Assembly: GCA_046563655.1 (NCBI GenBank)
Contig: CM102289.1
Location: forward strand, 62,001 to 126,000
Source of the DNA: Yuukianura sp. NJ FZ-2021
Taxonomy: Eukaryota
Length of the DNA stretch: 64,000 nt
Reading direction: 5' to 3'
This document shows, one piece after another, positions 1 to 64,000 of this stretch. The first letter of the stretch is position 1; each line of letters begins with the position of its first letter. Under the pieces are notes generated by a model, which made no database searches, was not told the origin of the DNA, and was given only the letters and a program-made list of their open reading frames with translations. The translations under genes and the position numbers were made by a program.

Positions 1-1325
1 GGGATTGAGCTCTGGGATTGAGCTCTGGGATTGAGCTTAGGGATTGAGCTTAGGGATTGAGCTTTGGGATTGAGGTTTGGGATTGAGCTTTGGGATTGAG
101 CTCTGGGATTGAGCTTAGGGATTGAGCTTTGGGATTGAGCTCTGGGATTGAGCTCTGGGATTGAGCTTAGGGATTGAGCTCAGGGATTGAGCTTAGGGAT
201 TGAGCTTATTGATTGAGCTTTGGGATTGAGGTTTGGGATTGAGCTTTGGGATTGAGCTCTGGGATTGAGCTTAGGGATTGAGCTTTGGGATTGAGCTCTG
301 GGATTGAGCTCTGGGATTGAGCTTAGGGATTGAGCTTAGGGATTGAGCTTTGGGATTGAGGTTTGGGATTGAGCTTTGGGATTGAGCTCTGGGATTGAGC
401 TTAGGGATTGAGCTTTGGGATTGAGCTTTGGGATTGAGCTCTGGGATTGAGCTTAGGGATTGAGCGTAGGGATTGAGCTTTGGGATTGAGCTTTGGGATT
501 GAGCTCTGGGATTGAGCTCTGGGATTGAGCGTAGGGATTGAGCTTTGGGATTGAGCTTTGGGATTGAGCTCTGGGATTGAGCTCTGGGATTGAGCTCTGG
601 GATTGAGCTCTGGGATTAAGCTTAGGGATTGAGCTTTGGGATTGAGCTCTGGGATTGAGCTTAGGGATTGAGCGTAGGGATTGAGCTTTGGGATTGAGCT
701 TTGGGATTGAGCTCTGGGATTGAGCTCTGGGATTGAGCTCTGGGATTGAGCTTAGGGATTGAGCTTAGGGATTGAGCTTTGGGATTGAGCTTTGGGATTG
801 AGCCCTGGGATTGAGCTCTGGGATTAAGCTTAGGGATTGAGCTTTGGGATTGAGCTCTGGGATTGAGCTTAGGGATTGAGCTTAGGGATTGAGCTTAGGG
901 ATTGAGCTTTGGGATTGAGCTTTGGGATTGAGCTCTGGGATTGAGCTCTGGGATTAAGCTTAGGGATTGAGCTTTGGGATTGAGCTCTGGGATTGAGCTT
1001 AGGGATTGAGCGTAGGGATTGAGCTTTGGGATTGAGCTTTGGGATTGAGCTCTGGGATTGAGCTCTGGGATTGAGCTCTGGGATTGAGCTTTGGGATTGA
1101 GCTTTGGGATTGAGCTCTGGGATTGAGCTCTGGCATTGAGCTTAGGGATTGAGCTTTGGGATTGATCTTTGGGATTGAGCTTTGGGATTGAGGTTTGGGA
1201 TTGAGCTTTGGGATTGAGCTCTGGGATTGAGCTCTGGGATTGAGCTTAGGGATTGAGCTTTGGGATTGTGCTTTGGGATTGAGCTTAGGGATTGAGCTTT
1301 GGGATTGAGCTGATGGATTGAGGTT
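1..1325 (-). repeat. 13-bp tandem minisatellite GGGATTGAGCT(TT/CT/TA), left arm of a large inverted repeat; runs off the window start
   Basis: About 100 directly visible units of gggattgagcttt / gggattgagctct / gggattgagctta; reverse complement of the arrays starting at ~2150. Confidence 0.97.
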
Positions 1326-2760
1326 AGGAATACGAAGCATTGAAGGTGAGGCGAGAATTTTAAATGTATGAAAATTTGAGAATATTAATCTTTGACCAAA
1401 AACAATATGGTTAGGTTAGTTACAAATTCAAATTAGGTTACAAATTCAAAATCAACAAAGTGCCAATCGTTTTTAGTTGAACTAGTTCAACTAAATTTGT
1501 GCGCGTTGTCCCAGGTAACGCCATGGTTGACATAAACCGGGGGACGCAAATGTTCCGAGACATTTGATAAATAATTTGTCTTAATTTACATTAATTAAAA
1601 ATACATTTATTTTAGTCATTTATTTATTATATTTGACGAGAATCCCATGTGATTGAACTTGAAGAGCTCATCATGAAAGCAGAGAATATTGCAGAAGATT
1701 GTACTCGGATCACACAAGAGCGCATCGTTTTTTTAGGTTTTAGGTTTAGGTTTAGGTTAGTAGTTTTTTTATTCCGAACCTGAATCTGGTTCGGAATCGA
1801 ATTCCGAATAGTTTCCCTCGTTTTTCTATTCTCGTTTTTCTATTTGTATAAACATACCTTTCAGTGTAAGTTATTCCTTAAACAAAACTAATACGATTTT
1901 AGGCCTAATGGCGTGGTTCGCTTTTTTTTTGTTCTATTTGTTTATTACCAAATAATTCATGGCTAAATTGCTTAAAAATTAGCTTTCGGGATTCGAGCTC
2001 AGAGAAATTGCAATTAATGTTATGTGTAAAGTGTACCTCATGAATTGCGAAGTTCTATATTGTTTTTGGTCAAAGATTAGTATTCTCAAATTTTCATACG
2101 CTCATAAGTTCATAAGTTCTCGCCTTACCTTCAATGCTTCGTATTCCTAACCTCAATCCATCAGCTCAATCCCAAAGCTCGATCCCTAAGCTCAATCCCA
2201 AAGCTCAATCCCAAAGCTCAATCCCAGAGCTCAATCTCAAAGCTCTATCCCTAAGCTCAATCCCAAAGCTCAATCCCAGAGCTCAATCCCAAAGCTCAAT
2301 CCCAAAGATCAATCCCAGAGCTCAATCCCAAAGCTTAATCCCTAAGCTCAATCCCAAAGCTCAATCCCTAAGCTCAATGCCAAAAATCAATCCCTAAGCT
2401 CAATCCCTACGCTCAATCCCAAAGCTCAATCCCTAAGCTCAATCCCAAAGCTCAATCCCTAAGCTCAATCCCAAAAATCAATCCCTAAGCTCAATCCCTA
2501 CGCTCAATCCCAAAGCTCAATCCCAAAGCTCAATCCCAGAGCTCAATCCCAGAGCTCGATCCCAGAGCTCAATCCCTAAGCTCAATCCCTAAGCTCAATC
2601 CCAAAGATCAATCCCAAAGCTCAATCCCAAAGCTCAATCCCAGAGCTCAATCCCTAAGCTCAATCCCAAACCTCAATCCCAAAACTCAATCCCAAACCTC
2701 AATCCCAAAGCTCAATCCCAAAGCTCAATCCCAAAGCTCAATCGCAAAGATCAATCCAAA
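1..2760. mobile_element. Foldback-like inverted repeat: 13-bp arrays plus ~85-bp unique inner arms around a ~650-bp AT-rich spacer
   Basis: 1321-1408 (aggttaggaatacgaagcattgaagg...tttgaccaaaaacaatat) is the reverse complement of 2057-2152 (atattgtttttggtcaaag...ccttcaatgcttcgtattcctaacct), with a small indel; both arms continue outward into oppositely oriented 13-mer arrays. Confidence 0.65.
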
Positions 2761-4877
2761 TCTGAACAGTTCTCACTCTCTTCAATATTACGTTGATGCA
2801 GGTTAAATTATATTTCTCTAGCATGCACAAATTTTGATATAACAAAGTCCATTACCGGGCGTGAAATTGACTGCAAAATTTGACTAATGTGTAACATGCA
2901 CAAAATTGAACGTTGAAACTAACCTAAACAACATGCACGTCATTCATTGCCAGTGTTGTCATGACAACGTCCATTACCCATTAGTCCAGTTATCAGACCA
3001 GTACTAATAACTGCTCAATCCCAAAGCTCAATCCCTAAGCTCAATCCCTAAGTTCAATCCCAAAGCTCAATCCCTAAGCTCAATCCCTAAGATCAATCCC
3101 AAAGCTCAATTCCAGAGCTCAATCGCAAAGCTCAATCCCAGAGCTCAATCCCAGAGCTCAATCCCAAAGCTCAATCCCAGAGCTCAATCCCAGAGCTCAA
3201 TCCCAAAGATCAATCCCAGAGGTCAATCCCAAAGCTCAATCCCTAAGCTCAATCCCAAAGCTCAATCCCTAAGCCCAATCCCAGAGCTCAATCCCAGAGC
3301 TCAATCCCAAAGCTCAATTCCAGAGCTCAATCCCAGAGCTCAATCCCAAAGCTCAATCCCAAAGCTCAATCCCAAAGCTCAATCCCAAAGCTCAATCCCA
3401 GAGCTCAATCCCAACCCAATAAGCAAAAATGTTAGGCCCAGCGAAGTCCCGAACACGATGAGTATGAGAGATGTCAGGCCACTGGGAGAAGTATGGCTTT
3501 ATCTTTGGCCCATGGATTCGGGTGAGATTTCACCCGCGGGTGGACAATGTCCTGCGAGCCACCTATTCCCCTTACAACTCCCGCACATGGACAAAAAAAA
3601 GAAAACAGAAACATTTAATGCCCTTACCAGGGCCAAGTATGTGAAAATTGTCAACGCGGTTTTGGGATGGGCCAAGTCCGGGGAATGTTAGCCTAACCTG
3701 ACAAAAACAAAACCAAATCCTCTTACATCTAACATCTGACTTCGCCTTTCACTCTTCTGTTTTTTTGTTAAAGTCATTAAGTTCAATTAACTTACGTTAC
3801 CGAAATATGAAACTTAGTAGATGGAGACATCAAACAAACGGCGTTAGGGAAATTAGAAGTGGATTGTGTTCTCACTAAGGTAATCTCGCCATAGTGTGAA
3901 ACATTTTATTCCTTGTGACTAATTTGAATCCTATTTACTGATTGATTAGCTTAGTTTAGTTACTTAATTGAGTATAATGGAACAGAACATTCCATAATGT
4001 AACGTTCCATTATACTTGACTACTTAACTAAACTAAACTAATCAATCAGTAAATAAGATTTTAATTAGTGACTGGCAATTATTTGTTTCATGTGTGGCAT
4101 TTAACCGGCGGGAAACCTGTGGCCTTGTAAGGGCCATACGCGGCAATGCTAGGGAAATGATGGGAAGGATGACTGGGTAATGCTTGGCCCAGCTAACGCG
4201 CGCATCACTGGGAAATACTTGAGAGGGCGGCCAACCCCAGATGTTGGCCAAACATGTAAAAATTGCACGGCCCTGTCTTCTCCCTTACATTTAGTGCTTA
4301 TTGGGAAAGCTCAATCCCAGAGCTCAATCCCAGAGCTCAATCCCAAAGCTCAATCCCAAAGATCAATCCCAGAGCTCAATCCCAAAGCTCAATCCCTAAG
4401 CTCAATCCCTAAGCTCAATCCCAAAGCTCAATCCCTAAGCTCAATCCCAAACATCAATCCCAAAGCTCAATCCCTAGCTCAATCCCAAAGCTCAATCCCA
4501 AAGCTCAATCCCTAAGCTCAATCCCTAAGCTCAATCCCAAAGCTCAATCCCTAAGCTCAATCCCAAAAATCAATCCCTAAGCTCAATCCCTAGCTCAATC
4601 CCAAAGCTCAATCCCAAAGCTCAATCCCGGAGCTCAATCCCAAAGCACAATCCCAGAGCTCGATCCCAGAGCTCAATCCCTAAGCTCAATCCCTAAGCTC
4701 AATCCCAAAGATCAATCCCAAAGCTCAATCCCAAAGCTCAATCCCAGAGCTCAATCCCTAAGCTCAATCCCAAACCTCAATCCCAAAGCTCAATCCCAAA
4801 CCTCAATCCCAAAGCTCAATCCCAAAGATCAATCCCAAAGCTCAATCCCAAAGCTCAATCGCAAAGATCAATCCAAA
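2150..4877 (+). repeat. 13-bp minisatellite arrays GCTCAATCCC(AAA/AGA/TAA) at 2150-2760, 3013-3414 and 4306-4877
   Basis: Direct reading. The arrays are separated by a unique block (2761-3012, partly repeated at 4878-5040) and by a MITE (3415-4305). Confidence 0.95.
3415..4305. mobile_element. Non-autonomous TIR element (MITE), CMC/CACTA-type termini, inserted into one 13-bp unit
   Basis: TIR cccaataagca..aaatgt / acattt..tgcttattggg. 2-bp TSD AA; removing the element restores aatcccaaagctc. CCCAA fits the CMCWR terminus and 2-3-bp TSD of the CMC superfamily. Internal ~155-bp hairpin at ~3915-4072. Confidence 0.8.
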
Positions 4878-5040
4878 TCTGAACAGTTCTCACTCTCTTC
4901 AATATAACGTTGATGCAGGTTAAATTATTGTTCTCTAGCATGCACAAATTTTGATATAACAAAGTCCATAACCGGGCGTGAAATAGACTGCAAAATTTGA
5001 CTAATGTGCAACATGCACAAAATTGAACGTTGAAACTAAC

Positions 5041-8000
5041 AACTCAAGTTGAAAATCAACTCAACTCAAGTTGAAAATCAACTCAACTCAAGTTGAAAAT
5101 CAACTCAGCTCAAGTTAAAAATCAACTCAACTCAAGTTGAAAATCAACTCAACTCAAGTTGAAAATCAACTCAGCTCAAGTTAAAAATCAACTCAACTAA
5201 AGTTGAAAATCAACTCAACTCAAGTTGAAAATCAACTCAACTCAAGTTGAAAATCAACTCAACTCAAGTTGAAAATCAACTCAGCTCAAGTTGAAAATCA
5301 ACAACTCAAGTTGAAAAATCAACTCAACTCAAGTTGAAAAATCAACTCAACTCAAGTTGAAAATCAACTCAGCTCAAGTTGAAAATCAACTCAGCTCAAG
5401 TTGAAAATCAACTCAGCTCAAGTTGAAAATCAACTCAACTCAAGTTGAAAATCAACTCAACTCAAGTTGAAAATCAACTCAGCTCAAGTTGAAAATCAAC
5501 TCAACTCAAGTTGAAAATCAACTCAACTCAAGTTGAAAATCAACTCAGCTCAAGTTGAAAATCAACTCAACTCAAGTTGAAAATCAACTCAGCTCAAGTT
5601 AAAAATCAACTCAACAAGTTGAAAATCAACTCAGCTCAAGTTGAAAATCAACTCAACTCAAGTTGAAAATCAACTCAGCTCAAGTTGAAAATCAACTCAA
5701 TTCAAGTTGAAAATCAACTCAGCTCAAGTTGAAAATCAACTCAACTCAAGTTGAAAATCAACTCAATTCAAGTTGAAAATCAACTCAACTCAAGTTGAAA
5801 ATCAACTCAGCTCAAGTTGAAAATCAACTCAGCTCAAGTTGAAAATCAACTCAACTAAAGTTGAAAATCAACTCAACTCAAGTTGAAAATCAACTCAACT
5901 CAAGTTGAAAATCAACTCAGCTCAAGTTGAAAATCAACTCAACTCAAGTTGAAAATCAACTCAGCTCAAGTTGAAAATCAACTCAACTCAAGTTGAAAAT
6001 CAACTCAGCTCAAGTTGAAAATCAACTCAACTCAAGTTGAAAATCAACTCAACTCAAGTTGAAAATCAACTCAACTCAAGTTGAAAATCAACTCAGCTCA
6101 AGTTGAAAATCAACTCAACTCAAGTTGAAAATCAACTCAATTCAAGTTGAAAATCAACTCAACTCAAGTTGAAAATCAACTCAGCTCAAGTTGAAAATCA
6201 ACTCAGCTCAAGTTGAAAATCAACTCAGCTCAAGTTAAAAATCAACTCAACAAGTTGAAAATCAACTCAGCTCAAGTTGAAAATCAACTCAACTCAAGTT
6301 GAAAATCAACTCAGCTCAAGTTGAAAATCAACTCAATTCAAGTTGAAAATCAACTCAGCTCAAGTTGAAAATCAACTCAACTCAAGTTGAAAATCAACTC
6401 AATTCAAGTTGAAAATCAACTCAACTCAAGTTGAAAATCAACTCAGCTCAAGTTGAAAATCAACTCAGCTCAAGTTGAAAATCAACTCAGCTCAAGTTGA
6501 AAATCAACTCAGCTCAAGTTGAAAATCAACTCAACTCAAGTTGAAAATCAACTCAACTCAAGTTGAAAATCAACTCAGCTCAAGTTGAAAATCAACTCAA
6601 CTCAAGTTGAAAATCAACTCAGCTCAAGTTAAAAATCAACTCAACAAGTTGAAAATCAACTCAGCTCAAGTTGAAAATCAACTCAACTCAAGTTGAAAAT
6701 CAACTCAGCTCAAGTTGAAAATCAACTCAATTCAAGTTGAAAATCAACTCAGCTCAAGTTGAAAATCAACTCAACTCAAGTTGAAAATCAACTCAATTCA
6801 AGTTGAAAATCAACTCAACTCAAGTTGAAAATCAACTCAGCTCAAGTTGAAAATCAACTCAGCTCAAGTTGAAAATCAACTCAACTAAAGTTGAAAATCA
6901 ACTCAACTCAAGTTGAAAATCAACTCAACTCAAGTTGAAAATCAACTCAGCTCAAGTTGAAAATCAACTCAACTCAAGTTGAAAATCAACTCAGCTCAAG
7001 TTGAAAATCAACTCAACTCAAGTTGAAAATCAACTCAGCTCAAGTTGAAAATCAACTCAACTCAAGTTGAAAATCAACTCAACTCAAGTTGAAAATCAAC
7101 TCAACTCAAGTTGAAAATCAACTCAGCTCAAGTTGAAAATCAACTCAACTCAAGTTGAAAATCAACTCAATTCAAGTTGAAAATCAACTCAACTCAAGTT
7201 GAAAATCAACTCAGCTCAAGTTGAAAATCAACTCAGCTCAAGTTGAAAATCAACTCAGCTCAAGTTGAAAATCAACTCAGCTCAAGTTGAAAATCAACTC
7301 AGCTCAAGTTGAAAATCAACTCAACTCAAGTTGAAAATCAACTCAGCTCAAGTTGAAAATCAACTCTGCTCAAGTTAAAAATCAACTCAAGTCAAGTTGA
7401 AAATCAACTCAGCTCAAGTTGAAAATCAACTCAGCTCAAGTTGAAAATCAACTCAACTCAAGTTGAAAATCAACTCAGCTCAAGTTAAAAATCAACTCAA
7501 CTCAAGTTGAAAATCAACTCAACTCAAGTTGAAAATCAACTCAGCTCAAGTTAAAAATCAACTCAACTAAAGTTGAAAATCAACTCAACTCAAGTTGAAA
7601 ATCAACTCAGCTCAAGTTGAAAATCAACTCAATTCAAGTTGAAAATCAACTCAACTCAAGTTGAAAATCAACTCAGCTCAAGTTGAAAATCAACTCAGCT
7701 CAAGTTGAAAATCAACTCAACTCAAGTTGAAAATCAACTCAACTCAAGTTGAAAATCAACTCAACTCAAGTTGAAAAATCAACTCAACTCAAGTTGAAAA
7801 TCAACTCAACTCATGTTGAAAAATCAACTCAACTCAAGTTGAAAATCAACTCAGCTCAAGTTGAAAATCAACTCAACTCAAGTTGAAAATCAACTCAACT
7901 CAAGTTGAAAATCAACTCAGCTCAAGTTGAAAATCAACTCAACTCAAGTTGAAAATCAACTCAGCTCAAGTTAAAAATCAACTCAGCTCAAGTTGAAAAT

Positions 8001-11000
8001 CAACTCAACTCAAGTTGAAAATCAACTCAACTCAAGTTGAAAATCAACTCAGCTCAAGTTGAAAATCAACTCAACTCAAGTTGAAAATCAACTCAGCTCA
8101 AGTTGAAAATCAACTCAACTCAAGTTGAAAATCAACTCAGCTCAAGTTAAAAATCAACTCAGCTCAAGTTGAAAATCAACTCAACTCAAGTTGAAAAATC
8201 AACTCAACTCAAGTTGAAAATCAACTCAACTCATGTTGAAAAATCAACTCAACTCAAGTTGAAAATCAACTCAGCTCAAGTTGAAAAATCAACTCAACTC
8301 AAGTTGAAAATCAACTCAGCTCAAGTTGAAAATCAACTCAACTCAAGTTGAAAATCAACTCAGCTCAAGTTGAAAATCAACTCAACTCAAGTTGAAAAAT
8401 CAACTCAACTCAAGTTGAAAATCAACTCAACTCAAGTTGAAAATCAACTCAACTCAAGTTGAAAATCAACTCAACTCAAGTTGAAAAATCAACTCAACTC
8501 AAGTTGAAAAATCAACTCAACTCAAGTTGAAAATCAACTCAACTCAAGTTGAAAATCAACTCAACTCAAGTTGAAAATCAACTCAACTCAAGTTGAAAAT
8601 CAACTCAACTCAAGTTGAAAATCAACTCAACTCAAGTTGAAAATCAACTCAGCTCAAGTTGAAAATCAACTCAGCTCAAGTTAAAAATCAACTCAACTCA
8701 AGTTGAAAATCAACTCAACTCAAGTTGAAAATCAACTCAGCTCAAGTTGAAAATCAACTCAGCTCAAGTTGAAAATCAACTCAACTCAAGTTGAAAATCA
8801 ACTCAGCTCAAGTTGAAAATCAACTCAGCTCAAGTTAAAAATCAACTCAACTCAAGTTGAAAATCAACTCAACTCAAGTTGAAAATCAACTCAGCTCAAG
8901 TTGAAAATCAACTCAACTCTAGTTGAAAATCAACTCAACTCAAGTTGAAAATCAACTCAACTCAAGTTGAAAATCAACTCAACTCAAGTTGAAAATCAAC
9001 TCAGCTCAAGTTGAAGATCAACTCAACTCAAGTTGAAAATCAACTCAACTCAAGTTGAAAATCAACTCAGCTCAAGTTAAAAATCAACTCAACAAGTTGA
9101 AAATCAACTCAACTCAAGTTGAAAATCAACTCAACTCAAGTTGAAAATCAACTCAGCTCAAGTTGAAAATCAACTCAACTCAAGTTGAAAATCAACTCAG
9201 CTCAAGTTGAAAATCAACTCAACTCAAGTTGAAAATCAACTCAGCTCAAGTTGAAAATCAACTCAATTCAAGTTGAAAATCAACTCAACTCAAGTTGAAA
9301 ATCAACTCAGCTCAAGTTGAAAATCAACTCAACTCAAGTTAAAAATCAACTCAACTAAAGTTGAAAATCAACTCAACTAAAGTTGAAAATCAACTCAACT
9401 CAAGTTGAAAAATCAACTCAGCTCAAGTTGAAAATCAACTCAACTCAAGTTGAAAAATCAACTCAACTCAAGTTGAAAAATCAACTCAACTCAAGTTGAA
9501 AATCAACTCAACTCAAGTTGAAAATCAACTCAACTCAAGTTGAAAATCAACTCAGCTCAAGTTGAAAATCAACAACTCAAGTTGAAAAATCAACTCAACT
9601 CAAGTTGAAAAATCAACTCAACTCAAGTTGAAAATCAACTCAACTCAAGTTGAAAATCAACTCAGCTCAAGTTGAAAATCAACTCAGCTCAAGTTAAAAA
9701 TCAACTCAGCTCAAGTTGAAAATCAACTCAACTCAAGTTGAAAAATCAACTCAACTCAAGTTGAAAATCAACTCAACTCAAGTTGAAAATCAACTCAACT
9801 CAAGTTGAAAATCAACTCAACTCAAGTTGAAAATCAACTCAGCTCAAGTTGAAAATCAACTCAACTCAAGTTGAAAATCAACTCAACTCAAGTTGAAAAT
9901 CAACTCAGCTCAAGTTGAAAATCAACTCAACTCAAGTTGAAAATCAACTCAACTCAAGTTGAAAATCAACTCAACTCAAGTTGAAAATCAACTCAACTAA
10001 AGTTGAAAATCAACTCAACTCAAGTTGAAAATCAACTCAGCTCAAGTTGAAAATCAACTCAACTCAAGTTGAAAATCAACTCAACTCAAGTTGAAAATCA
10101 ACTCAACTCAAGTTGAAAATCAACTCAACTCAAGTTGAAAATCAACTCAACTCAAGTTGAAAATCAACTCAGCTCAAGTTGAAAATCAACTCAACTCAAG
10201 TTGAAAATCAACTCAACTCAAGTTGAAAATCAACTCAACTCAAGTTGAAAATCAACTCAACTCAAGTTGAAAATCAACTCAACTCAAGTTGAAAATCAAC
10301 TCAACTCAAGTTGAAAATCAACTCAACTCAAGTTGAAAATCAACTCAGCTCAAGTTGAAAATCAACTCAACTCAAGTTGAAAATCAACTCAACTCAAGTT
10401 GAAAATCAACTCAGCTCAAGTTAAAAATCAACTCAACTCAAGTTGAAAATCAACTCAACTCAAGTTGAAAATCAACTCAACTCAAGTTGAAAATCAACTC
10501 AGCTCAAGTTGAAAATCAACTCAACTCAAGTTGAAAATCAACTCAGCTCAAGTTGAAAATCAACTCAACTCAAGTTGAAAATCAACTCAACTCAAGTTGA
10601 AAATCAACTCAACTCAAGTTGAAAATCAACTCAACTCAAGTTGAAAATCAACTCAACTCAAGTTGAAAATCAACTCAGCTCAAGTTGAAAATCAACTCAG
10701 CTCAAGTTGAAAATCAACTCAGCTCAAGTTGAAAATCAACTCAACTCAAGTTGAAAATCAACTCAGCTCAAGTTGAAAATCAACTCAGCTCAAGTTAAAA
10801 ATCAACTCAAGTCAAGTTGAAAATCAACTCAGCTCAAGTTGAAAATCAACTCAGCTCAAGTTGAAAATCAACTCAGCTCAAGTTGAAAATCAACTCAACT
10901 CAAGTTGAAAATCAACTCAGCTCAAGTTAAAAATCAACTCAACTCAAGTTGAAAATCAACTCAACTCAAGTTGAAAATCAACTCAGCTCAAGTTGAAAAT

Positions 11001-14000
11001 CAACTCAACTCAAGTTGAAAATCAACTCAACTCAAGTTGAAAATCAACTCAACTCAAGTTGAAAATCAACTCAATTCAAGTTGAAAATCAACTCAACTCA
11101 AGTTGAAAATCAACTCAGCTCAAGTTGAAAATCAACTCAGCTCAAGTTGAAAATCAACTCAACTCAAGTTGAAAATCAACTCAACTCAAGTTGAAAATCA
11201 ACTCAACTCAAGTTGAAAATCAACTCAACTCAAGTTGAAAATCAACTCAGCTCAAGTTGAAAATCAACTCAACTCAAGTTGAAAATCAACTCAACTCAAG
11301 TTGAAAATCAACTCAACTCAAGTTGAAAATCAACTCAACTCAAGTTGAAAATCAACTCAGCTCAAGTTGAAAATCAACTCAACTCAAGTTGAAAATCAAC
11401 TCAACTCAAGTTGAAAATCAACTCAGCTCAAGTTAAAAATCAACTCAACTCAAGTTGAAAATCAACTCAACTCAAGTTGAAAATCAACTCAGCTCAAGTT
11501 GAAAATCAACTCAGCTCAAGTTGAAAATCAACTCAACTCAAGTTGAAAATCAACTCAGCTCAAGTTGAAAATCAACTCAACTCAAGTTGAAAATCAACTC
11601 AGCTCAAGTTGAAAATCAACTCAATTCAAGTTGAAAATCAACTCAACTCAAGTTGAAAATCAACTCAGCTCAAGTTGAAAATCAACTCAGCTCAAGTTGA
11701 AAATCAACTCAGCTCAAGTTGAAAATCAACTCAGCTCAAGTTGAAAATCAACTCAAAATCAACTCAACTCAAGTTGAAAATCAACTCAACTCAAGTTGAA
11801 AATCAACTCAGCTCAAGTTGAAAATCAACTCAACTCAAGTTGAAAATCAACTCAGCTCAAGTTGAAAATCAACTCAACTCAAGTTGAAAATCAACTCAGC
11901 TCAAGTTGAAAATCAACTCAACTCAAGTTGAAAATCAACTCAGCTCAAGTTGAAAATCAACTCAACTCAAGTTGAAAATCAACTCAACTCAAGTTGAAAA
12001 TCAACTCAGCTCAAGTTGAAAATCAACTCAGCTCAAGTTGAAAATCAACTCAACTCAAGTTGAAAATCAACTCAATTCAAGTTGAAAATCAACTCAACTC
12101 AAGTTGAAAATCAACTCAGCTCAAGTTGAAAATCAACTCAGCTCAAGTTGAAAATCAACTCAGCTCAAGTTGAAAATCAACTCAAGCTCAAGTTGAAAAT
12201 CAACTCAGCTCAAGTTGAAAATCAACTCAGCTCAAGTTGAAAATCAACTCAACTCAAGTTGAAAATCAACTCAGCTCAAGTTGAAAATCAACTCAGCTCA
12301 AGTTAAAAATCAACTCAAGTCAAGTTGAAAATCAACTCAGCTCAAGTTGAAAATCAACTCAACTCAAGTTGAAAATCAACTCAACTCAAGTTGAAAATCA
12401 ACTCAGCTCAAGTTGAAAATCAACTGAACAAGTTGAAAATCAACTCAGCTCAAGTTGAAAATCAACTCAACTCAAGTTGAAAATCAACTCAGCTCAAGTT
12501 GAAAATCAACTCAATTCAAGTTGAAAATCAACTCAACTCAAGTTGAAAATCAACTCAGCTCAAGTTGAAAATCAACTCAGCTCAAGTTGAAAATCAACTC
12601 AGCTCAAGTTGAAAATCAACTCAGCTCAAGTTGAAAATCAACTCAGCTCAAGTTGAAAATCAACTCAGCTCAAGTTGAAAATCAACTCAACTCAAGTTGA
12701 AAAATCAACTCAACTCAAGTTGAAAATCAACTCAACTCAAGTTGAAAATCAACTCAACTCAAGTTGAAAATCAACTCAGCTCAAGTTAAAAATCAACTCA
12801 ACTCAAGTTGAAAATCAACTCAACTCAAGTTGAAAATCAACTCAGCTCAAGTTAAAAATCAACTCAACTAAAGTTGAAAATCAACTCAACTCAAGTTGAA
12901 AATCAACTCAACTCAAGTTGAAAATCAACTCAATTCAAGTTGAAAATCAACTCAACTCAAGTTGAAAATCAACTCAGCTCAAGTTGAAAATCAACTCAAC
13001 TCAAGTTGAAAATCAACTCAACTCAAGTTGAAAATCAACTCAACTCAAGTTGAAAATCAACTCAACTCAAGTTGAAAAATCAACTCAACTCAAGTTGAAA
13101 ATCAACTCAACTCATGTTGAAAAATCAACTCAACTCAAGTTGAAAATCAACTCAGCTCAAGTTGAAAATCAACTCAACTCAAGTTGAAAATCAACTCAAC
13201 TCAAGTTGAAAATCAACTCAGCTCAAGTTGAAAATCAACTCAACTCAAGTTGAAAATCAACTCAGCTCAAGTTAAAAATCAACTCAGCTCAAGTTGAAAA
13301 TCAACTCAACTCAAGTTGAAAATCAACTCAACTCAAGTTGAAAATCAACTCAGCTCAAGTTGAAAATCAACTCAACTCAAGTTGAAAATCAACTCAGCTC
13401 AAGTTGAAAATCAACTCAACTCAAGTTGAAAATCAACTCAGCTCAAGTTAAAAATCAACTCAGCTCAAGTTGAAAATCAACTCAACTCAAGTTGAAAAAT
13501 CAACTCAACTCAAGTTGAAAATCAACTCAACTCATGTTGAAAAATCAACTCAACTCAAGTTGAAAATCAACTCAGCTCAAGTTGAAAAATCAACTCAACT
13601 CAAGTTGAAAATCAACTCAACTCAAGTTGAAAATCAACTCAACTCAAGTTGAAAATCAACTCAGCTCAAGTTGAAAATCAACTCAACTCAAGTTGAAAAA
13701 TCAACTCAACTCAAGTTGAAAATCAACTCAACTCAAGTTGAAAATCAACTCAACTCAAGTTGAAAATCAACTCAACTCAAGTTGAAAATCAACTCAACTC
13801 AAGTTGAAAATCAACTCAACTCAAGTTGAAAATCAACTCAACTCATGTTGAAAAATCAACTCAACTCAAGTTGAAAATCAACTCAGCTCAAGTTGAAAAT
13901 CAACTCAACTCAAGTTGAAAATCAACTCAACTCAAGTTGAAAATCAACTCAGCTCAAGTTGAAAATCAACTCAACTAAAGTTGAAAATCAACTCAACTCA

Positions 14001-17000
14001 AGTTGAAAATCAACTCAGCTCAAGTTAAAAATCAACTCAACTCAAGTTGAAAAATCAACTCAACTCAAGTTGAAAAATCAACTCAACTCAAGTTGAAAAT
14101 CAACTCAACTCAAGTTGAAAATCAACTCAACTCAAGTTGAAAATCAACTCAACTCAAGTTGAAAATCAACTCAACTCAAGTTGAAAATCAACTCAACTCA
14201 AGTTGAAAATCAACTCAACTCAAGTTGAAAATCAACTCAACTCAAGTTGAAAATCAACTCAACTCAAGTTGAAAATCAACTCAACTCAAGTTGAAAATCA
14301 ACTCAACTCAAGTTGAAAATCAACTCAGCTCAAGTTGAAGATCAACTCAACTCAAGTTGAAAATCAACTCAACTCAAGTTGAAAATCAACTCAGCTCAAG
14401 TTAAAAATCAACTCAACAAGTTGAAAATCAACTCAACTCAAGTTGAAAATCAACTCAACTCAAGTTGAAAATCAACTCAGCTCAAGTTGAAAATCAACTC
14501 AACTCAAGTTGAAAATCAACTCAGCTCAAGTTGAAAATCAACTCAACTCAAGTTAAAAATCAACTCAACTAAAGTTGAAAATCAACTCAACTAAAGTTGA
14601 AAATCAACTCAACTCAAGTTGAAAAATCAACTCAGCTCAAGTTGAAAATCAACTCAGCTCAAGTTGAAAATCAACTCAGCTCAAGTTGAAAATCAACTCA
14701 GCTCAAGTTGAAAATCAACTCAACTCAAGTTGAAAATCAACTCAGCTCAAGTTGAAAATCAACTCAGCTCAAGTTAAAAATCAACTCAAGTCAAGTTGAA
14801 AATCAACTCAGCTCAAGTTGAAAATCAACTCAGCTCAAGTTGAAAATCAACTCAGCTCAAGTTGAAAATCAACTCAACTCAAGTTGAAAATCAACTCAGC
14901 TCAAGTTAAAAATCAACTCAACTCAAGTTGAAAATCAACTCAACTCAAGTTGAAAATCAACTCAGCTCAAGTTAAAAATCAACTCAACTAAAGTTGAAAA
15001 TCAACTCAACTCAAGTTGAAAATCAACTCAACTCAAGTTGAAAATCAACTCAATTCAAGTTGAAAATCAACTCAACTCAAGTTGAAAATCAACTCAGCTC
15101 AAGTTGAAAATCAACTCAGCTCAAGTTGAAAATCAACTCAACTCAAGTTGAAAATCAACTCAACTCAAGTTGAAAATCAACTCAACTCAAGTTGAAAAAT
15201 CAACTCAACTCAAGTTGAAAATCAACTCAGCTCAAGTTGAAAATCAACTCAACTCAAGTTGAAAATCAACTCAACTCAAGTTGAAAATCAACTCAACTCA
15301 AGTTGAAAATCAACTCAACTCAAGTTGAAAATCAACTCAGCTCAAGTTGAAGATCAACTCAACTCAAGTTGAAAATCAACTCAACTCAAGTTGAAAATCA
15401 ACTCAGCTCAAGTTAAAAATCAACTCAACAAGTTGAAAATCAACTCAACTCAAGTTGAAAATCAACTCAGCTCAAGTTGAAAATCAACTCAGCTCAAGTT
15501 GAAAATCAACTCAACTCAAGTTGAAAATCAACTCAGCTCAAGTTGAAAATCAACTCAACTCAAGTTGAAAATCAACTCAGCTCAAGTTGAAAATCAACTC
15601 AATTCAAGTTGAAAATCAACTCAACTCAAGTTGAAAATCAACTCAGCTCAAGTTGAAAATCAACTCAGCTCAAGTTGAAAATCAACTCAGCTCAAGTTGA
15701 AAATCAACTCAGCTCAAGTTGAAAATCAACTCAGCTCAAGTTAAAAATCAACTCAGCTCAAGTTGAAAATCAACTCAACTCAAGTTGAAAAATCAACTCA
15801 ACTCAAGTTGAAAATCAACTCAACTCATGTTGAAAATCAACTCAACTCAAGTTGAAAATCAACTCAGCTCAAGTTAAAAATCAACTCAACTCAAGTTGAA
15901 AATCAACTCAACTCAAGTTGAAAATCAACTCAGCTCAAGTTAAAAATCAACTCAACTAAAGTTGAAAATCAACTCAACTAAGGTTGAAAATCAACTCAAC
16001 TCAAGTTGAAAATCAACTCAGCTCAAGTTGAAAATCAACTCAACTCAAGTTGAAAATCAACTCAGCTCAAGTTGAAAATCAACTCAACTCAAGTTGAAAA
16101 TCAACTCAGCTCAAGTTGAAAATCAACTCAACTCAAGTTGAAAATCAACTCAACTCAAGTTGAAAATCAACTCAGCTCAAGTTGAAAATCAACTCAGCTC
16201 AAGTTGAAAATCAACTCAACTCAAGTTGAAAATCAACTCAATTCAAGTTGAAAATCAACTCAACTCAAGTTGAAAATCAACTCAGCTCAAGTTGAAAATC
16301 AACTCAGCTCAAGTTGAAAATCAACTCAGCTCAAGTTGAAAATCAACTCAGCTCAAGTTGAAAATCAACTCAGCTCAAGTTGAAAATCAACTCAGCTCAA
16401 GTTGAAAATCAACTCAACTCAAGTTGAAAATCAACTCAGCTCAAGTTGAAAATCAACTCAGCTCAAGTTAAAAATCAACTCAAGTCAAGTTGAAAATCAA
16501 CTCAGCTCAAGTTGAAAATCAACTCAACTCAAGTTGAAAATCAACTCAACTCAAGTTGAAAATCAACTCAGCTCAAGTTAAAAATCAACTGAACAAGTTG
16601 AAAATCAACTCAGCTCAAGTTGAAAATCAACTCAACTCAAGTTGAAAATCAACTCAGCTCAAGTTGAAAATCAACTCAATTCAAGTTGAAAATCAACTCA
16701 ACTCAAGTTGAAAATCAACTCAGCTCAAGTTGAAAATCAACTCAGCTCAAGTTGAAAATCAACTCAGCTCAAGTTGAAAATCAACTCAGCTCAAGTTGAA
16801 AATCAACTCAACTCAAGTTGAAAAATCAACTCAACTCAAGTTGAAAATCAACTCAACTCAAGTTGAAAAATCAACTCAACTCAAGTTGAAAATCAACTCA
16901 ACTCAAGTTGAAAATCAACTCAACTCAAGTTGAAAATCAACTCAACTCAAGTTGAAAATCAACTCAACTCAAGTTGAAAATCAACTCAGCTCAAGTTAAA

Positions 17001-20000
17001 AATCAACTCAACTCAAGTTGAAAATCAACTCAACTAAAGTTGAAAATCAACTCAACTAAAGTTGAAAATCAACTCAACTCAAGTTGAAAATCAACTCAGC
17101 TCAAGTTGAAAATCAACTCAACTCAAGTTGAAAATCAACTCAGCTCAAGTTGAAAATCAACTCAACTCAAGTTGAAAATCAACTCAGCTCAAGTTGAAAA
17201 TCAACTCAACTCAAGTTGAAAATCAACTCAACTCAAGTTGAAAATCAACTCAACTCAAGTTGAAAATCAACTCAATTCAAGTTGAAAATCAACTCAACTC
17301 AAGTTGAAAATCAACTCAATTCAAGTTGAAAATCAACTCAACTCAAGTTGAAAATCAACTCAGCTCAAGTTGAAAATCAACTCAGCTCAAGTTGAAAATC
17401 AACTCAGCTCAAGTTGAAAATCAACTCAACTCAAGTTGAAAATCAACTCAGCTCAAGTTGAAAATCAACTCAACTCAAGTTGAAAATCAACTCAGCTCAA
17501 GTTGAAAATCAACTCAGCTCAAGTTGAAAATCAACTCAAGTCAAGTTGAAAATCAACTCAGCTCAAGTTGAAAATCAACTCAGCTCAAGTTGAAAATCAA
17601 CTCAGCTCAAGTTGAAAATCAACTCAACTCAAGTTGAAAATCAACTCAGCTCAAGTTAAAAATCAACTCAACTCAAGTTGAAAATCAACTCAACTCAAGT
17701 TGAAAATCAACTCAGCTCAAGTTAAAAATCAACTCAACTAAAGTTGAAAATCAACTCAACTCAAGTTGAAAATCAACTCAACTCAAGTTGAAAATCAACT
17801 CAATTCAAGTTGAAAATCAACTCAACTCAAGTTGAAAATCAACTCAGCTCAAGTTGAAAATCAACTCAGCTCAAGTTGAAAATCAACTCAACTCAAGTTG
17901 AAAATCAACTCAACTCAAGTTGAAAATCAACTCAACTCAAGTTGAAAAATCAACTCAACTCAAGTTGAAAATCAACTCATCTCATGTTGAAAAATCAACT
18001 CAACTCAAGTTGAAAATCAACTCAGCTCAAGTTGAAAATCAACTCAACTCAAGTTGAAAATCAACTCAACTCAAGTTGAAAATCAACTCAGCTCAAGTTG
18101 AAAATCAACTCAACTCAAGTTGAAAATCAACTCAGCTCAAGTTAAAAATCAACTCAGCTCAAGTTGAAAATCAACTCAACTCAAGTTGAAAATCAACTCA
18201 ACTCAAGTTGAAAATCAACTCAGCTCAAGTTGAAAATCAACTCAACTCAAGTTGAAAATCAACTCAGCTCAAGTTGAAAATCAACTCAACTCAAGTTGAA
18301 AATCAACTCAGCTCAAGTTAAAAATCAACTCAGCTCAAGTTGAAAATCAACTCAACTCAAGTTGAAAAATCAACTCAACTCAAGTTGAAAATCAACTCAA
18401 CTCATGTTGAAAAATCAACTCAACTCAAGTTGAAAATCAACTCAGCTCAAGTTGAAAATCAACTCAACTCAAGTTGAAAAATCAACTCAACTCAAGTTGA
18501 AAATCAACTCAACTCAAGTTGAAAATCAACTCAACTCAAGTTGAAAATCAACTCAGCTCAAGTTGAAAATCAACTCAACTCAAGTTGAAAAATCAACTCA
18601 ACTCAAGTTGAAAATCAACTCAACTCAAGTTGAAAATCAACTCAGCTCAAGTTGAAAATCAACTCAACTCAAGTTGAAAATCAACTCAGCTCAAGTTGAA
18701 AATCAACTCAACTCAAGTTGAAAATCAACTCAGCTCAAGTTAAAAATCAACTCAGCTCAAGTTGAAAATCAACTCAACTCAAGTTGAAAAATCAACTCAA
18801 CTCAAGTTGAAAATCAACTCAACTCATGTTGAAAAATCAACTCAACTCAAGTTGAAAATCAACTCAACTCAAGTTGAAAAATCAACTCAACTCAAGTTGA
18901 AAATCAACTCAACTCATGTTGAAAAATCAACTCAACTCAAGTTGAAAATCAACTCAGCTCAAGTTGAAAATCAACTCAACTCATGTTGAAAAATCAACTC
19001 AACTCAAGTTGAAAATCAACTCAACTCAAGTTGAAAAATCAACTCAACTCAAGTTGAAAATCAACTCAACTCATGTTGAAAAATCAACTCAACTCAAGTT
19101 GAAAATCAACTCAGCTCAAGTTGAAAATCAACTCAACTCAAGTTGAAAATCAACTCAACTCAAGTTGAAAATCAACTCAGCTCAAGTTGAAAATCAACTC
19201 AACTCAAGTTGAAAATCAACTCAGCTCAAGTTAAAAATCAACTCAGCTCAAGTTGAAAATCAACTCAACTCAAGTTGAAAATCAACTCAACTCAAGTTGA
19301 AAATCAACTCAGCTCAAGTTGAAAATCAACTCAACTCAAGTTGAAAATCAACTCAGCTCAAGTTGAAAATCAACTCAACTCAAGTTGAAAATCAACTCAG
19401 CTCAAGTTAAAAATCAACTCAGCTCAAGTTGAAAATCAACTCAACTCAAGTTGAAAATCAACTCAACTCAAGTTGAAAATCAACTCAACTCATGTTGAAA
19501 AATCAACTCAACTCAAGTTGAAAATCAACTCAGCTCAAGTTGAAAATCAACTCAACTCAAGTTGAAAAATCAACTCAACTCAAGTTGAAAATCAACTCAA
19601 CTCAAGTTGAAAATCAACTCAGCTCAAGTTGAAAATCAACAACTCAAGTTGAAAAATCAACTCAACTCAAGTTGAAAAATCAACTCAACTCAAGTTGAAA
19701 ATCAACTCAACTCAAGTTGAAAATCAACTCAACTCAAGTTGAAAATCAACTCAACTCAAGTTGAAAATCAACTCAACTCAAGTTGAAAATCAACTCAACT
19801 CATGTTGAAAAATCAACTCAACTCAAGTTGAAAATCAACTCAGCTCAAGTTGAAAATCAACTCAACTCAAGTTGAAAATCAACTCAACTCAAGTTGAAAA
19901 TCAACTCAGCTCAAGTTGAAAATCAACTCAACTCAAGTTGAAAATCAACTCAGCTCAAGTTGAAAATCAACTCAGCTCAAGTTAAAAATCAACTCAACTC

Positions 20001-21269
20001 AAGTTGAAAATCAACTCAACTCAAGTTGAAAATCAACTCAGCTCAAGTTGAAAATCAACTCAACTCAAGTTGAAAATCAACTCAACTCAAGTTGAAAATC
20101 AACTCAACTCAAGTTGAAAATCAACTCAGCTCAAGTTGAAAATCAACTCAACTCAAGTTGAAAATCAACTCAATTCAAGTTGAAAATCAACTCAACTCAA
20201 GTTGAAAATCAACTCAGCTCAAGTTGAAAATCAACTCAGCTCAAGTTGAAAATCAACTCAGCTCAAGTTGAAAATCAACTCAGCTCAAGTTGAAAATCAA
20301 CTCAGCTCAAGTTGAAAATCAACTCAGCTCAAGTTGAAAATCAACTCAACTCAAGTTGAAAATCAACTCAGCTCAAGTTGAAAATCAACTCAGCTCAAGT
20401 TAAAAATCAACTCAACTCAAGTTGAAAATCAACTCAGCTCAAGTTGAAAATCAACTCAGCTCAAGTTGAAAATCAACTCAACTCAAGTTGAAAATCAACT
20501 CAGCTCAAGTTAAAAATCAACTCAACTCAAGTTGAAAATCAACTCAACTCAAGTTGAAAATCAACTCAGCTCAAGTTAAAAATCAACTCAACTAAAGTTG
20601 AAAATCAACTCAACTCAAGTTGAAAATCAACTCAGCTCAAGTTGAAAATCAACTCAATTCAAGTTGAAAATCAACTCAACTCAAGTTGAAAATCAACTCA
20701 GCTCAAGTTGAAAATCAACTCAGCTCAAGTTGAAAATCAACTCAGCTCAAGTTAAAAATCAACTCAACTCAAGTTGAAAATCAACTCAACTCAAGTTGAA
20801 AAATCAACTCAACTCAAGTTGAAAATCAACTCAACTCATGTTGAAAATCAACTCAACTCAAGTTGAAAATCAACTCAGCTCAAGTTAAAAATCAACTCAA
20901 CTCAAGTTGAAAATCAACTCAACTCAAGTTGAAAATCAACTCAGCTCAAGTTAAAAATCAACTCAACTAAAGTTGAAAATCAACTCAACTAAAGTTGAAA
21001 ATCAACTCAACTCAAGTTGAAAATCAACTCAGCTCAAGTTGAAAATCAACTCAACTAAAGTTGAAAATCAACTCAACTAAAGTTGAAAATCAACTCAACT
21101 CAAGTTGAAAATCAACTCAGCTCAAGTTGAAAATCAACTCAACTCAAGTTGAAAATCAACTCAGCTCAAGTTGAAAATCAACTCAACTCAAGTTGAAAAT
21201 CAACTCAGCTCAAGTTGAAAATCAACTCAACTCAAGTTGAAAATCAACTCAACTCAAGTTGAAAATCAA
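5041..21269 (+). repeat. 22-bp satellite array, consensus A(A/G)CTCAAGTTGAAAATCAACTC, ~16.2 kb, ~735 copies
   Basis: Uninterrupted tandem units with recurrent point variants (agctc, gttaaaa, aactaaag, aattc, catgttgaaaaa, gaagatc); each unit contains the dyad agttga-aaa-tcaact. Confidence 0.99.
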
Positions 21270-22150
21270 GCAGACGGAGATCAACCGACGAAGAAAATCC
21301 AAAACCCTTCATGAACGAAGAAAATACCAGTCCCTAATATACCAACTTTGGACGAATTCGAATTCCTAAACAAGGTTAAGGAAAATCTTTTTCCAATTTC
21401 AGGTTAGTAACCTAACCTAACCTAACGAAGTTGTCAAAAACGTTGCAAAAAATATTATTTGTAACTTTCAACCCATTTTATTATTGCATCGCTTCCATTT
21501 CACATTGTCAGCAGGACAAGACTCGTTTTTCGTTTCACTTACTTCAGTTTACATAAGAAAATTGCATCACTGGAACTTGGATATAAATTATGAGCACTGG
21601 CATCATCGTCATATCTTTTCCTTATCCTTACCGGACAAAGACAGCTTTTAAGTAAATTGCAGCTTCTTCGCAACTTAATCTTTAGAGTTCTACCAACTAA
21701 ACAAGGCTTTGCAAAAAACTTGCAACGATAAATGCTGGACAGTCATCAGTCATGGACAATTTCACAGGTTCACATCTAACACCTTAATTCATACAAAGGT
21801 ACAATTTTTTTTTAACTTCCTTTTTAAATCTTCAGTCTATTCGTAAAAGCCTAAGCATCCAATCAGCAGCACCTCCACTCCCACCTCGTTGTAAACAACT
21901 AATCAATCTAAGCATTAATTACTAACAAACATAAAATTCTCATGCAAATAGTTAATACTGGACTTTTGTTTTTTGGCCGAAAACGACTTTTTGCAAATGA
22001 AAGCTCAGAAGCCTAAATCAAAATATCAATAAGGCTTATTTTAGGAAACTTCAAATCTAAAGTTGTGGAAAGAAAGTTGCTGTACAACAGGAAACAGCTG
22101 AAGAAGGAAGATGAAACACGGCAAAGGTCAAAGGTCACGATGACTGGTCC

Positions 22151-22525
22151 TTAGAAAAAATCCCAGAGAATGTTGTCTCCAACAGCCATTGGACTCGTTC
22201 CTCCTGTATTTTTTAAATCTCCATTTTCGGAATGATCTCCCGGGAAAATGTTGAAGGAAGACGAGAGAAGTGGATCTCTATTTCCAAATGGTTGGGAATT
22301 GTGCTGGTATTCCGTGAAAAAGTTGTTCAAAGACGATGACAAAGTGTTGTTTGAACTCAGCGGCAGGAAATTCCGATTTGGAATTGTCGTACCTATTGTT
22401 GATCCTCCGGCAGTAGTTGATCCAACCAATCCAAGTATCGAAACGTCCAGATCTGGCGGAAGTAGAGTTCCAAGTTCACCTAACAGATCTTCCTGTTTGA
22501 CCTGAACAGTAGTTTCGTCTCTCAT
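22151..22525 (-). CDS. Possible short ORF or terminal exon, Ser/Asn-rich, unknown product
   Basis: 124-aa open frame with a VKQE motif and acidic-aromatic end (DNILWDFF); possible ttag acceptor near 22540. No homology recognised and no upstream exon found. Confidence 0.3.
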   Translation of the reverse strand: MRDETTVQVKQEDLLGELGTLLPPDLDVSILGLVGSTTAGGSTIGTTIPNRNFLPLSSNNTLSSSLNNFFTEYQHNSQPFGNRDPLLSSSFNIFPGDHSENGDLKNTGGTSPMAVGDNILWDFF

Positions 22526-22794
22526 TTCTTCATCCGAGTCTAAGCATTTTAAAACTCCGGAATACCATTCTCACAAAGAATACATTATTTTTTATGTGAG
22601 ATAACACATTCCGGAGTTTTAGATGCTTTAATTAACGAGTAATTAATTAAGAAATAAAGTTAATTAAGGGTGCTTTACACTTTTTTTGGATGTTAAGTAG
22701 AAGGCGCCGACCTCTACTCAAAATTTCCAATTTTTAATTCCGAGTGCGCGCATGCGCAAGCTGATTTTCTTTGAAATTTGTAGTGTGCCATCTG

Positions 22795-22836
22795 TTTTTC
22801 TTCTGCCCCTCTCTCTCTCTTTCTCTCTCTCTTTCG
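22795..22836 (+). promoter_or_regulatory. Pyrimidine tract upstream of TCTP; candidate TCT initiator / 5'TOP
   Basis: ctctctctctttctctctctctttcg ~70-100 nt before ATG 22901; TCTP mRNAs are established 5'TOP mRNAs. Confidence 0.5.
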
Positions 22837-22900
22837 AGACGCGAGTTTAATTATAATTGTTCCATTAACTAATTAATTAAACCGATTCATTGACTTGATC

Positions 22901-25211
22901 ATGAAGCTGTACAAGTGCATCCTCTCAGGTAAATGTTTTCGGCATGTACTCACACTTGGAATGAATTAAAGAGTGGTGTTAATTAGATTGGAACCTAATT
23001 AATGGAATTATGTGTTGTTTTAACAGGGGACGAGATGTTCTCCGACACTTACAAGATGAAGCTCGTGGATGAAGTCATGTATGAAGTTTATGGAAAGGGG
23101 TATAAGTGTAGAGTAGTGGGCAAGCACCGATTTTCTTGAAATTTTTTTTGTGAACACCCTATGGACCCCTGATAACGAAAATATAATTTTTTTTGAGGGG
23201 TTTCAAAAAAAAATATTTTTTCGAAATGTTGAAAAAAAAATTTCGAAATTTTTTTTTGTCTCCGATTTGGCTCAAAATTGGTTTTTAGACTAATTCAAGT
23301 GTGCTAAACACGAATATGAAAGAATTTTTGTTCTAAAATGTAACACAAAAAAGTTACGAATTTTTAAAGCTATTCCTTCTACGAGGTTAGATAGGTTAGG
23401 TGGCTGAGGTAGGTTGGGTTCAAACAAAACAGGCAGCCTTATTTACTCTTTCATTCTAGTTACATCAAGTTGTATTTTCCCGCGCCGAAGGCGCGGTGTT
23501 AGGTTTGGTTAGATTCACAATAGTGATTATTACTTTCAGTACCAAGTTTTATGGCATCACTGATGCCCATACGCAAACTTAAGGTATAAGTTGCCTTTAC
23601 TTTTCTCATAGTACGATTTCTTAAGAAATTGCGTAACATATTTGTCTTACATCCTAGAACAAAAATTCTTTCATATTCGTGTTTAGCACACCTAAATTAG
23701 TCTAAAAACCAATTTTGAGCCAAACCGGAAACAAAAAAAAATTTCACAAATTTTTTTTTTCAAAATTTCGAAAAAATAGTTTTTTTTTTGAGACCCCTCA
23801 AAAGAAATTATATTTTCGTTATCAGGGGTCCATAGGGTGTTCACAAAAAAAATTCAAGAAAATCGGTGCTTGCCCACTAGAGTAAAATTTTTCCTGGAAA
23901 GGTAAGAATCCACCTACATCATATGGTCATCGGTCGGTAGCTAGTTATGGATTTGATTTGATGATCATATTTTGATCAACTATCCTCCTAGTTATGACTT
24001 GAACGTGTTTGTTCAGAAGGCCTTGTGTGTTTCAGGTAGTTAGCAGAAAGCAAGGCGACATCGTGTTGGAGGGGTCAAATCCGTCACAGGAAGAGCAAGA
24101 AGAGGGAACAGAGTCCGGAGTGGAGAGTGGAGTAGACATTGTGCTCAACCATCGACTGGTGGAGACACATGCATTTGATAAGAAGTAAGTCCATCCACTC
24201 AATCAGTACTTGTCTCCATTCCAACCAATTACTCATGAATTTGTGGACTTTACGTAGGGGCTACACTCTCTACTTGAAGGAGTACATGAAGAAACTGTTG
24301 GCCCAACTCCAGGAGAAACATCGGTTGGAGATCACTTTCGCAGTCTGTTTTTCTTAGTCGTTTTTTTCACATGGACATGCTCCATGATAACCGCCAAAAT
24401 GACCTATACAAAAGTTGTTCCTCTTGAAAAGATAAGCAACTTTTTCTGGTACCATTTTTTCGTGTGACCTTTCGTTAAGGTCACAGGTCAAGGTCAAAAG
24501 GGGCGTTCCCTGACAACCGACAAAATGTTCCCTACAAAAGTTGTTCCTCTCCTCAAAAGCTACAACTTTCATTGAGACTATTTTTTTCTGTGACCTTTTC
24601 TACGGGTCAAAGGTCAAGGTCAACTAGGAATGTCCCGACAATCAAAAAAATGACCTCTACAAAAGTTGTTCAGCTCAATGAGTAGATCATTTTTTGTCCT
24701 ATGATCTATGACCGTGTCATCTCTCCCTGAGGTGTTATCTCATGTTGAAGGTGCGTCTCCCGGATTCGGGGTTTTAAAAAACCTAACTTATAGCCTCAGG
24801 GAGTCGTCGCAGGGTCATAGATCATAGGACAAAAAATGATCTACTCATTGAACTGAACAACTTTTGTAGAGGTCATTTTTTTGATTGTCGGGACATTCCT
24901 AGTTGACCTTGACCTTTGACCATGTGAAAGCATTTGAGCATGTCCATGTGAAAAAAACGACTAAGAAAAACAGACTGCGAAAGTGATCTCCAACCGAAAC
25001 ATCCAGACCAAACCAAGTGGACGTTTTTAAGGCCAACATCAACAAGGTCATGAAGGGGATTCTGGAGAGGTTCAAAGACCTTCAACTCTTCACTGGACAA
25101 AACATGGATCACGACGCCATGGTGGGAATGATGGAGTACCGTCAAATTGAGGGTGACTCTGTTCCAGTCATGATGTTCTTCAAACACGGACTTGAAGATG
25201 AGAAACTATAA
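22901..25211 (+). CDS. Tctp: Translationally controlled tumour protein; proposed exons 22901-22928, 23027-23099, 24017-24184, 24258-24323, 25007-25211 (179 aa)
   Basis: MKLYKCILSGDEMFSDTYKMKLVDEVMYEVYGK ... GSNPSQEEQEEGTESGVESGVDIVLNHRLVET ... YTLYLKEYMKKL ... FFKHGLEDEKL*. AATAAA at 25265. Identity is clear; the exon 2/3 and 4/5 junctions depend on transposon-supplied donors and are inferred. Confidence 0.93.
23099..23894. mobile_element. GGT...CC insertion (27-bp remnant plus nested MITE) across the TCTP exon-2 donor
   Basis: 8-bp direct repeat tggaaagg at 23091-23098 and 23895-23902; the ancestral donor AAG|gtaaga now lies at 23902. Confidence 0.7.
23116..23877. mobile_element. MITE with ~245-bp TIRs nested in the above insertion
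   Basis: gtgggcaagcaccgattttcttgaa... / ...ttcaagaaaatcggtgcttgcccac; flanking direct repeat tagagta at 23109-23115 and 23878-23884 (alternatively a 3-bp gag TSD if the TIR includes TA). Confidence 0.9.
24323..24995. mobile_element. MITE inserted in TCTP coding sequence; GG termini with 8-bp TSD (Merlin-like)
   Basis: ~59-bp near-perfect TIR ggttggagatcactttcgcagtctg... / ...cagactgcgaaagtgatctccaacc; TSD gaaacatc at 24315-24322 and 24996-25003; long internal hairpin ~24605-24920. The superfamily call is an inference from termini and TSD length. Confidence 0.9.
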
Positions 25212-25406
25212 GCTCCCACGAAACATACCCATCTCTTCTAAGCTTTCCTCACTTTTTGTTCTCCAAATAAACCGCAATTTCTGTCATTTTACTCGCTCTC
25301 TTATTCTGCTCAGTGAAAACGTGTGCAGTAGTATTGAGTGTCGCTTCGAACCACCCTACCCATTACTTTTTCATCTGACTCCAATTTTATTTTTGAGTAG
25401 AACCAA

Positions 25407-27986
25407 TCTCTATATATAAAATCGAGACCCTGTTTATCTGTGTGTGTGTGTGTGTGTGTGTCCTGCTACTCCTCCGAAACTACTGGACCGATTTGGACAA
25501 ATGAGGTGTCCTTTTCTTCGTGAGGTCACCCCGAAAAGCATAGGCTATGTTGCATCTTGACCTGTGACCTTTGACCCTTGACCTGCTGCGATGACCTCAC
25601 AAAATCGTCCCAAACACAGTCAAGTGACGTGTCATTCGAAAGCAGAGTTCAAATGCAGTCGAGTGATGTATGGCACATTGACCTGTGACCTTTGACCCTT
25701 GACCCAGGGCGGTGACCTCATATAGAATTAAGGTGAACATAGGCAAGTGACATGTCATTCAAAAGCAGAAGTCAAATGCAGTCGATTGGTGTATGACAAA
25801 TTAACCTGTGACTTTTGACCCTTGACCCAGAGCGTTGACCTCACATAAAATTAAACCAGACACAGTCAAGTGACATGTCATTGGAAAGCAGAGGTCAAAT
25901 GCAGTCGATTGATGTAAGACGCATTAACCTTTGACCTTTGACCCTTGCGCTAGAGCGGCGATCTGGCATAGAATTAAACCACCAATCTCTATATATAAAA
26001 TCGAGACCCTGTTTATCTGTCTGTGTGTCCTGCTACTCCTCCGAAACTACTGGACCGATTTGGACAAATGAGGTGTCCTTTTCTTCGTGAGGTCACCCCG
26101 AAGACCGTAGGCTATGTCACATGTTGATCTGACCTTTGACCTTTGACCCAGCGCAGTGACCTCATGTGAAACCAAAGGAAACATAGGCATGTGGTATATC
26201 AATCGAAAGGGTAGGTCAAATGGAGTCGATTGACGTATCACATGATGACGTCTGACCTTTGACCTTTGACCTAGCGCAGTGCCCTCATGCGAAATCAAAG
26301 GAAACATAGGCAAGTAGTATATCAATCGAAAGGGTAGGTCAAATGGAGTCGATTGACGTATAACAAGATGCCTATCACCTTTAACCTTTGACCCAGCGCA
26401 GTGACCTCATGTGAAATCACAGGAAATATAGGCATGTAGTATATCAATCGAGAGGGGAGCTCAGATGGTTGTGATTGACGTATAACATGACAGATCCCGT
26501 GTGACCTTTGACTCAGCGCAGTGACCTCATGCGAAATCACAGGAAACATAGCATGTCGTGTGTTAATCGAAATGGTCAGTCATTTCAGCTAATAACAGCT
26601 GAACACAGGCAAGTGACATGTGATTCGAAAGCAGAGGCCTCATTCAGTCAATTGATATATGACATATTGACCTGTGACCTTTGACCCCTGACCCAAAGCG
26701 GTGACCTCACATAGAATTAACCTTCCCATATGCATCTCTACTAATTGGTAGCGGGTCCCCCAAACTGGTAGCGATTGCCTTAGATGGGCAGCGGGTTCCC
26801 GAATTTGGTAGCAGGTCCCCAAATTGCAGTGTTGCTGGATATCCACTTTCTTGACATTTCATCCACGGCTGGATATCCAATGGAAGATATGGATGAAATG
26901 GATGAATCCAAACAGGCGGAGCTAGACCCAAAGGGATGGAGTTACACCAGCGGTTTTTGAATTGTTTTAAACTTAACGAATAGAATAAATTCAAATAAGC
27001 CCCGAAAAAACGGAAAATTGTGTTAAAATATATCTAAATTAGTGTAATTAAATAATTGATATTTAATTACATTATTTTATAATTTATAAAGTAAATTTAT
27101 TTGAAATTTGCGCATATTTTTTAAACTCAGCTCATTTTTTCCATCCACCGTCCAGTAGAACCCCATCTCATCCACTGGATATCCAGTGGAAGGGACAATT
27201 AAGCCACTGGATGTTTAAGCATCCAGCAACACGCGGGTTCCCCAAATTGGCATACGGGTTCCCTTATTTGGTAGCGGGTTCCAAAAATTGGTAGAGGATT
27301 CCACTAAGTGGTACAGGGTTCCTCAGATTGACAGCGGGTTCCCGAATGTGGTAGAGGTTCCCCCAAATTTGTAGCGGGGTCCTCAGATTGGCATTTGGTT
27401 CCCGTATTTTGTAGCGGATTCCCAAAATCGGTAGACGGTTTCCAAAGTTGGTAGCGGGTTCCTCAGATTGGCATCGGGTTCCCGTATTTGGTGGCGGGTT
27501 CCCAAAATTGGTAGAGGGTTTCCAAAACTGGTAGCGGGTTCCTCAGATCGGCATCGGCTTCCCGTATTTGGTGGCGGGTTCCCAAAATTGGTAGCGGGTT
27601 CCTCAGATTGGTAGCGGGTTGCTCAGATTGGCAGCGGATTCCCGAACTTGGAAGCGGGTCCCCGAATTTGGAAGCGGGTCCCCCAAGTTGGTAGCGAGTT
27701 ATCGAATGTGGTAGCGGGTCCCCCAAATTGGTAGCGGGTTACCGAATGTGGTAGCGGGTCCCCCAAATTTGTAGCGGGTTACTGAATATGGTAGCGGGTT
27801 ACTGAATATGGTAGCGGGTCCCCCAAATTGGTAGCGGGTTATCCAATGTGGTAGCGGGTCCCCCAAATTTGTAGCGGGTTCCCGTATTTGGTAGCGGCTT
27901 CCCAAAATTCATACGCTTTCCCTGTGTGTTCGCATACACTACCCCAAGAACTAGCCCCGCTTTGACAAGCGGGCTTCTCAACCTTG
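25407..27986 (+). mobile_element. Non-autonomous Helitron-like element with duplicated 5' end and internal tandem repeats
   Basis: 5' A|TCTCTATATATAAA followed by a (TG)n tract at 25407 and again at 25986; ~120-bp repeats at 25560-26720; ~20-bp minisatellite ggtagcgggtccccaaatt at 26745-26825 and 27233-27905; 3' hairpin cccgctt..aagcggg (27956-27973) then CTTG|T, a variant of CTRR. Confidence 0.65.
26827..27233. mobile_element. hAT-like MITE remnant interrupting the Helitron minisatellite
   Basis: cagtgttgctggat ... atccagcaacac(t)g; no clear TSD retained. Confidence 0.55.
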
Positions 27987-28057
27987 TAAAATAATAATAG
28001 TTAGTAGCCATGAGTATGAACAGTTTAATTTCCATGAGTAGTGTGAAGTGCCCCAGT

Positions 28058-31000
28058 TCAGGAAGTGCTCTCCCTCTGCTTCTTCAGTCGATTCATCATC
28101 TTCTCCTTCTAAAAACAAAAACAATTGAAACAACAGTTGGGTGGACCAACAAGCACCACTTACGAGCCCCCCTGCTTTCTTCGGCTGCTTTGCCAAATTG
28201 GTCGTCCCGATCCGCTTCGCCTCCAGCAACTGCCTCGTCGCTTCCTCTGCCTCTTTCCGCTTCTCAATGAACATCCGCCTCTGCTCAATCTTCCAAATCT
28301 CTTTGAAATCATGGCAGAAGGACGTCCAAGGCTGGAAAAAGTCAGACGGCAAAGGAAGTTCACCAGCTTTCTTTGGTTTCGGGGTAAAGTCAAAGAATTT
28401 CATTGTCTGCACAAACCTGGAACATACAAACGTCAGTTAATGGAAACAGTAAACTGTAACATGTCCCTCCTTACGTTTTTTTGACTTCATCTAGATTCTC
28501 CTGGACGTCCATCATCTTGCCCTTTGCCTGCTCCAGGAACTTGAGCATCTTGGACTTGAAGGGCTCCAGTGTGTCCTCTGACGAAAGACGAATCACTTCC
28601 TCTGCTTGTGTCTCACAATCTACAATTACACAAGAGTTAAGGTACTAACCAACTGAATTACAAAATTAAAAAGCCTTACTTTTGAGTTTCCCTCTCAAAC
28701 AGGCAATGTCCGTCTCCACACTTTCAAAGTTGAGAGAAGACGCTCCTTCGATGTCACTCGTTTCGGGAACTGGGAGTTGAGCTTCCGTCGTTCCAGCAAA
28801 GTCGTCGTAATTCTGTCAATAACAATCACTTTCAATTTGAAACATTTTGAATGAAATTGAAATGTTTTGACTGTTGAATTGATAGGAACTGACCCTGATG
28901 TAGGTGGACACGATGAAGTGGAGGAAGGTGTAGGAGTTGTCCTTGCTCTTGACATCACGCAGTTTGGGCAGAATGTCCAGTGTGAATCCGTCTGCTTGTC
29001 CTCTCTGCATGTTCCCTCCGTTCATGTAGTTTCCATAAGTGAGGATCAGAGCCAGCACAGTCTTCAGATCCTTGGAGCTCATCAGTTTGTCACAAACGAG
29101 TCTGAAGTTGCTCAGTTTCGTTTCAATCATTCCAAAGGACTCGGCAAACGAGAACTGGAACGTGAGACACAGAATCCTCTCTGAGAACTGCGCCAGGCAG
29201 TGCAGGTCGAACAGAAATCTAAACACAAAACACAATCGTTACTCTGCTCATCAACTCAACTAAAATGTGTTTGTACTTGTCTGCTTTCTCCAGCGGCATC
29301 TCTGGATTCATCTGTATATGCTCCTTCATCAGTCCAAACTCCTCGTCTGTCGCTTTCTAAAACAATGAGAACTTAAGTTATGGAATGTTGGTCAGAGAGA
29401 AGTAAGGATCTTACAATGTCCAGTATTTTCTCCAGCGTCTCCAGTTTCACTTCGGACAGATCCAGTTCAACGATGGCTGAGGAAAAGGAACAAGTTTAGT
29501 TGGTTTATTACGGTTGTTGGAGTAAGAAGTTGTTACTAAGAAGTGTGACCTTCTTTGATTCTGGAGATGTCGGGCACTCTCCTGTCGTCCTCCAGCTTGT
29601 TGCTCCTAATGAAGATCCCCACATTCTGAGCTCTCTTGGGGTCGAGGACTGAGATGGCCTTGAGTGTTGCTTTGGGTTTCTCTTCTTTCTTCTCCTTTGT
29701 CTCTCTCTTCTCCAGCACTTGGCGACCGAAGAGATCTGTGAAGTCGTCCCAACTTCCAACACTCACTTCCTCCAACTTCTCCCACAATTTCTTCTCAGCG
29801 CTTCTTTTGTCTTCCTCTCTAGTAAGTAAACAACACTTTTGAACAGTTCAATTGTCTAGATAAGAAGTTTCTTACTCTTCTGTGGTTGGAGGAGGTGGAG
29901 GCACTCCCACTTTGATTTGAATTCGAGTCCAGTACAAAGCTAACAACAAACAACATATTTGTAGTCCAGTGTTCAACTCAAATAAGTTTGTGGCCTGGAG
30001 TGAACTCACGTTTCATTGGGATCTTGGGATTGATGGGTTTCTTCCTCGCTTCAAGTCGGGACTGCCATCCACCAGTCGGTGGAGCTGGAAGGGAAGGTGC
30101 TCCAGGCGGAGGAGGAGGCATTCCAGACATCATTGGAGGAGGAGGAGGCATTCCAGGCGCCGGAGGAGGACCAAATCCAGACATCATGGGAGGCGGAGGA
30201 GGAATTCCAGACATCATTGGAGGTGGAGGAGGAGGTATTCCAGACATCATCGGAGGAGGAGGCGGTATGCCAGACATCATGGGAGGCGGAATTCCAGACA
30301 TCATGGGAGGCGGAGGAGGAATTCCAGACATCATTGGAGGTGGAGGAGGAGGTATTCCAGACATCATCGGAGGAGGAGGCGGTATGCCAGACATCATGGG
30401 AGGAGGAGGAGGAATTCCAGATATCATTGGAGGTGGAGGAGGTATTCCAGGCATCATGGGAGGAGGTGGAGGAGGGTGGAATGTCATAGAAGGAGGAGGA
30501 GGCGGCGGAATTGGAACAAAGACGCTAGTTGTGCTTGAATTTTGACTGGTATTCTGAGAAAAAGAGGAGGGTGGAGACGGAGACTCAGGTGGAGGTTTGA
30601 AGTCGTCGTGAACTTTGACGACCGGGGAATTCTGGAAACGAAATCAAATGGTTACAATTTAATTTTAGGTTGAATGCGTAATTTAAATTGACACTCACTT
30701 GGAGTGCGATGATCTTTTTGTACTGTTCGCACTCTTCCTCCAACTGCCGAATTCTGGCCCCCAACTTCCGTTCCACTGCTTCCTGCGTTTCCCCACGCAC
30801 AGAGAACACGGCCACTTCGTGTTCCTCCGTTTGCTTCTGGAGAGACTGCTTGTGTGCCCTCTTGAGCCCCATCACCATCTGCTGGAACTCTGGAAACCAA
30901 ACACTCACTAAATCCACAACCAACACTTAGAGAAGAATTAGTAGAAGCAGAGGTCAAAGTTGAAAGGAAGAGGAGTTCAGACCTGGAGCTGCGTCCTCAG

Positions 31001-32861
31001 TCTCTGGACACGCCACACGACTGAGGTCATTTTCACTCTCAAAGTGACTCACAGTCTTCGGCACGATGCCCGGAGCGGGTAGTTCCCTCATGTCACCATC
31101 ACCCCCTCCACCTACGTTAATCCACCCCCAACTCCATCACCCTCCAAAGGTTAGGCCATCACATTATAAGCACAACTCACCAGCCTCCGTGTACTTGGCT
31201 CCACTCCGACCAACACAACAACCTTCCTGCGACGGAGGCCAGGAAACAGGGGCAATTTCCCAGGCACTTGGCAAGACACGGCTGGAGACTCCGAGTGGGA
31301 CCAGTAGTAGATCAAATCAGGCTGCAATTTACAACATTTCAACAAAGTTTCAACATTTCAACATTTGAAACTTCAAGTTCTTACCCGGAACATTTTGTCT
31401 GCCAAGTCATCGTCCTCAATTTGCTTGAGAACACCGGCAGCCAGGAGCAGCGTACAAAACTGATTGGCCACCAACTTCTGATCAGCGATGCTCAGGATTT
31501 CTTTGATGTAGTTCCCATCCTCCAAGCAAGACACGAACCAATTGATCAGCATCTGACCTAACATCACAAAAATCAACAAAAGTTACAACTCTTCATCCCT
31601 ATTCCGCGCAGTTTCAACTTCTTTTTTACCTTCGAACTTCTCGTAGAGTCTGAAATCCAGTTTTTCTGGAACAAACTTTGGTTTCGTGAGACTTTTAACT
31701 TGAGCCTGCTGTGTCTGTAGTTCTGCGAGGGTGAGACTGGCCACTTTGCGCAGCACATTGCTGTCTGGAGTGGGAACGTCAGTCACAGAGTTGTAGCGTC
31801 GAGGCAGAGGAGGAGGACCCACAAAGTCATCTCCACCAACTAAAACACAAGTTCACAACTTAAAAACTGATCAAACTTCAACCACAAAGAGAGAGTTGAT
31901 TTTACTTTTGAAGCAGTCGTCACTTCCAGTTGTTCCGTTTCCATTGTTGTCTCTGTAGCCAAAAACGGCTGATTCGGACTGGGGTTCATCCACAGGAGAA
32001 GACACTGAGCTCAGTTCCACTTTCCGTTTCCGTGTAAGTGTAAAGGAGGCAGTGAGGGGCCGCTGAACTCCGGAAGCACTGAAACACAAATGAAGCATCT
32101 TTTAAAAACAAGGTTCCTCTTCTTTGGACTAAAGTTGGATGTCACTTGAAATTGAGGTCAGCAGAAGAAGACATGATGGATGGTTCATCCAGACACAAAG
32201 TCGCTTTGCTTCCGCCCACTTCACTCGTCGGCATCAACATGATCTGCAAAACCAATCACTTTTAAATCCAACTTCCAACTTCAACTCCAAATTCAACTAA
32301 AATAGAAGTTAGTTGAAAGTGACCTCGACAGAGTCCATGCTGATTTGGTCGCTTTGGTTTCGCAGAGTGTCGTCGTCCCCATCGTCGTCCAGCGGAGAAA
32401 TGTTGGCCACTGCCGAGTAGAAACTCCCACTTAAACTCCCACCTCAGAAAGTGATAAAAGTAGAAGTTGAATTTCACTTTGATTCAAGTTTTAAATATTG
32501 ATAGTTGAGTAAAGTTACCTCCGAAAGCAGTTTGGAATGTTTCTGGGAGTGTCCAAGTGCTCAGTTCTTCGTCTAGTGAAGTGTCCTCTTCGTAGTTTAG
32601 ACTGAGGTCAGTGCGAGAGGAGAGAGAGCAGTTGGGGTCCAGAGATCCGTTAGTGGATGGATGTTGTGAATTCCTCTCACTTCCACCTTCGTCCACCGTT
32701 GTTGAAGTGTTGAGTGGAGATGAATTGGGTGGAGGGGGAGCTCTGTTTTTTGTGGATACTGCTCTTGTGTCCATTGTTGGTTGTTCAGTGTCTCCTTTCC
32801 CCTTGCTGCTCTTGACACTCTTCTTCTTCCCTTCCTTCTCCTTCCCTGCTTGGTTGCCCAT
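28058..32861 (-). CDS. capu: Formin, Cappuccino/FMN1-2 class, multi-exon
   Basis: MGNQAGK start; DEP-like region ([11 protein letters not shown]...[14 protein letters not shown]); coiled coil; poly-Pro FH1 (~30050-30510); FH2 ([69 protein letters not shown]); Spire-binding-like basic tail [22 protein letters not shown] with stop at 28058. Confidence 0.93.
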
Positions 32862-33114
32862 CCTCACCAGTTGACGGAGATGAGGGCAGGAGATGAGTCC
32901 AGTGACACACAAGGTGGATGGCAGTTGATCAAGGGATGGAGGACATTGGAAGCAAGGAACCAGCAAGTACGTCCCAAAACATTTCCCTCTTCTTCCAAAG
33001 TTGTCCTCTGACACTTGACTTACATTTTGAGTCCACTCCTTTCCTACTGGACAAAGGACGGTTGGAAGTGGAAGTCGCCAGTACTGCCACTCGTTGAACT
33101 CTGCTTCTTCGTTT

Positions 33115-33490
33115 CCTTCAAAACAACGAGATCCATTAAGTTTTAAGGACCCAGTACAAAGGTTGACAATTGAAATAGCAGAAGGAGCTTACCGTTGGTG
33201 ACTGTTGTCTCTCTGGGTAGAGTGAAAGCATGTTGATGTCTGGTAGGAGTGTTATATGTAGAGGTGCATTCTGAATGACTGAAACTGGAGAGAAAAGAGA
33301 AAGTATCAGGAGCGCCGCCGCGGTTTCCCAACGCCGTCGCACATTGTTGAGCATTTGGTTTTGAAAAGTAGGAATTTCCTTCTGGAGAGATTGGTGACTG
33401 CTGAGCGTGATACTGGCCATGATGCTGATGGATCCCATTTCCTGTTTCTGCTGTGTCCATGTGACCAGTGACTCCTTGTGCAGTAGGCAT
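33115..33490 (-). CDS. Candidate upstream coding exon (33490-33193) splicing in frame to 33115 and on into the formin
   Basis: ATG 33490, phase-1 donor ACG|gtaagc at 33192, acceptor aag at 33116. The frame stays open from 33115 through MGNQ and encodes EFNEWQYWRLPLP. Confidence 0.55.
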
Positions 33491-33981
33491 TCCACTTCTG
33501 ATGTTCAGTAACCATGTAAATTAAAACGATTCCTCCACGATTTCTGGAAAAAGAAACAAGAAAGGAAAATTACATGTGAGAGGACGAGTAGGTTTGGAAT
33601 GGTTTCTTTTCCTTTGTGAATTATGACTAAGATGCTGATTACAATTAAACAAGTAGTGGATGATGATGATTTAGCAGTTTCATATGAACACAATTAATAG
33701 CACTCCCTCTTCATAGTACTATACCTTCCTAGTAGAGTCTCAACTTTCTCCTGTTCTTGAAAAGTGGATGATGGTTTGAATTAATTAGTTAAATCGTTTT
33801 TAAATCACTACGCAATTCAAATTAAAACCGGTGTGCATTTGCAGATAACTATAGCTTTCTCCCAGAGTTAACTATGTTAATTTTTGGACTTTTACCTAAC
33901 CTAACCTTTAAGCCAGAGGGCGCTGAAAACACCAAATTTTTTGACTATGCAAATGAGGAGAAAGTGATAGTTATCTGCAAG

Positions 33982-35104
33982 TTATTATAATAGCGAAGCT
34001 ATTATGATAAAAGAGGTTTGTCTGTCCGTCTGTCTGTCCGGATTAATTATCTCAGAAACTACTGGTCCGATTTGATTCCGGTTTTCACCAGTGACCATGT
34101 CATGACCCGGGCTTGGTCACTATTGAATATTATCCCATTGGGTCAAAGGTCAAGGTCAACCGTTTTCTCCCGATAACTCAGTAACCAAGCGACGACAGGA
34201 AAAATGACCTCTACAAAAGTTGTTCAGCTCGATGAGATGATCATTTTTTGTCCTATGACCTATGACACTGTGACCTATACCTGAGGTCATAGGTAATTCC
34301 GAAGTTTTTCATCTATCTTTATGCCGACCTGTGGCCTTAGGGATAGGTCACAAGGTCATAGGTCATAGGACAAAAAATGATCATCTCATCGAGCTGAACA
34401 ACTTTTGTAGAGGTCATTTTTTGGGTTGTCTGGAGAGGTCATTCAACTTCAACTCGAAATTTGTCTAAGTCGATTTCAAAGGTCATTTGTAATGCAAGTG
34501 TGGGTAAACAAAACTCTGCTTGTGAGACTGGAAAGGCAATTGGCATGGGACTTGATTCTCTGCTTAGCAAAAAATCTATTACGCAGTTGACATATACACA
34601 TTACACACTCATGCACTGTGTCCACCGGGTGTCACCTGTCACTTGCCGGGTGTCACCTGTCACCTGTTGATTGCCGGGTGTCACCTGTCACCTGTTGATT
34701 GCCGGGTGTCACCTGTCACCTGTGACTTGCCGGGTGTCACCTGTCACGTGCCGCGTGTCACCTGTCACCCTCAAGTGTCACTTGCCGGGTGTCACCTGTC
34801 ACGCCTCAGCTGTCACGTCTCACCTGTCAAAACCCCCTGGGGGGCGGGAAAGTGGGGGGAACACACCCCCACTACCCCGGGGGGGGCGGGAAAGTGGGGG
34901 AACACACCCCCACGCCTCCTGGGATGCGGAGCAAAGAAGCGGGAAAACACACCCCTACTCCCCGGGGGGGGGGCGGGAAAGTGGGGAAAACACACCCCCA
35001 CTCCCCCCGGGGGGGGGAGGCGGAAAGGTGGGGGGAACAAACCCCCTTCGGGGGGCCTATTGCTTCGCTATTATCAGTATGGGCGGTTTACAACCGGTTT
35101 ATTA
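33982..35104 (+). mobile_element. DINE-1/HINE-like (Helentron-associated) non-autonomous element
   Basis: SubTIRs ataatagcgaagc (33987-33999) / gcttcgctattat (35062-35074); GTCT/GTCC microsatellite at 34019-34040; 3' hairpin cggtt-tac-aaccg (35084-35096); T-rich flanks; internal tandem repeats at 34625-34830 and G/C-run repeats at 34830-35055. Confidence 0.75.
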
Positions 35105-35291
35105 TTGCTCAAATTAAAGTTAAATTAAAATTAAATTTGAATTTTAAATTTCCTCAGCGCGGGACGCCGGTTTGTTTACAAACTAGTTTTGCCATTTCCA
35201 CTAAATGCCATTGCCTTTGACAAAACCATAGTGCAATTCCAAAATTAAAGTTAATTATATTGAAATTGGAAATGACTTGAACTTAGTAATT

Positions 35292-38200
35292 GAAGAAGCC
35301 AGAACAAGAAGTACACCTATTTATTTTTTTTAAATATTTGACTATCGTTGCCCCGACGATGATGGCATTGAACTTTCGAGGGGACTGCTTACGCGATGCG
35401 CAGAACACGTAAAACCCCAATTTTCAAAAAAAAAAAATATGAAGTTTAAACTTTGAAGACATACGTGAAAGTTTATGAGGGGAAAAACAATTATTTAGAC
35501 GTAGTGTATGCACTTGACTGAACTAGAATGCTGTATCACAGTAGAACAAAGTTGATAAAGGATATACCACAAAATACTGAAACAAGTTAGCGAAATATTT
35601 AGAAAAACAATTACACTTGCAACTAAACTTCGTCCTCCTCGTCCTCTTCCTCTTCGTCGATGATGAGGTCCACTTCATCTTCAGCAGCCTCCATCGTTTC
35701 ATAGAAGATTTTATCCAAGGGAACATGTACATTTTCCAGCAAATTTGTGACATTTTGGTATTTGACCTTTTTCATGGGGACATATGAGCTGTAGGCTGGT
35801 GGAGGCATTCGGAGAGTGTTCTTAAGCAGGTCAATTGTTACACCTCTTTTCAGGATGTTGAAAACGTCATTGTAAGGCCCATCTGTAGACTTTCTGGAAG
35901 TGATACGACCAACTCTGCAAGTTGAAAACGTTTGTTTCATTTTGAAATATTTTGTGCTGGTAAAAATAACGGGTAAAATGTATTCACCTATCAAATCTGA
36001 AGCCTTTTGCAGTCATTATTCCTTTTGGAGGTTTTAGAATTGGGCCGAGAACAACCTTATAGTCAAAAACCTTGACGATTGGAGTACCGTCGTCTGCTAG
36101 ATCGTCAGTCAAGGGATGTTCCACGTAGGAAACTTGAAACGGCAAGTTTGGTTGCGCACCTCGGATCAACTTTGTCCAATCAGACGGGAAATACATCTTG
36201 TCTTTCTTTCGCTTCAGTTGTTCCACTCTAGCAAAAGCACGATCGCATGCCATTCGACTGTGCCCAACAATTGGAAAAGAAAACGTGATTTCTTCAAACC
36301 TGTCGCTAAGACTGCTAAGAAATGCCAATAGAAACCTGTAATACGAAAGTATAGATGCCTGGTTAACTTAATGAAAACAGATCAATATTTGTTTAGCATA
36401 CCTATTTTTGTTTTGTCCGCCAGAGTTGTCAGAGAACAATCGTAGCTTCTTAATTTGTAGAGGAATGACGTTCTCAAAGTAGTGACTTAGGCAGGAAATA
36501 ACTTCGTTTGGTCCCTTGTGACAAAACGTTTCGGAATAGATGTACATGTTGGTAATTCCAGAGCGGATATCATGAATTCCAAAGTTGTACAACCACAACT
36601 GCCGAGAAAAGAACTCCCGAGTCACATTCGTCACAGGTAACGGAAGATTCTTCTCAAAGTCAAAACACAGGCAGGCTACGTCATCTGGGAGCTGAGAGAT
36701 TTCGTCTTTACCCATCTGAGTGTAGAAATTTTGTGCTTGTGACAGGTGATTGTCGTGGGCAGTTCTTAGGTTGGTTAGGACAACTTGATCATTCTCAATC
36801 TCCGCAGCCCTTTGCTTCACCTTGTTAGATTCGCAGGTTTCGCATATATCAGAACGAGGGTAGCCAAACGACAGATTAAATTCGTAATTGAATATTTTCT
36901 CGAAGCACCATTGCTTGATTTTCTTGGATTGAACATTACGGGGCTCCAAGTTAAATGGGCTGTATTCTGCGTGTTTCTGAAGAAAATCCTTGTACAATCC
37001 AGAAATTGATCCATCTGATTCCAAGTATGTTCTGTTCTGATTATGAGCTCGTGAGTAGTGAGACTCCCTTGGTTCCAAACTGTGAAGGTACAATCGTACC
37101 GCAGCAATGGCGTCAGGATGAATGGTTTTGCGGGAGTTATGTTTGCCTCTTCCATCTTGAACCGACTTATTCCAGTTGAGCACCTTAAATTAGAAATAAA
37201 CGGTAATTTCTTCACAATACTGTAGAAAATTTGTTACATGTTAATTAATTCACTTAAATGTATACATTTTTTCACCTTCCTTCGTAGTCTGGATTTTTTA
37301 ATATCCAGAAGGCCCAAAAGGAACTTCTGGCAAATGCGAATAGATGCCTGGGTAGATGTAGTCAAGCGATATTCGTATGAATAAGCGTTAGCAACAGGCC
37401 CGAGGCTAGTTACGCAGCTCCTCAGAAACAAGGTTTGCTCCTCATGACTCCTCATTCCTCGAAATTCATCAAAAATAGCATTTTGTTCTTGTTGACTAAG
37501 TTTATCTTTGCAAGATGGGCGGCATTTGCAGTCTACTTCAACCCTTGCTTTGGGGGGAACTACGTCTCCTTTCCCGTTTACGTATAGTTCACCTAGAAAT
37601 CAAATACTTTTGATTAAGTCATCATATTTACAAGTCAACTTCATAATTTCTATTGTAAACTTGCCTGCCAATCTTGCGCGTTTCGTAACATTGCTCCTCC
37701 ATTGACTTGGATTCCTGGTTTTCTTTTTTGGTCTCAAAGTTGGATTTTGTGGTGGCAATTGATTTGCGTTCTTAAAAAAAAAATTTTATTTATCAACCCC
37801 GCAAAAAATATTGTAATAATAGTAAGAGTAGTGTTTTGTCATGACTTTCCCCTCATAATGTTACAGAAAAATTGGACATGACCCGTATACAAAAGTGACA
37901 AAAAAAAACCTGTCAAAACGATTAGCCATGTCATCACATCCATACACTTTAAAGTTAAGCTAAAGATTTGAACTTACCGTTGACATGATGTTGCTGGATG
38001 CTGGATTGACTCCTGGAACGTAGATTAACCTCTTGGAAATCGTTTTTTAACACTTTCTGAGTAATTAGATGTAGAAGTGAAATGGACTTGAAGTGTTGAA
38101 GACAAAGAACTGATGGAAGTGAAGTGTCACTCCAAAATTCACAAAACCATCCCTTCTCATTGTGAGTCTACATGTATGGGCATCGGGAATTTTTTTTGAA

Positions 38201-38415
38201 TTTCTTTTGATTTTTTAAAAGTAAATTTTACCGAAAGTATACCGATTGGTGTTACGCAATAATTGCTTTTGGAGAAGTTACCCTCGTTTGATTGATATAA
38301 TTTGTGAATTGTAGTTTTTTGAAATAAAATTTCGGTTACAACCAAGATGCACCAAAAAATAAACAATTAAATTTCGAGAAATAAAAATAGGTGTACTTCT
38401 TGTTCTGGCTTCTTC
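35292..38415 (-). mobile_element. Sola1-type DNA transposon, apparently full length
   Basis: ~31-bp perfect TIR gaagaagccagaacaagaagtacacctattt / aaataggtgtacttcttgttctggcttcttc; 4-bp TSD AATT (35288-35291, 38416-38419), matching the Sola1 AWWT target. Confidence 0.9.
35623..37986 (-). CDS. Sola1-type DDD transposase, spliced
   Basis: WRSNVTKRARLAG..Y...KG..V....CKC..SC; DGRGKH; RESHYSR; FNLSFGYPRSDICETC; FDFEKNLPLP; SRQLWLYNFGIH; KGPNEVISCL; SDNSGGQNKN; FPIVGHSRMACDRAFARVE; acidic tail. Short introns, one with a GC donor (~37667). Confidence 0.88.
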
Positions 38416-39537
38416 AATTGTGGCTCCTCTTGTACTAATTCTGTAAATTAATCTAAATTATGATGATTACACGGTTAACTATAGAATAATCCTTTGTAGA
38501 TGTGAGTACTAATTATAAATAAAAGTCACATTTAGTTTGGAATTGTAGAAATGCACTAGTTGGCAGCAATGGCATTTACTTTAATTGGCAAAACAAAAAT
38601 TAGAGATTGTTGACTCACTATTGTTCACTACAAAACAAACTTGAAGGGAGAAGTACTGTTGAATGAATTCCAAATAGTAAGTACTGCTTAATTAAAATTA
38701 TTAACGAAACTGTTTCTAAAAACGTTTGTTTGGTTCTTATCCGTAGAGCTTAGGATGGTGTGCGGACGAGAAGCGAGGAAGAAATGACAAGAGGATTGAA
38801 GATGGGCTTGTTTGCAGAGGCTGACAGGAGAGACACCCACTATCATCAAGGCAGAGGTCAGGGAGGTCATTCCATTCCAACGTTAGACGAAGGCTAAGGA
38901 GCAATGACAACAATGTTTCATTTTAGTTACTCCCACACATCGAGGCCCAGCGGGTGAGTCATGTCATTTCCATTTCTTTTCACATCTTCTCCCAGTCCCA
39001 CTCCCAACCATTGTTTTTGTAAGAGACTTTTTGTTTACAAGAATTCCTGAGCTTATTCTGAACATTGTAAGTTTTGTACTGAAGTTGGTTGTTTTGAATG
39101 AGCAGGAACTGTTCCATGGAGCCTGGTGTGGATACTCCGCTTGAGCACAAAACGGGACTTGCTTGGAGGCATGCCGGTTCCCCTGCTGCGCTCAAGGCCT
39201 CTTCCAGCCCTCTTCATTCCATTCACAAAGTCAAAGAGAGAAGGCTGCAACTGGGATCAGTTGGACACATTTTCCAACTCACACTCCAATCCACACAATT
39301 CGGACACTGGACTCACTTCCGGATTTCTACACAAGTGAAAGTGAGTGTGGAAATGTCAAACACTTTCGTCCTAAATCCTGTCATCATCACATTTCCGAAT
39401 CCTACCAAACCGCCTTCAACTTCCACTGGGCCAAAAACTGCCTAAGTATGACAAACAACAGTTAAATACAAGAATCCACTTTTTCAGTTAAATGGAAACG
39501 TCAACCTGAGTACTAGAGAGTTGTCTAGTGATCATCG

Positions 39538-42500
39538 ATGACCGGGAAACTTGTGCAGAGGGAAATTCTTGTTATTTTACCAGGTCAGTTTCAAACTGTT
39601 TAATTTCCATAACATTGGGATTCATTTTTCATTTTTATAATTTTGTGATTTTTAGTACTGTTGTGGTTACGTAGGACGTGCAGTGCCCTTGACTGCAATC
39701 CGCACTCAATGTTCGACTGCACTGAGAGTGGTGTCCAGAAGCCACTCACTCCCAATGCAACTACGTGCATCCCAGTGTCCTGGAAGTGTGACCAAGTCAC
39801 AGACTGCTGGAACAACGCAGACGAAGGCAATTGTCCAGGTCAGTTGACTTCAATTTTACAGACATGCGCCTAACCATGACACATTTCGGAACAGAAATGA
39901 AAAGAAGTTGTTTTGAACTCCTTTCTTTCTCAATTCGCTCTTTGTGCTGTGGAGAGAAGAAGAGAAAGTTATTGATTGCGGGGAAGAGATTCCTTCTGCA
40001 TCTGCATCCGCAGCATCCCAAGTCAGCGCAAGGACCAGTCCTTTCACCTTCCATTTCACATTCAACTCCAGCATTTTCAACTTTCACTTTTCACGAAATC
40101 AGCTTATGCGCGAAAGAGAAAGAGGAAAAGTTGTCACTTTCTTCGCCATCTCTAGCGCAGATTCCTCAGCATCCCAATCTCACACACCCACCCACTAAAA
40201 CTTACACTTTTTCACTTCTCTCTCACAAATTGTTTCAAGGAAACGATTTGTTATTAAAAATGTCGCATTTAGTAGTTGCGTTACTTTTGATCAGTTGTGT
40301 CACTTCGCAAGGTGCCTCAATACACTCAATCCCGAACAATACTTTGTTAATTTTGAACTTTTAAAACGTTTTCCTAACGACGCTTTTGTCTTTTCCAGAG
40401 TCGTTGACCTGCATGAAGTCTGTGGAATTCGGATGTCACGACAACTCCAGATGCCTCCCAGTCAACTGGCTCTGCGACGGTCAGTACTTTTATTACTTTC
40501 AAAAAAGTGACGCTTATTACACGCTTGACCTCGCTTGACCTTCTTTTTGAAATTTGCAGGAGAAGCCGACTGCGCAGACAAGTCAGATGAAGACCCAAAG
40601 ATTTGCAGTAAGAAACCTCAATTGTAGAAATGAAGTTTGAAAATTGAATGAAGGAATTGTTTTGATTACAGATGCGTTTAATTGCACAATTGACCAGTTT
40701 ACTTGCATGGATCTCAATGGAACGAAGCGATGCTTGCCACTGTCATGGGTTTGCGATGGGACACACGACTGCGTCAACGACGAATTCAATTGCAGTAAGC
40801 ACGTGCCATTCTCAACCACAAAATTAACTTTTAATTATTAGTTATTGTCTTAACTTTTAAATTGCGCCTCTTATTGATCCTAACATTTTTGGTATGCGGC
40901 ATGCCTGTCTCAACAATTGAGACAAGAGGAGGGAAAAATTTATATTTGAAAAGTTAAAATCAAAACAAAACAAATCAAAAGAAATTTAATCCTCCGAATC
41001 TAATTTAAATTGTTTGTGTTGAATTGTTCTAAGAAGAATCGTTAACGTTTCCATTGTTTTCAGATACGACTTGTACACCGAATGAATTCACTTGTCCTTC
41101 CGGCAAATGCATCAACTCACACTGGGTTTGTGACGGTAAGTCCACTGTATCATTAATTGACTTTTATCTTTTGATTAGTTTGTGTAACTTTTGTAACTTT
41201 TGACTCTGAAGGAAACAATGACTGCTTGGATGTGGATGCGTCGGATGAGCTCAACTGCACCGGAACAGAAAGTGGGGCTGGAGAGGAGTTCAACTGCACA
41301 CTGCATGAAATCTACTGCCATGGGGCTTGTATCCCCACTGAATGGTAAGTATTCCTAAAAACTTAAACTTGAGTGGATTTCTAATCAACTTTTGATGTAT
41401 CAGGGGTTGTGACGTTGGTGGTTCCCCGACTACGACAACTTCTGCCCCTGTCACCCCCACTTCCAACTCCACTCAAGATTGTTCTCCAGTGTCCCACTAC
41501 TTGTGTTCCTCCAACAGAAGTTGCATCCCCAAGAGTTCCTTGTGTAACCAAGTCAACGACTGCGGTGACTGGGAGGACGAAAGAAACTGCCACACGGACG
41601 AATGTGTCACGAACAATGGGAACTGCACTCAGTTGTGTGTGGATACACCCAATGGACACCACTGTTCCTGTAAAAGGGGGTATCAAATGATGGGAGGCAG
41701 CACATGCGTTGGTAAGTATTTCTCATAAACTAACATCCACTATTTCATTGTTTCATGATATAATCCATTTAAACTTGAGATATTGACGAGTGCCGAGAGG
41801 GGAAGCACAACTGCAGTCAACTGTGTCTCAACGAACTGGGCTCTTTCAAGTGCGAGTGCTACGAGGGGTACTTGAAGGATCCTCTCCACCCCACCTCCTG
41901 CAAGTCAATCGAAGGACACGCAAGTCTCCTCTACTTTTACCAAGGAAGTATTCGCAAACTCAGTCTGGATCATCTCAAGGTACACTTTGACTTTGGCATT
42001 GACCAGCTGATCGAAGTTTGTTATGAATAATTTCCTAATTTGTTATTCCTTAGATGACTCTGATTGTGGACAACATCTTGACAACTCTCACATCCATCGA
42101 CTACCAGTTCAGAACAGGCATGATCTTCTGGAGCGAGAACTGGAAGGGACAAGGCCTCATTTACAAGTACATTACTACATTTATACTTTAAGAATTCAAT
42201 TAGTAATTGTAAATATTGTGACTAGATCTCCAATTGACGAGGGGAATACGAACAAAATCCTCATCCAGAACCTGTCTCTGCCCGTCTACGAACTGGCTCT
42301 GGACTGGGTCAACTACCACCTCTACGTTGTCACCACAAACGTCATTCACGTCGCCACGATCGACGGAAAATTCATCACCACGCTCCTCCATCTTCCCTAC
42401 ACACCCAAGTCAGTGGTCCTCAATCCCATGAATGGGTAAGTGAACCAAAAAACAATTTCAAAATCAGATTCCTAACTTTGGATTCTACACTTAGGGGTCG

Positions 42501-44274
42501 CAGACTCGTCTAGTTTTTGAGAATCGAGTTTCGAGTCCAGAATTTGGGCGACGAGTCTATACTCGAGTCCAGACTCCAGTCTCACTTTGAACCTTAAATT
42601 AGCTATTCCGGGAATTAAGGAGAATGGAATGACTACAGATTATACCAGAATGCGTAGCATTCTTGTTGGGGATCGCCCCGGGCACGTCCAACCGTCCTAT
42701 TCACCTTTAGAATTTTCTTCCGACCACTTATTGAGATCGAAGCGTTCAACCCTTTGACCTCAACCCGTTCATTTCGGAAAAGTTCAAAAAATCAAATTCC
42801 AAAAACATGCATACAAAGGGGGCTCCCTTCCCAACAAAAAAGAAGTCTGTGCAAAACGACTGGAAATAGCTTGTAAACGTCGTGAAAAATGAGAGGAAAG
42901 AATTGCTTGTTTTTTTTTTTTGAAAAAGTTGAGAAAAAGATGTTTCTCAAAAGATGGGAATGTTTTACTCAAATTCGAAACTTCGAAAAAAAATTTTTTT
43001 TTCCGTGGAAAAGCTCATTCCGTGTTTCAGAGTGTCAGAATGAGTTTTAATTGCGTTTCGGACAAAAAGCGAACCGGGAAATTTTTTGATTTGAAGGGGC
43101 CCCTGCACTAATGCAAACCGGATTCGATTTTTTGAACTTTCAATTTTACCGTGTTATATAAAACAACTTTGGGTAAGCAAAACTAGCACCTCAATTTGGT
43201 TCAATTTTGAAGTGAGACTCGAGTTTGAAAAGCCGAAGACTCGAGTCTCGAGTCCCAAAAAAATGGACGAGTACTCGAGTTCGAGTCCGTCTCCAGAATC
43301 GAGTTTGCGACCCCTATCTACACTTTCTTTATGTTTAGGTGGATGTACTGGTTGAGCAACTGTTCTCTGGAGACAGGGACAATGGATGGACAGAATGTGA
43401 CTACAGTGGCCCACTTGCACCGACCTCAGGCCATCACGATGGACTACCTTCTGAACCACATCTACTACGTCGACTCCTCAGGTCTCAACGTCCTCCAAAA
43501 CGGACAGTCCAAGCCACTTCTCAAGGGAATCCAGTCCACATCCATCACCATCTTCGAGGACTGGATCTACGTCTTCACTGGAGATGCAATACAGAAGATC
43601 AACAAACTCAATGGCCATCCCATCAAACTCCAAAATGTAACCAATCACTTAACTTTTACTAAAAAAAAACTTGGTCTGTTACTTTGTCTTTTTTAATTGT
43701 GACTGTGTTTTCAGCTGGAGAAGCCCCTGCGAAGTATGAAGGTGTACCACACATACCGACAGGGAGACAACAGGAGCATGTCGTCATGCCAACCGAACCA
43801 CTGCAGCCACCTCTGCCTGCCAAATCCCTTCTCCTTCTACTCCTGCCACTGTCCAGAGGGATTGCTGCCCAATGGCATGAACTGCGTCGCCCAGAACAAA
43901 GTCCAGCCAAAGACTAGTCTCAACGTCCTTCTCTTCCTCGTGATGGGCGGACTGGGCGGAGTGTGTGTCGCCATCATAGTGGTATCCTGCACAATTAATA
44001 AATAATAATTAAATGATAAATATAAACAGTTAATTGGTGGTTTAGGAATGTGAGTGTGTGTTTGTAGGTGGTGTACAGGAGGAACCAGTACACGAAGATG
44101 CAGAGTGGGCGGAGTGGGATGAGTGCTTCCAGTTCCACTGGCATCATTAACTTTGACAACCCAGTTTACCACAGCAACAAAATGGAGAACCCCAAGATCC
44201 TCTCACTTCTCGCTGAGGACTCGGATGAACTGCCCACTAATCCAATGGTTCTCTCCAGTAACGAATATGTCTAG
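39538..44274 (+). CDS. LDL-receptor family protein (lipophorin receptor/VLDLR-like), divergent
   Basis: Six LDLa repeats (e.g. [60 protein letters not shown]), two EGF domains (DIDEC...), degenerate YWTD propeller, third EGF (CSHLCLP), TM helix (~43920-43981), cytoplasmic NFDNPVY, stop at 44274. Start codon inferred. Confidence 0.9.
42492..43316. mobile_element. hAT-type MITE in an intron of the LDLR-family gene
   Basis: TIR taggggtcgcagactcg / cgagtttgcgaccccta; perfect 8-bp TSD tctacact (42484-42491, 43317-43324); subterminal actcgagt repeats. Confidence 0.92.
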
Positions 44275-46732
44275 ATAACCCACCTACTGTCTACTGTATC
44301 CATGACACTAAATGCTCACAAACACGTAGATGGAATCGTGGTGTGGAAACTTTGAGACGAATAAACATTTACATGGTCATTTCGACTTGCGTTTACATTC
44401 GTTGAACTTACATTTCAGGGCTTCATTAGAGTTCCAGAACCATTGCAGCAACTTCGAAACGACATTCTGTCCAGATTCAGTCAAGAAGTGGTTAGGAAAA
44501 AGTTAATTGATTGATTAGTACTCACTTGCCCGTTTACTTTAACTTTAGTTTAATCTAATTTGTTTTGATTTTAACTTTTGAATTTTGGAAATAATTTCCT
44601 GCATTTTGTCTCAAGTCCAAGTTGCACTGGTGTCTAATGCTGAGATAACCATTCTGCAGTTTCTCTTCTTTTCGGAGAATTAGCCTCCAATGGAACTCTG
44701 AACTTGAGACAAAATCACTAAAACCAACTGGCGGAGGATTTTTGTTACAACGGAGGTCCGCACTTGAATCTAGTTGGTACTCGTCTTGGTCTCATATAAA
44801 AGGAGACACAAACCAAAATTACCTCATTCCTACTCCGCTGGAGTAGGATTAGGCTGAATTCTACTCTTTTGGAGTTGGCTTGCGGGGGAGGCTGTGAGGT
44901 GGCAATGGCAAAAATGCATGCAGGGGCCATCCCAACTCCAAACCCCGCAACATCTTCTTTTCACAAATTCAATATTACAATGTTTTGATGCATCTATTCC
45001 CTGAATCATTTGATTGATAATTCAATCGATTATTTAACTAAAATAAGAGTTAATTGGAGATAGCAATTAAAAATAAGTGAAGAAGAAACAGATCTTGTTT
45101 GTTCACATAAGGAAACTGAGTCTCCTCTTCCTTCATCTCTCGTACGACACCAAAGAAGTGAATGAGAAGAATTTGTTGAGCTTCCCTTTTATATGAAGTC
45201 GAAAGGAGTAGAACGAAGGAGTGTTTTACTCTTTTGGAGTTGGATGTTGGGGGAGGGAGTGGGTGGCAATGGAAAAAATACATGCAGGGACCACCCCAAC
45301 TCCAAAAAACCCCCAGAAATCAAACATTTTGTGTGAAAAAACGGAGAAAGTTCCTCAAAACAGGCAGAATCTATTGGATGTCACTCCAGTTCAACTTTAT
45401 TTTGGTTTTTGACGACAAACTCTCATCTTCTCATGCAGTTTCACTTGTTAAATCCAAGTAAAAGTCCCAAAAGCTCTTCAGTTTCACTTTCTTTACATGT
45501 TTTTCCAAACTTTCTTTGTACTTATCTTATGAAAGTTTAAAAAAATGCATTTTTCATGTTATTTCACGGAAAACAGACCTGAAAAGGCCAATTAACGAGG
45601 GAATTGCTGTTTTCTTCTTGTTAAGAAGCAAAAACGGGAGCTGTAACAATTTTCTCGTGTAAAAAGTCATTTGTGATGCTTTTCCATAATCATTTCGTAG
45701 GAAAAACTAAAAAATTTTGAATGTGAAAAACACAGAACGTTCCTGAGAACAGGGAGACTCTGTGTGAGTTGACTCTTGACTCCACTTTATTTTCAGTTTT
45801 GGTTTCGTCCACTCCAACAACACAAATTCTACACACATTCTCTCTTGTTCAAAGTCAAGGTCAATGTTCAAAAGCTTTCCAGTTCCACTTTCTCTTTATT
45901 ATTTTCACTAACTTTCTTCCTAATTTTAGTTTCCATTTGAAAATACATTTTATTCAAAAACCAACCGTTTAAAATGGAAGTTATGATGGAAAAAGTGTTT
46001 CTTGTTGTGAAGAAACATTTACTACACTAGTGAACGTTGTTTCACTCTGATCAACCGCCATTTTGAGTTCCAGATTAATCGTTCAAGACTTCGTAATTTG
46101 CACAACACTCCAAATGACAAATAACTTTCTCCTTCAAAGTTTTTTTGATCTTCATAGTAGACTAGACGCCTTCTGAGAAGCAGAGGCGCCAAACTCCCAA
46201 TTTGAAATTGAACCAATATAAACAAGTCCAACAAACAGCGTTCTACTCGTCCCTCCTCATGCCTTCACACATGGGTATCTTAAAAAAATACAAACAAAAG
46301 ACACTTAAGTAAACTGCAAAGAATCCGCTCAAGCTTAATTAGTATTAATTTAGTTAATTAAAATTAAAAAAGTATTAATTATTTTATGTTCATTTTCATG
46401 AATTTGTTGTTTCTACTAATTTTACTTGCTGTTAAATCCCACGTGTAGTGTTTTTCCAAAGTGGGTGAAAGGGAGATATGTGTGACCGCCAGAGTTACGT
46501 CTATTCAAAACCTTTCTGTCACTACTCTGCGCATTAAAATCCGGTGATTTACTTTAATTTATTTAATCATTTATTTAATTAACAATTAACAATTAAATGT
46601 AACGTACGATTAGTAAAATATAAAAGTAGTAACAACTACCCACAAACACAAGCACCAGAAACAGTAATTGGACAAATAAATTAGAAATTGCGAAGAGTGA
46701 ATGGAGAGGATGGTGAAAGTTCCTTCAGTCGT

Positions 46733-49700
46733 TTAGTTTTTAGTCACTACTTCGCACTTCCCGCGTACACACACCCTTGTCTCCACTGTCATGGACGACT
46801 CCATGCGCACACTTCTCTCGGGACCAGAGTGACCTTGACCCACGTCTTCTGCCCCACCAGACACGAGCGGAAGTGGGACCGATTGGGCACTTTGCTCTTC
46901 TGCTCCTAGTTTCCACTGGGCGCGGTTCCCTTTTCGAACGAGCTTCAACCTTCTACGAACTGGCTCTCCTGCAAAATCACCAAAAACAAAACATTCATAA
47001 ATAACTTTCTCTTTTTTAAAATCTTGCTACTTTTTAGGTTTTTGTAGATGGAGCTAAGGTCTTACCTTCAATTTCACCAACTCTGCTGGAGAAAGTGTGC
47101 TGGAATGGGTGTGGCGTTGTGTCGGGAACTGGTGCTTGGTGTTCAGTCATGGGTGGAAAAGTTGGCTGCGCAAAGGGGAGTTGTTGTGGACGTCTTCTGC
47201 GCACGACGCGAATTCGTCTTCGACTCGGATTCGCTTGACTGATTGTGGAATGAAAGTTTTCATTTGATTCCGTTGTTCCCTTGGCGTAAGACACAATGTT
47301 CATTTGGTGAAAAGTGGGTTCCGGTGGGGCATTCTCAGTCACTGGAGGAACAATTGTTGTTATTGTTGTGATGGGGGCGGTGGTTGTAGTCGTTGTTGTG
47401 GTGGATGGGGCGGTTGTTGTTTTCACTGTTGTGGAAAGTACTGCCGGAATTTTGGATTTTGGCAAAGACGTTGCTTTCACTTTGGCCTCGTTTTTTCCGT
47501 TTTTTGTCGGAGCGGGAACTTTCTTCTTGGAACTTTTCTTTTTCGTACTTTGCTTTTTAGTTCCTTTTTTAGTTGACTTTTTTGGTGTTGATTTTTTGTT
47601 TGATTGTTTTTTGGACGTTCCTTTGAGCGTTTGGAGCAAATCGTCTGGATCGTAGTAGTCAAGCATGGCTGATCCCAAATCTCCATAGTCAGAAAGTCCA
47701 CCAGTTGCTTGAATTTTAGATTGCAAATTTTTGAGCATTTCTTTTAATTCTAAATCATTGTAGTCACTCTCCAGAGATCCAACTTTTACTTTTCCACTTT
47801 TCTCCAACTTTGTCTTTTCTGGTTTTGCTTTCTCCTTCTTCAATTTTGACTTTGTTTGCTTTTTTGCTGTGGGTTTTGCCTTTGCCGTAGTTGGTTGAAC
47901 AGTAGTAGTTGTGGTTGGTTTTGGAGTAGTGGAAGTAGTCGTGGTGGAAGTTGTTGTGGACGGAGTTGTTGTTGTTGTAGTTGTAGTTGTCACTTTTGTC
48001 GTCGGGAATGTCGTTGAAGGTTCTGGAGAAACGTCGTCATTTAGAAACTCCATCGTGGGTCCCGTTTTCTTAACAACCAAATTGGAGTTGAGGAGCGACA
48101 TTGCTGCATGCCTGAATGTCTCCAATGGCGACATTTCTGCATGACTGAATGTCGCCATTGGCGACATTTCCCCTCCCCCAGTCCCTTCTGCTCTCAGTTG
48201 AAATGGACTTGAATCTTCAGCGGAAACCAAGCCTTGTTTTCGTCCTCCGTTCGGTTCTTCGGCCGACAACAGGAACATGTCTCTCTCCACTCCGGCAGAG
48301 GGAAGTTGTGGTGCCGTATCGTGTCGCCTGTTTTGCTGTTGCTTGTTTTGCTGTCCCTGATTTGCTACTTTTCCTTGTATCGCTCCCTGTTTCGAAACGA
48401 CGCTCTCTTGGCGCGTAACTGCGTAGTGCGGACTCATGAATTCCTCCTGGTCCATCCTCTCTTTTGTTTTCCTGTACTCTGCTGCTGTTTGAGAAGCGCG
48501 AAATGGAGGCAAAACGCGTTTGGCTTCATGTTCCTGCGCATGGGCAGAAGGACGTCTGCGTCTCTTTGGTTTTTGAGTCGTTGTGCTGGTGGTAGTTTTC
48601 TCTGAACTTTCTTCACTTTCGCTCTCACTTTCTTCAAATTCCGGAGCGGCAGTTGTGGTTGTCGTAGTTTTGCGTCTCCCTTTGCGTCTCCTTGGTTTTT
48701 CAGTTGTCGTAGAAGTTGTCGTAGAAGGAGTCGTAGAAGAAGTCGTACGCCCCATTTGGAAATAGTTGTTTTGGTAAATGTTCATGTCCAGTTCATTACT
48801 CTCGTCACTTCCAGAAGAGAATTTCGTAAATTTAGGACGCGAGGGTGAAGCAGGCGTTTTGACACGAACTTCGTAAATCGTTTCTTCTTCTGTTTCTTTT
48901 TCTGGTGCAGTCGCTGTAGTCTGGACAGTGGGCGCCGACGCAGAGAAGTCGTACAAGTAGCGAACAGGCTCCTTCTTTTCCTCTTCTTCTCCAAGTTCAT
49001 GCACAAAAGTTCTAACTGGGGCCATTTTTTCTTCGTCAGTGTCTTCGTACTGACTCGGTTGTTTCCGGAGGCCAACCTTCGTGTTGTCATCCTCATATTC
49101 GTCACTGAAAGGAGCTTCTGTAGTTGTAGTTGTTGTTGTTGTTGTTCTGACTCTGTGTTTTCTGTTTTTGTGAACATAGACTGGGATTAGTTTGTGGGGG
49201 TCACGAGCTGCCTCGAGAGCTTGAGCACTCGGGGGGATTCGGAACCTCGTTCGGTATCTCGGTTTGTCCTCTTCGGGGATTCTGTTGGCAGGCGTAGTTG
49301 TTGGTTGTGTTGTGGTTTCCTCTTGACCTTCCCAGTTGTAGTTGTAGTACTCCTGTTGTTGTTGTTGTTGTTGTTGTTGTTCATCCAAAGTGTACTGCAC
49401 AGGCTGGGCAGAAGGCGAGACAAACTGAGGTTGCGCAGAAGGAGAAAGTAGATTAAATTGTGGCTGGGCAGAAGAAAATGGGAGATTGTACTGAGGCTGT
49501 GCAGAAGGAGATGGAATAGTGTAGAACGGTTGAGCAGAGGGAGATTGAGAATTGAATTGTGGCTGCGCAGAAGGAGACTGCGGATTAAAGTGTGGCTGCG
49601 CAGAAGAAGATTGTTGACTGAAATGTGGCTGCGCAGAGGGAGATAGGTAGGGCATTTGGTATTGTAGGAGAATGGGTTGTTGGAGCATTGCGTTGTTTTC

Positions 49701-52700
49701 TGGTTGCATGAGCATGTGATTTTGAAAGTGGGCGTGGTTTGGTTGGTGGGGGAGGGGCATGGGGAGTCCATTGGAGACTGCGTACAGAACAGAAGCTCCG
49801 ATGTCCTTGGGTTCCATATGAGAAGTGTCGTGTTGCCATTGGTTGTTTGTGAAGGTCATTGACCTCATGAGAGCATGCAGAGTTCCTGCCCCCACAGAAC
49901 CAGCCTTTGACCTCTCGTAGGATGAGAGTGGGGAGGGTGGAATGGGTGGGGCTGTGGTGGGATTCTGGATATGTGGTGGTCGCCAAGTACTCGGTTTGGA
50001 TCGTTCATCCTGTTTTGTTGTTGTTGATTCTGTGGTAGTTGTTGGTTTGGTGGTAGATGGCGTCTGTGGAGTTGTCGTTTTCTGTGTGGTTGTTGTGGCT
50101 TCTGTTGTAGTTGTTGTTGTTGTTGTAGGTGGAGTTGTTGTTGTGGTTGTTGTTGTTTTTAAAGTGACAGGGTCTACACTAGGACCGTTGTTTCGAAAAG
50201 GCTCCCAAATCGGCGTGTCCCCAATTATTTGCATGTCCGCCCCAATTTCTAGTCCTACGTTTCAAATATAGATTGATCAAAATTTGCAAAGAAATAGCTG
50301 AATTTTTTAAATTTTTAAAAATTATTGAGAAAGCATGAGAGCTTATCAAAAAATTCCAAAAAAAAAAATTCTAAAAAATTGACCTGAATTTTGTGACTGG
50401 CGACTGGAGGGATTTTCCGAAAGTGGCATTGGAGACGACGACGGAAAGAAAAGTAGTCGCTGCTCTTCTTTTTTCTCCTCCACTTTGACCTTTGGTTCCC
50501 CAGAAGATGGCGCTGAGGGGATGAAAATCAATTTTTCATTTGGATTCTGCGCACTCTTCTCCTGTTCTCTTTTGTTTTCAGCAAGTGAAGGGCTCTTCTG
50601 GTGATAAGGGTACATGAAATCCCCGGGGTTCATTCCGTTGTACCCCACGGGGTTCACGCCCTGTACTCCGTTGTACCCCACTGGCTGGGGAGAAGTACCC
50701 ATCATGTATGCATATTGTTCCTGCATGTTTTGACTGGCCATGTAGTGCTGGAAAGCAGGGTCAAAGTGTGATGGGGTAATGGAAGTGATGGGGGTCATGC
50801 TCTGAGAGTTCATAAGATCCCCAGATCTCACTTTGTGGCGTCCATTGGGGTCAAGGGTCGTGGACCCTTCAGTGGAAGTGGGCCCTGAACTGGGGGTACT
50901 GAAGGGCTGCATTGGGAAGGACTCAAACAGAGGCCAGCCTGCCATTGAAGTTGGACCAGGAACAGGGGAAATGGGGTGATGGGGGTATAATTGTTCCTTC
51001 ATCTTTTCAAATTTCATCTTGGACGTTAGAAGTTCGGAAAATGAGGTTCCAGTAGGATTGACCCGGATTGACCCTTGGGCTTCAGGAATTGACCCAGCAG
51101 AAAACTGTTCATTTGGATTAGTAGAATCAACGTTTGAGTCTTGAGGGTATCCGGATTCTGGTTTTGATTTTGAATGTTTTGACCCTCCTGATTTGACCTT
51201 TGACCCTTCATGGCGGGAATTTTTAATTTCTGGTGGAACTGTGGTGGATGGCTGCTCTTCAGAGGACTTTGAAAAATCTTTGTTGCTAAAAAGTGAATCT
51301 TCTCTTTCTGTTTGACCTTTGACCTTTTCTTCCTTGAATTTTACCCTCTCTTCATGTCTTATGCTTTGAGCAGTTTGGTGCGGTCGGATGATTGTTCTTT
51401 CCTGTGTTCTGATTTTGGATGGAACTGATCCGTTCCAAATGATCTTCTCCTCGGTCCGCACTTTTTCGATGACCTTGTCCTCGTCTTTCTTTGGCTCCCC
51501 CTGCAAACTGTTGGGCTTTTCTTCAGAAGAGGACTTCCGAGGCCTCTGCGTTGTTGTTGTTGTTGCTTCTGTTGTTGTTGTGGGTACTGTTGTTGTTGTT
51601 GTTGGAATTGTTTGTGTAATAAGTTGATAGGTGGCTGTTTGTGAGTGTGAGGGTGGAATGCCTTGGACGGGGGTGAGAGTCCCTGCAGTGGGATTGTACA
51701 AGTATGACGTAGGAGTGGGTGATGATTGGAGGGGTGAAAGACCCATGTTTTGTCTCATCACATTCTGAATTGCGTTGGCATGCATGTCCGATGGGTTAAG
51801 AGTGAACATGCCCAGTTGACCTTGAGAGGGGGCCAATATTGTGATGGGTTGCGGAACTTGAACGGGAGGTTGTTTGCTGACGACATAAGTGGCGGGGGTA
51901 CTTGAAACATAAGATCCAGGGGTACTTGAAACATAAGATCCAGGGGTACTTGAAACGTAGGTTCCAGGGGTACTTGAGATGAAAGTCATTGGAGTGGATG
52001 AGGGGTAGAAGGGGGTAGAAGAGAAGAGTGTATTTGGCCGAGGGGTTGGTGAACTAACGAAGGTGAGGGGAGGAAAGGGGGATGAAACGAGAGGGAGAAG
52101 GGGTGAAGGTCGAGTGGTGGATGAGGGGTACATTTGGGGTAAGTGTTGAGGGGGATGAACTGTGGGGAGCCGTTGAGGGGGATTTTGCCAGGGAAGGGGT
52201 AGTGGTGTGCTGAATTGAGGGAGAGGTGAGGGAGAAGCGTGTAGAAATGGCCTTGGAGGGGGTTGCGTTGGAATTTGGATGGGGGGTACAGGGGGACCTT
52301 CTTCTGAAGCACTGTCTTCGTCTTCGTTGTTGAGTGAGGTGATGATTCTCCTCAAGTTGCCTAGATTTGAGTCTGGCCCCCCTTGGATGACGATTGTCTG
52401 TGGATTGTGTTCCCTTGACCCTTTGCCGTGACCTTTGACCCCTTGAGGGCTCAGCACAATTGTCGTAGATGGTTTTTCTCTCACTTCTACTTCCGTGGAT
52501 TCACTACTGTCTGAATCATCCATCTCTTGGTTAGGTCCTTCTCTTTCCTGATTGGCTGGACGCCTCCGTTCTTGATTCTGATTGGCTGGGCGCCTTCGTT
52601 CTTCATTTTGATTGGCTGGACGTTCTTGATTTTGATTGGCTATACGTCTTCGTTCTTCATTTTGATTGGGCGGATGTCTCTCTTGATTTGGCGGGAAAGT

Positions 52701-55343
52701 TGGGTCTTCTTCCTGATTGGCGGGACGCCTTCGTTCCTGATTCTGATTGGCTGGACGTTCTTGATTGTGATTGGCTGGAGGTCGCCTGTGAGCATTTCCC
52801 ATTGGTTTTCCACTGATGACTGGAGGAAGAGTTGACTGGATTCCAAGGAAGGAAAGCGCTGTTTGGAGCAGGGGAGCTCTCGTGGGCTGTCTCTGTTGCT
52901 TTACTCCTCTTTCTTCACTTTGACCTTGACCTTTGACCCTTTGGTCAACAGAGGGGTGAATGCTCATGGGAATTCCTTGTGGTTTCACTTCTGTGGGCAT
53001 TGGAGTTGGTGGGCGAGGAGGGGCGGGGGTGGAAGAAGGCGGGGGAGGAATTAGCACTGGAAGACGAGCCTTCTTTTGCTCGTTTTGTGTTTGAACAGGA
53101 TTTTGCTGCGGAGGATTTCTTGGCGGGAAGAGGCTTTGGGGTGCAGTGTATCCCGGTGGAAACACTAAAGTTTGTTTTTGTTGCTCAAGTTGCTGTTGAT
53201 TCATTTGCATTGGTAATTGTTGTCTCTGGCCCTGCTGTTGTTGACCCATTTGGTTTTGCTGGGGAAGCTGAAATTGTTGACCATTTTGACTTTGAGGTAG
53301 TTGAAATTGTTGACCATTTGGTGAAAGTTGAGGATTTTGAATCATTTGAGCTTGCGGAAACTGTTGACCTTGTTGATTTTGTAGACCAATTGGAAATTGT
53401 TGTTGGACTTTTTGTGGATTCCATTGTTGCTGTTGACCTTGTTGCTGGAAATTTTGATTCACCGGTGGAGCGTTGTTGGGGCTCCAGTTTGGTGGGAATC
53501 TTTGAGGTGGTTGAATGTTATTTTGGAATTGAGTGGGAAGTTGATTGTTTGTGATTTGTTTATTCCATTGTTGTTGACCAAATGGCATTGGAGTTGTGGA
53601 ACTTGGACCTTCCGTTTGTTTAACAATTTCTCCAATAATCTTTGTCAGTTCGTTTTCTGAAAATCCACCATCTTGAACTTTTGGCAGAGAAATTTGAATT
53701 CCTGGATTCACCACAACTTTGTTGTTATTTGGTTTCTGTTGATTCAAGTTCAAATTTCCAAAGTTTTGTTGAGAATTTGGCTGTCGACCATTTCCACTTT
53801 GACCCTGTTGTTGTGCTGGAGGCCATTGCTGTTGAAGTGGTGGTTGTTGCCATTGTTGCTGTCCTTGAGTTTGAGGCCACTGCTGATTTTGTTTAGGAAA
53901 TTGCTGTTGTGCTGATTGCTGTTGAACTTTTTGATACTGTTGAGCAGGCGGCGGTTTAACAACTTTTGGAGTTGCGATTGATCCTGCCATTTGAGTGTCC
54001 CCAAGGCCCCCTCCTAAACTCTGAATGCTTTCCACAATTGCTCCCTGCGGAAGGACTCCTTTGAGGAGACTTAAGGGGTCCGCAGAGGGGTCAAGGGCTG
54101 GGCCCTGTACGATTTTGTAGCCAGAGTTAAATCTTGGTGCGGAATTTGAAAACTGTTGAGTATTTTGTGGTACTTGAGGTGTTTTTCCTTGCCTTAGAGC
54201 CTGGATGATCTTCAGTTTTTCATCTGTTGACAGAGTGTTGAGTGACTTTGTGTTTGTGTCCATAGTGATTGAGCCAGAACCCTTGCTTTTCAAGGGACTT
54301 GAGCCAGGGGGCAATAGGATTTTGGTGTAGCCGGGTGGGGCGGGCATGGAGGCGGGACCCAGAAAAGTGTCAGATCGTGAATTAGTGCTGGTGCTGTGTT
54401 GAGTGCCACCAACTTGGAGTGAGCCCTGGACCAAGTGCATGGTGGCTTCGTCCATTTTGGGCATTTGATCTTTCCCGGGTTTTAGACTGGGGATTGGGAT
54501 TTTCCCGTAGCCGTAAGGAGGTTTCGTGTCTTCCGGCGCCAAAAACACAGAGGGCAGATTAGAGCCCGGGAGAGTCCCGTTGAAAAAGGGGACTTTGCTT
54601 GAGCCTGCGTACTTTTTGATGACTTGGCCCACGTCTGCGCCTGCCCTGGTCGCTGCAATCCCTTCATGTCGCATGAAAACATTGATCGGTTTCTTGGGAC
54701 TCAGTTTTGTCAAAGTATTAGTCATCTGAATGATCTTCTCCTTCTGCGATGCCGTCAAGTGAGACTTTGACAGTTCTTCTGTCGTGATTGAGACTTTGGA
54801 GGGGTCATTGACCTGCGATTCACCTGCCGAGGGCATTCTGAGGTCGGTGTTTGAGAGTCTGATTTTGGTGGGCCAGTTTTTGTTGGTGGGTGGAGATGGT
54901 GGGTTGGAGAGATGGTGGTGTGTGTTTGACTTTGGCCAGGAGTCGTGCAGATGGCCTGTTTGTTGCGACACTGGACGGTGGTGGTTGTTTTTGAGATGGT
55001 CGTGATTTGGGGTGCGTGGTTGTGGCGGGAGAGAAGCCACTTTCCGATTTGAGTTTTGATTGGAGGCGGAGTTTGAGGGGAGAGCCCTTGAGGCTGGAAA
55101 TGGCGGGGGGCCTATGGGGGGTCTTAGGGTGGGGGGCGGAGGGGGCATGAAGAAGCGACGTTGTTGCCCCCCTGCTCGTGGCGTCCGAACTGCCGGCATG
55201 TTCGGAGTCCAAACTTCCGTATTTGGCCCAAGAGCGTACGAAATCCATTCAATCTTCCCTTGACCTTGACCTTCACTCAAGGTCACATAAAACAGGAAAC
55301 TGGAAAACACTAGTAGAACACCCATCATGCTGGATTGAGCCAT
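46733..55343 (-). CDS. Very large secreted low-complexity (mucin-like, Pro/Gln/Thr/Ser-rich) protein; exons 55343-50384, 50254-47066, 46968-46733 (2794 aa)
   Basis: Signal peptide MAQSSMMGVLLVFSSFLFYVTLSEG; the 1665-aa, 1066-aa and 71-aa ORFs join in frame through two phase-1 GT-AG introns (8385 nt total); poly-Thr tracts, Gln-rich and Lys-rich blocks. Confidence 0.85.
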
Positions 55344-58300
55344 CTAAAATAAAACAGAAAAAATTCAAAAAAATGTAAGAGTTGGTTTTTCTAAAATCGC
55401 AAAACCCCTTTCTTTTTAAGTATTAAAATACTTTCTTTCAAAATTAAAATTGCGTGAATTGTATCAAAAATTGCGGTACTTAAGGAAAAAGTGGATGAAA
55501 AGATGAAACCATTTCAAATTTTGGCATTGCTTCACAGTTTAAAAAAAAAAAAACTTGGTGGAAATGCGTACTGGGGCGTCGCCCCAACTAGAAAAGTCAA
55601 GTTGAATTTCTCTTTGGCCGACTGAGATGGTTTTTAGAGGTGAAACTGAACTAAATTGTGTGATTTGATTGATTTGTAAAACGTGACTTAAGTGAGTAAT
55701 GTGTTTGAAATAATTATAATAAATCCTGTGCCAAGTGGGTGAAGGGAGTAACTAGAATGAGGAAGCGTGCTGGGCTTCTCCCCATCTTCAAACTTTTTAA
55801 CATTTCTGTTTTAGTTTTTCATGTTAATCTGAAGCAAGTTTGTAGAATGTAGATCAGAAGCAGTTGCTTTCACTTGCGTAGATTAGAGTGGGAAGTGACC
55901 AAGAGATTACAAATTGGAATTAAGTAGATGAATCAAGGAGTCTATGAAGATGTGTTTTAAAAAGTGGATAGTTATAGTATGAAAAAAAAGAAATGGAGGA
56001 AGTAGGTGATGACCTTCGAGTGTCCATTCCGGTTTCCAACCTTAAAACACTCAAAATGAGGAACTTTCCGCGTACAACTTTCACTTCAACTTTACACATT
56101 TTCAATTACAACAATTAAGATGTTGGGAAATTAACAAATGGCGATGGTTTCTTCAACAGGATGAGTAGGAACAGCATCACGAATTCAACACGTCTACATC
56201 ATAAAATTAGAAGCGACGAACAACAAAAATTCAAAAAAGCAACATTTCTCATGTTTTTTTCAATTTATGTTTCTCGGCAATTGGGGATGTTTGGGAGAAG
56301 AATTTTGGATGGTTGTGATGAATTGTGGTTGCGCATGAGCAGAATGAATTGGAATTCAAATTTCGTGTAGAGGTAGGTAAATGTAGTTGGCTCAAAGTGC
56401 AAAACATGCCCAGAATTTGGTCAAATTTTGGTAGAAAAACTGAAAACCGGTTTCGGATTGACTTTTTACTGTAAATCCAAACCTACCTTCCAAAAGACTA
56501 AATAGGCCACTCAGGCAAATGGGGCATTCAGTCACTCATCCAATCCTTAACTTTTTACAAATTTCTCAAATTGAACTTGTTTGAACTGTTTTCTTATTAA
56601 CTTCTTAACTTGAAATGTTTTTAAATGTTTTGTGTGACTTTTAGGCTAAAGAACCAGAGTGAATTAACCTAAAGAAAATGAATGATTTTGAAATATCGTG
56701 GGATCTTTTGAGGAATTGTTTAACATTTCATAAAGGTTTAAACTTCAAAAATTTAATGTTTCAAATTTTAGTTTCCATAAGATTTATTGAGTATAAATTT
56801 TTGTGAATTCCTTTGTAAAGATGAGGTGAATGTCATGAGCAGAAAGTGCCGTTAGGGGTAAGAAGAGCAGAGGGAATTTATTGGAAACCGGTTTGTCTCA
56901 TTTTGAATTTGAACCTGCCGAGTGACTCAATGGACAATTCACTTACTGAGAATCGAGGTCACTGGTGTCAGGGTCAAAATCCACACACGGATTCCAACCG
57001 AAAGTAACACACAAGATCAACTTTTTTTAAAAACTTATATTTCTCAAATGAAACTTTTAATAATATTTTAGACTCAACAGTTTCAAAGTGAATGAAGAAA
57101 CATAAATCTTTTTGTGAGATGAGCGAAATGAGAGTTGAGAGAAAAGGTGAAAGTTGGCTTTCTCTCCTCTCTCAACATTTAACAAACGCTCGTCCTTTAA
57201 GTTGAAAACCTTTTGATCCACTTTTCCCTCTTAAAGCATTTTTGACCATTTCATCGAAACATACTTTGTCGAAAAACCTTTTGTCGAATCTATAATTAGT
57301 CGAAATATTTTGTGAGTTACCATGGATTTTGTCCAGCAGTGAGCTTCTCTCCTGCTCATGGTCTAAATCCAAAAATTAAATAAACTTTGGAACTTTTGTG
57401 TTTGTGTTTGAGAATCCACGTCACTTCATGTCACACACTTTAACTTTGACCTCTGCAATTTCAATATTGCCCAGAGGTCAAGTACACTTGAACCACAGTT
57501 TCCAGCTCAAAATCCTTTCCAAATTTTGAAACTTTTGAAAAAGTCGTAAAAAATAGGAATTGGTTGTAAATGTAAGTTTGTTGATTGTCCCTTTGCGCCA
57601 CTTGTTGGATCCTGCTTGTCGGTGGACAGTGGTTGAGTGGTGGATGTGGCCACTGTGCAAGTAGGAAGTGAACTCCAAAGTATTTTGAAAACTGAAGTGG
57701 TGGCGGGTGGGTCCTTGGAGTGGCCCACTGCCCAATTCCTCAGGCTCAATTTCCCCACACAGTTCCTTCAGAGGCTTCGTCACGTCTTCTACTCGTCCCA
57801 CCGGTTTACCCACTTCTCCAAAAACTCAAACTACACAAACACTACTAGTTTCTCCACCACCTTCCAACAAAATTTATCCAGTTTCATGAGTTCAACATTA
57901 AAAACTTTACATGAGTGAAATTAAAACACTCCACACAAGATTTACAAAATTTTGAACTTATACCTAGAAACTGACGTGAGTATAGAATTCCTTTTTCTTG
58001 TAAATGGGAAAATCCCCATCGGTTTTCTTTATGAATCTCAATTTTCAAAAATTACATTTTCAATTTATGCGTGCAGACATGCAAATTTTAAGGAATGTGA
58101 AGTTGTGGAGTGAAAGTAGAAATGGATGAGTTGGAGAAAATGAGTGATGTGAACGCCACTTCCGAAATTAAGTTCCTCTCGTGCTGTGCTGTTTCTTCCC
58201 ATGCATTTCTCCCATCTCTTCTCCTATCTCACGCAATGCAACTTCTCGCATCTCACATCTCAGTTTCTCCTTTCCTCTGTAGTTATTTATCACTTTGTTA

Positions 58301-58647
58301 CTTTTCTAACTTATTATTCTCAACGAAAGAGGAAAGATGCAGAATATAATGTGAATAACTAAATGTTCATTTGGAAATACACAAAATGGAATTGGTTGGA
58401 ATGATTAATCGGGCACACTCCTTCCTTTAATGTCGTATCTCCTCTTCCTACCACAACATCACCACACAATTAATTCAAAGTTTGAGTGTTAAAAAAGCAG
58501 AAGATTATGCAATTGAAACCCGGAAAGGGAGGGAGTGGTTGGAATGCGGGTAAAGTTGCTAGATTGCCCAATTGACTTTCTCTTATAAACCCCCTTACCA
58601 ACATCCTTCCACACTCAACTTCCTTCCACACACTTTGAATTTCCAAA

Positions 58648-59623
58648 ATGGCCAACATGATCCTGTCTCTCTGCTTCTTGGCTACCCTCGTAAGTTCCAA
58701 AACTATCACTTTCACTTTCTCCAATTTAAAACTAATGTTGAATTTGTGAGTTCCAGGGGTTGGTCAATGGATTTGGTGAGGAGATTGAGTTTACTCTGCA
58801 GAGTTCTTCTGCTCCTCAAGCAAACTACGACCACTTTCACCCAGGGGCTCAACTAATTGAGAAACCAAAGGAGACAGTTACGCAGAAGTGCATTTTGAAC
58901 GGAAAAGAGGTACCCTGCGACTCTCTGAGTGGAGGTACCATCACAACCAAAGAAAAATGTATTCTCAATGGTAAGGAGGTACCCTGTGGCTCAATCCTCA
59001 CCGGAGGTACCCAGACCACCCAACGCTGTCTTCTCAACGGAAAAGAGGTACCATGCGGATCAATCCCAAGCGGAGGTATTGAGACGCAGGAAAGGTGTCT
59101 TCTCAACGGAAAAGCGGTACCCTGTGACTCAATTCTCACTGGAGGTACCCAGACCACCCAGCGCTGTCTGCTCAATGGCAAGGAGGTACCATGCGGCTCA
59201 ATTCCCAGTGGAGGTATCGAAACGCAGGAAAAGTGTCTTCTCAATGGGAAAGTGGTACCGTGTGACTCTGTCTCTGGCCTTGGAGGTACCCAGAGGACCC
59301 AACGCTGTCTTTTGAATGGGAAAGAGGTACCTTGCAACTCCATTCCGAGCGGAGGAAGCGTATCTACGGAACAGCGGTGTCTTTTGAACGGAAAGCAGGT
59401 ACCGTGCGACTCAGTTCCGACTGGAAGTGGCCAGACCCTTGAGCGGTGTTTGTTGAATGGAGAGTTGGTACCCTGTGATGCTGTTCAATCCACCTCCACG
59501 CAGAAGTGTGTGCTGAATGGGCGTCAAGTGCCCTGTGACTTGGCTCTCGGTTCATCCGGCCCTCCAGTCTCCAGGACGCAGAGGTGCACGATGAATGGAC
59601 AGCCAGGCCAATGCCCACTCTAA
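58648..59623 (+). CDS. Secreted protein with 11 tandem C-x2-NG-x2-VP-C repeats; exons 58648-58689, 58757-59623 (302 aa)
   Basis: TATAAA ~58584; signal peptide MANMILSLCFLATL|GLVNG; phase-0 gtaagt..ttccag intron; ~23-aa repeat TQ(R/K)CLLNGKEVPC(D/G)SIPSGG with synonymous divergence between copies; AATAAA ~59711. Confidence 0.9.
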
Positions 59624-60748
59624 ATTTTCAACTACAAACTCTAACATCTCACTTTCAAATAATAACAATAACACAAGTCTATTTGGTCAACAATTGGAAA
59701 ATTCAAAGGAAATAAACAAATTCTACCCTCACTTTCATTTTTACATCTTTTTCGCAAAATGTAACATGAAATTTCAACTCGAGAACGTTTCCCACAACTT
59801 CCTACAAAAGTTGTTGTTGGACGCTTCTCAATTTTTAAAATTTCCAACAAGAATCATTTTAAAAAATGTAAAGGAACTGGGGTTTGTATTGTTGGCTAAA
59901 TTTTGAAAAAATCACTTGTTTTAGAATCGCTTTTTCTTAATTGGAGGGAGTTGATTATGGCGGTTGGCGGACCATGGAGTTTTATAATTAACTGATTAAT
60001 TAATTTGTGGTTGTTGTTATCTCGGGGTGGAAGTTCGTACTTCCGCACCACAAAAAATCATTTCTGCACGGCTCAATTAACTTATCTAACTAACACTCCG
60101 AATTTCGTTTTAGGTTTTTGTAATTCACTTTTTGTAATCAAGAAACAGAAGTTTCCGAAGCTTAATTTTCACATGTCCCTCTTTCCTGTTTTCTGGCTTT
60201 CCTCTCTTATAAGACGCGTCTTATCTAGGAAATTTCAAAAAATTGTGGAACAAGAGAAACTTTTTTCCCGAAAAGTGATCAATATTGTTAAAAATAATGT
60301 AAGGAGTTTGAAAATGTGCTAAATTGTGGTCCAAAGGGGTTTAGTCCTGTGTTAGTTCAACAACCTCATCAGTATTGTCACAGTGCCTGGAAAATCAAAT
60401 TGGCACGGAGCCTCTTGAATATTTAAAAGGTTTTTACCTTTTAAAAATTTGAAAACCGTTCAGGGAACTGTACCAATCCACTTGTTTGCAACAACATGGC
60501 AGAATTTGTGCGAATATTTTTATTTATATTGCATGTGTATGAATAATGCATGAAATGAATGTAGTGTATGACCTATGTTTGTCATGAGGGTGAACGACCT
60601 GACGTGACTTGTGATCGGATTTACTAATTAAAATCATCCTTAAATACCTCTCCATTTTCCCACTTTTTAACATCATTTCGCTCTTTTTAATATCACACCT
60701 CCAATCCCAGCATCTACGTTCTTTTTTTGAAAAAAAAACTAGGAGAAG

Positions 60749-61164
60749 ATGAAGGCGTTGTGGGGAATTTTGTTTTTGGGACTTGTCGTAAGCTGGGAAA
60801 ACTTTCCACACACCTACACTTTCTCTTATGTGGAATTTCGTACATTTGCTCAAATGAAAAACTAACTGTTGGAATTACAATTTTAGGGTGTTGTGCCAGG
60901 AGCAGTCGTCTCATCCCAATCCAACATCCTAAATCCGTTTGTCGCGCTAGCTCGCGTAGCGATTAACACAATTGATGACTTTGTGGGAAATGAAGGTAAC
61001 ACCCAAACATCACTACTGTGTAACTAACTTTAAAGTTTTATTTTAAAGTTCGTGGTTGAAAGTAAAGTGATCATGTTTCAGTTGGAGCTGTGAATAATGT
61101 CACTGCTGGATGTCCTATTCCAATTCCAGGCTTCTGCAATCCCAACCAAACAAAAGTGTTTTAA
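60749..61164 (+). CDS. Small secreted peptide; exons 60749-60787, 60887-60995, 61082-61164 (76 aa)
   Basis: MKALWGILFLGLV|GVVPGA...NPFVALARVAINTIDDFVGNE|VGAVNNVTAGCPIPIPGFCNPNQTKVF*; canonical splice sites; promoter and exon 1 paralogous to the gene at 61513; AATAAA ~61194. Not in the ORF track. Confidence 0.75.
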
Positions 61165-61512
61165 TGTCACCAGGAAGCGGCATGGTTTCCAAAAATAAAA
61201 AATTATTTGGGCTGAGGCTAATTAGGCAGTTGGATTTGGCACAATTTAACTTGGATGTTGGAGTATTCCATTGGAGTATTCGACGTTGACATTTGTTCCC
61301 AAAAACGTAAAGGTTAAATATGTACAAAGTTGACTTTGATATTTTGTGGGTGGAGAAAGTATGTGCAAGTGCAGAAGCGGAGTTGCCGTGGTTCGTGGTC
61401 AGATTGACCAATTTACTTCATCTTTAAATACCTCACCACTTTTACACTTCCGCTTTTTAATTTATTCACACCTCAAGTCCAATCCTCCACATTCATTTTT
61501 TAAAAACAGAAA

Positions 61513-62248
61513 ATGAAGGCGTTCTTGGGAATTTGGCTGTTTGGAATTGTCGTACGTAGATAAAAACTTGTCCAGATACAAAATTTTGTGCTCAAATTTG
61601 TAAATTTGCTCTACTCAAGTACTAACTGTGTTTATAATTTTAGGGAGTTGTGCAAGGAGGCTTTTTGGACAGAGTGGGTCAGTTTCTGTTCCTCCAAACA
61701 TAGAATTTGTTTATATTTTTGAACATTTAAGTTGAATGTTTGTGTTTGTGAGCGTAACTGTTGTAGTTACTCCCTGCAGGTAGTGGTTTGGGTCACCTTG
61801 GTTCTTACATTTTGCCTGAGGACTCTACGCGAGCAGCTTGTTTTACGGCAGGATTGTACAACCGAGAGCCTGACGGAGGCCCACTCCTCAGAGACGCCAG
61901 CGGAGGAATCTGTAAACTCACAAATTTACAAACTTCCAAAGTTGTGGTTGTTTTAAATTTGGGATTGTTGTAGTTGGAGCTGCTGGAACTGTGATTGGGA
62001 CGGTCATCGACACAGTGGGGACAGGCAGTACTTCTGAGAATGCTTGCATCTCTGCTGGCTACTATGACCCCACTCTGGATGCTCAAGGGAACCCCAAGGG
62101 GGGTCAAGGTCACCAACTAGGAAGGGGCAACATCAACATCTACACTCAACGTCAGCAGCACAACACGCAGACTACTGCTTACAAGTGCCTCCTTAACGGA
62201 GTCCAGGTGCCCTGCGACAAAGCAACCATTGCGCAGGCCCACGCTTAA
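61513..62248 (+). CDS. Secreted protein with C-terminal C-x2-NG-x2-VP-C module; exons 61513-61551, 61644-61677, 61780-61911, 61974-62248 (159 aa)
   Basis: MKAFLGIWLFGIV|GVVQGGFLDRV|GSGLGHLGSYILPEDSTRAACFTAGLYNREPDG...|FGAAGTVIG...SENACISAGYYDPTLD...YKCLLNGVQVPCDKATIAQAHA*; exon structure shared with the paralogue at 62786. Confidence 0.88.
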
Positions 62249-62785
62249 CTATCGGCATTTCATTTCATCAATTTAGCAAAGTAACACTTCCTAAAAATGG
62301 ACTTTCAATTTTTACCACACTTGTAACATTCTGAAAATTTTGGAAGGGAAAAAAATGAGTTGTAATATAATAATACATTTCTTTTTTATTCTTTTGAAAT
62401 AGTTTTCTCAAACTTTTTAAATAGCATCAAACCAGGAAGCGACGCGGTTGAAAAAAAAATGAAAAAGATTATTTGAGTTGAGGTTAATTTGAGAATTGAA
62501 GTAGCCACAATTAAAATTAGCGTGGTTTTGAAGTGTTCCAGAGTAAAAATTGAACGTGTCCGTGGTTACCGCAACAGTTTCGGTTGGAGATAAGTTGTAA
62601 TCGTCGCTTAGCAACAGTGTAACTTCCATTTCTACCTTGCGGTGGAAACTGAATGTGGAATTGCGGAAAGTGGATAGTTGGTGGTCAGATTTCTCAATTT
62701 ACTTTCTCCTATAAATATCACACTCAAATTGACGCAAAGTCCAAATCCACTCTAACTTTTAACAAGGTCTTTAGAACCATAAAAA

Positions 62786-63517
62786 ATGGGAAAGTTGTTG
62801 GCAGTTTGTCTGTTAGCAGTCGTCGTAAGGAAAATCACAAACAACTCAAATCAAATACTCAAGCTTTTTCAAACTGAAATTGAATTTTGAATTGTAGGTG
62901 GTGGCTGATGCCCGCGTGAAGCGAGGGCTGGGAGATGTTATTGGTCAGTTTCAAAATGTTCCAATTTTTGTTTTTTGAAATTTCATTTTGTTTTATAAAG
63001 GTCATGGGTTGGGTGCTATTGGGAGCGTCATTCTGCCACCGAGTGCGACCAAGGCTGCGTGTGAAGCTGCTGGACTGTACAACCGAGAGAGAGACGGAAG
63101 CCCACCAAACCGCAAGGGCGGAATCTGTAAGTTCTCTCAACAAATTTCCAAATTTCATTTTTAGTTTTGGTTTTTGAAAATTTTGAAAACTTTTGAAAAT
63201 TTGAACATGAAGTTAGGCCTGCTGGACATGTGATTGGTGGAGTGATCAACACTCTGGGCTCAGACAGTACTTCCGAGAGTGCTTGCATCACTGCTGGTTA
63301 CTACGACCCCAACCTGGATGAGTATGGACGCCCAAGAGTGCAGGGTGGGACCGGAGGTGGGTTGGGAGGTCAAGGTGGAACCACCATCAACGTCCACCTC
63401 AACGGCCAAGGTCAGCAACAGCAACAACAGAACACGCACACGACCACGTACAAGTGCGTCAGGAACGGGCAGACTGTGCCCTGTGATGCTGCCACCATTG
63501 CCCAAGCACAAGGCTAA
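62786..63517 (+). CDS. Paralogous secreted protein with a furin-type site; exons 62786-62824, 62898-62943, 63001-63126, 63213-63517 (171 aa)
   Basis: TATAAATA ~62710; MGKLLAVCLLAVV|VVADARVKRGLGDVI|GHGLGAIGSVILPPSATKAACEAAGLYNRERDG...|FRPAGHVIG...SESACITAGYYDPNLD...YKCVRNGQTVPCDAATIAQAQG*. Confidence 0.88.
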
Positions 63518-64000
63518 ACACTATCAATTTTCAACAATTTTTTGAATTTAAAAAAAGGAATTTGGAAAACAGATTCCACTAAAATTTCGAATTTTCAATT
63601 TTTACAGTCTAGGCTAACATCCGAATTTGAAATTTTTTGTTTCTGCAAATTTTGAAATTCGCCCAGAAAATGAAATAAATTTGGTCGTTGCACAGCATTT
63701 AATTGAGCAATTGTGACACAGGAAGAGGAAACATTTGTTAAAAAACTTGCATTTTTGGAAACATTTTTTTGAGAAGTTATTAGATTTTTTGAAAAAGTTG
63801 GGATTTTGAGACAATTTGAGTAAGTTAGTTGTGGAAGTGAGTGTTTCCCCCGAGGAAGATGAGGTCTGGTACCTGTGTTCTTCGTGGGCTGGAGTTTCGC
63901 AGTCGCTGCAATCTCAACTGCGCAGCTTCTGGAAAACTTCCTCTTGTTTCTTCCAGAATCAAGGCAGCTCCCACCTCAGCCACCATGACGGTGGGGCTGG

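What the first reader, a model, noticed from the sequence alone, without database searches (positions are those of the whole stretch)
23091..24044. Second GGT...CC, 8-bp-TSD insertion displaces the conserved TCTP exon-2 donor, and an in-frame rescue path exists
Seen: tggaaagg is duplicated around 23099-23894, moving the ancestral AAG|gtaaga donor ~800 bp away from exon 2. As in the other insertion, the element starts GGT, giving a donor at 23100 that adds 2 nt. The ancestral acceptor (24035) is then out of frame, but a similar acceptor 19 nt upstream (gtgtttgttcag, 24016) gives a stop-free in-frame product YGK-GRPCVFQ-VVSRK; ttag at 24043 would also be in frame (-2 aa). Inference: two independent splice-rescued insertions with the same end signature in one gene suggest a GGT-terminated (Merlin-like) element family that remodels splice sites in this genome.
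Basis: partly seen in the sequence, partly recalled or inferred. Interest (0 to 1): 0.7.

Follow-up and report, generated by a model that had tools for sequence, protein, structure and literature searches.

The report
Transposon jammed on TCTP splice site
A small hairpin-shaped transposon really has landed on an exon boundary of a conserved growth gene in a springtail-like animal, but the same DNA sample also holds an unbroken copy of the gene, so this is most likely a recently damaged copy rather than a gene rescued by new splicing.

Summary
The anatomy is as described: a 796-bp non-coding foldback element (23099-23894) with an 8-bp target duplication separates TCTP exon 2 from its strong donor. 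The duplication is not ancestral. Contigs of the same sample, and of a second study, show a TCTP copy without the insertions. Rescue is not shown; no RNA was available. The new donor at 23100 is weak (4/9 consensus), the old 134-nt intron is intact, and read-through stops at 23137. The 24016 acceptor seems to pre-exist in the empty copy, and 136 of 136 homologues have no indel here. Against long decay: listed differences between the copies are mostly synonymous (11 of 17). The two elements share only GG...CC ends and 8-bp duplications, which is Merlin-like but not one family. Best reading: a recently disabled allele or duplicate. Boldest open reading: hairpin-directed (SOS-type) excision of element plus one duplication restores normal protein. 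The scan earlier reached the spare-copy reading for the second insertion and noted similar cases elsewhere in this genome.

The parts
22901..22928 (+). TCTP exon 1 (coding, 28 nt), donor CAG|GTAAAT
23027..23097 (+). TCTP exon 2 (71 nt), ends after Lys33 in phase 0
   Evidence: same intron position in L001, L003, L020, L021
23091..23098 (.). left copy of 8-bp target-site duplication: 7 exonic nt plus the first G of the old donor, not its T
23099..23894 (.). non-autonomous foldback element (MITE), 796 nt, GG...CC, longest stop-free frame 65 aa
   Evidence: multicopy by depth
23114..23369 (+). left arm of long inverted repeat
   Evidence: 91.6% over 261 nt with right arm; fold z-score -29
23620..23879 (-). 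right arm of long inverted repeat
23109..23115 (.). 7-bp direct repeat, left copy (right copy 23878-23884); possible duplication of a nested inner element 23116-23877
23097..23105 (+). candidate new donor GGG|GTATAA (intron would start at 23100); weak
23137..23139 (+). first in-frame stop if the element stays in the mRNA (46-aa product)
23406..23414 (+). strong cryptic donor GAG|GTAGGT inside the element, downstream of the stop
23895..23902 (.). right copy of the 8-bp duplication; carries the displaced donor AAG|GTAAGA
23902..24035 (+). ancestral intron 2, 134 nt, both ends intact
24005..24016 (+). alternative acceptor 19 nt upstream, in frame with donor 23100; apparently also present in the insertion-free copy
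24036..24184 (+). TCTP exon 3 (contains AG at 24043 and 24046, in frame with donor 23100)
24258..24322 (+). TCTP exon 4, part before the second insertion
24323..24995 (.). second, unrelated foldback element (673 nt, 60-nt perfect TIR, 8-bp duplication at 24315-24322 and 24996-25003)
25004..25211 (+). TCTP exon 4, part after the second insertion, with 5 extra nt next to the duplication; stop ends at 25211

Best explanation
A non-autonomous, Merlin-like foldback transposon inserted into one copy (allele or duplicate) of TCTP, duplicating 8 bp that include the exon end and the G, but not the T, of the donor. Shown: the structure, and an insertion-free copy in the same sample. Inferred: the spliceosome keeps using the intact 134-nt intron or a strong donor inside the element, so the element stays in the message, a stop at 23137 follows, and this copy makes little or no normal TCTP. 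Inferred: the insertion-free copy supplies the function; this copy was working until fairly recently and then also took the second insertion. The in-frame routes are real on paper but are by-products of old sequence, not an evolved rescue.
For: Insertion-free copy: joint 24321 to 25008 skips the second element in 4 of 4 runs laid (2 studies). For this element the evidence is indirect: one X1 record of 438 nt (depth 212) and one X4 record of 478 nt (depth 82) align up to the end of exon 2, and a contig of the same depth carries the exon-3 variants; if these are the same records they lack 820 and 815 nt against 804 expected for element plus one duplication. The X5 record stops matching at 23098 and its last 18 letters do not follow the element. 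Splice signals: donor 23100 matches 4 of 9 consensus positions, as do 68% of 5166 GT sites, against 8 of 9 for the displaced donor; the strongest U1 pairing of the sites scored is inside the element (23409), beyond the stop. Length between residues 28 and 40 is the same in 136 of 136 full-length homologues; E29, G32, R37 are invariant. The empty copy aligns from 23999 on and no variant between 23999 and 24035 is among the rows shown, so acceptor 24016 seems older than the insertion; the window's G at 24036 (T in the empty copy) moves the out-of-frame acceptor towards the consensus. All 6 listed amino-acid differences have the empty copy on the commoner homologue residue, including E136Q (E in 134 of 136) and E169D (E in 135 of 136). 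Drosophila Tctp null heterozygous embryos look largely normal (PMC7329144, passages).
Against: No RNA was seen, so the fate of the transcript is inferred. Listed coding differences are 11 synonymous to 6 non-synonymous (omega about 0.13, neutral P 6e-5), so the copy was under purifying selection for most of its separate history; only 40 of 400 difference rows were shown. Window-type letters at some of the changed codons also occur in other haplotypes of X4 and X5, so they may predate the insertions. A stop-free in-frame upstream YAG within 30 nt arises in only 3% of 183 proxy tests for a +2 shift (11% for any AG; 16% and 37% counting both sides), so acceptor 24016 is a lucky fit. By U1 energy the 23100 site is in the top 9% of GT sites, close to the real intron-3 donor (-5.4 vs -5.6), and GTATA donors occur in relatives when preceded by AAG. 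The 5 extra nt beside the second element put its GT-AG path in frame, which looks like compensation. The junction lies at the base of TCTP's mobile loop (PMC5966295, passages), where extra residues might be absorbed.
Confidence: 0.62

Rival explanations
1. Spliceosomal rescue: the element's GT at 23100 (or another weak GT near its end) is joined to 24017, 24044 or 24047, or through a 19-nt micro-exon, and gives a working TCTP with a small indel.
For: Frames are open. An upstream in-frame YAG is uncommon by chance (3% of 183). Divergence is mostly synonymous. The second insertion also has an in-frame GT-AG path thanks to 5 extra nt. Introners that add codons are known (PMC9860276, passages).
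Against: Weak donor competing with an intact short intron and a stronger internal donor; no indel in 136 of 136 homologues; acceptor 24016 apparently pre-existing; both insertions must be rescued at once; an unbroken copy removes the need.
Confidence: 0.13
2. Hairpin-directed, spliceosome-independent excision (SOS splicing): the old intron is spliced normally, the element is left exonic, its 260-nt stem is recognised and cut out; cuts that remove the element plus one duplication restore the exact reading frame, and the same could apply to the second element.
For: [quoted passage not shown] The element folds at z = -29. Of 1280 cut pairs near its ends, 298 are in frame and stop-free, 14 keep the length and 8 give the unchanged sequence.
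Against: Shown only in C. elegans and human cells; 'Drosophila' and 'arthropod' do not occur in that paper's main text. It is imprecise and rescued function only in poorly conserved regions; this site is length-invariant. Presence of AKAP17A, CAAP1 and RTCB in this animal was not tested. Two imprecise events multiply.
Confidence: 0.12
3. A non-canonical GG donor at 23098 (AAG|GG) is used with 24036, giving normal-length protein.
For: In frame, 172 aa. [quoted passage not shown]
Against: Those donors nearly all have A at +3; here +3 is G. The gene's other introns are GT-AG. No evidence for relaxed donors in this animal.
Confidence: 0.04
4. The 8-bp repeat is a coincidence or an assembly artefact.
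For: The outer 15 nt of the ends match poorly and an inner element with its own 7-bp repeat fits as well; the right junction is not bridged by a listed contig.
Against: Left junction bridged exactly in X2; empty-copy records match to 23098 and lack about the expected length; no repeat of the junction 8-mer in 4 of 4 related genomic loci; chance below 1%.
Confidence: 0.03

Closest known systems
Non-autonomous Merlin (IS1595/IS1016-related) DNA transposons (PMC8101967, passages)
   Same: GG termini, 8-bp duplication, TIR length within 24-462 bp; imperfect outer TIRs are described for some families.
   Different: No transposase in the element and no partner transposase identified; family boundaries unverified; a nested inner element with a 7-bp repeat is possible.
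Introners: MITE-derived introns (PMC11282704 parts 1-2 of 5; PMC9860276 and PMC12130899, passages)
   Same: TIR element with duplication at a splice junction; GT near the element's end; AG inside the duplication.
   Different: It sits on an existing donor rather than making a new intron; the GT is 2 nt off the position that would give clean removal; splicing is not shown; no family of intron-forming copies is shown.
SOS splicing of exonic DNA transposons in C. elegans and human cells (PMC12779559)
   Same: Long base-paired inverted repeats left in the exonic part of a transcript, with a premature stop.
   Different: Not shown in arthropods; no transcript data; highly constrained insertion site.
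Transposon-disrupted allele or duplicated gene copy sheltered by an intact copy (general knowledge, recalled)
   Same: Two insertions, an adjacent 5-nt indel and changes at conserved residues, beside an insertion-free copy.
   Different: Divergence is still mostly synonymous, so decay is recent or incomplete; allele versus paralogue is unresolved.

Membership tests
Merlin superfamily | Terminal 5'-GG at both ends | tested here: met
   Both elements begin GG and end CC; criterion from PMC8101967
Merlin superfamily | 8- or 9-bp target-site duplication | tested here: met
   8 bp for both elements
Merlin superfamily | TIR of 24-462 bp reaching the termini | tested here: inconclusive
   About 260-nt arms at 91.6%, but the outer 15 nt match at 8 of 15 and an inner element with a 7-bp repeat fits too
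Merlin superfamily | DDE_Tnp_IS1595 transposase in the element, or an autonomous partner sharing its ends | not testable with these tools
   Element is non-coding (longest frame 65 aa); no genome held; the four ORFs of the nearby transposon gave only DUF7869
One GGT-terminated family with the second insertion | Shared TIR or internal sequence | tested here: not met
   Best BLASTN match 22 nt, E 0.065; ends differ after GG or GGT
Introner | Element removed from mRNA by the spliceosome | not testable with these tools
   No RNA holder listed
Introner | Splice sites from the element or duplication that restore the frame at its own ends | tested here: not met
   GT at 23100 to the duplication's AG at 23901 leaves +2; in-frame routes need another acceptor and change the length
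Introner | Many similar copies acting as introns across the genome | not testable with these tools
   Element is multicopy by depth but positions are unknown; metagenome scan found 0 matches
SOS-splicing substrate | Base-paired inverted repeats in the exonic part of an mRNA | tested here: inconclusive
   Stem predicted at z = -29; exonic only if the old intron is still used (inferred)
SOS-splicing substrate | AKAP17A/CAAP1/RTCB-dependent excision near the repeat ends | not tested
   No RNA, no genome; orthologues not searched
TCTP (PF00838) | Sequence and fold | tested here: met
   Pfam TCTP E 7.6e-18 for the last exon; 43 of 57 candidates hit by exon 3 are PF00838; model of homologue P0001 matches solved TCTPs

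The most novel reading that the evidence does not exclude
A natural, doubly inserted copy of a conserved arthropod gene is kept partly alive after transcription: because the 8-bp duplication straddles the exon end, the old intron survives intact, the element becomes an exonic 260-nt hairpin, and hairpin-directed (SOS-type) excision of element plus one duplication yields unchanged TCTP mRNA. This would extend SOS splicing to arthropods and could explain other exonic MITEs noted in this genome. No arthropod case appeared among the 4 papers listed (listing only) or in the main text of PMC12779559.
Probability: 0.1. Interest if true: 0.7.

Novelty: new member of a known kind. Interest (0 to 1): 0.25.

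Why it matters
On the best reading it matters little: one more transposon-damaged gene copy. Its value is as a test case. Inserted and empty copies coexist in one sample and differ at many marker positions, so allele-specific RNA reads would show directly whether an arthropod removes such elements by cryptic GT-AG splicing, by hairpin-directed excision, or not at all.

Tried and rejected
No whole genome is held, so no genome-wide scan for the family or for a second TCTP locus. No RNA holder listed among 5 runs; this says nothing about expression. 4 of the 5 runs were laid (X3 left out); all are contigs. The window-type copy was not seen over exons 1-2 in X4 and X5, but contigs show presence, not absence. 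Metagenome scan for the inner TIR: 0 matches. Metagenome scan with the last exon: 21 loci, none closer than 73% identity, none matching either element. Protein searches found no near-identical TCTP (best 82% to exon 3; best 75% to the conceptual protein), so the predicted peptides could not be looked up. Rfam 21300-27000: 0 matches. Earlier-findings look-up by the element's sequence and by SOS-related words: nothing. A third copy of the element's first 9 nt at 57956-57964 has no duplication or further similarity and looks like an ordinary donor. The tree puts the protein with unnamed soil sequences and Allacma fusca at support 85/97 on a long branch: no firm placement. The model of homologue P0001 puts the junction in strand 33-37 but confidence there is under 50, so it is not used as evidence. 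The search for Ds-type splicing precedents returned one unrelated review; listings only, apart from papers then opened; one search gave nothing on null lethality.

Full report
OBSERVATION. The window holds a TCTP gene on the + strand (Pfam PF00838) just beyond a 16-kb satellite. Exon 2 (23027-23097) ends in Lys33. TGGAAAGG is present at 23091-23098 and 23895-23902 around a 796-nt element; chance is about 4e-4 to 7e-3 depending on how many boundaries are allowed. The duplication copies seven exonic bases and the G of the donor, but not its T, so the left copy reads AAG|GG and the full donor AAG|GTAAGA now lies 804 nt downstream. The intron after Lys33 is ancestral: 4 of the 21 related loci cover this junction with an intron, all AAG|GT, none repeating the junction 8-mer (L001 and L003 are nearly the same sequence).

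THE ELEMENT. It is non-coding (longest frame 65 aa), has about 260-nt inverted arms at 91.6%, folds at z = -29 and is multicopy, with summed depth in the arms tens of times that of the exons. Its outer 15 nt match at only 8 of 15; the right end reads GGA inward, not GGT. A perfect 7-bp direct repeat flanks the well-matched inner 762 nt, exactly 10 nt in from each end, so a nested insertion into a 27-nt stub is an alternative to one element with imperfect ends. Contig break points are ambiguous: X1 breaks as if the outer end were shared with another copy, X2 as if sharing began at 23114. GG ends, 8-bp duplications and TIRs of 24-462 bp define Merlin elements, and very imperfect outer TIRs are described (PMC8101967, passages). 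Both insertions fit that outline, but they share no significant sequence (best 22 nt, E 0.065). 'Merlin-like' is fair; 'one GGT family' is not supported.

AN INSERTION-FREE COPY. Five DNA runs and no RNA run were listed; four were laid (X1, X2, X4 one sample, X5 another study). A joint from 24321 to 25008, skipping the second element and the 5 extra nt beside it, appears in 4 of 4 runs. For the present element, an X1 record of 438 nt (depth 212) aligns to 23098 and an X4 record of 478 nt (depth 82) to 23093; single contigs of the same depths carry the exon-3 variants and end at about 24139. Taking them as the same records, they lack 820 and 815 nt, against 804 expected; the rest of the difference would lie in the 5' part of the intron, which does not align. 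An X5 record also stops matching at 23098. The inserted form is bridged at its left junction by an exact X2 contig. In X1 the two forms have similar depth (295 and 212). The empty form shares promoter and 3' flank, and X4 and X5 show mixed patterns of window-type and other-type letters in the last exon, which fits alleles of one variable locus, though a duplicate is not excluded.

IS IT RESCUED? Against: donor 23100 has 4 of 9 consensus positions, equalled by 68% of 5166 GT sites; the displaced donor has 8 of 9, and its 134-nt intron is whole; a stronger donor lies at 23409; any message that keeps more than 39 nt of the insertion in frame meets a stop at 23137 (consensus as in PMC5714493, U1 motif recalled). 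Among 136 full-length homologues (20 of 156 fetched proteins dropped for length or missing start) none has an indel between residues 28 and 40, and E29, G32 and R37 are invariant. The empty copy aligns from 23999 with no variant shown up to 24035, so acceptor 24016 seems to predate the insertion; this rests on a table showing 40 of 400 rows. All 6 listed replacement differences leave the empty copy with the commoner residue, including E136Q and E169D at near-invariant sites. [quoted passage not shown]

MECHANISM. Most likely (0.62): default splicing leaves the element in the message, which is truncated or degraded, and the unbroken copy does the work; Tctp null heterozygous fly embryos look largely normal (PMC7329144, passages). 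The structure and the empty copy are shown; the transcript's fate is inferred. Rivals: spliceosomal rescue (0.13); hairpin-directed SOS-type excision (0.12); a GG donor at 23098 (0.04), which lacks the +3 A typical of copepod GG donors (PMC5714493, part 1 of 2); coincidence or artefact (0.03). Of 1280 cut pairs near the ends, 298 are in frame and stop-free and 8 give the unchanged sequence; this is an enumeration, not evidence of use.

COMPARISON AND NOVELTY. Transposons that supply or co-opt splice sites, with or without added codons, are established (PMC11282704 parts 1-2 of 5; PMC9860276 and PMC12130899, passages). This case fails the clean introner geometry by 2 nt and is not shown to be spliced. 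It is a new instance of a known kind: a MITE-disrupted gene copy. The animal is probably a springtail: weak tree support and unchecked notes of this scan. The scan's note on the second insertion reached the same spare-copy reading from what are probably the same runs, so it is not independent; other notes report MITEs on splice sites or in exons elsewhere in this genome, untested here, which keeps the genome-wide question open. Supplements were not read for any paper. Interest 0.25.

Noticed in passing
window 5040-21269; 1-4874: 736 copies of a 22-bp satellite, preceded by arrays of a 13-bp repeat in both orientations; the TCTP gene starts 1.6 kb beyond the satellite.
   Followed up: no
window 25004-25016: Five extra nucleotides just after the second element's duplication, absent from the empty copy; they put donor 24324 and acceptor 25006 in frame. 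Frameshift or compensation is undecided.
   Followed up: partly
window 23099-23107 and 23583-23591: The element's first 9 nt recur inside it, and the next stretch repeats the 7-mer of the right end; the left terminus could be filler DNA copied from within the element (3 matches in the window, 0.1 expected).
   Followed up: partly
window 35288-38419: A 3.1-kb DNA transposon with 41-nt inverted repeats and a broken transposase-like frame; one piece hits DUF7869.
   Followed up: partly
window 34191-34434: Foldback about 76% like the interior of the second element, without its termini.
   Followed up: partly
window 25560-26576 and 27233-27909: Two arrays of 123-bp units rich in TGACCT and an array of 20-bp units, just downstream of TCTP.
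   Followed up: no
window 25008-25400, runs X2, X4, X5: At least three TCTP haplotypes with mixed patterns of variants in the last exon and 3' flank.
   Followed up: partly
window 25101-25103: Asn137 where 136 of 136 homologues have Ser; no variant is listed there, so it may be shared with the empty copy.
   Followed up: partly
window 28816-33188 (-), 41396-44005 (+), 58742-59623 (+): A formin (FH2) gene, an LDL-receptor-like gene, and a 293-aa frame of 23-residue cysteine repeats with no convincing Pfam match.
   Followed up: no

Follow-up and report, generated by a model that had tools for sequence, protein, structure and literature searches.

The von Willebrand factor type C domain contains ten cysteines and starts with C-x2-NG-x2-Y. 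The choline-binding repeats of pneumococcal LytA are described as beta-hairpin-plus-linker units of about 20 residues in which choline is bound by aromatic residues (PMC4471590), and the thyroglobulin type-1 domain is characterized by a CWCV signature and three disulfides (PMC7863939). The designed hairpin BH8 (ITVNGKTY) is reported to have a type I' Asn-Gly turn (PMC7915549). Transglutaminase joins Lys and Gln in the Drosophila cuticle, clot, and peritrophic matrix, and the cross-linked arthropod matrix proteins described include drosocrystallin and the horseshoe crab proteins stablin and proxin (PMC4646701). The glycine-rich structural proteins of the springtail surface are known in general terms only (PMC9861782); the antimicrobial peptide families reported from Collembola are diapausin, defensin, Alo, cecropin, and diptericin (PMC10051947).

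The window analyzed here, a 64,000-nucleotide stretch of Yuukianura sp. NJ FZ-2021 (contig CM102289.1, positions 62,001 to 126,000), contains four + strand genes whose models splice with GT-AG introns and have no internal stops (Table 1). Their first exons comprise 14, 13, 13, and 13 codons in genes 1 to 4, each followed by a phase-0 intron, in agreement with the preliminary description. The TATA-like box noted for every gene is TATAAA at genes 1 and 4, while genes 2 and 3 carry the variant TTAAATA; the gene 1 box is preceded by an AATT[GT]ACTT motif common to the upstream DNA of genes 3 and 4. The gene 1 product is 302 amino acids long, with an AATAAA at 59711. The other products have 76 or 84 amino acids (gene 2, with two possible phase-1 donors, 60996 or 61020), 159 (gene 3, with 4 Cys), and 171 (gene 4). 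Gene 2 encodes an amphipathic stretch and the C-x7-C loop that had been reported, found at 61111-61137; gene 4 encodes two core repeats and a Gly/Gln-rich linker with a Q6 run. Clean gene models and purifying selection led us to reject the reading of these features as an artifact.

Table 1. Features of the gene cluster (positions in the window)
Feature	Position	Strand
TATA box of gene 1	58584..58589	+
Gene 1 exon 1, 14 codons, most of the predicted signal peptide	58648..58689	+
Gene 1 phase-0 intron 1	58690-58756	+
Gene 1 exon 2: predicted signal-peptide end, spacer of ~40 amino acids, array, stop	58757..59623	+
Ten exact C-x2-NG-x2-VP-C modules, gene 1	58889..59536	+
Degenerate 11th module CTMNGQPGQC (C-x2-NG-x4-C, no VP), gene 1 C-terminus	59585..59614	+
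Gene 2 (exons 60749-60787, 60887-60995 or to 61019, 61082-61164)	60749..61164	+
Gene 3 (exons 61513-61551, 61644-61677, 61780-61911, 61974-62248)	61513..62248	+
Gene 3 core, two copies (exon 3, start of exon 4)	61780..62098	+
Single module near gene 3 C-terminus, then a helix predicted by analogy with the gene 4 model	62186..62215	+
Gene 4 (exons 62786-62824, 62898-62943, 63001-63126, 63213-63517)	62786..63517	+
Single module near gene 4 C-terminus; predicted hairpin, then helix	63455..63484	+

The DNA from promoter to intron 1 is homologous across all four (z scores against 100 shuffles: 36.8 for genes 2 and 3, 18.0 for genes 1 and 4, and 13.7 for genes 3 and 4), the 5' DNA of gene 2 being a close copy of that of gene 3, and we therefore regard them as tandem paralogs, not as unrelated parts sharing a tag. 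Three further members with a common four-exon layout, two at C7:2.61 Mb and one at C6:6.13 Mb, bring the family to seven at three loci. All seven proteins have an N-terminal hydrophobic stretch, which in the clustered genes continues over the first codons of exon 2, and no 19-mer further along exceeds a mean hydropathy of 1.3. Secretion is predicted on this basis for the whole family, as had been proposed for the cluster.

The C-x2-NG-x2-VP-C module had been described as a tag on the small proteins; their conserved core is a different element. In genes 3 and 4 it is formed by a helix motif that occurs twice, S-x3-[AG]C-x2-[AV]G-x-Y; each copy in gene 3 consists of a Gly-rich amphipathic stretch and the motif S-x3-[AG]C-x2-[AV]G-x-Y-x4-D, with one Cys. 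The small proteins, with 2 to 4 Cys in the mature part, are predicted to have a helical two-repeat core, probably joined by its two single cysteines. Since the C6 paralog keeps the core without the hairpin, the hairpin is an optional tail. For genes 3 and 4 and the C7 pair, all six pairwise comparisons gave a pS roughly double the pN. Gene 4 encodes a convertase-type RVKR site (62913-62924), and both C7 paralogs have KR at residue 20; each of these is followed by GL and an amphipathic stretch, and dibasic processing is predicted for the three products. Such processing and the amphipathic Gly-rich stretches of the small proteins would also fit a defense-peptide precursor. At the protein level, the spacer of gene 1 was not significantly similar to the paralogs (p 0.16-0.9), nor was a strand that we had suspected to be common to them, and the derivation of gene 1 thus rests on the 5' DNA and the module. 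Tandem paralogy, the twice-repeated helix motif, and the paralogs at the two other loci had escaped the preliminary description.

Gene 1 had been credited with 11 modules, of which ten are exact and the last is degenerate; genes 3 and 4 have one each near the C-terminus, as described. The window thus contains 12 exact modules, and base shuffles of its positions 22001-64000 gave 0 in 100. Genome-wide, the back-translated pattern had 15 matches (13 in the family and 2 in short, non-coding-looking frames), and a reversed control pattern had 1. The gene 1 modules recur with a period of 20 to 24 amino acids, and a Thr/Gln-rich stretch precedes the first strand of each. Their copies are under purifying selection (pS 0.705 and pN 0.166 for module pairs), and their loop is conserved; position 6 is Lys in 8/10 modules and position -1 is Gln in 6/10. 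The 223 residues of the array include neither aromatic residues nor His, and the mature protein has 22 Cys.

In a low-confidence AF2 model of gene 1 (mean pLDDT 43.7), two short strands surround the NG in 10/10 exact modules, giving a beta-hairpin and a short helical turn per module, in line with the NG hairpin proposed earlier; the same two strands appear in the tail of the gene 4 model (mean pLDDT 42.1). We predict on this basis that the module is a self-folding Asn-Gly beta-hairpin closed by a Cys1-Cys10 disulfide; at these pLDDT values, the disulfide and the lack of packing between modules remain predictions. BH8 and the first hairpin of a protein G variant (1em7) have an Asn-Gly turn followed by Lys, like the module center, a likeness reflecting generic hairpin propensity rather than homology (E 7 in the PDB sequence search). 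The modeled gene 1 units resemble LytA repeats in hairpin plus short linker, a length of about 20 to 24 residues, and multivalent repetition but differ in the absence of aromatics from the array, the Cys pair per repeat, and the lack of a Pfam or fold match. As to beta-beta solenoid packing of the choline-binding kind, the gene 1 hairpins are modeled at the low pLDDT given above, with no significant fold match. Unlike the von Willebrand factor type C domain, the module has two cysteines per unit and Val, not Tyr, at position 8 (10/10), with no Pfam match. A loose local likeness to thyroglobulin type-1 domains (a helix, C-x3-G-x-Y, and a hairpin ending in NG-x-E-VP) is offset by the occurrence of C[WYF]CV in 0/7 proteins, by the single Cys per core repeat, and again by the absence of a Pfam match.

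No known family was found for any of the four genes, in agreement with the preliminary description. Pfam and NCBIfam scans, run exon by exon on gene 1 exon 2 and on tested exons of genes 2 to 4 and of the paralogs, gave nothing over the curated cutoffs. Word-index protein searches with gene 1 (158-504 amino acids), the last-exon alignment (49-186 amino acids), and the core-repeat alignment (78-2000 amino acids) gave no match, at a sensitivity limited enough to miss the bacterial-type proteins P0005 and P0008 discussed below. The ESM Atlas held no usable match to gene 1 or the last exon of gene 4. PDB sequence searches gave best E values of 1.6-7 or none, and Foldseek gave no match at E <= 0.001. 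The best VIA-align Z score was 2.7 in one search, with no match in the other, a result that excludes no fold because the structure models are too weak. Protein searches of plasmids, phages, and viral and metagenome contigs found no match. In the papers searched, we found nothing on the module motif or the family.

We tentatively favor the reading that the family supplies secreted proteins to a matrix or a gland, and that the gene 1 product serves as a multivalent cross-linker of an extracellular matrix such as cuticle or of a gland secretion. Gene 1 would have arisen from a gene-4-like ancestor by loss of the core and amplification of the tail, its hairpins forming beads on flexible Gly/Ser/Thr linkers whose conserved L-N-G-K-x-V-P face may bind protein or polymer by avidity. 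In the small paralogs, the one hairpin would be an optional means of anchoring the protein in that matrix. The Gln runs of gene 4 and both C7 paralogs, together with conserved Lys and Tyr, could allow the proteins to be covalently fixed afterwards, by transglutaminase or by oxidative cross-linking, a suggestion drawn from composition only. Drosocrystallin, stablin, and proxin are likewise secreted, mesh-forming proteins, and Gln and Lys are also available in the orphan family, but no sequence relationship to them was found. Against this reading, there is no Rebers-Riddiford or other chitin-binding signature (the former, as a regular expression, occurred in 0/7 proteins, with no Pfam match to CPR cuticular proteins), and the array has no aromatics. 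Bulk cuticle families are usually larger than small families of this kind, and only seven members were found here.

It is rather unlikely that the family serves defense, with genes 3 and 4 and the paralogs encoding precursors from which membrane-active amphipathic peptides rich in Gly are cut at dibasic sites and gene 1 a multivalent, microbe-trapping or recognition "rosary." The RVKR and KR sites with the stretches that follow them, and the tandem clustering of small secreted Cys proteins, fit this reading, yet the amphipathic windows have a net charge of -2 to +1 and are not cationic, and dibasic sites are absent from genes 1, 2, and 3 and from the C6 paralog. Nor did the tested exons match defensin, cecropin, diptericin-type, or other antimicrobial peptide models in Pfam, the families reported from Collembola included. 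One kappaB-like site (GGGAAAATCC), which would suit defense, lies 642 bp upstream of gene 1; however, a strict kappaB site near 1/7 genes is at the level expected by chance from the background of 0.086 per kb, and kappaB, GATA, FTZ-F1, and EcRE motifs showed no pattern near the family genes.

The secreted system had also been considered lineage-specific, which does not hold strictly for the module, since nearly identical arrays of it occur in two bacterial-type exported proteins. Among 17 phmmer matches, P0005 (E 9.2e-15) and P0008 (E 1.5e-10) have 4-6 module-like units each. These metagenome proteins, P0005/P0021 (JGI, "hypothetical protein") and P0008 (ENA, unnamed), carry tandem C-x2-NG-x2-VP-C-[DEG]-x-[IV] units with low-complexity linkers at periods mostly of 21-46 amino acids, and their N-termini look, by eye, lipoprotein-like and Sec-signal-like. 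They are uncharacterized, belong to no Pfam family, and show no similarity outside the module, P0005 having an extra C-terminal region. An autonomous unit would be expected to occur, as this one does, between low-complexity linkers of two proteins that are unrelated. The other 15 matches were set aside: 13 lack a C-x2-[ND]G-x4-C unit, P0012 contains two loose ones, and the repeat of P0020 is of another type, C-x2-DG-x4-C (scores 17-26).

Convergence of the module arrays is more likely than horizontal transfer, and we consider it unlikely that the module is shared with bacteria rather than evolved twice. Transfer would fit the scores of the 8 best of 10 P0005/P0008 units against gene 1 modules (44-57, compared with 54-56 for the gene 3 and 4 tails) and a downstream D/E-S-I that several of the units have in common with gene 1 modules, and foreign genes are reported to be many in springtails, with 809 in Folsomia candida (PMC5490193) and 253 in Orchesella cincta (PMC4987106). 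However, the likeness is limited to about 13 residues, with different linkers and periods, and composition alone would be expected to give the library about 390 single strict motifs and about 4.5 with three more matching positions, hairpin propensity uncounted; x-N-G-K is described as the generic best hairpin turn (PMC7915549). Two-module DNA scans, with a pattern that does not reach across linkers as long as those of P0008, gave chance matches only (GTDB genomes, 1; metagenomes, 5; viral contigs, 0), and the family genes are rich in introns and saturated at synonymous sites. The six DNA-pattern loci L034-L039 proved to be out-of-frame chance or non-coding repeat matches.

The earlier reading, in which the hairpin is a homotypic tag by which small proteins dock on a gene 1 scaffold through beta-strand addition into a defined complex, now appears improbable. 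The presence of ten copies in gene 1 and a single one in each of genes 3 and 4, all in a span of 5 kb, would suit it, upstream DNA in common suggests co-regulation, and the Thr/Gln-rich stretch before each first strand of gene 1 could pair with another strand. Tandem duplication alone, however, explains the clustering and shared promoters; one paralog has the core but not the hairpin, and two others, at a distance of 2.5 Mb, have retained the hairpin, no array gene having been found in the surrounding 50 kb. The second strand of the module also contains Pro, which tends to block edge pairing.

That the module binds metal ions through its Cys pair or a protease active site through its closed loop, making gene 1 a high-capacity sink or inhibitor, is more doubtful still: it would suit the 22 Cys, a sub-threshold Pfam Metallothio_6 match (E 0.045), and the partial thyroglobulin type-1 likeness (C-x3-G-x-Y), but a secreted setting favors disulfides, the array has no His, the Pfam match is far below the cutoff, 7/7 proteins have no CWCV, and the loop is conserved, whereas inhibitor loops in arrays are often hypervariable. 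Ice binding by Thr-rich strands was dropped because their spacing is irregular.

Arrays of the same motif in two unrelated exported proteins of bacterial type suggest a minimal fold that can be reused, absent from the libraries searched. It is conceivable, though highly improbable, that the stapled hairpin of 10-13 residues is an undescribed minimal binding module of bacterial and animal exported proteins, acting as a click tag that docks small helical cargo on a ten-site scaffold, to be locked into a surface material such as an omniphobic epicuticle or an adhesive. Should the motif turn out to be a binding tag, it would be an interaction module of very small size made by nature, and the study of springtail surface materials would gain a starting point. 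Springtails commonly have orphan families of secreted cysteine-rich proteins, and the family alone is therefore modest news; Orchesella cincta is reported to have 1,169 lineage-specific families (PMC4987106). The 5-kb cluster presents a terminal mini-motif amplified into a repeat protein, with single-copy and motif-free states persisting in the genome.

The four genes are real, as is the cysteine-closed C-x2-NG-x2-VP-C module, for which no description was found. In the genome examined (98.7 Mb, 22 contigs), where the window occupies G000:C7:62001-126000, all four models splice through GT-AG introns into reading frames free of internal stops, and each opens with a first exon of 13 to 14 codons followed by a phase-0 intron, as had been proposed from the DNA alone. 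The single modules of genes 3 and 4 were likewise found, whereas the 11 modules counted in gene 1 comprise 10 exact copies and an 11th that is degenerate. Exact copies number 12 in the window versus none across 100 shuffles, and 13 of the 15 genome-wide matches to the pattern lie within the gene family. The remaining two matches (loci L041, C6:4962494, and L055, C8:5559547) have short frames that look non-coding; they are mutually similar stretches of 30 bases, possibly a common small RNA or repeat. Comparison of all pairs of the ten gene 1 modules gave a pS of 0.705 and a pN of 0.166; the array is thus old and has been retained for its protein sequence.

Sequence comparison identifies genes 1 to 4 as paralogs, a relationship that the preliminary description overlooked. 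When promoter-to-intron-1 DNA was aligned and compared with shuffles, z was 36.8 for genes 2 and 3, 18.0 for genes 1 and 4, and 13.7 for genes 3 and 4; the alignment of genes 1 and 2 was not significant (z 2.2). Also overlooked were three further members outside the window (Table) and a second unit, present in two copies each, from which genes 3 and 4 are mainly built. In this core unit, S-x3-[AG]C-x2-[AV]G-x-Y-x4-D comes after an amphipathic stretch rich in Gly; the first copy lies in exon 3 and the second at the start of exon 4. The two C7 paralogs are 70% identical to each other and 45 to 53% identical to genes 3 and 4; in both, KR directly precedes GLAD, and the two core repeats are accompanied by a tail hairpin, which in one of them is CFRNGVQVEC. 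The three further members share the four-exon layout of genes 3 and 4. Since the C6 paralog has the core without the hairpin, the hairpin is a tail that members of the family may have or lack, and the most likely origin of gene 1 is loss of the core together with amplification of the tail. No significant similarity at the protein level links the gene 1 spacer to the paralogs, and genome searches, the results of which are lower bounds, found neither a second array gene nor a paralog of gene 2. The kind is a familiar one: secreted cysteine proteins that form a small family restricted to a lineage, in one member of which a repeat has been amplified.

Table. Family members outside the window and features of the surroundings.
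Feature	Location	Strand	Remarks
Two C7 paralogs	L007:1718-2587 and L007:7098-7918 (G000:C7:2611718-2617918), ~2.61 Mb		core, Gly/Gln linker, tail hairpin
Probable gene remnant	L007 ~2900-3330		duplicated upstream DNA of second C7 paralog, then lone exon-2-like fragment
Intronless ORF between C7 paralogs	L007:4444-5691	-	416 codons, without Pfam match
C6 paralog	L017:1176-2169, C6 ~6.135 Mb		125 aa, 2 Cys; both core repeats, without hairpin tail
13-bp arrays	window 1-4874		adjoin 22-bp satellite
Satellite	window 5040-21269		16 kb, 22-bp unit, ~736 copies, 95% matches
Formin gene	window ~27978-33188	-	FH2 match; Pro-rich FH1-like repeats 30100-30500
LDL-receptor-like gene	window 39600-44300	+	recognised by eye
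Two very long low-complexity ORFs	window 47034-55343	-	1665 and 1075 codons, 84 bases apart
Terpene synthase family 2 ORF	L011:1870-3066	-	PF19086, above cut-off; 13 kb beyond window

Searches of Pfam, NCBIfam, PDB sequences, the ESM Atlas, and three word-index protein searches returned no known family for the four proteins, bearing out the initial failure to assign one; the family may provisionally be called orphan, as far as the searched libraries cover springtail proteomes. Likewise, none of six motif words occurs in any paper of the literature collection searched. A phmmer search of 1.84 billion representative proteins with gene 1 gave 17 hits, only two with true module arrays: P0005 (a JGI "hypothetical protein" in a cluster of 2) and P0008 (an ENA singleton), the N-termini of which resemble bacterial export signals by eye. 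Against gene 1 modules, 8 of their 10 units score 44 to 57, roughly matching the gene 3 and 4 tails at 54 to 56, and the other two score 26 to 27; the linkers of P0005 and P0008 are unlike those of gene 1. The tandem-module pattern (linkers of 10 to 20 residues, first Asn codon AAC) gave chance matches only in GTDB genomes, metagenomes, and viral contigs, and composition predicts about 390 single strict motifs in the protein library. At its centre the module closely resembles BH8, a hairpin designed to be optimal (PMC7915549). We consider convergence with the bacterial-type proteins considerably more probable than transfer, although springtails are reported to hold hundreds of foreign genes (PMC5490193, PMC4987106). 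Another hit, P0020, has seven C-x2-DG-x4-C repeats; these resemble the module little and are possibly a related type of hairpin.

Single-sequence AF2 models make one hairpin per module plausible: in gene 1 (mean pLDDT 43.7), two short strands flank NG in every exact module and a short helical turn usually comes next, and the last exon of gene 4 (pLDDT 42.1) is predicted as a core-Cys helix, coil linker, hairpin, and final helix. Fold searches with these low-confidence models gave no significant match. In each of the seven proteins the N-terminus carries a hydrophobic stretch, and no segment further along looks transmembrane, which predicts secretion. We tentatively regard them as matrix or secretion proteins. 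The gene 1 array contains no aromatic residues, arguing against chitin- or choline-type binding, and its nearly invariant turn face fits one fixed ligand, which the array might bind by avidity. Gln runs, the turn Lys, and the conserved Tyr of the small proteins could make covalent locking possible, similar to the transglutaminase-locked cuticle, clot, and gut matrix described for Drosophila (PMC4646701). A role in defence, which dibasic sites in three of the seven members favour, seems unlikely: the predicted helices are not cationic, a strict kappaB site lies near just one of the seven genes, and none of the known collembolan AMP families listed in PMC10051947 matched. That single kappaB-like site lies at window 58006-58017, 642 bp upstream of gene 1, and such sites are not enriched across the family. 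The originally proposed docking of the small proteins on the gene 1 array is improbable, because tandem duplication alone explains the clustering and common promoters and distant paralogs retain the hairpin though no array gene is nearby.

Elsewhere in the genome, odorant-binding proteins, reported from hexapods only, Collembola included (PMC4145409), gave three matches above the Pfam cut-off, and the odorant-receptor family gave only two weak matches (best, 26.6 bits). With the terpene synthase ORF beyond the window, this setting points to a basal hexapod as the source of the DNA, probably a springtail. The two long low-complexity ORFs, divergent from gene 1, are Pro/Gln/Thr-rich and without a Pfam match; the first opens with a signal-like stretch, and together they possibly form one mucin-like gene.
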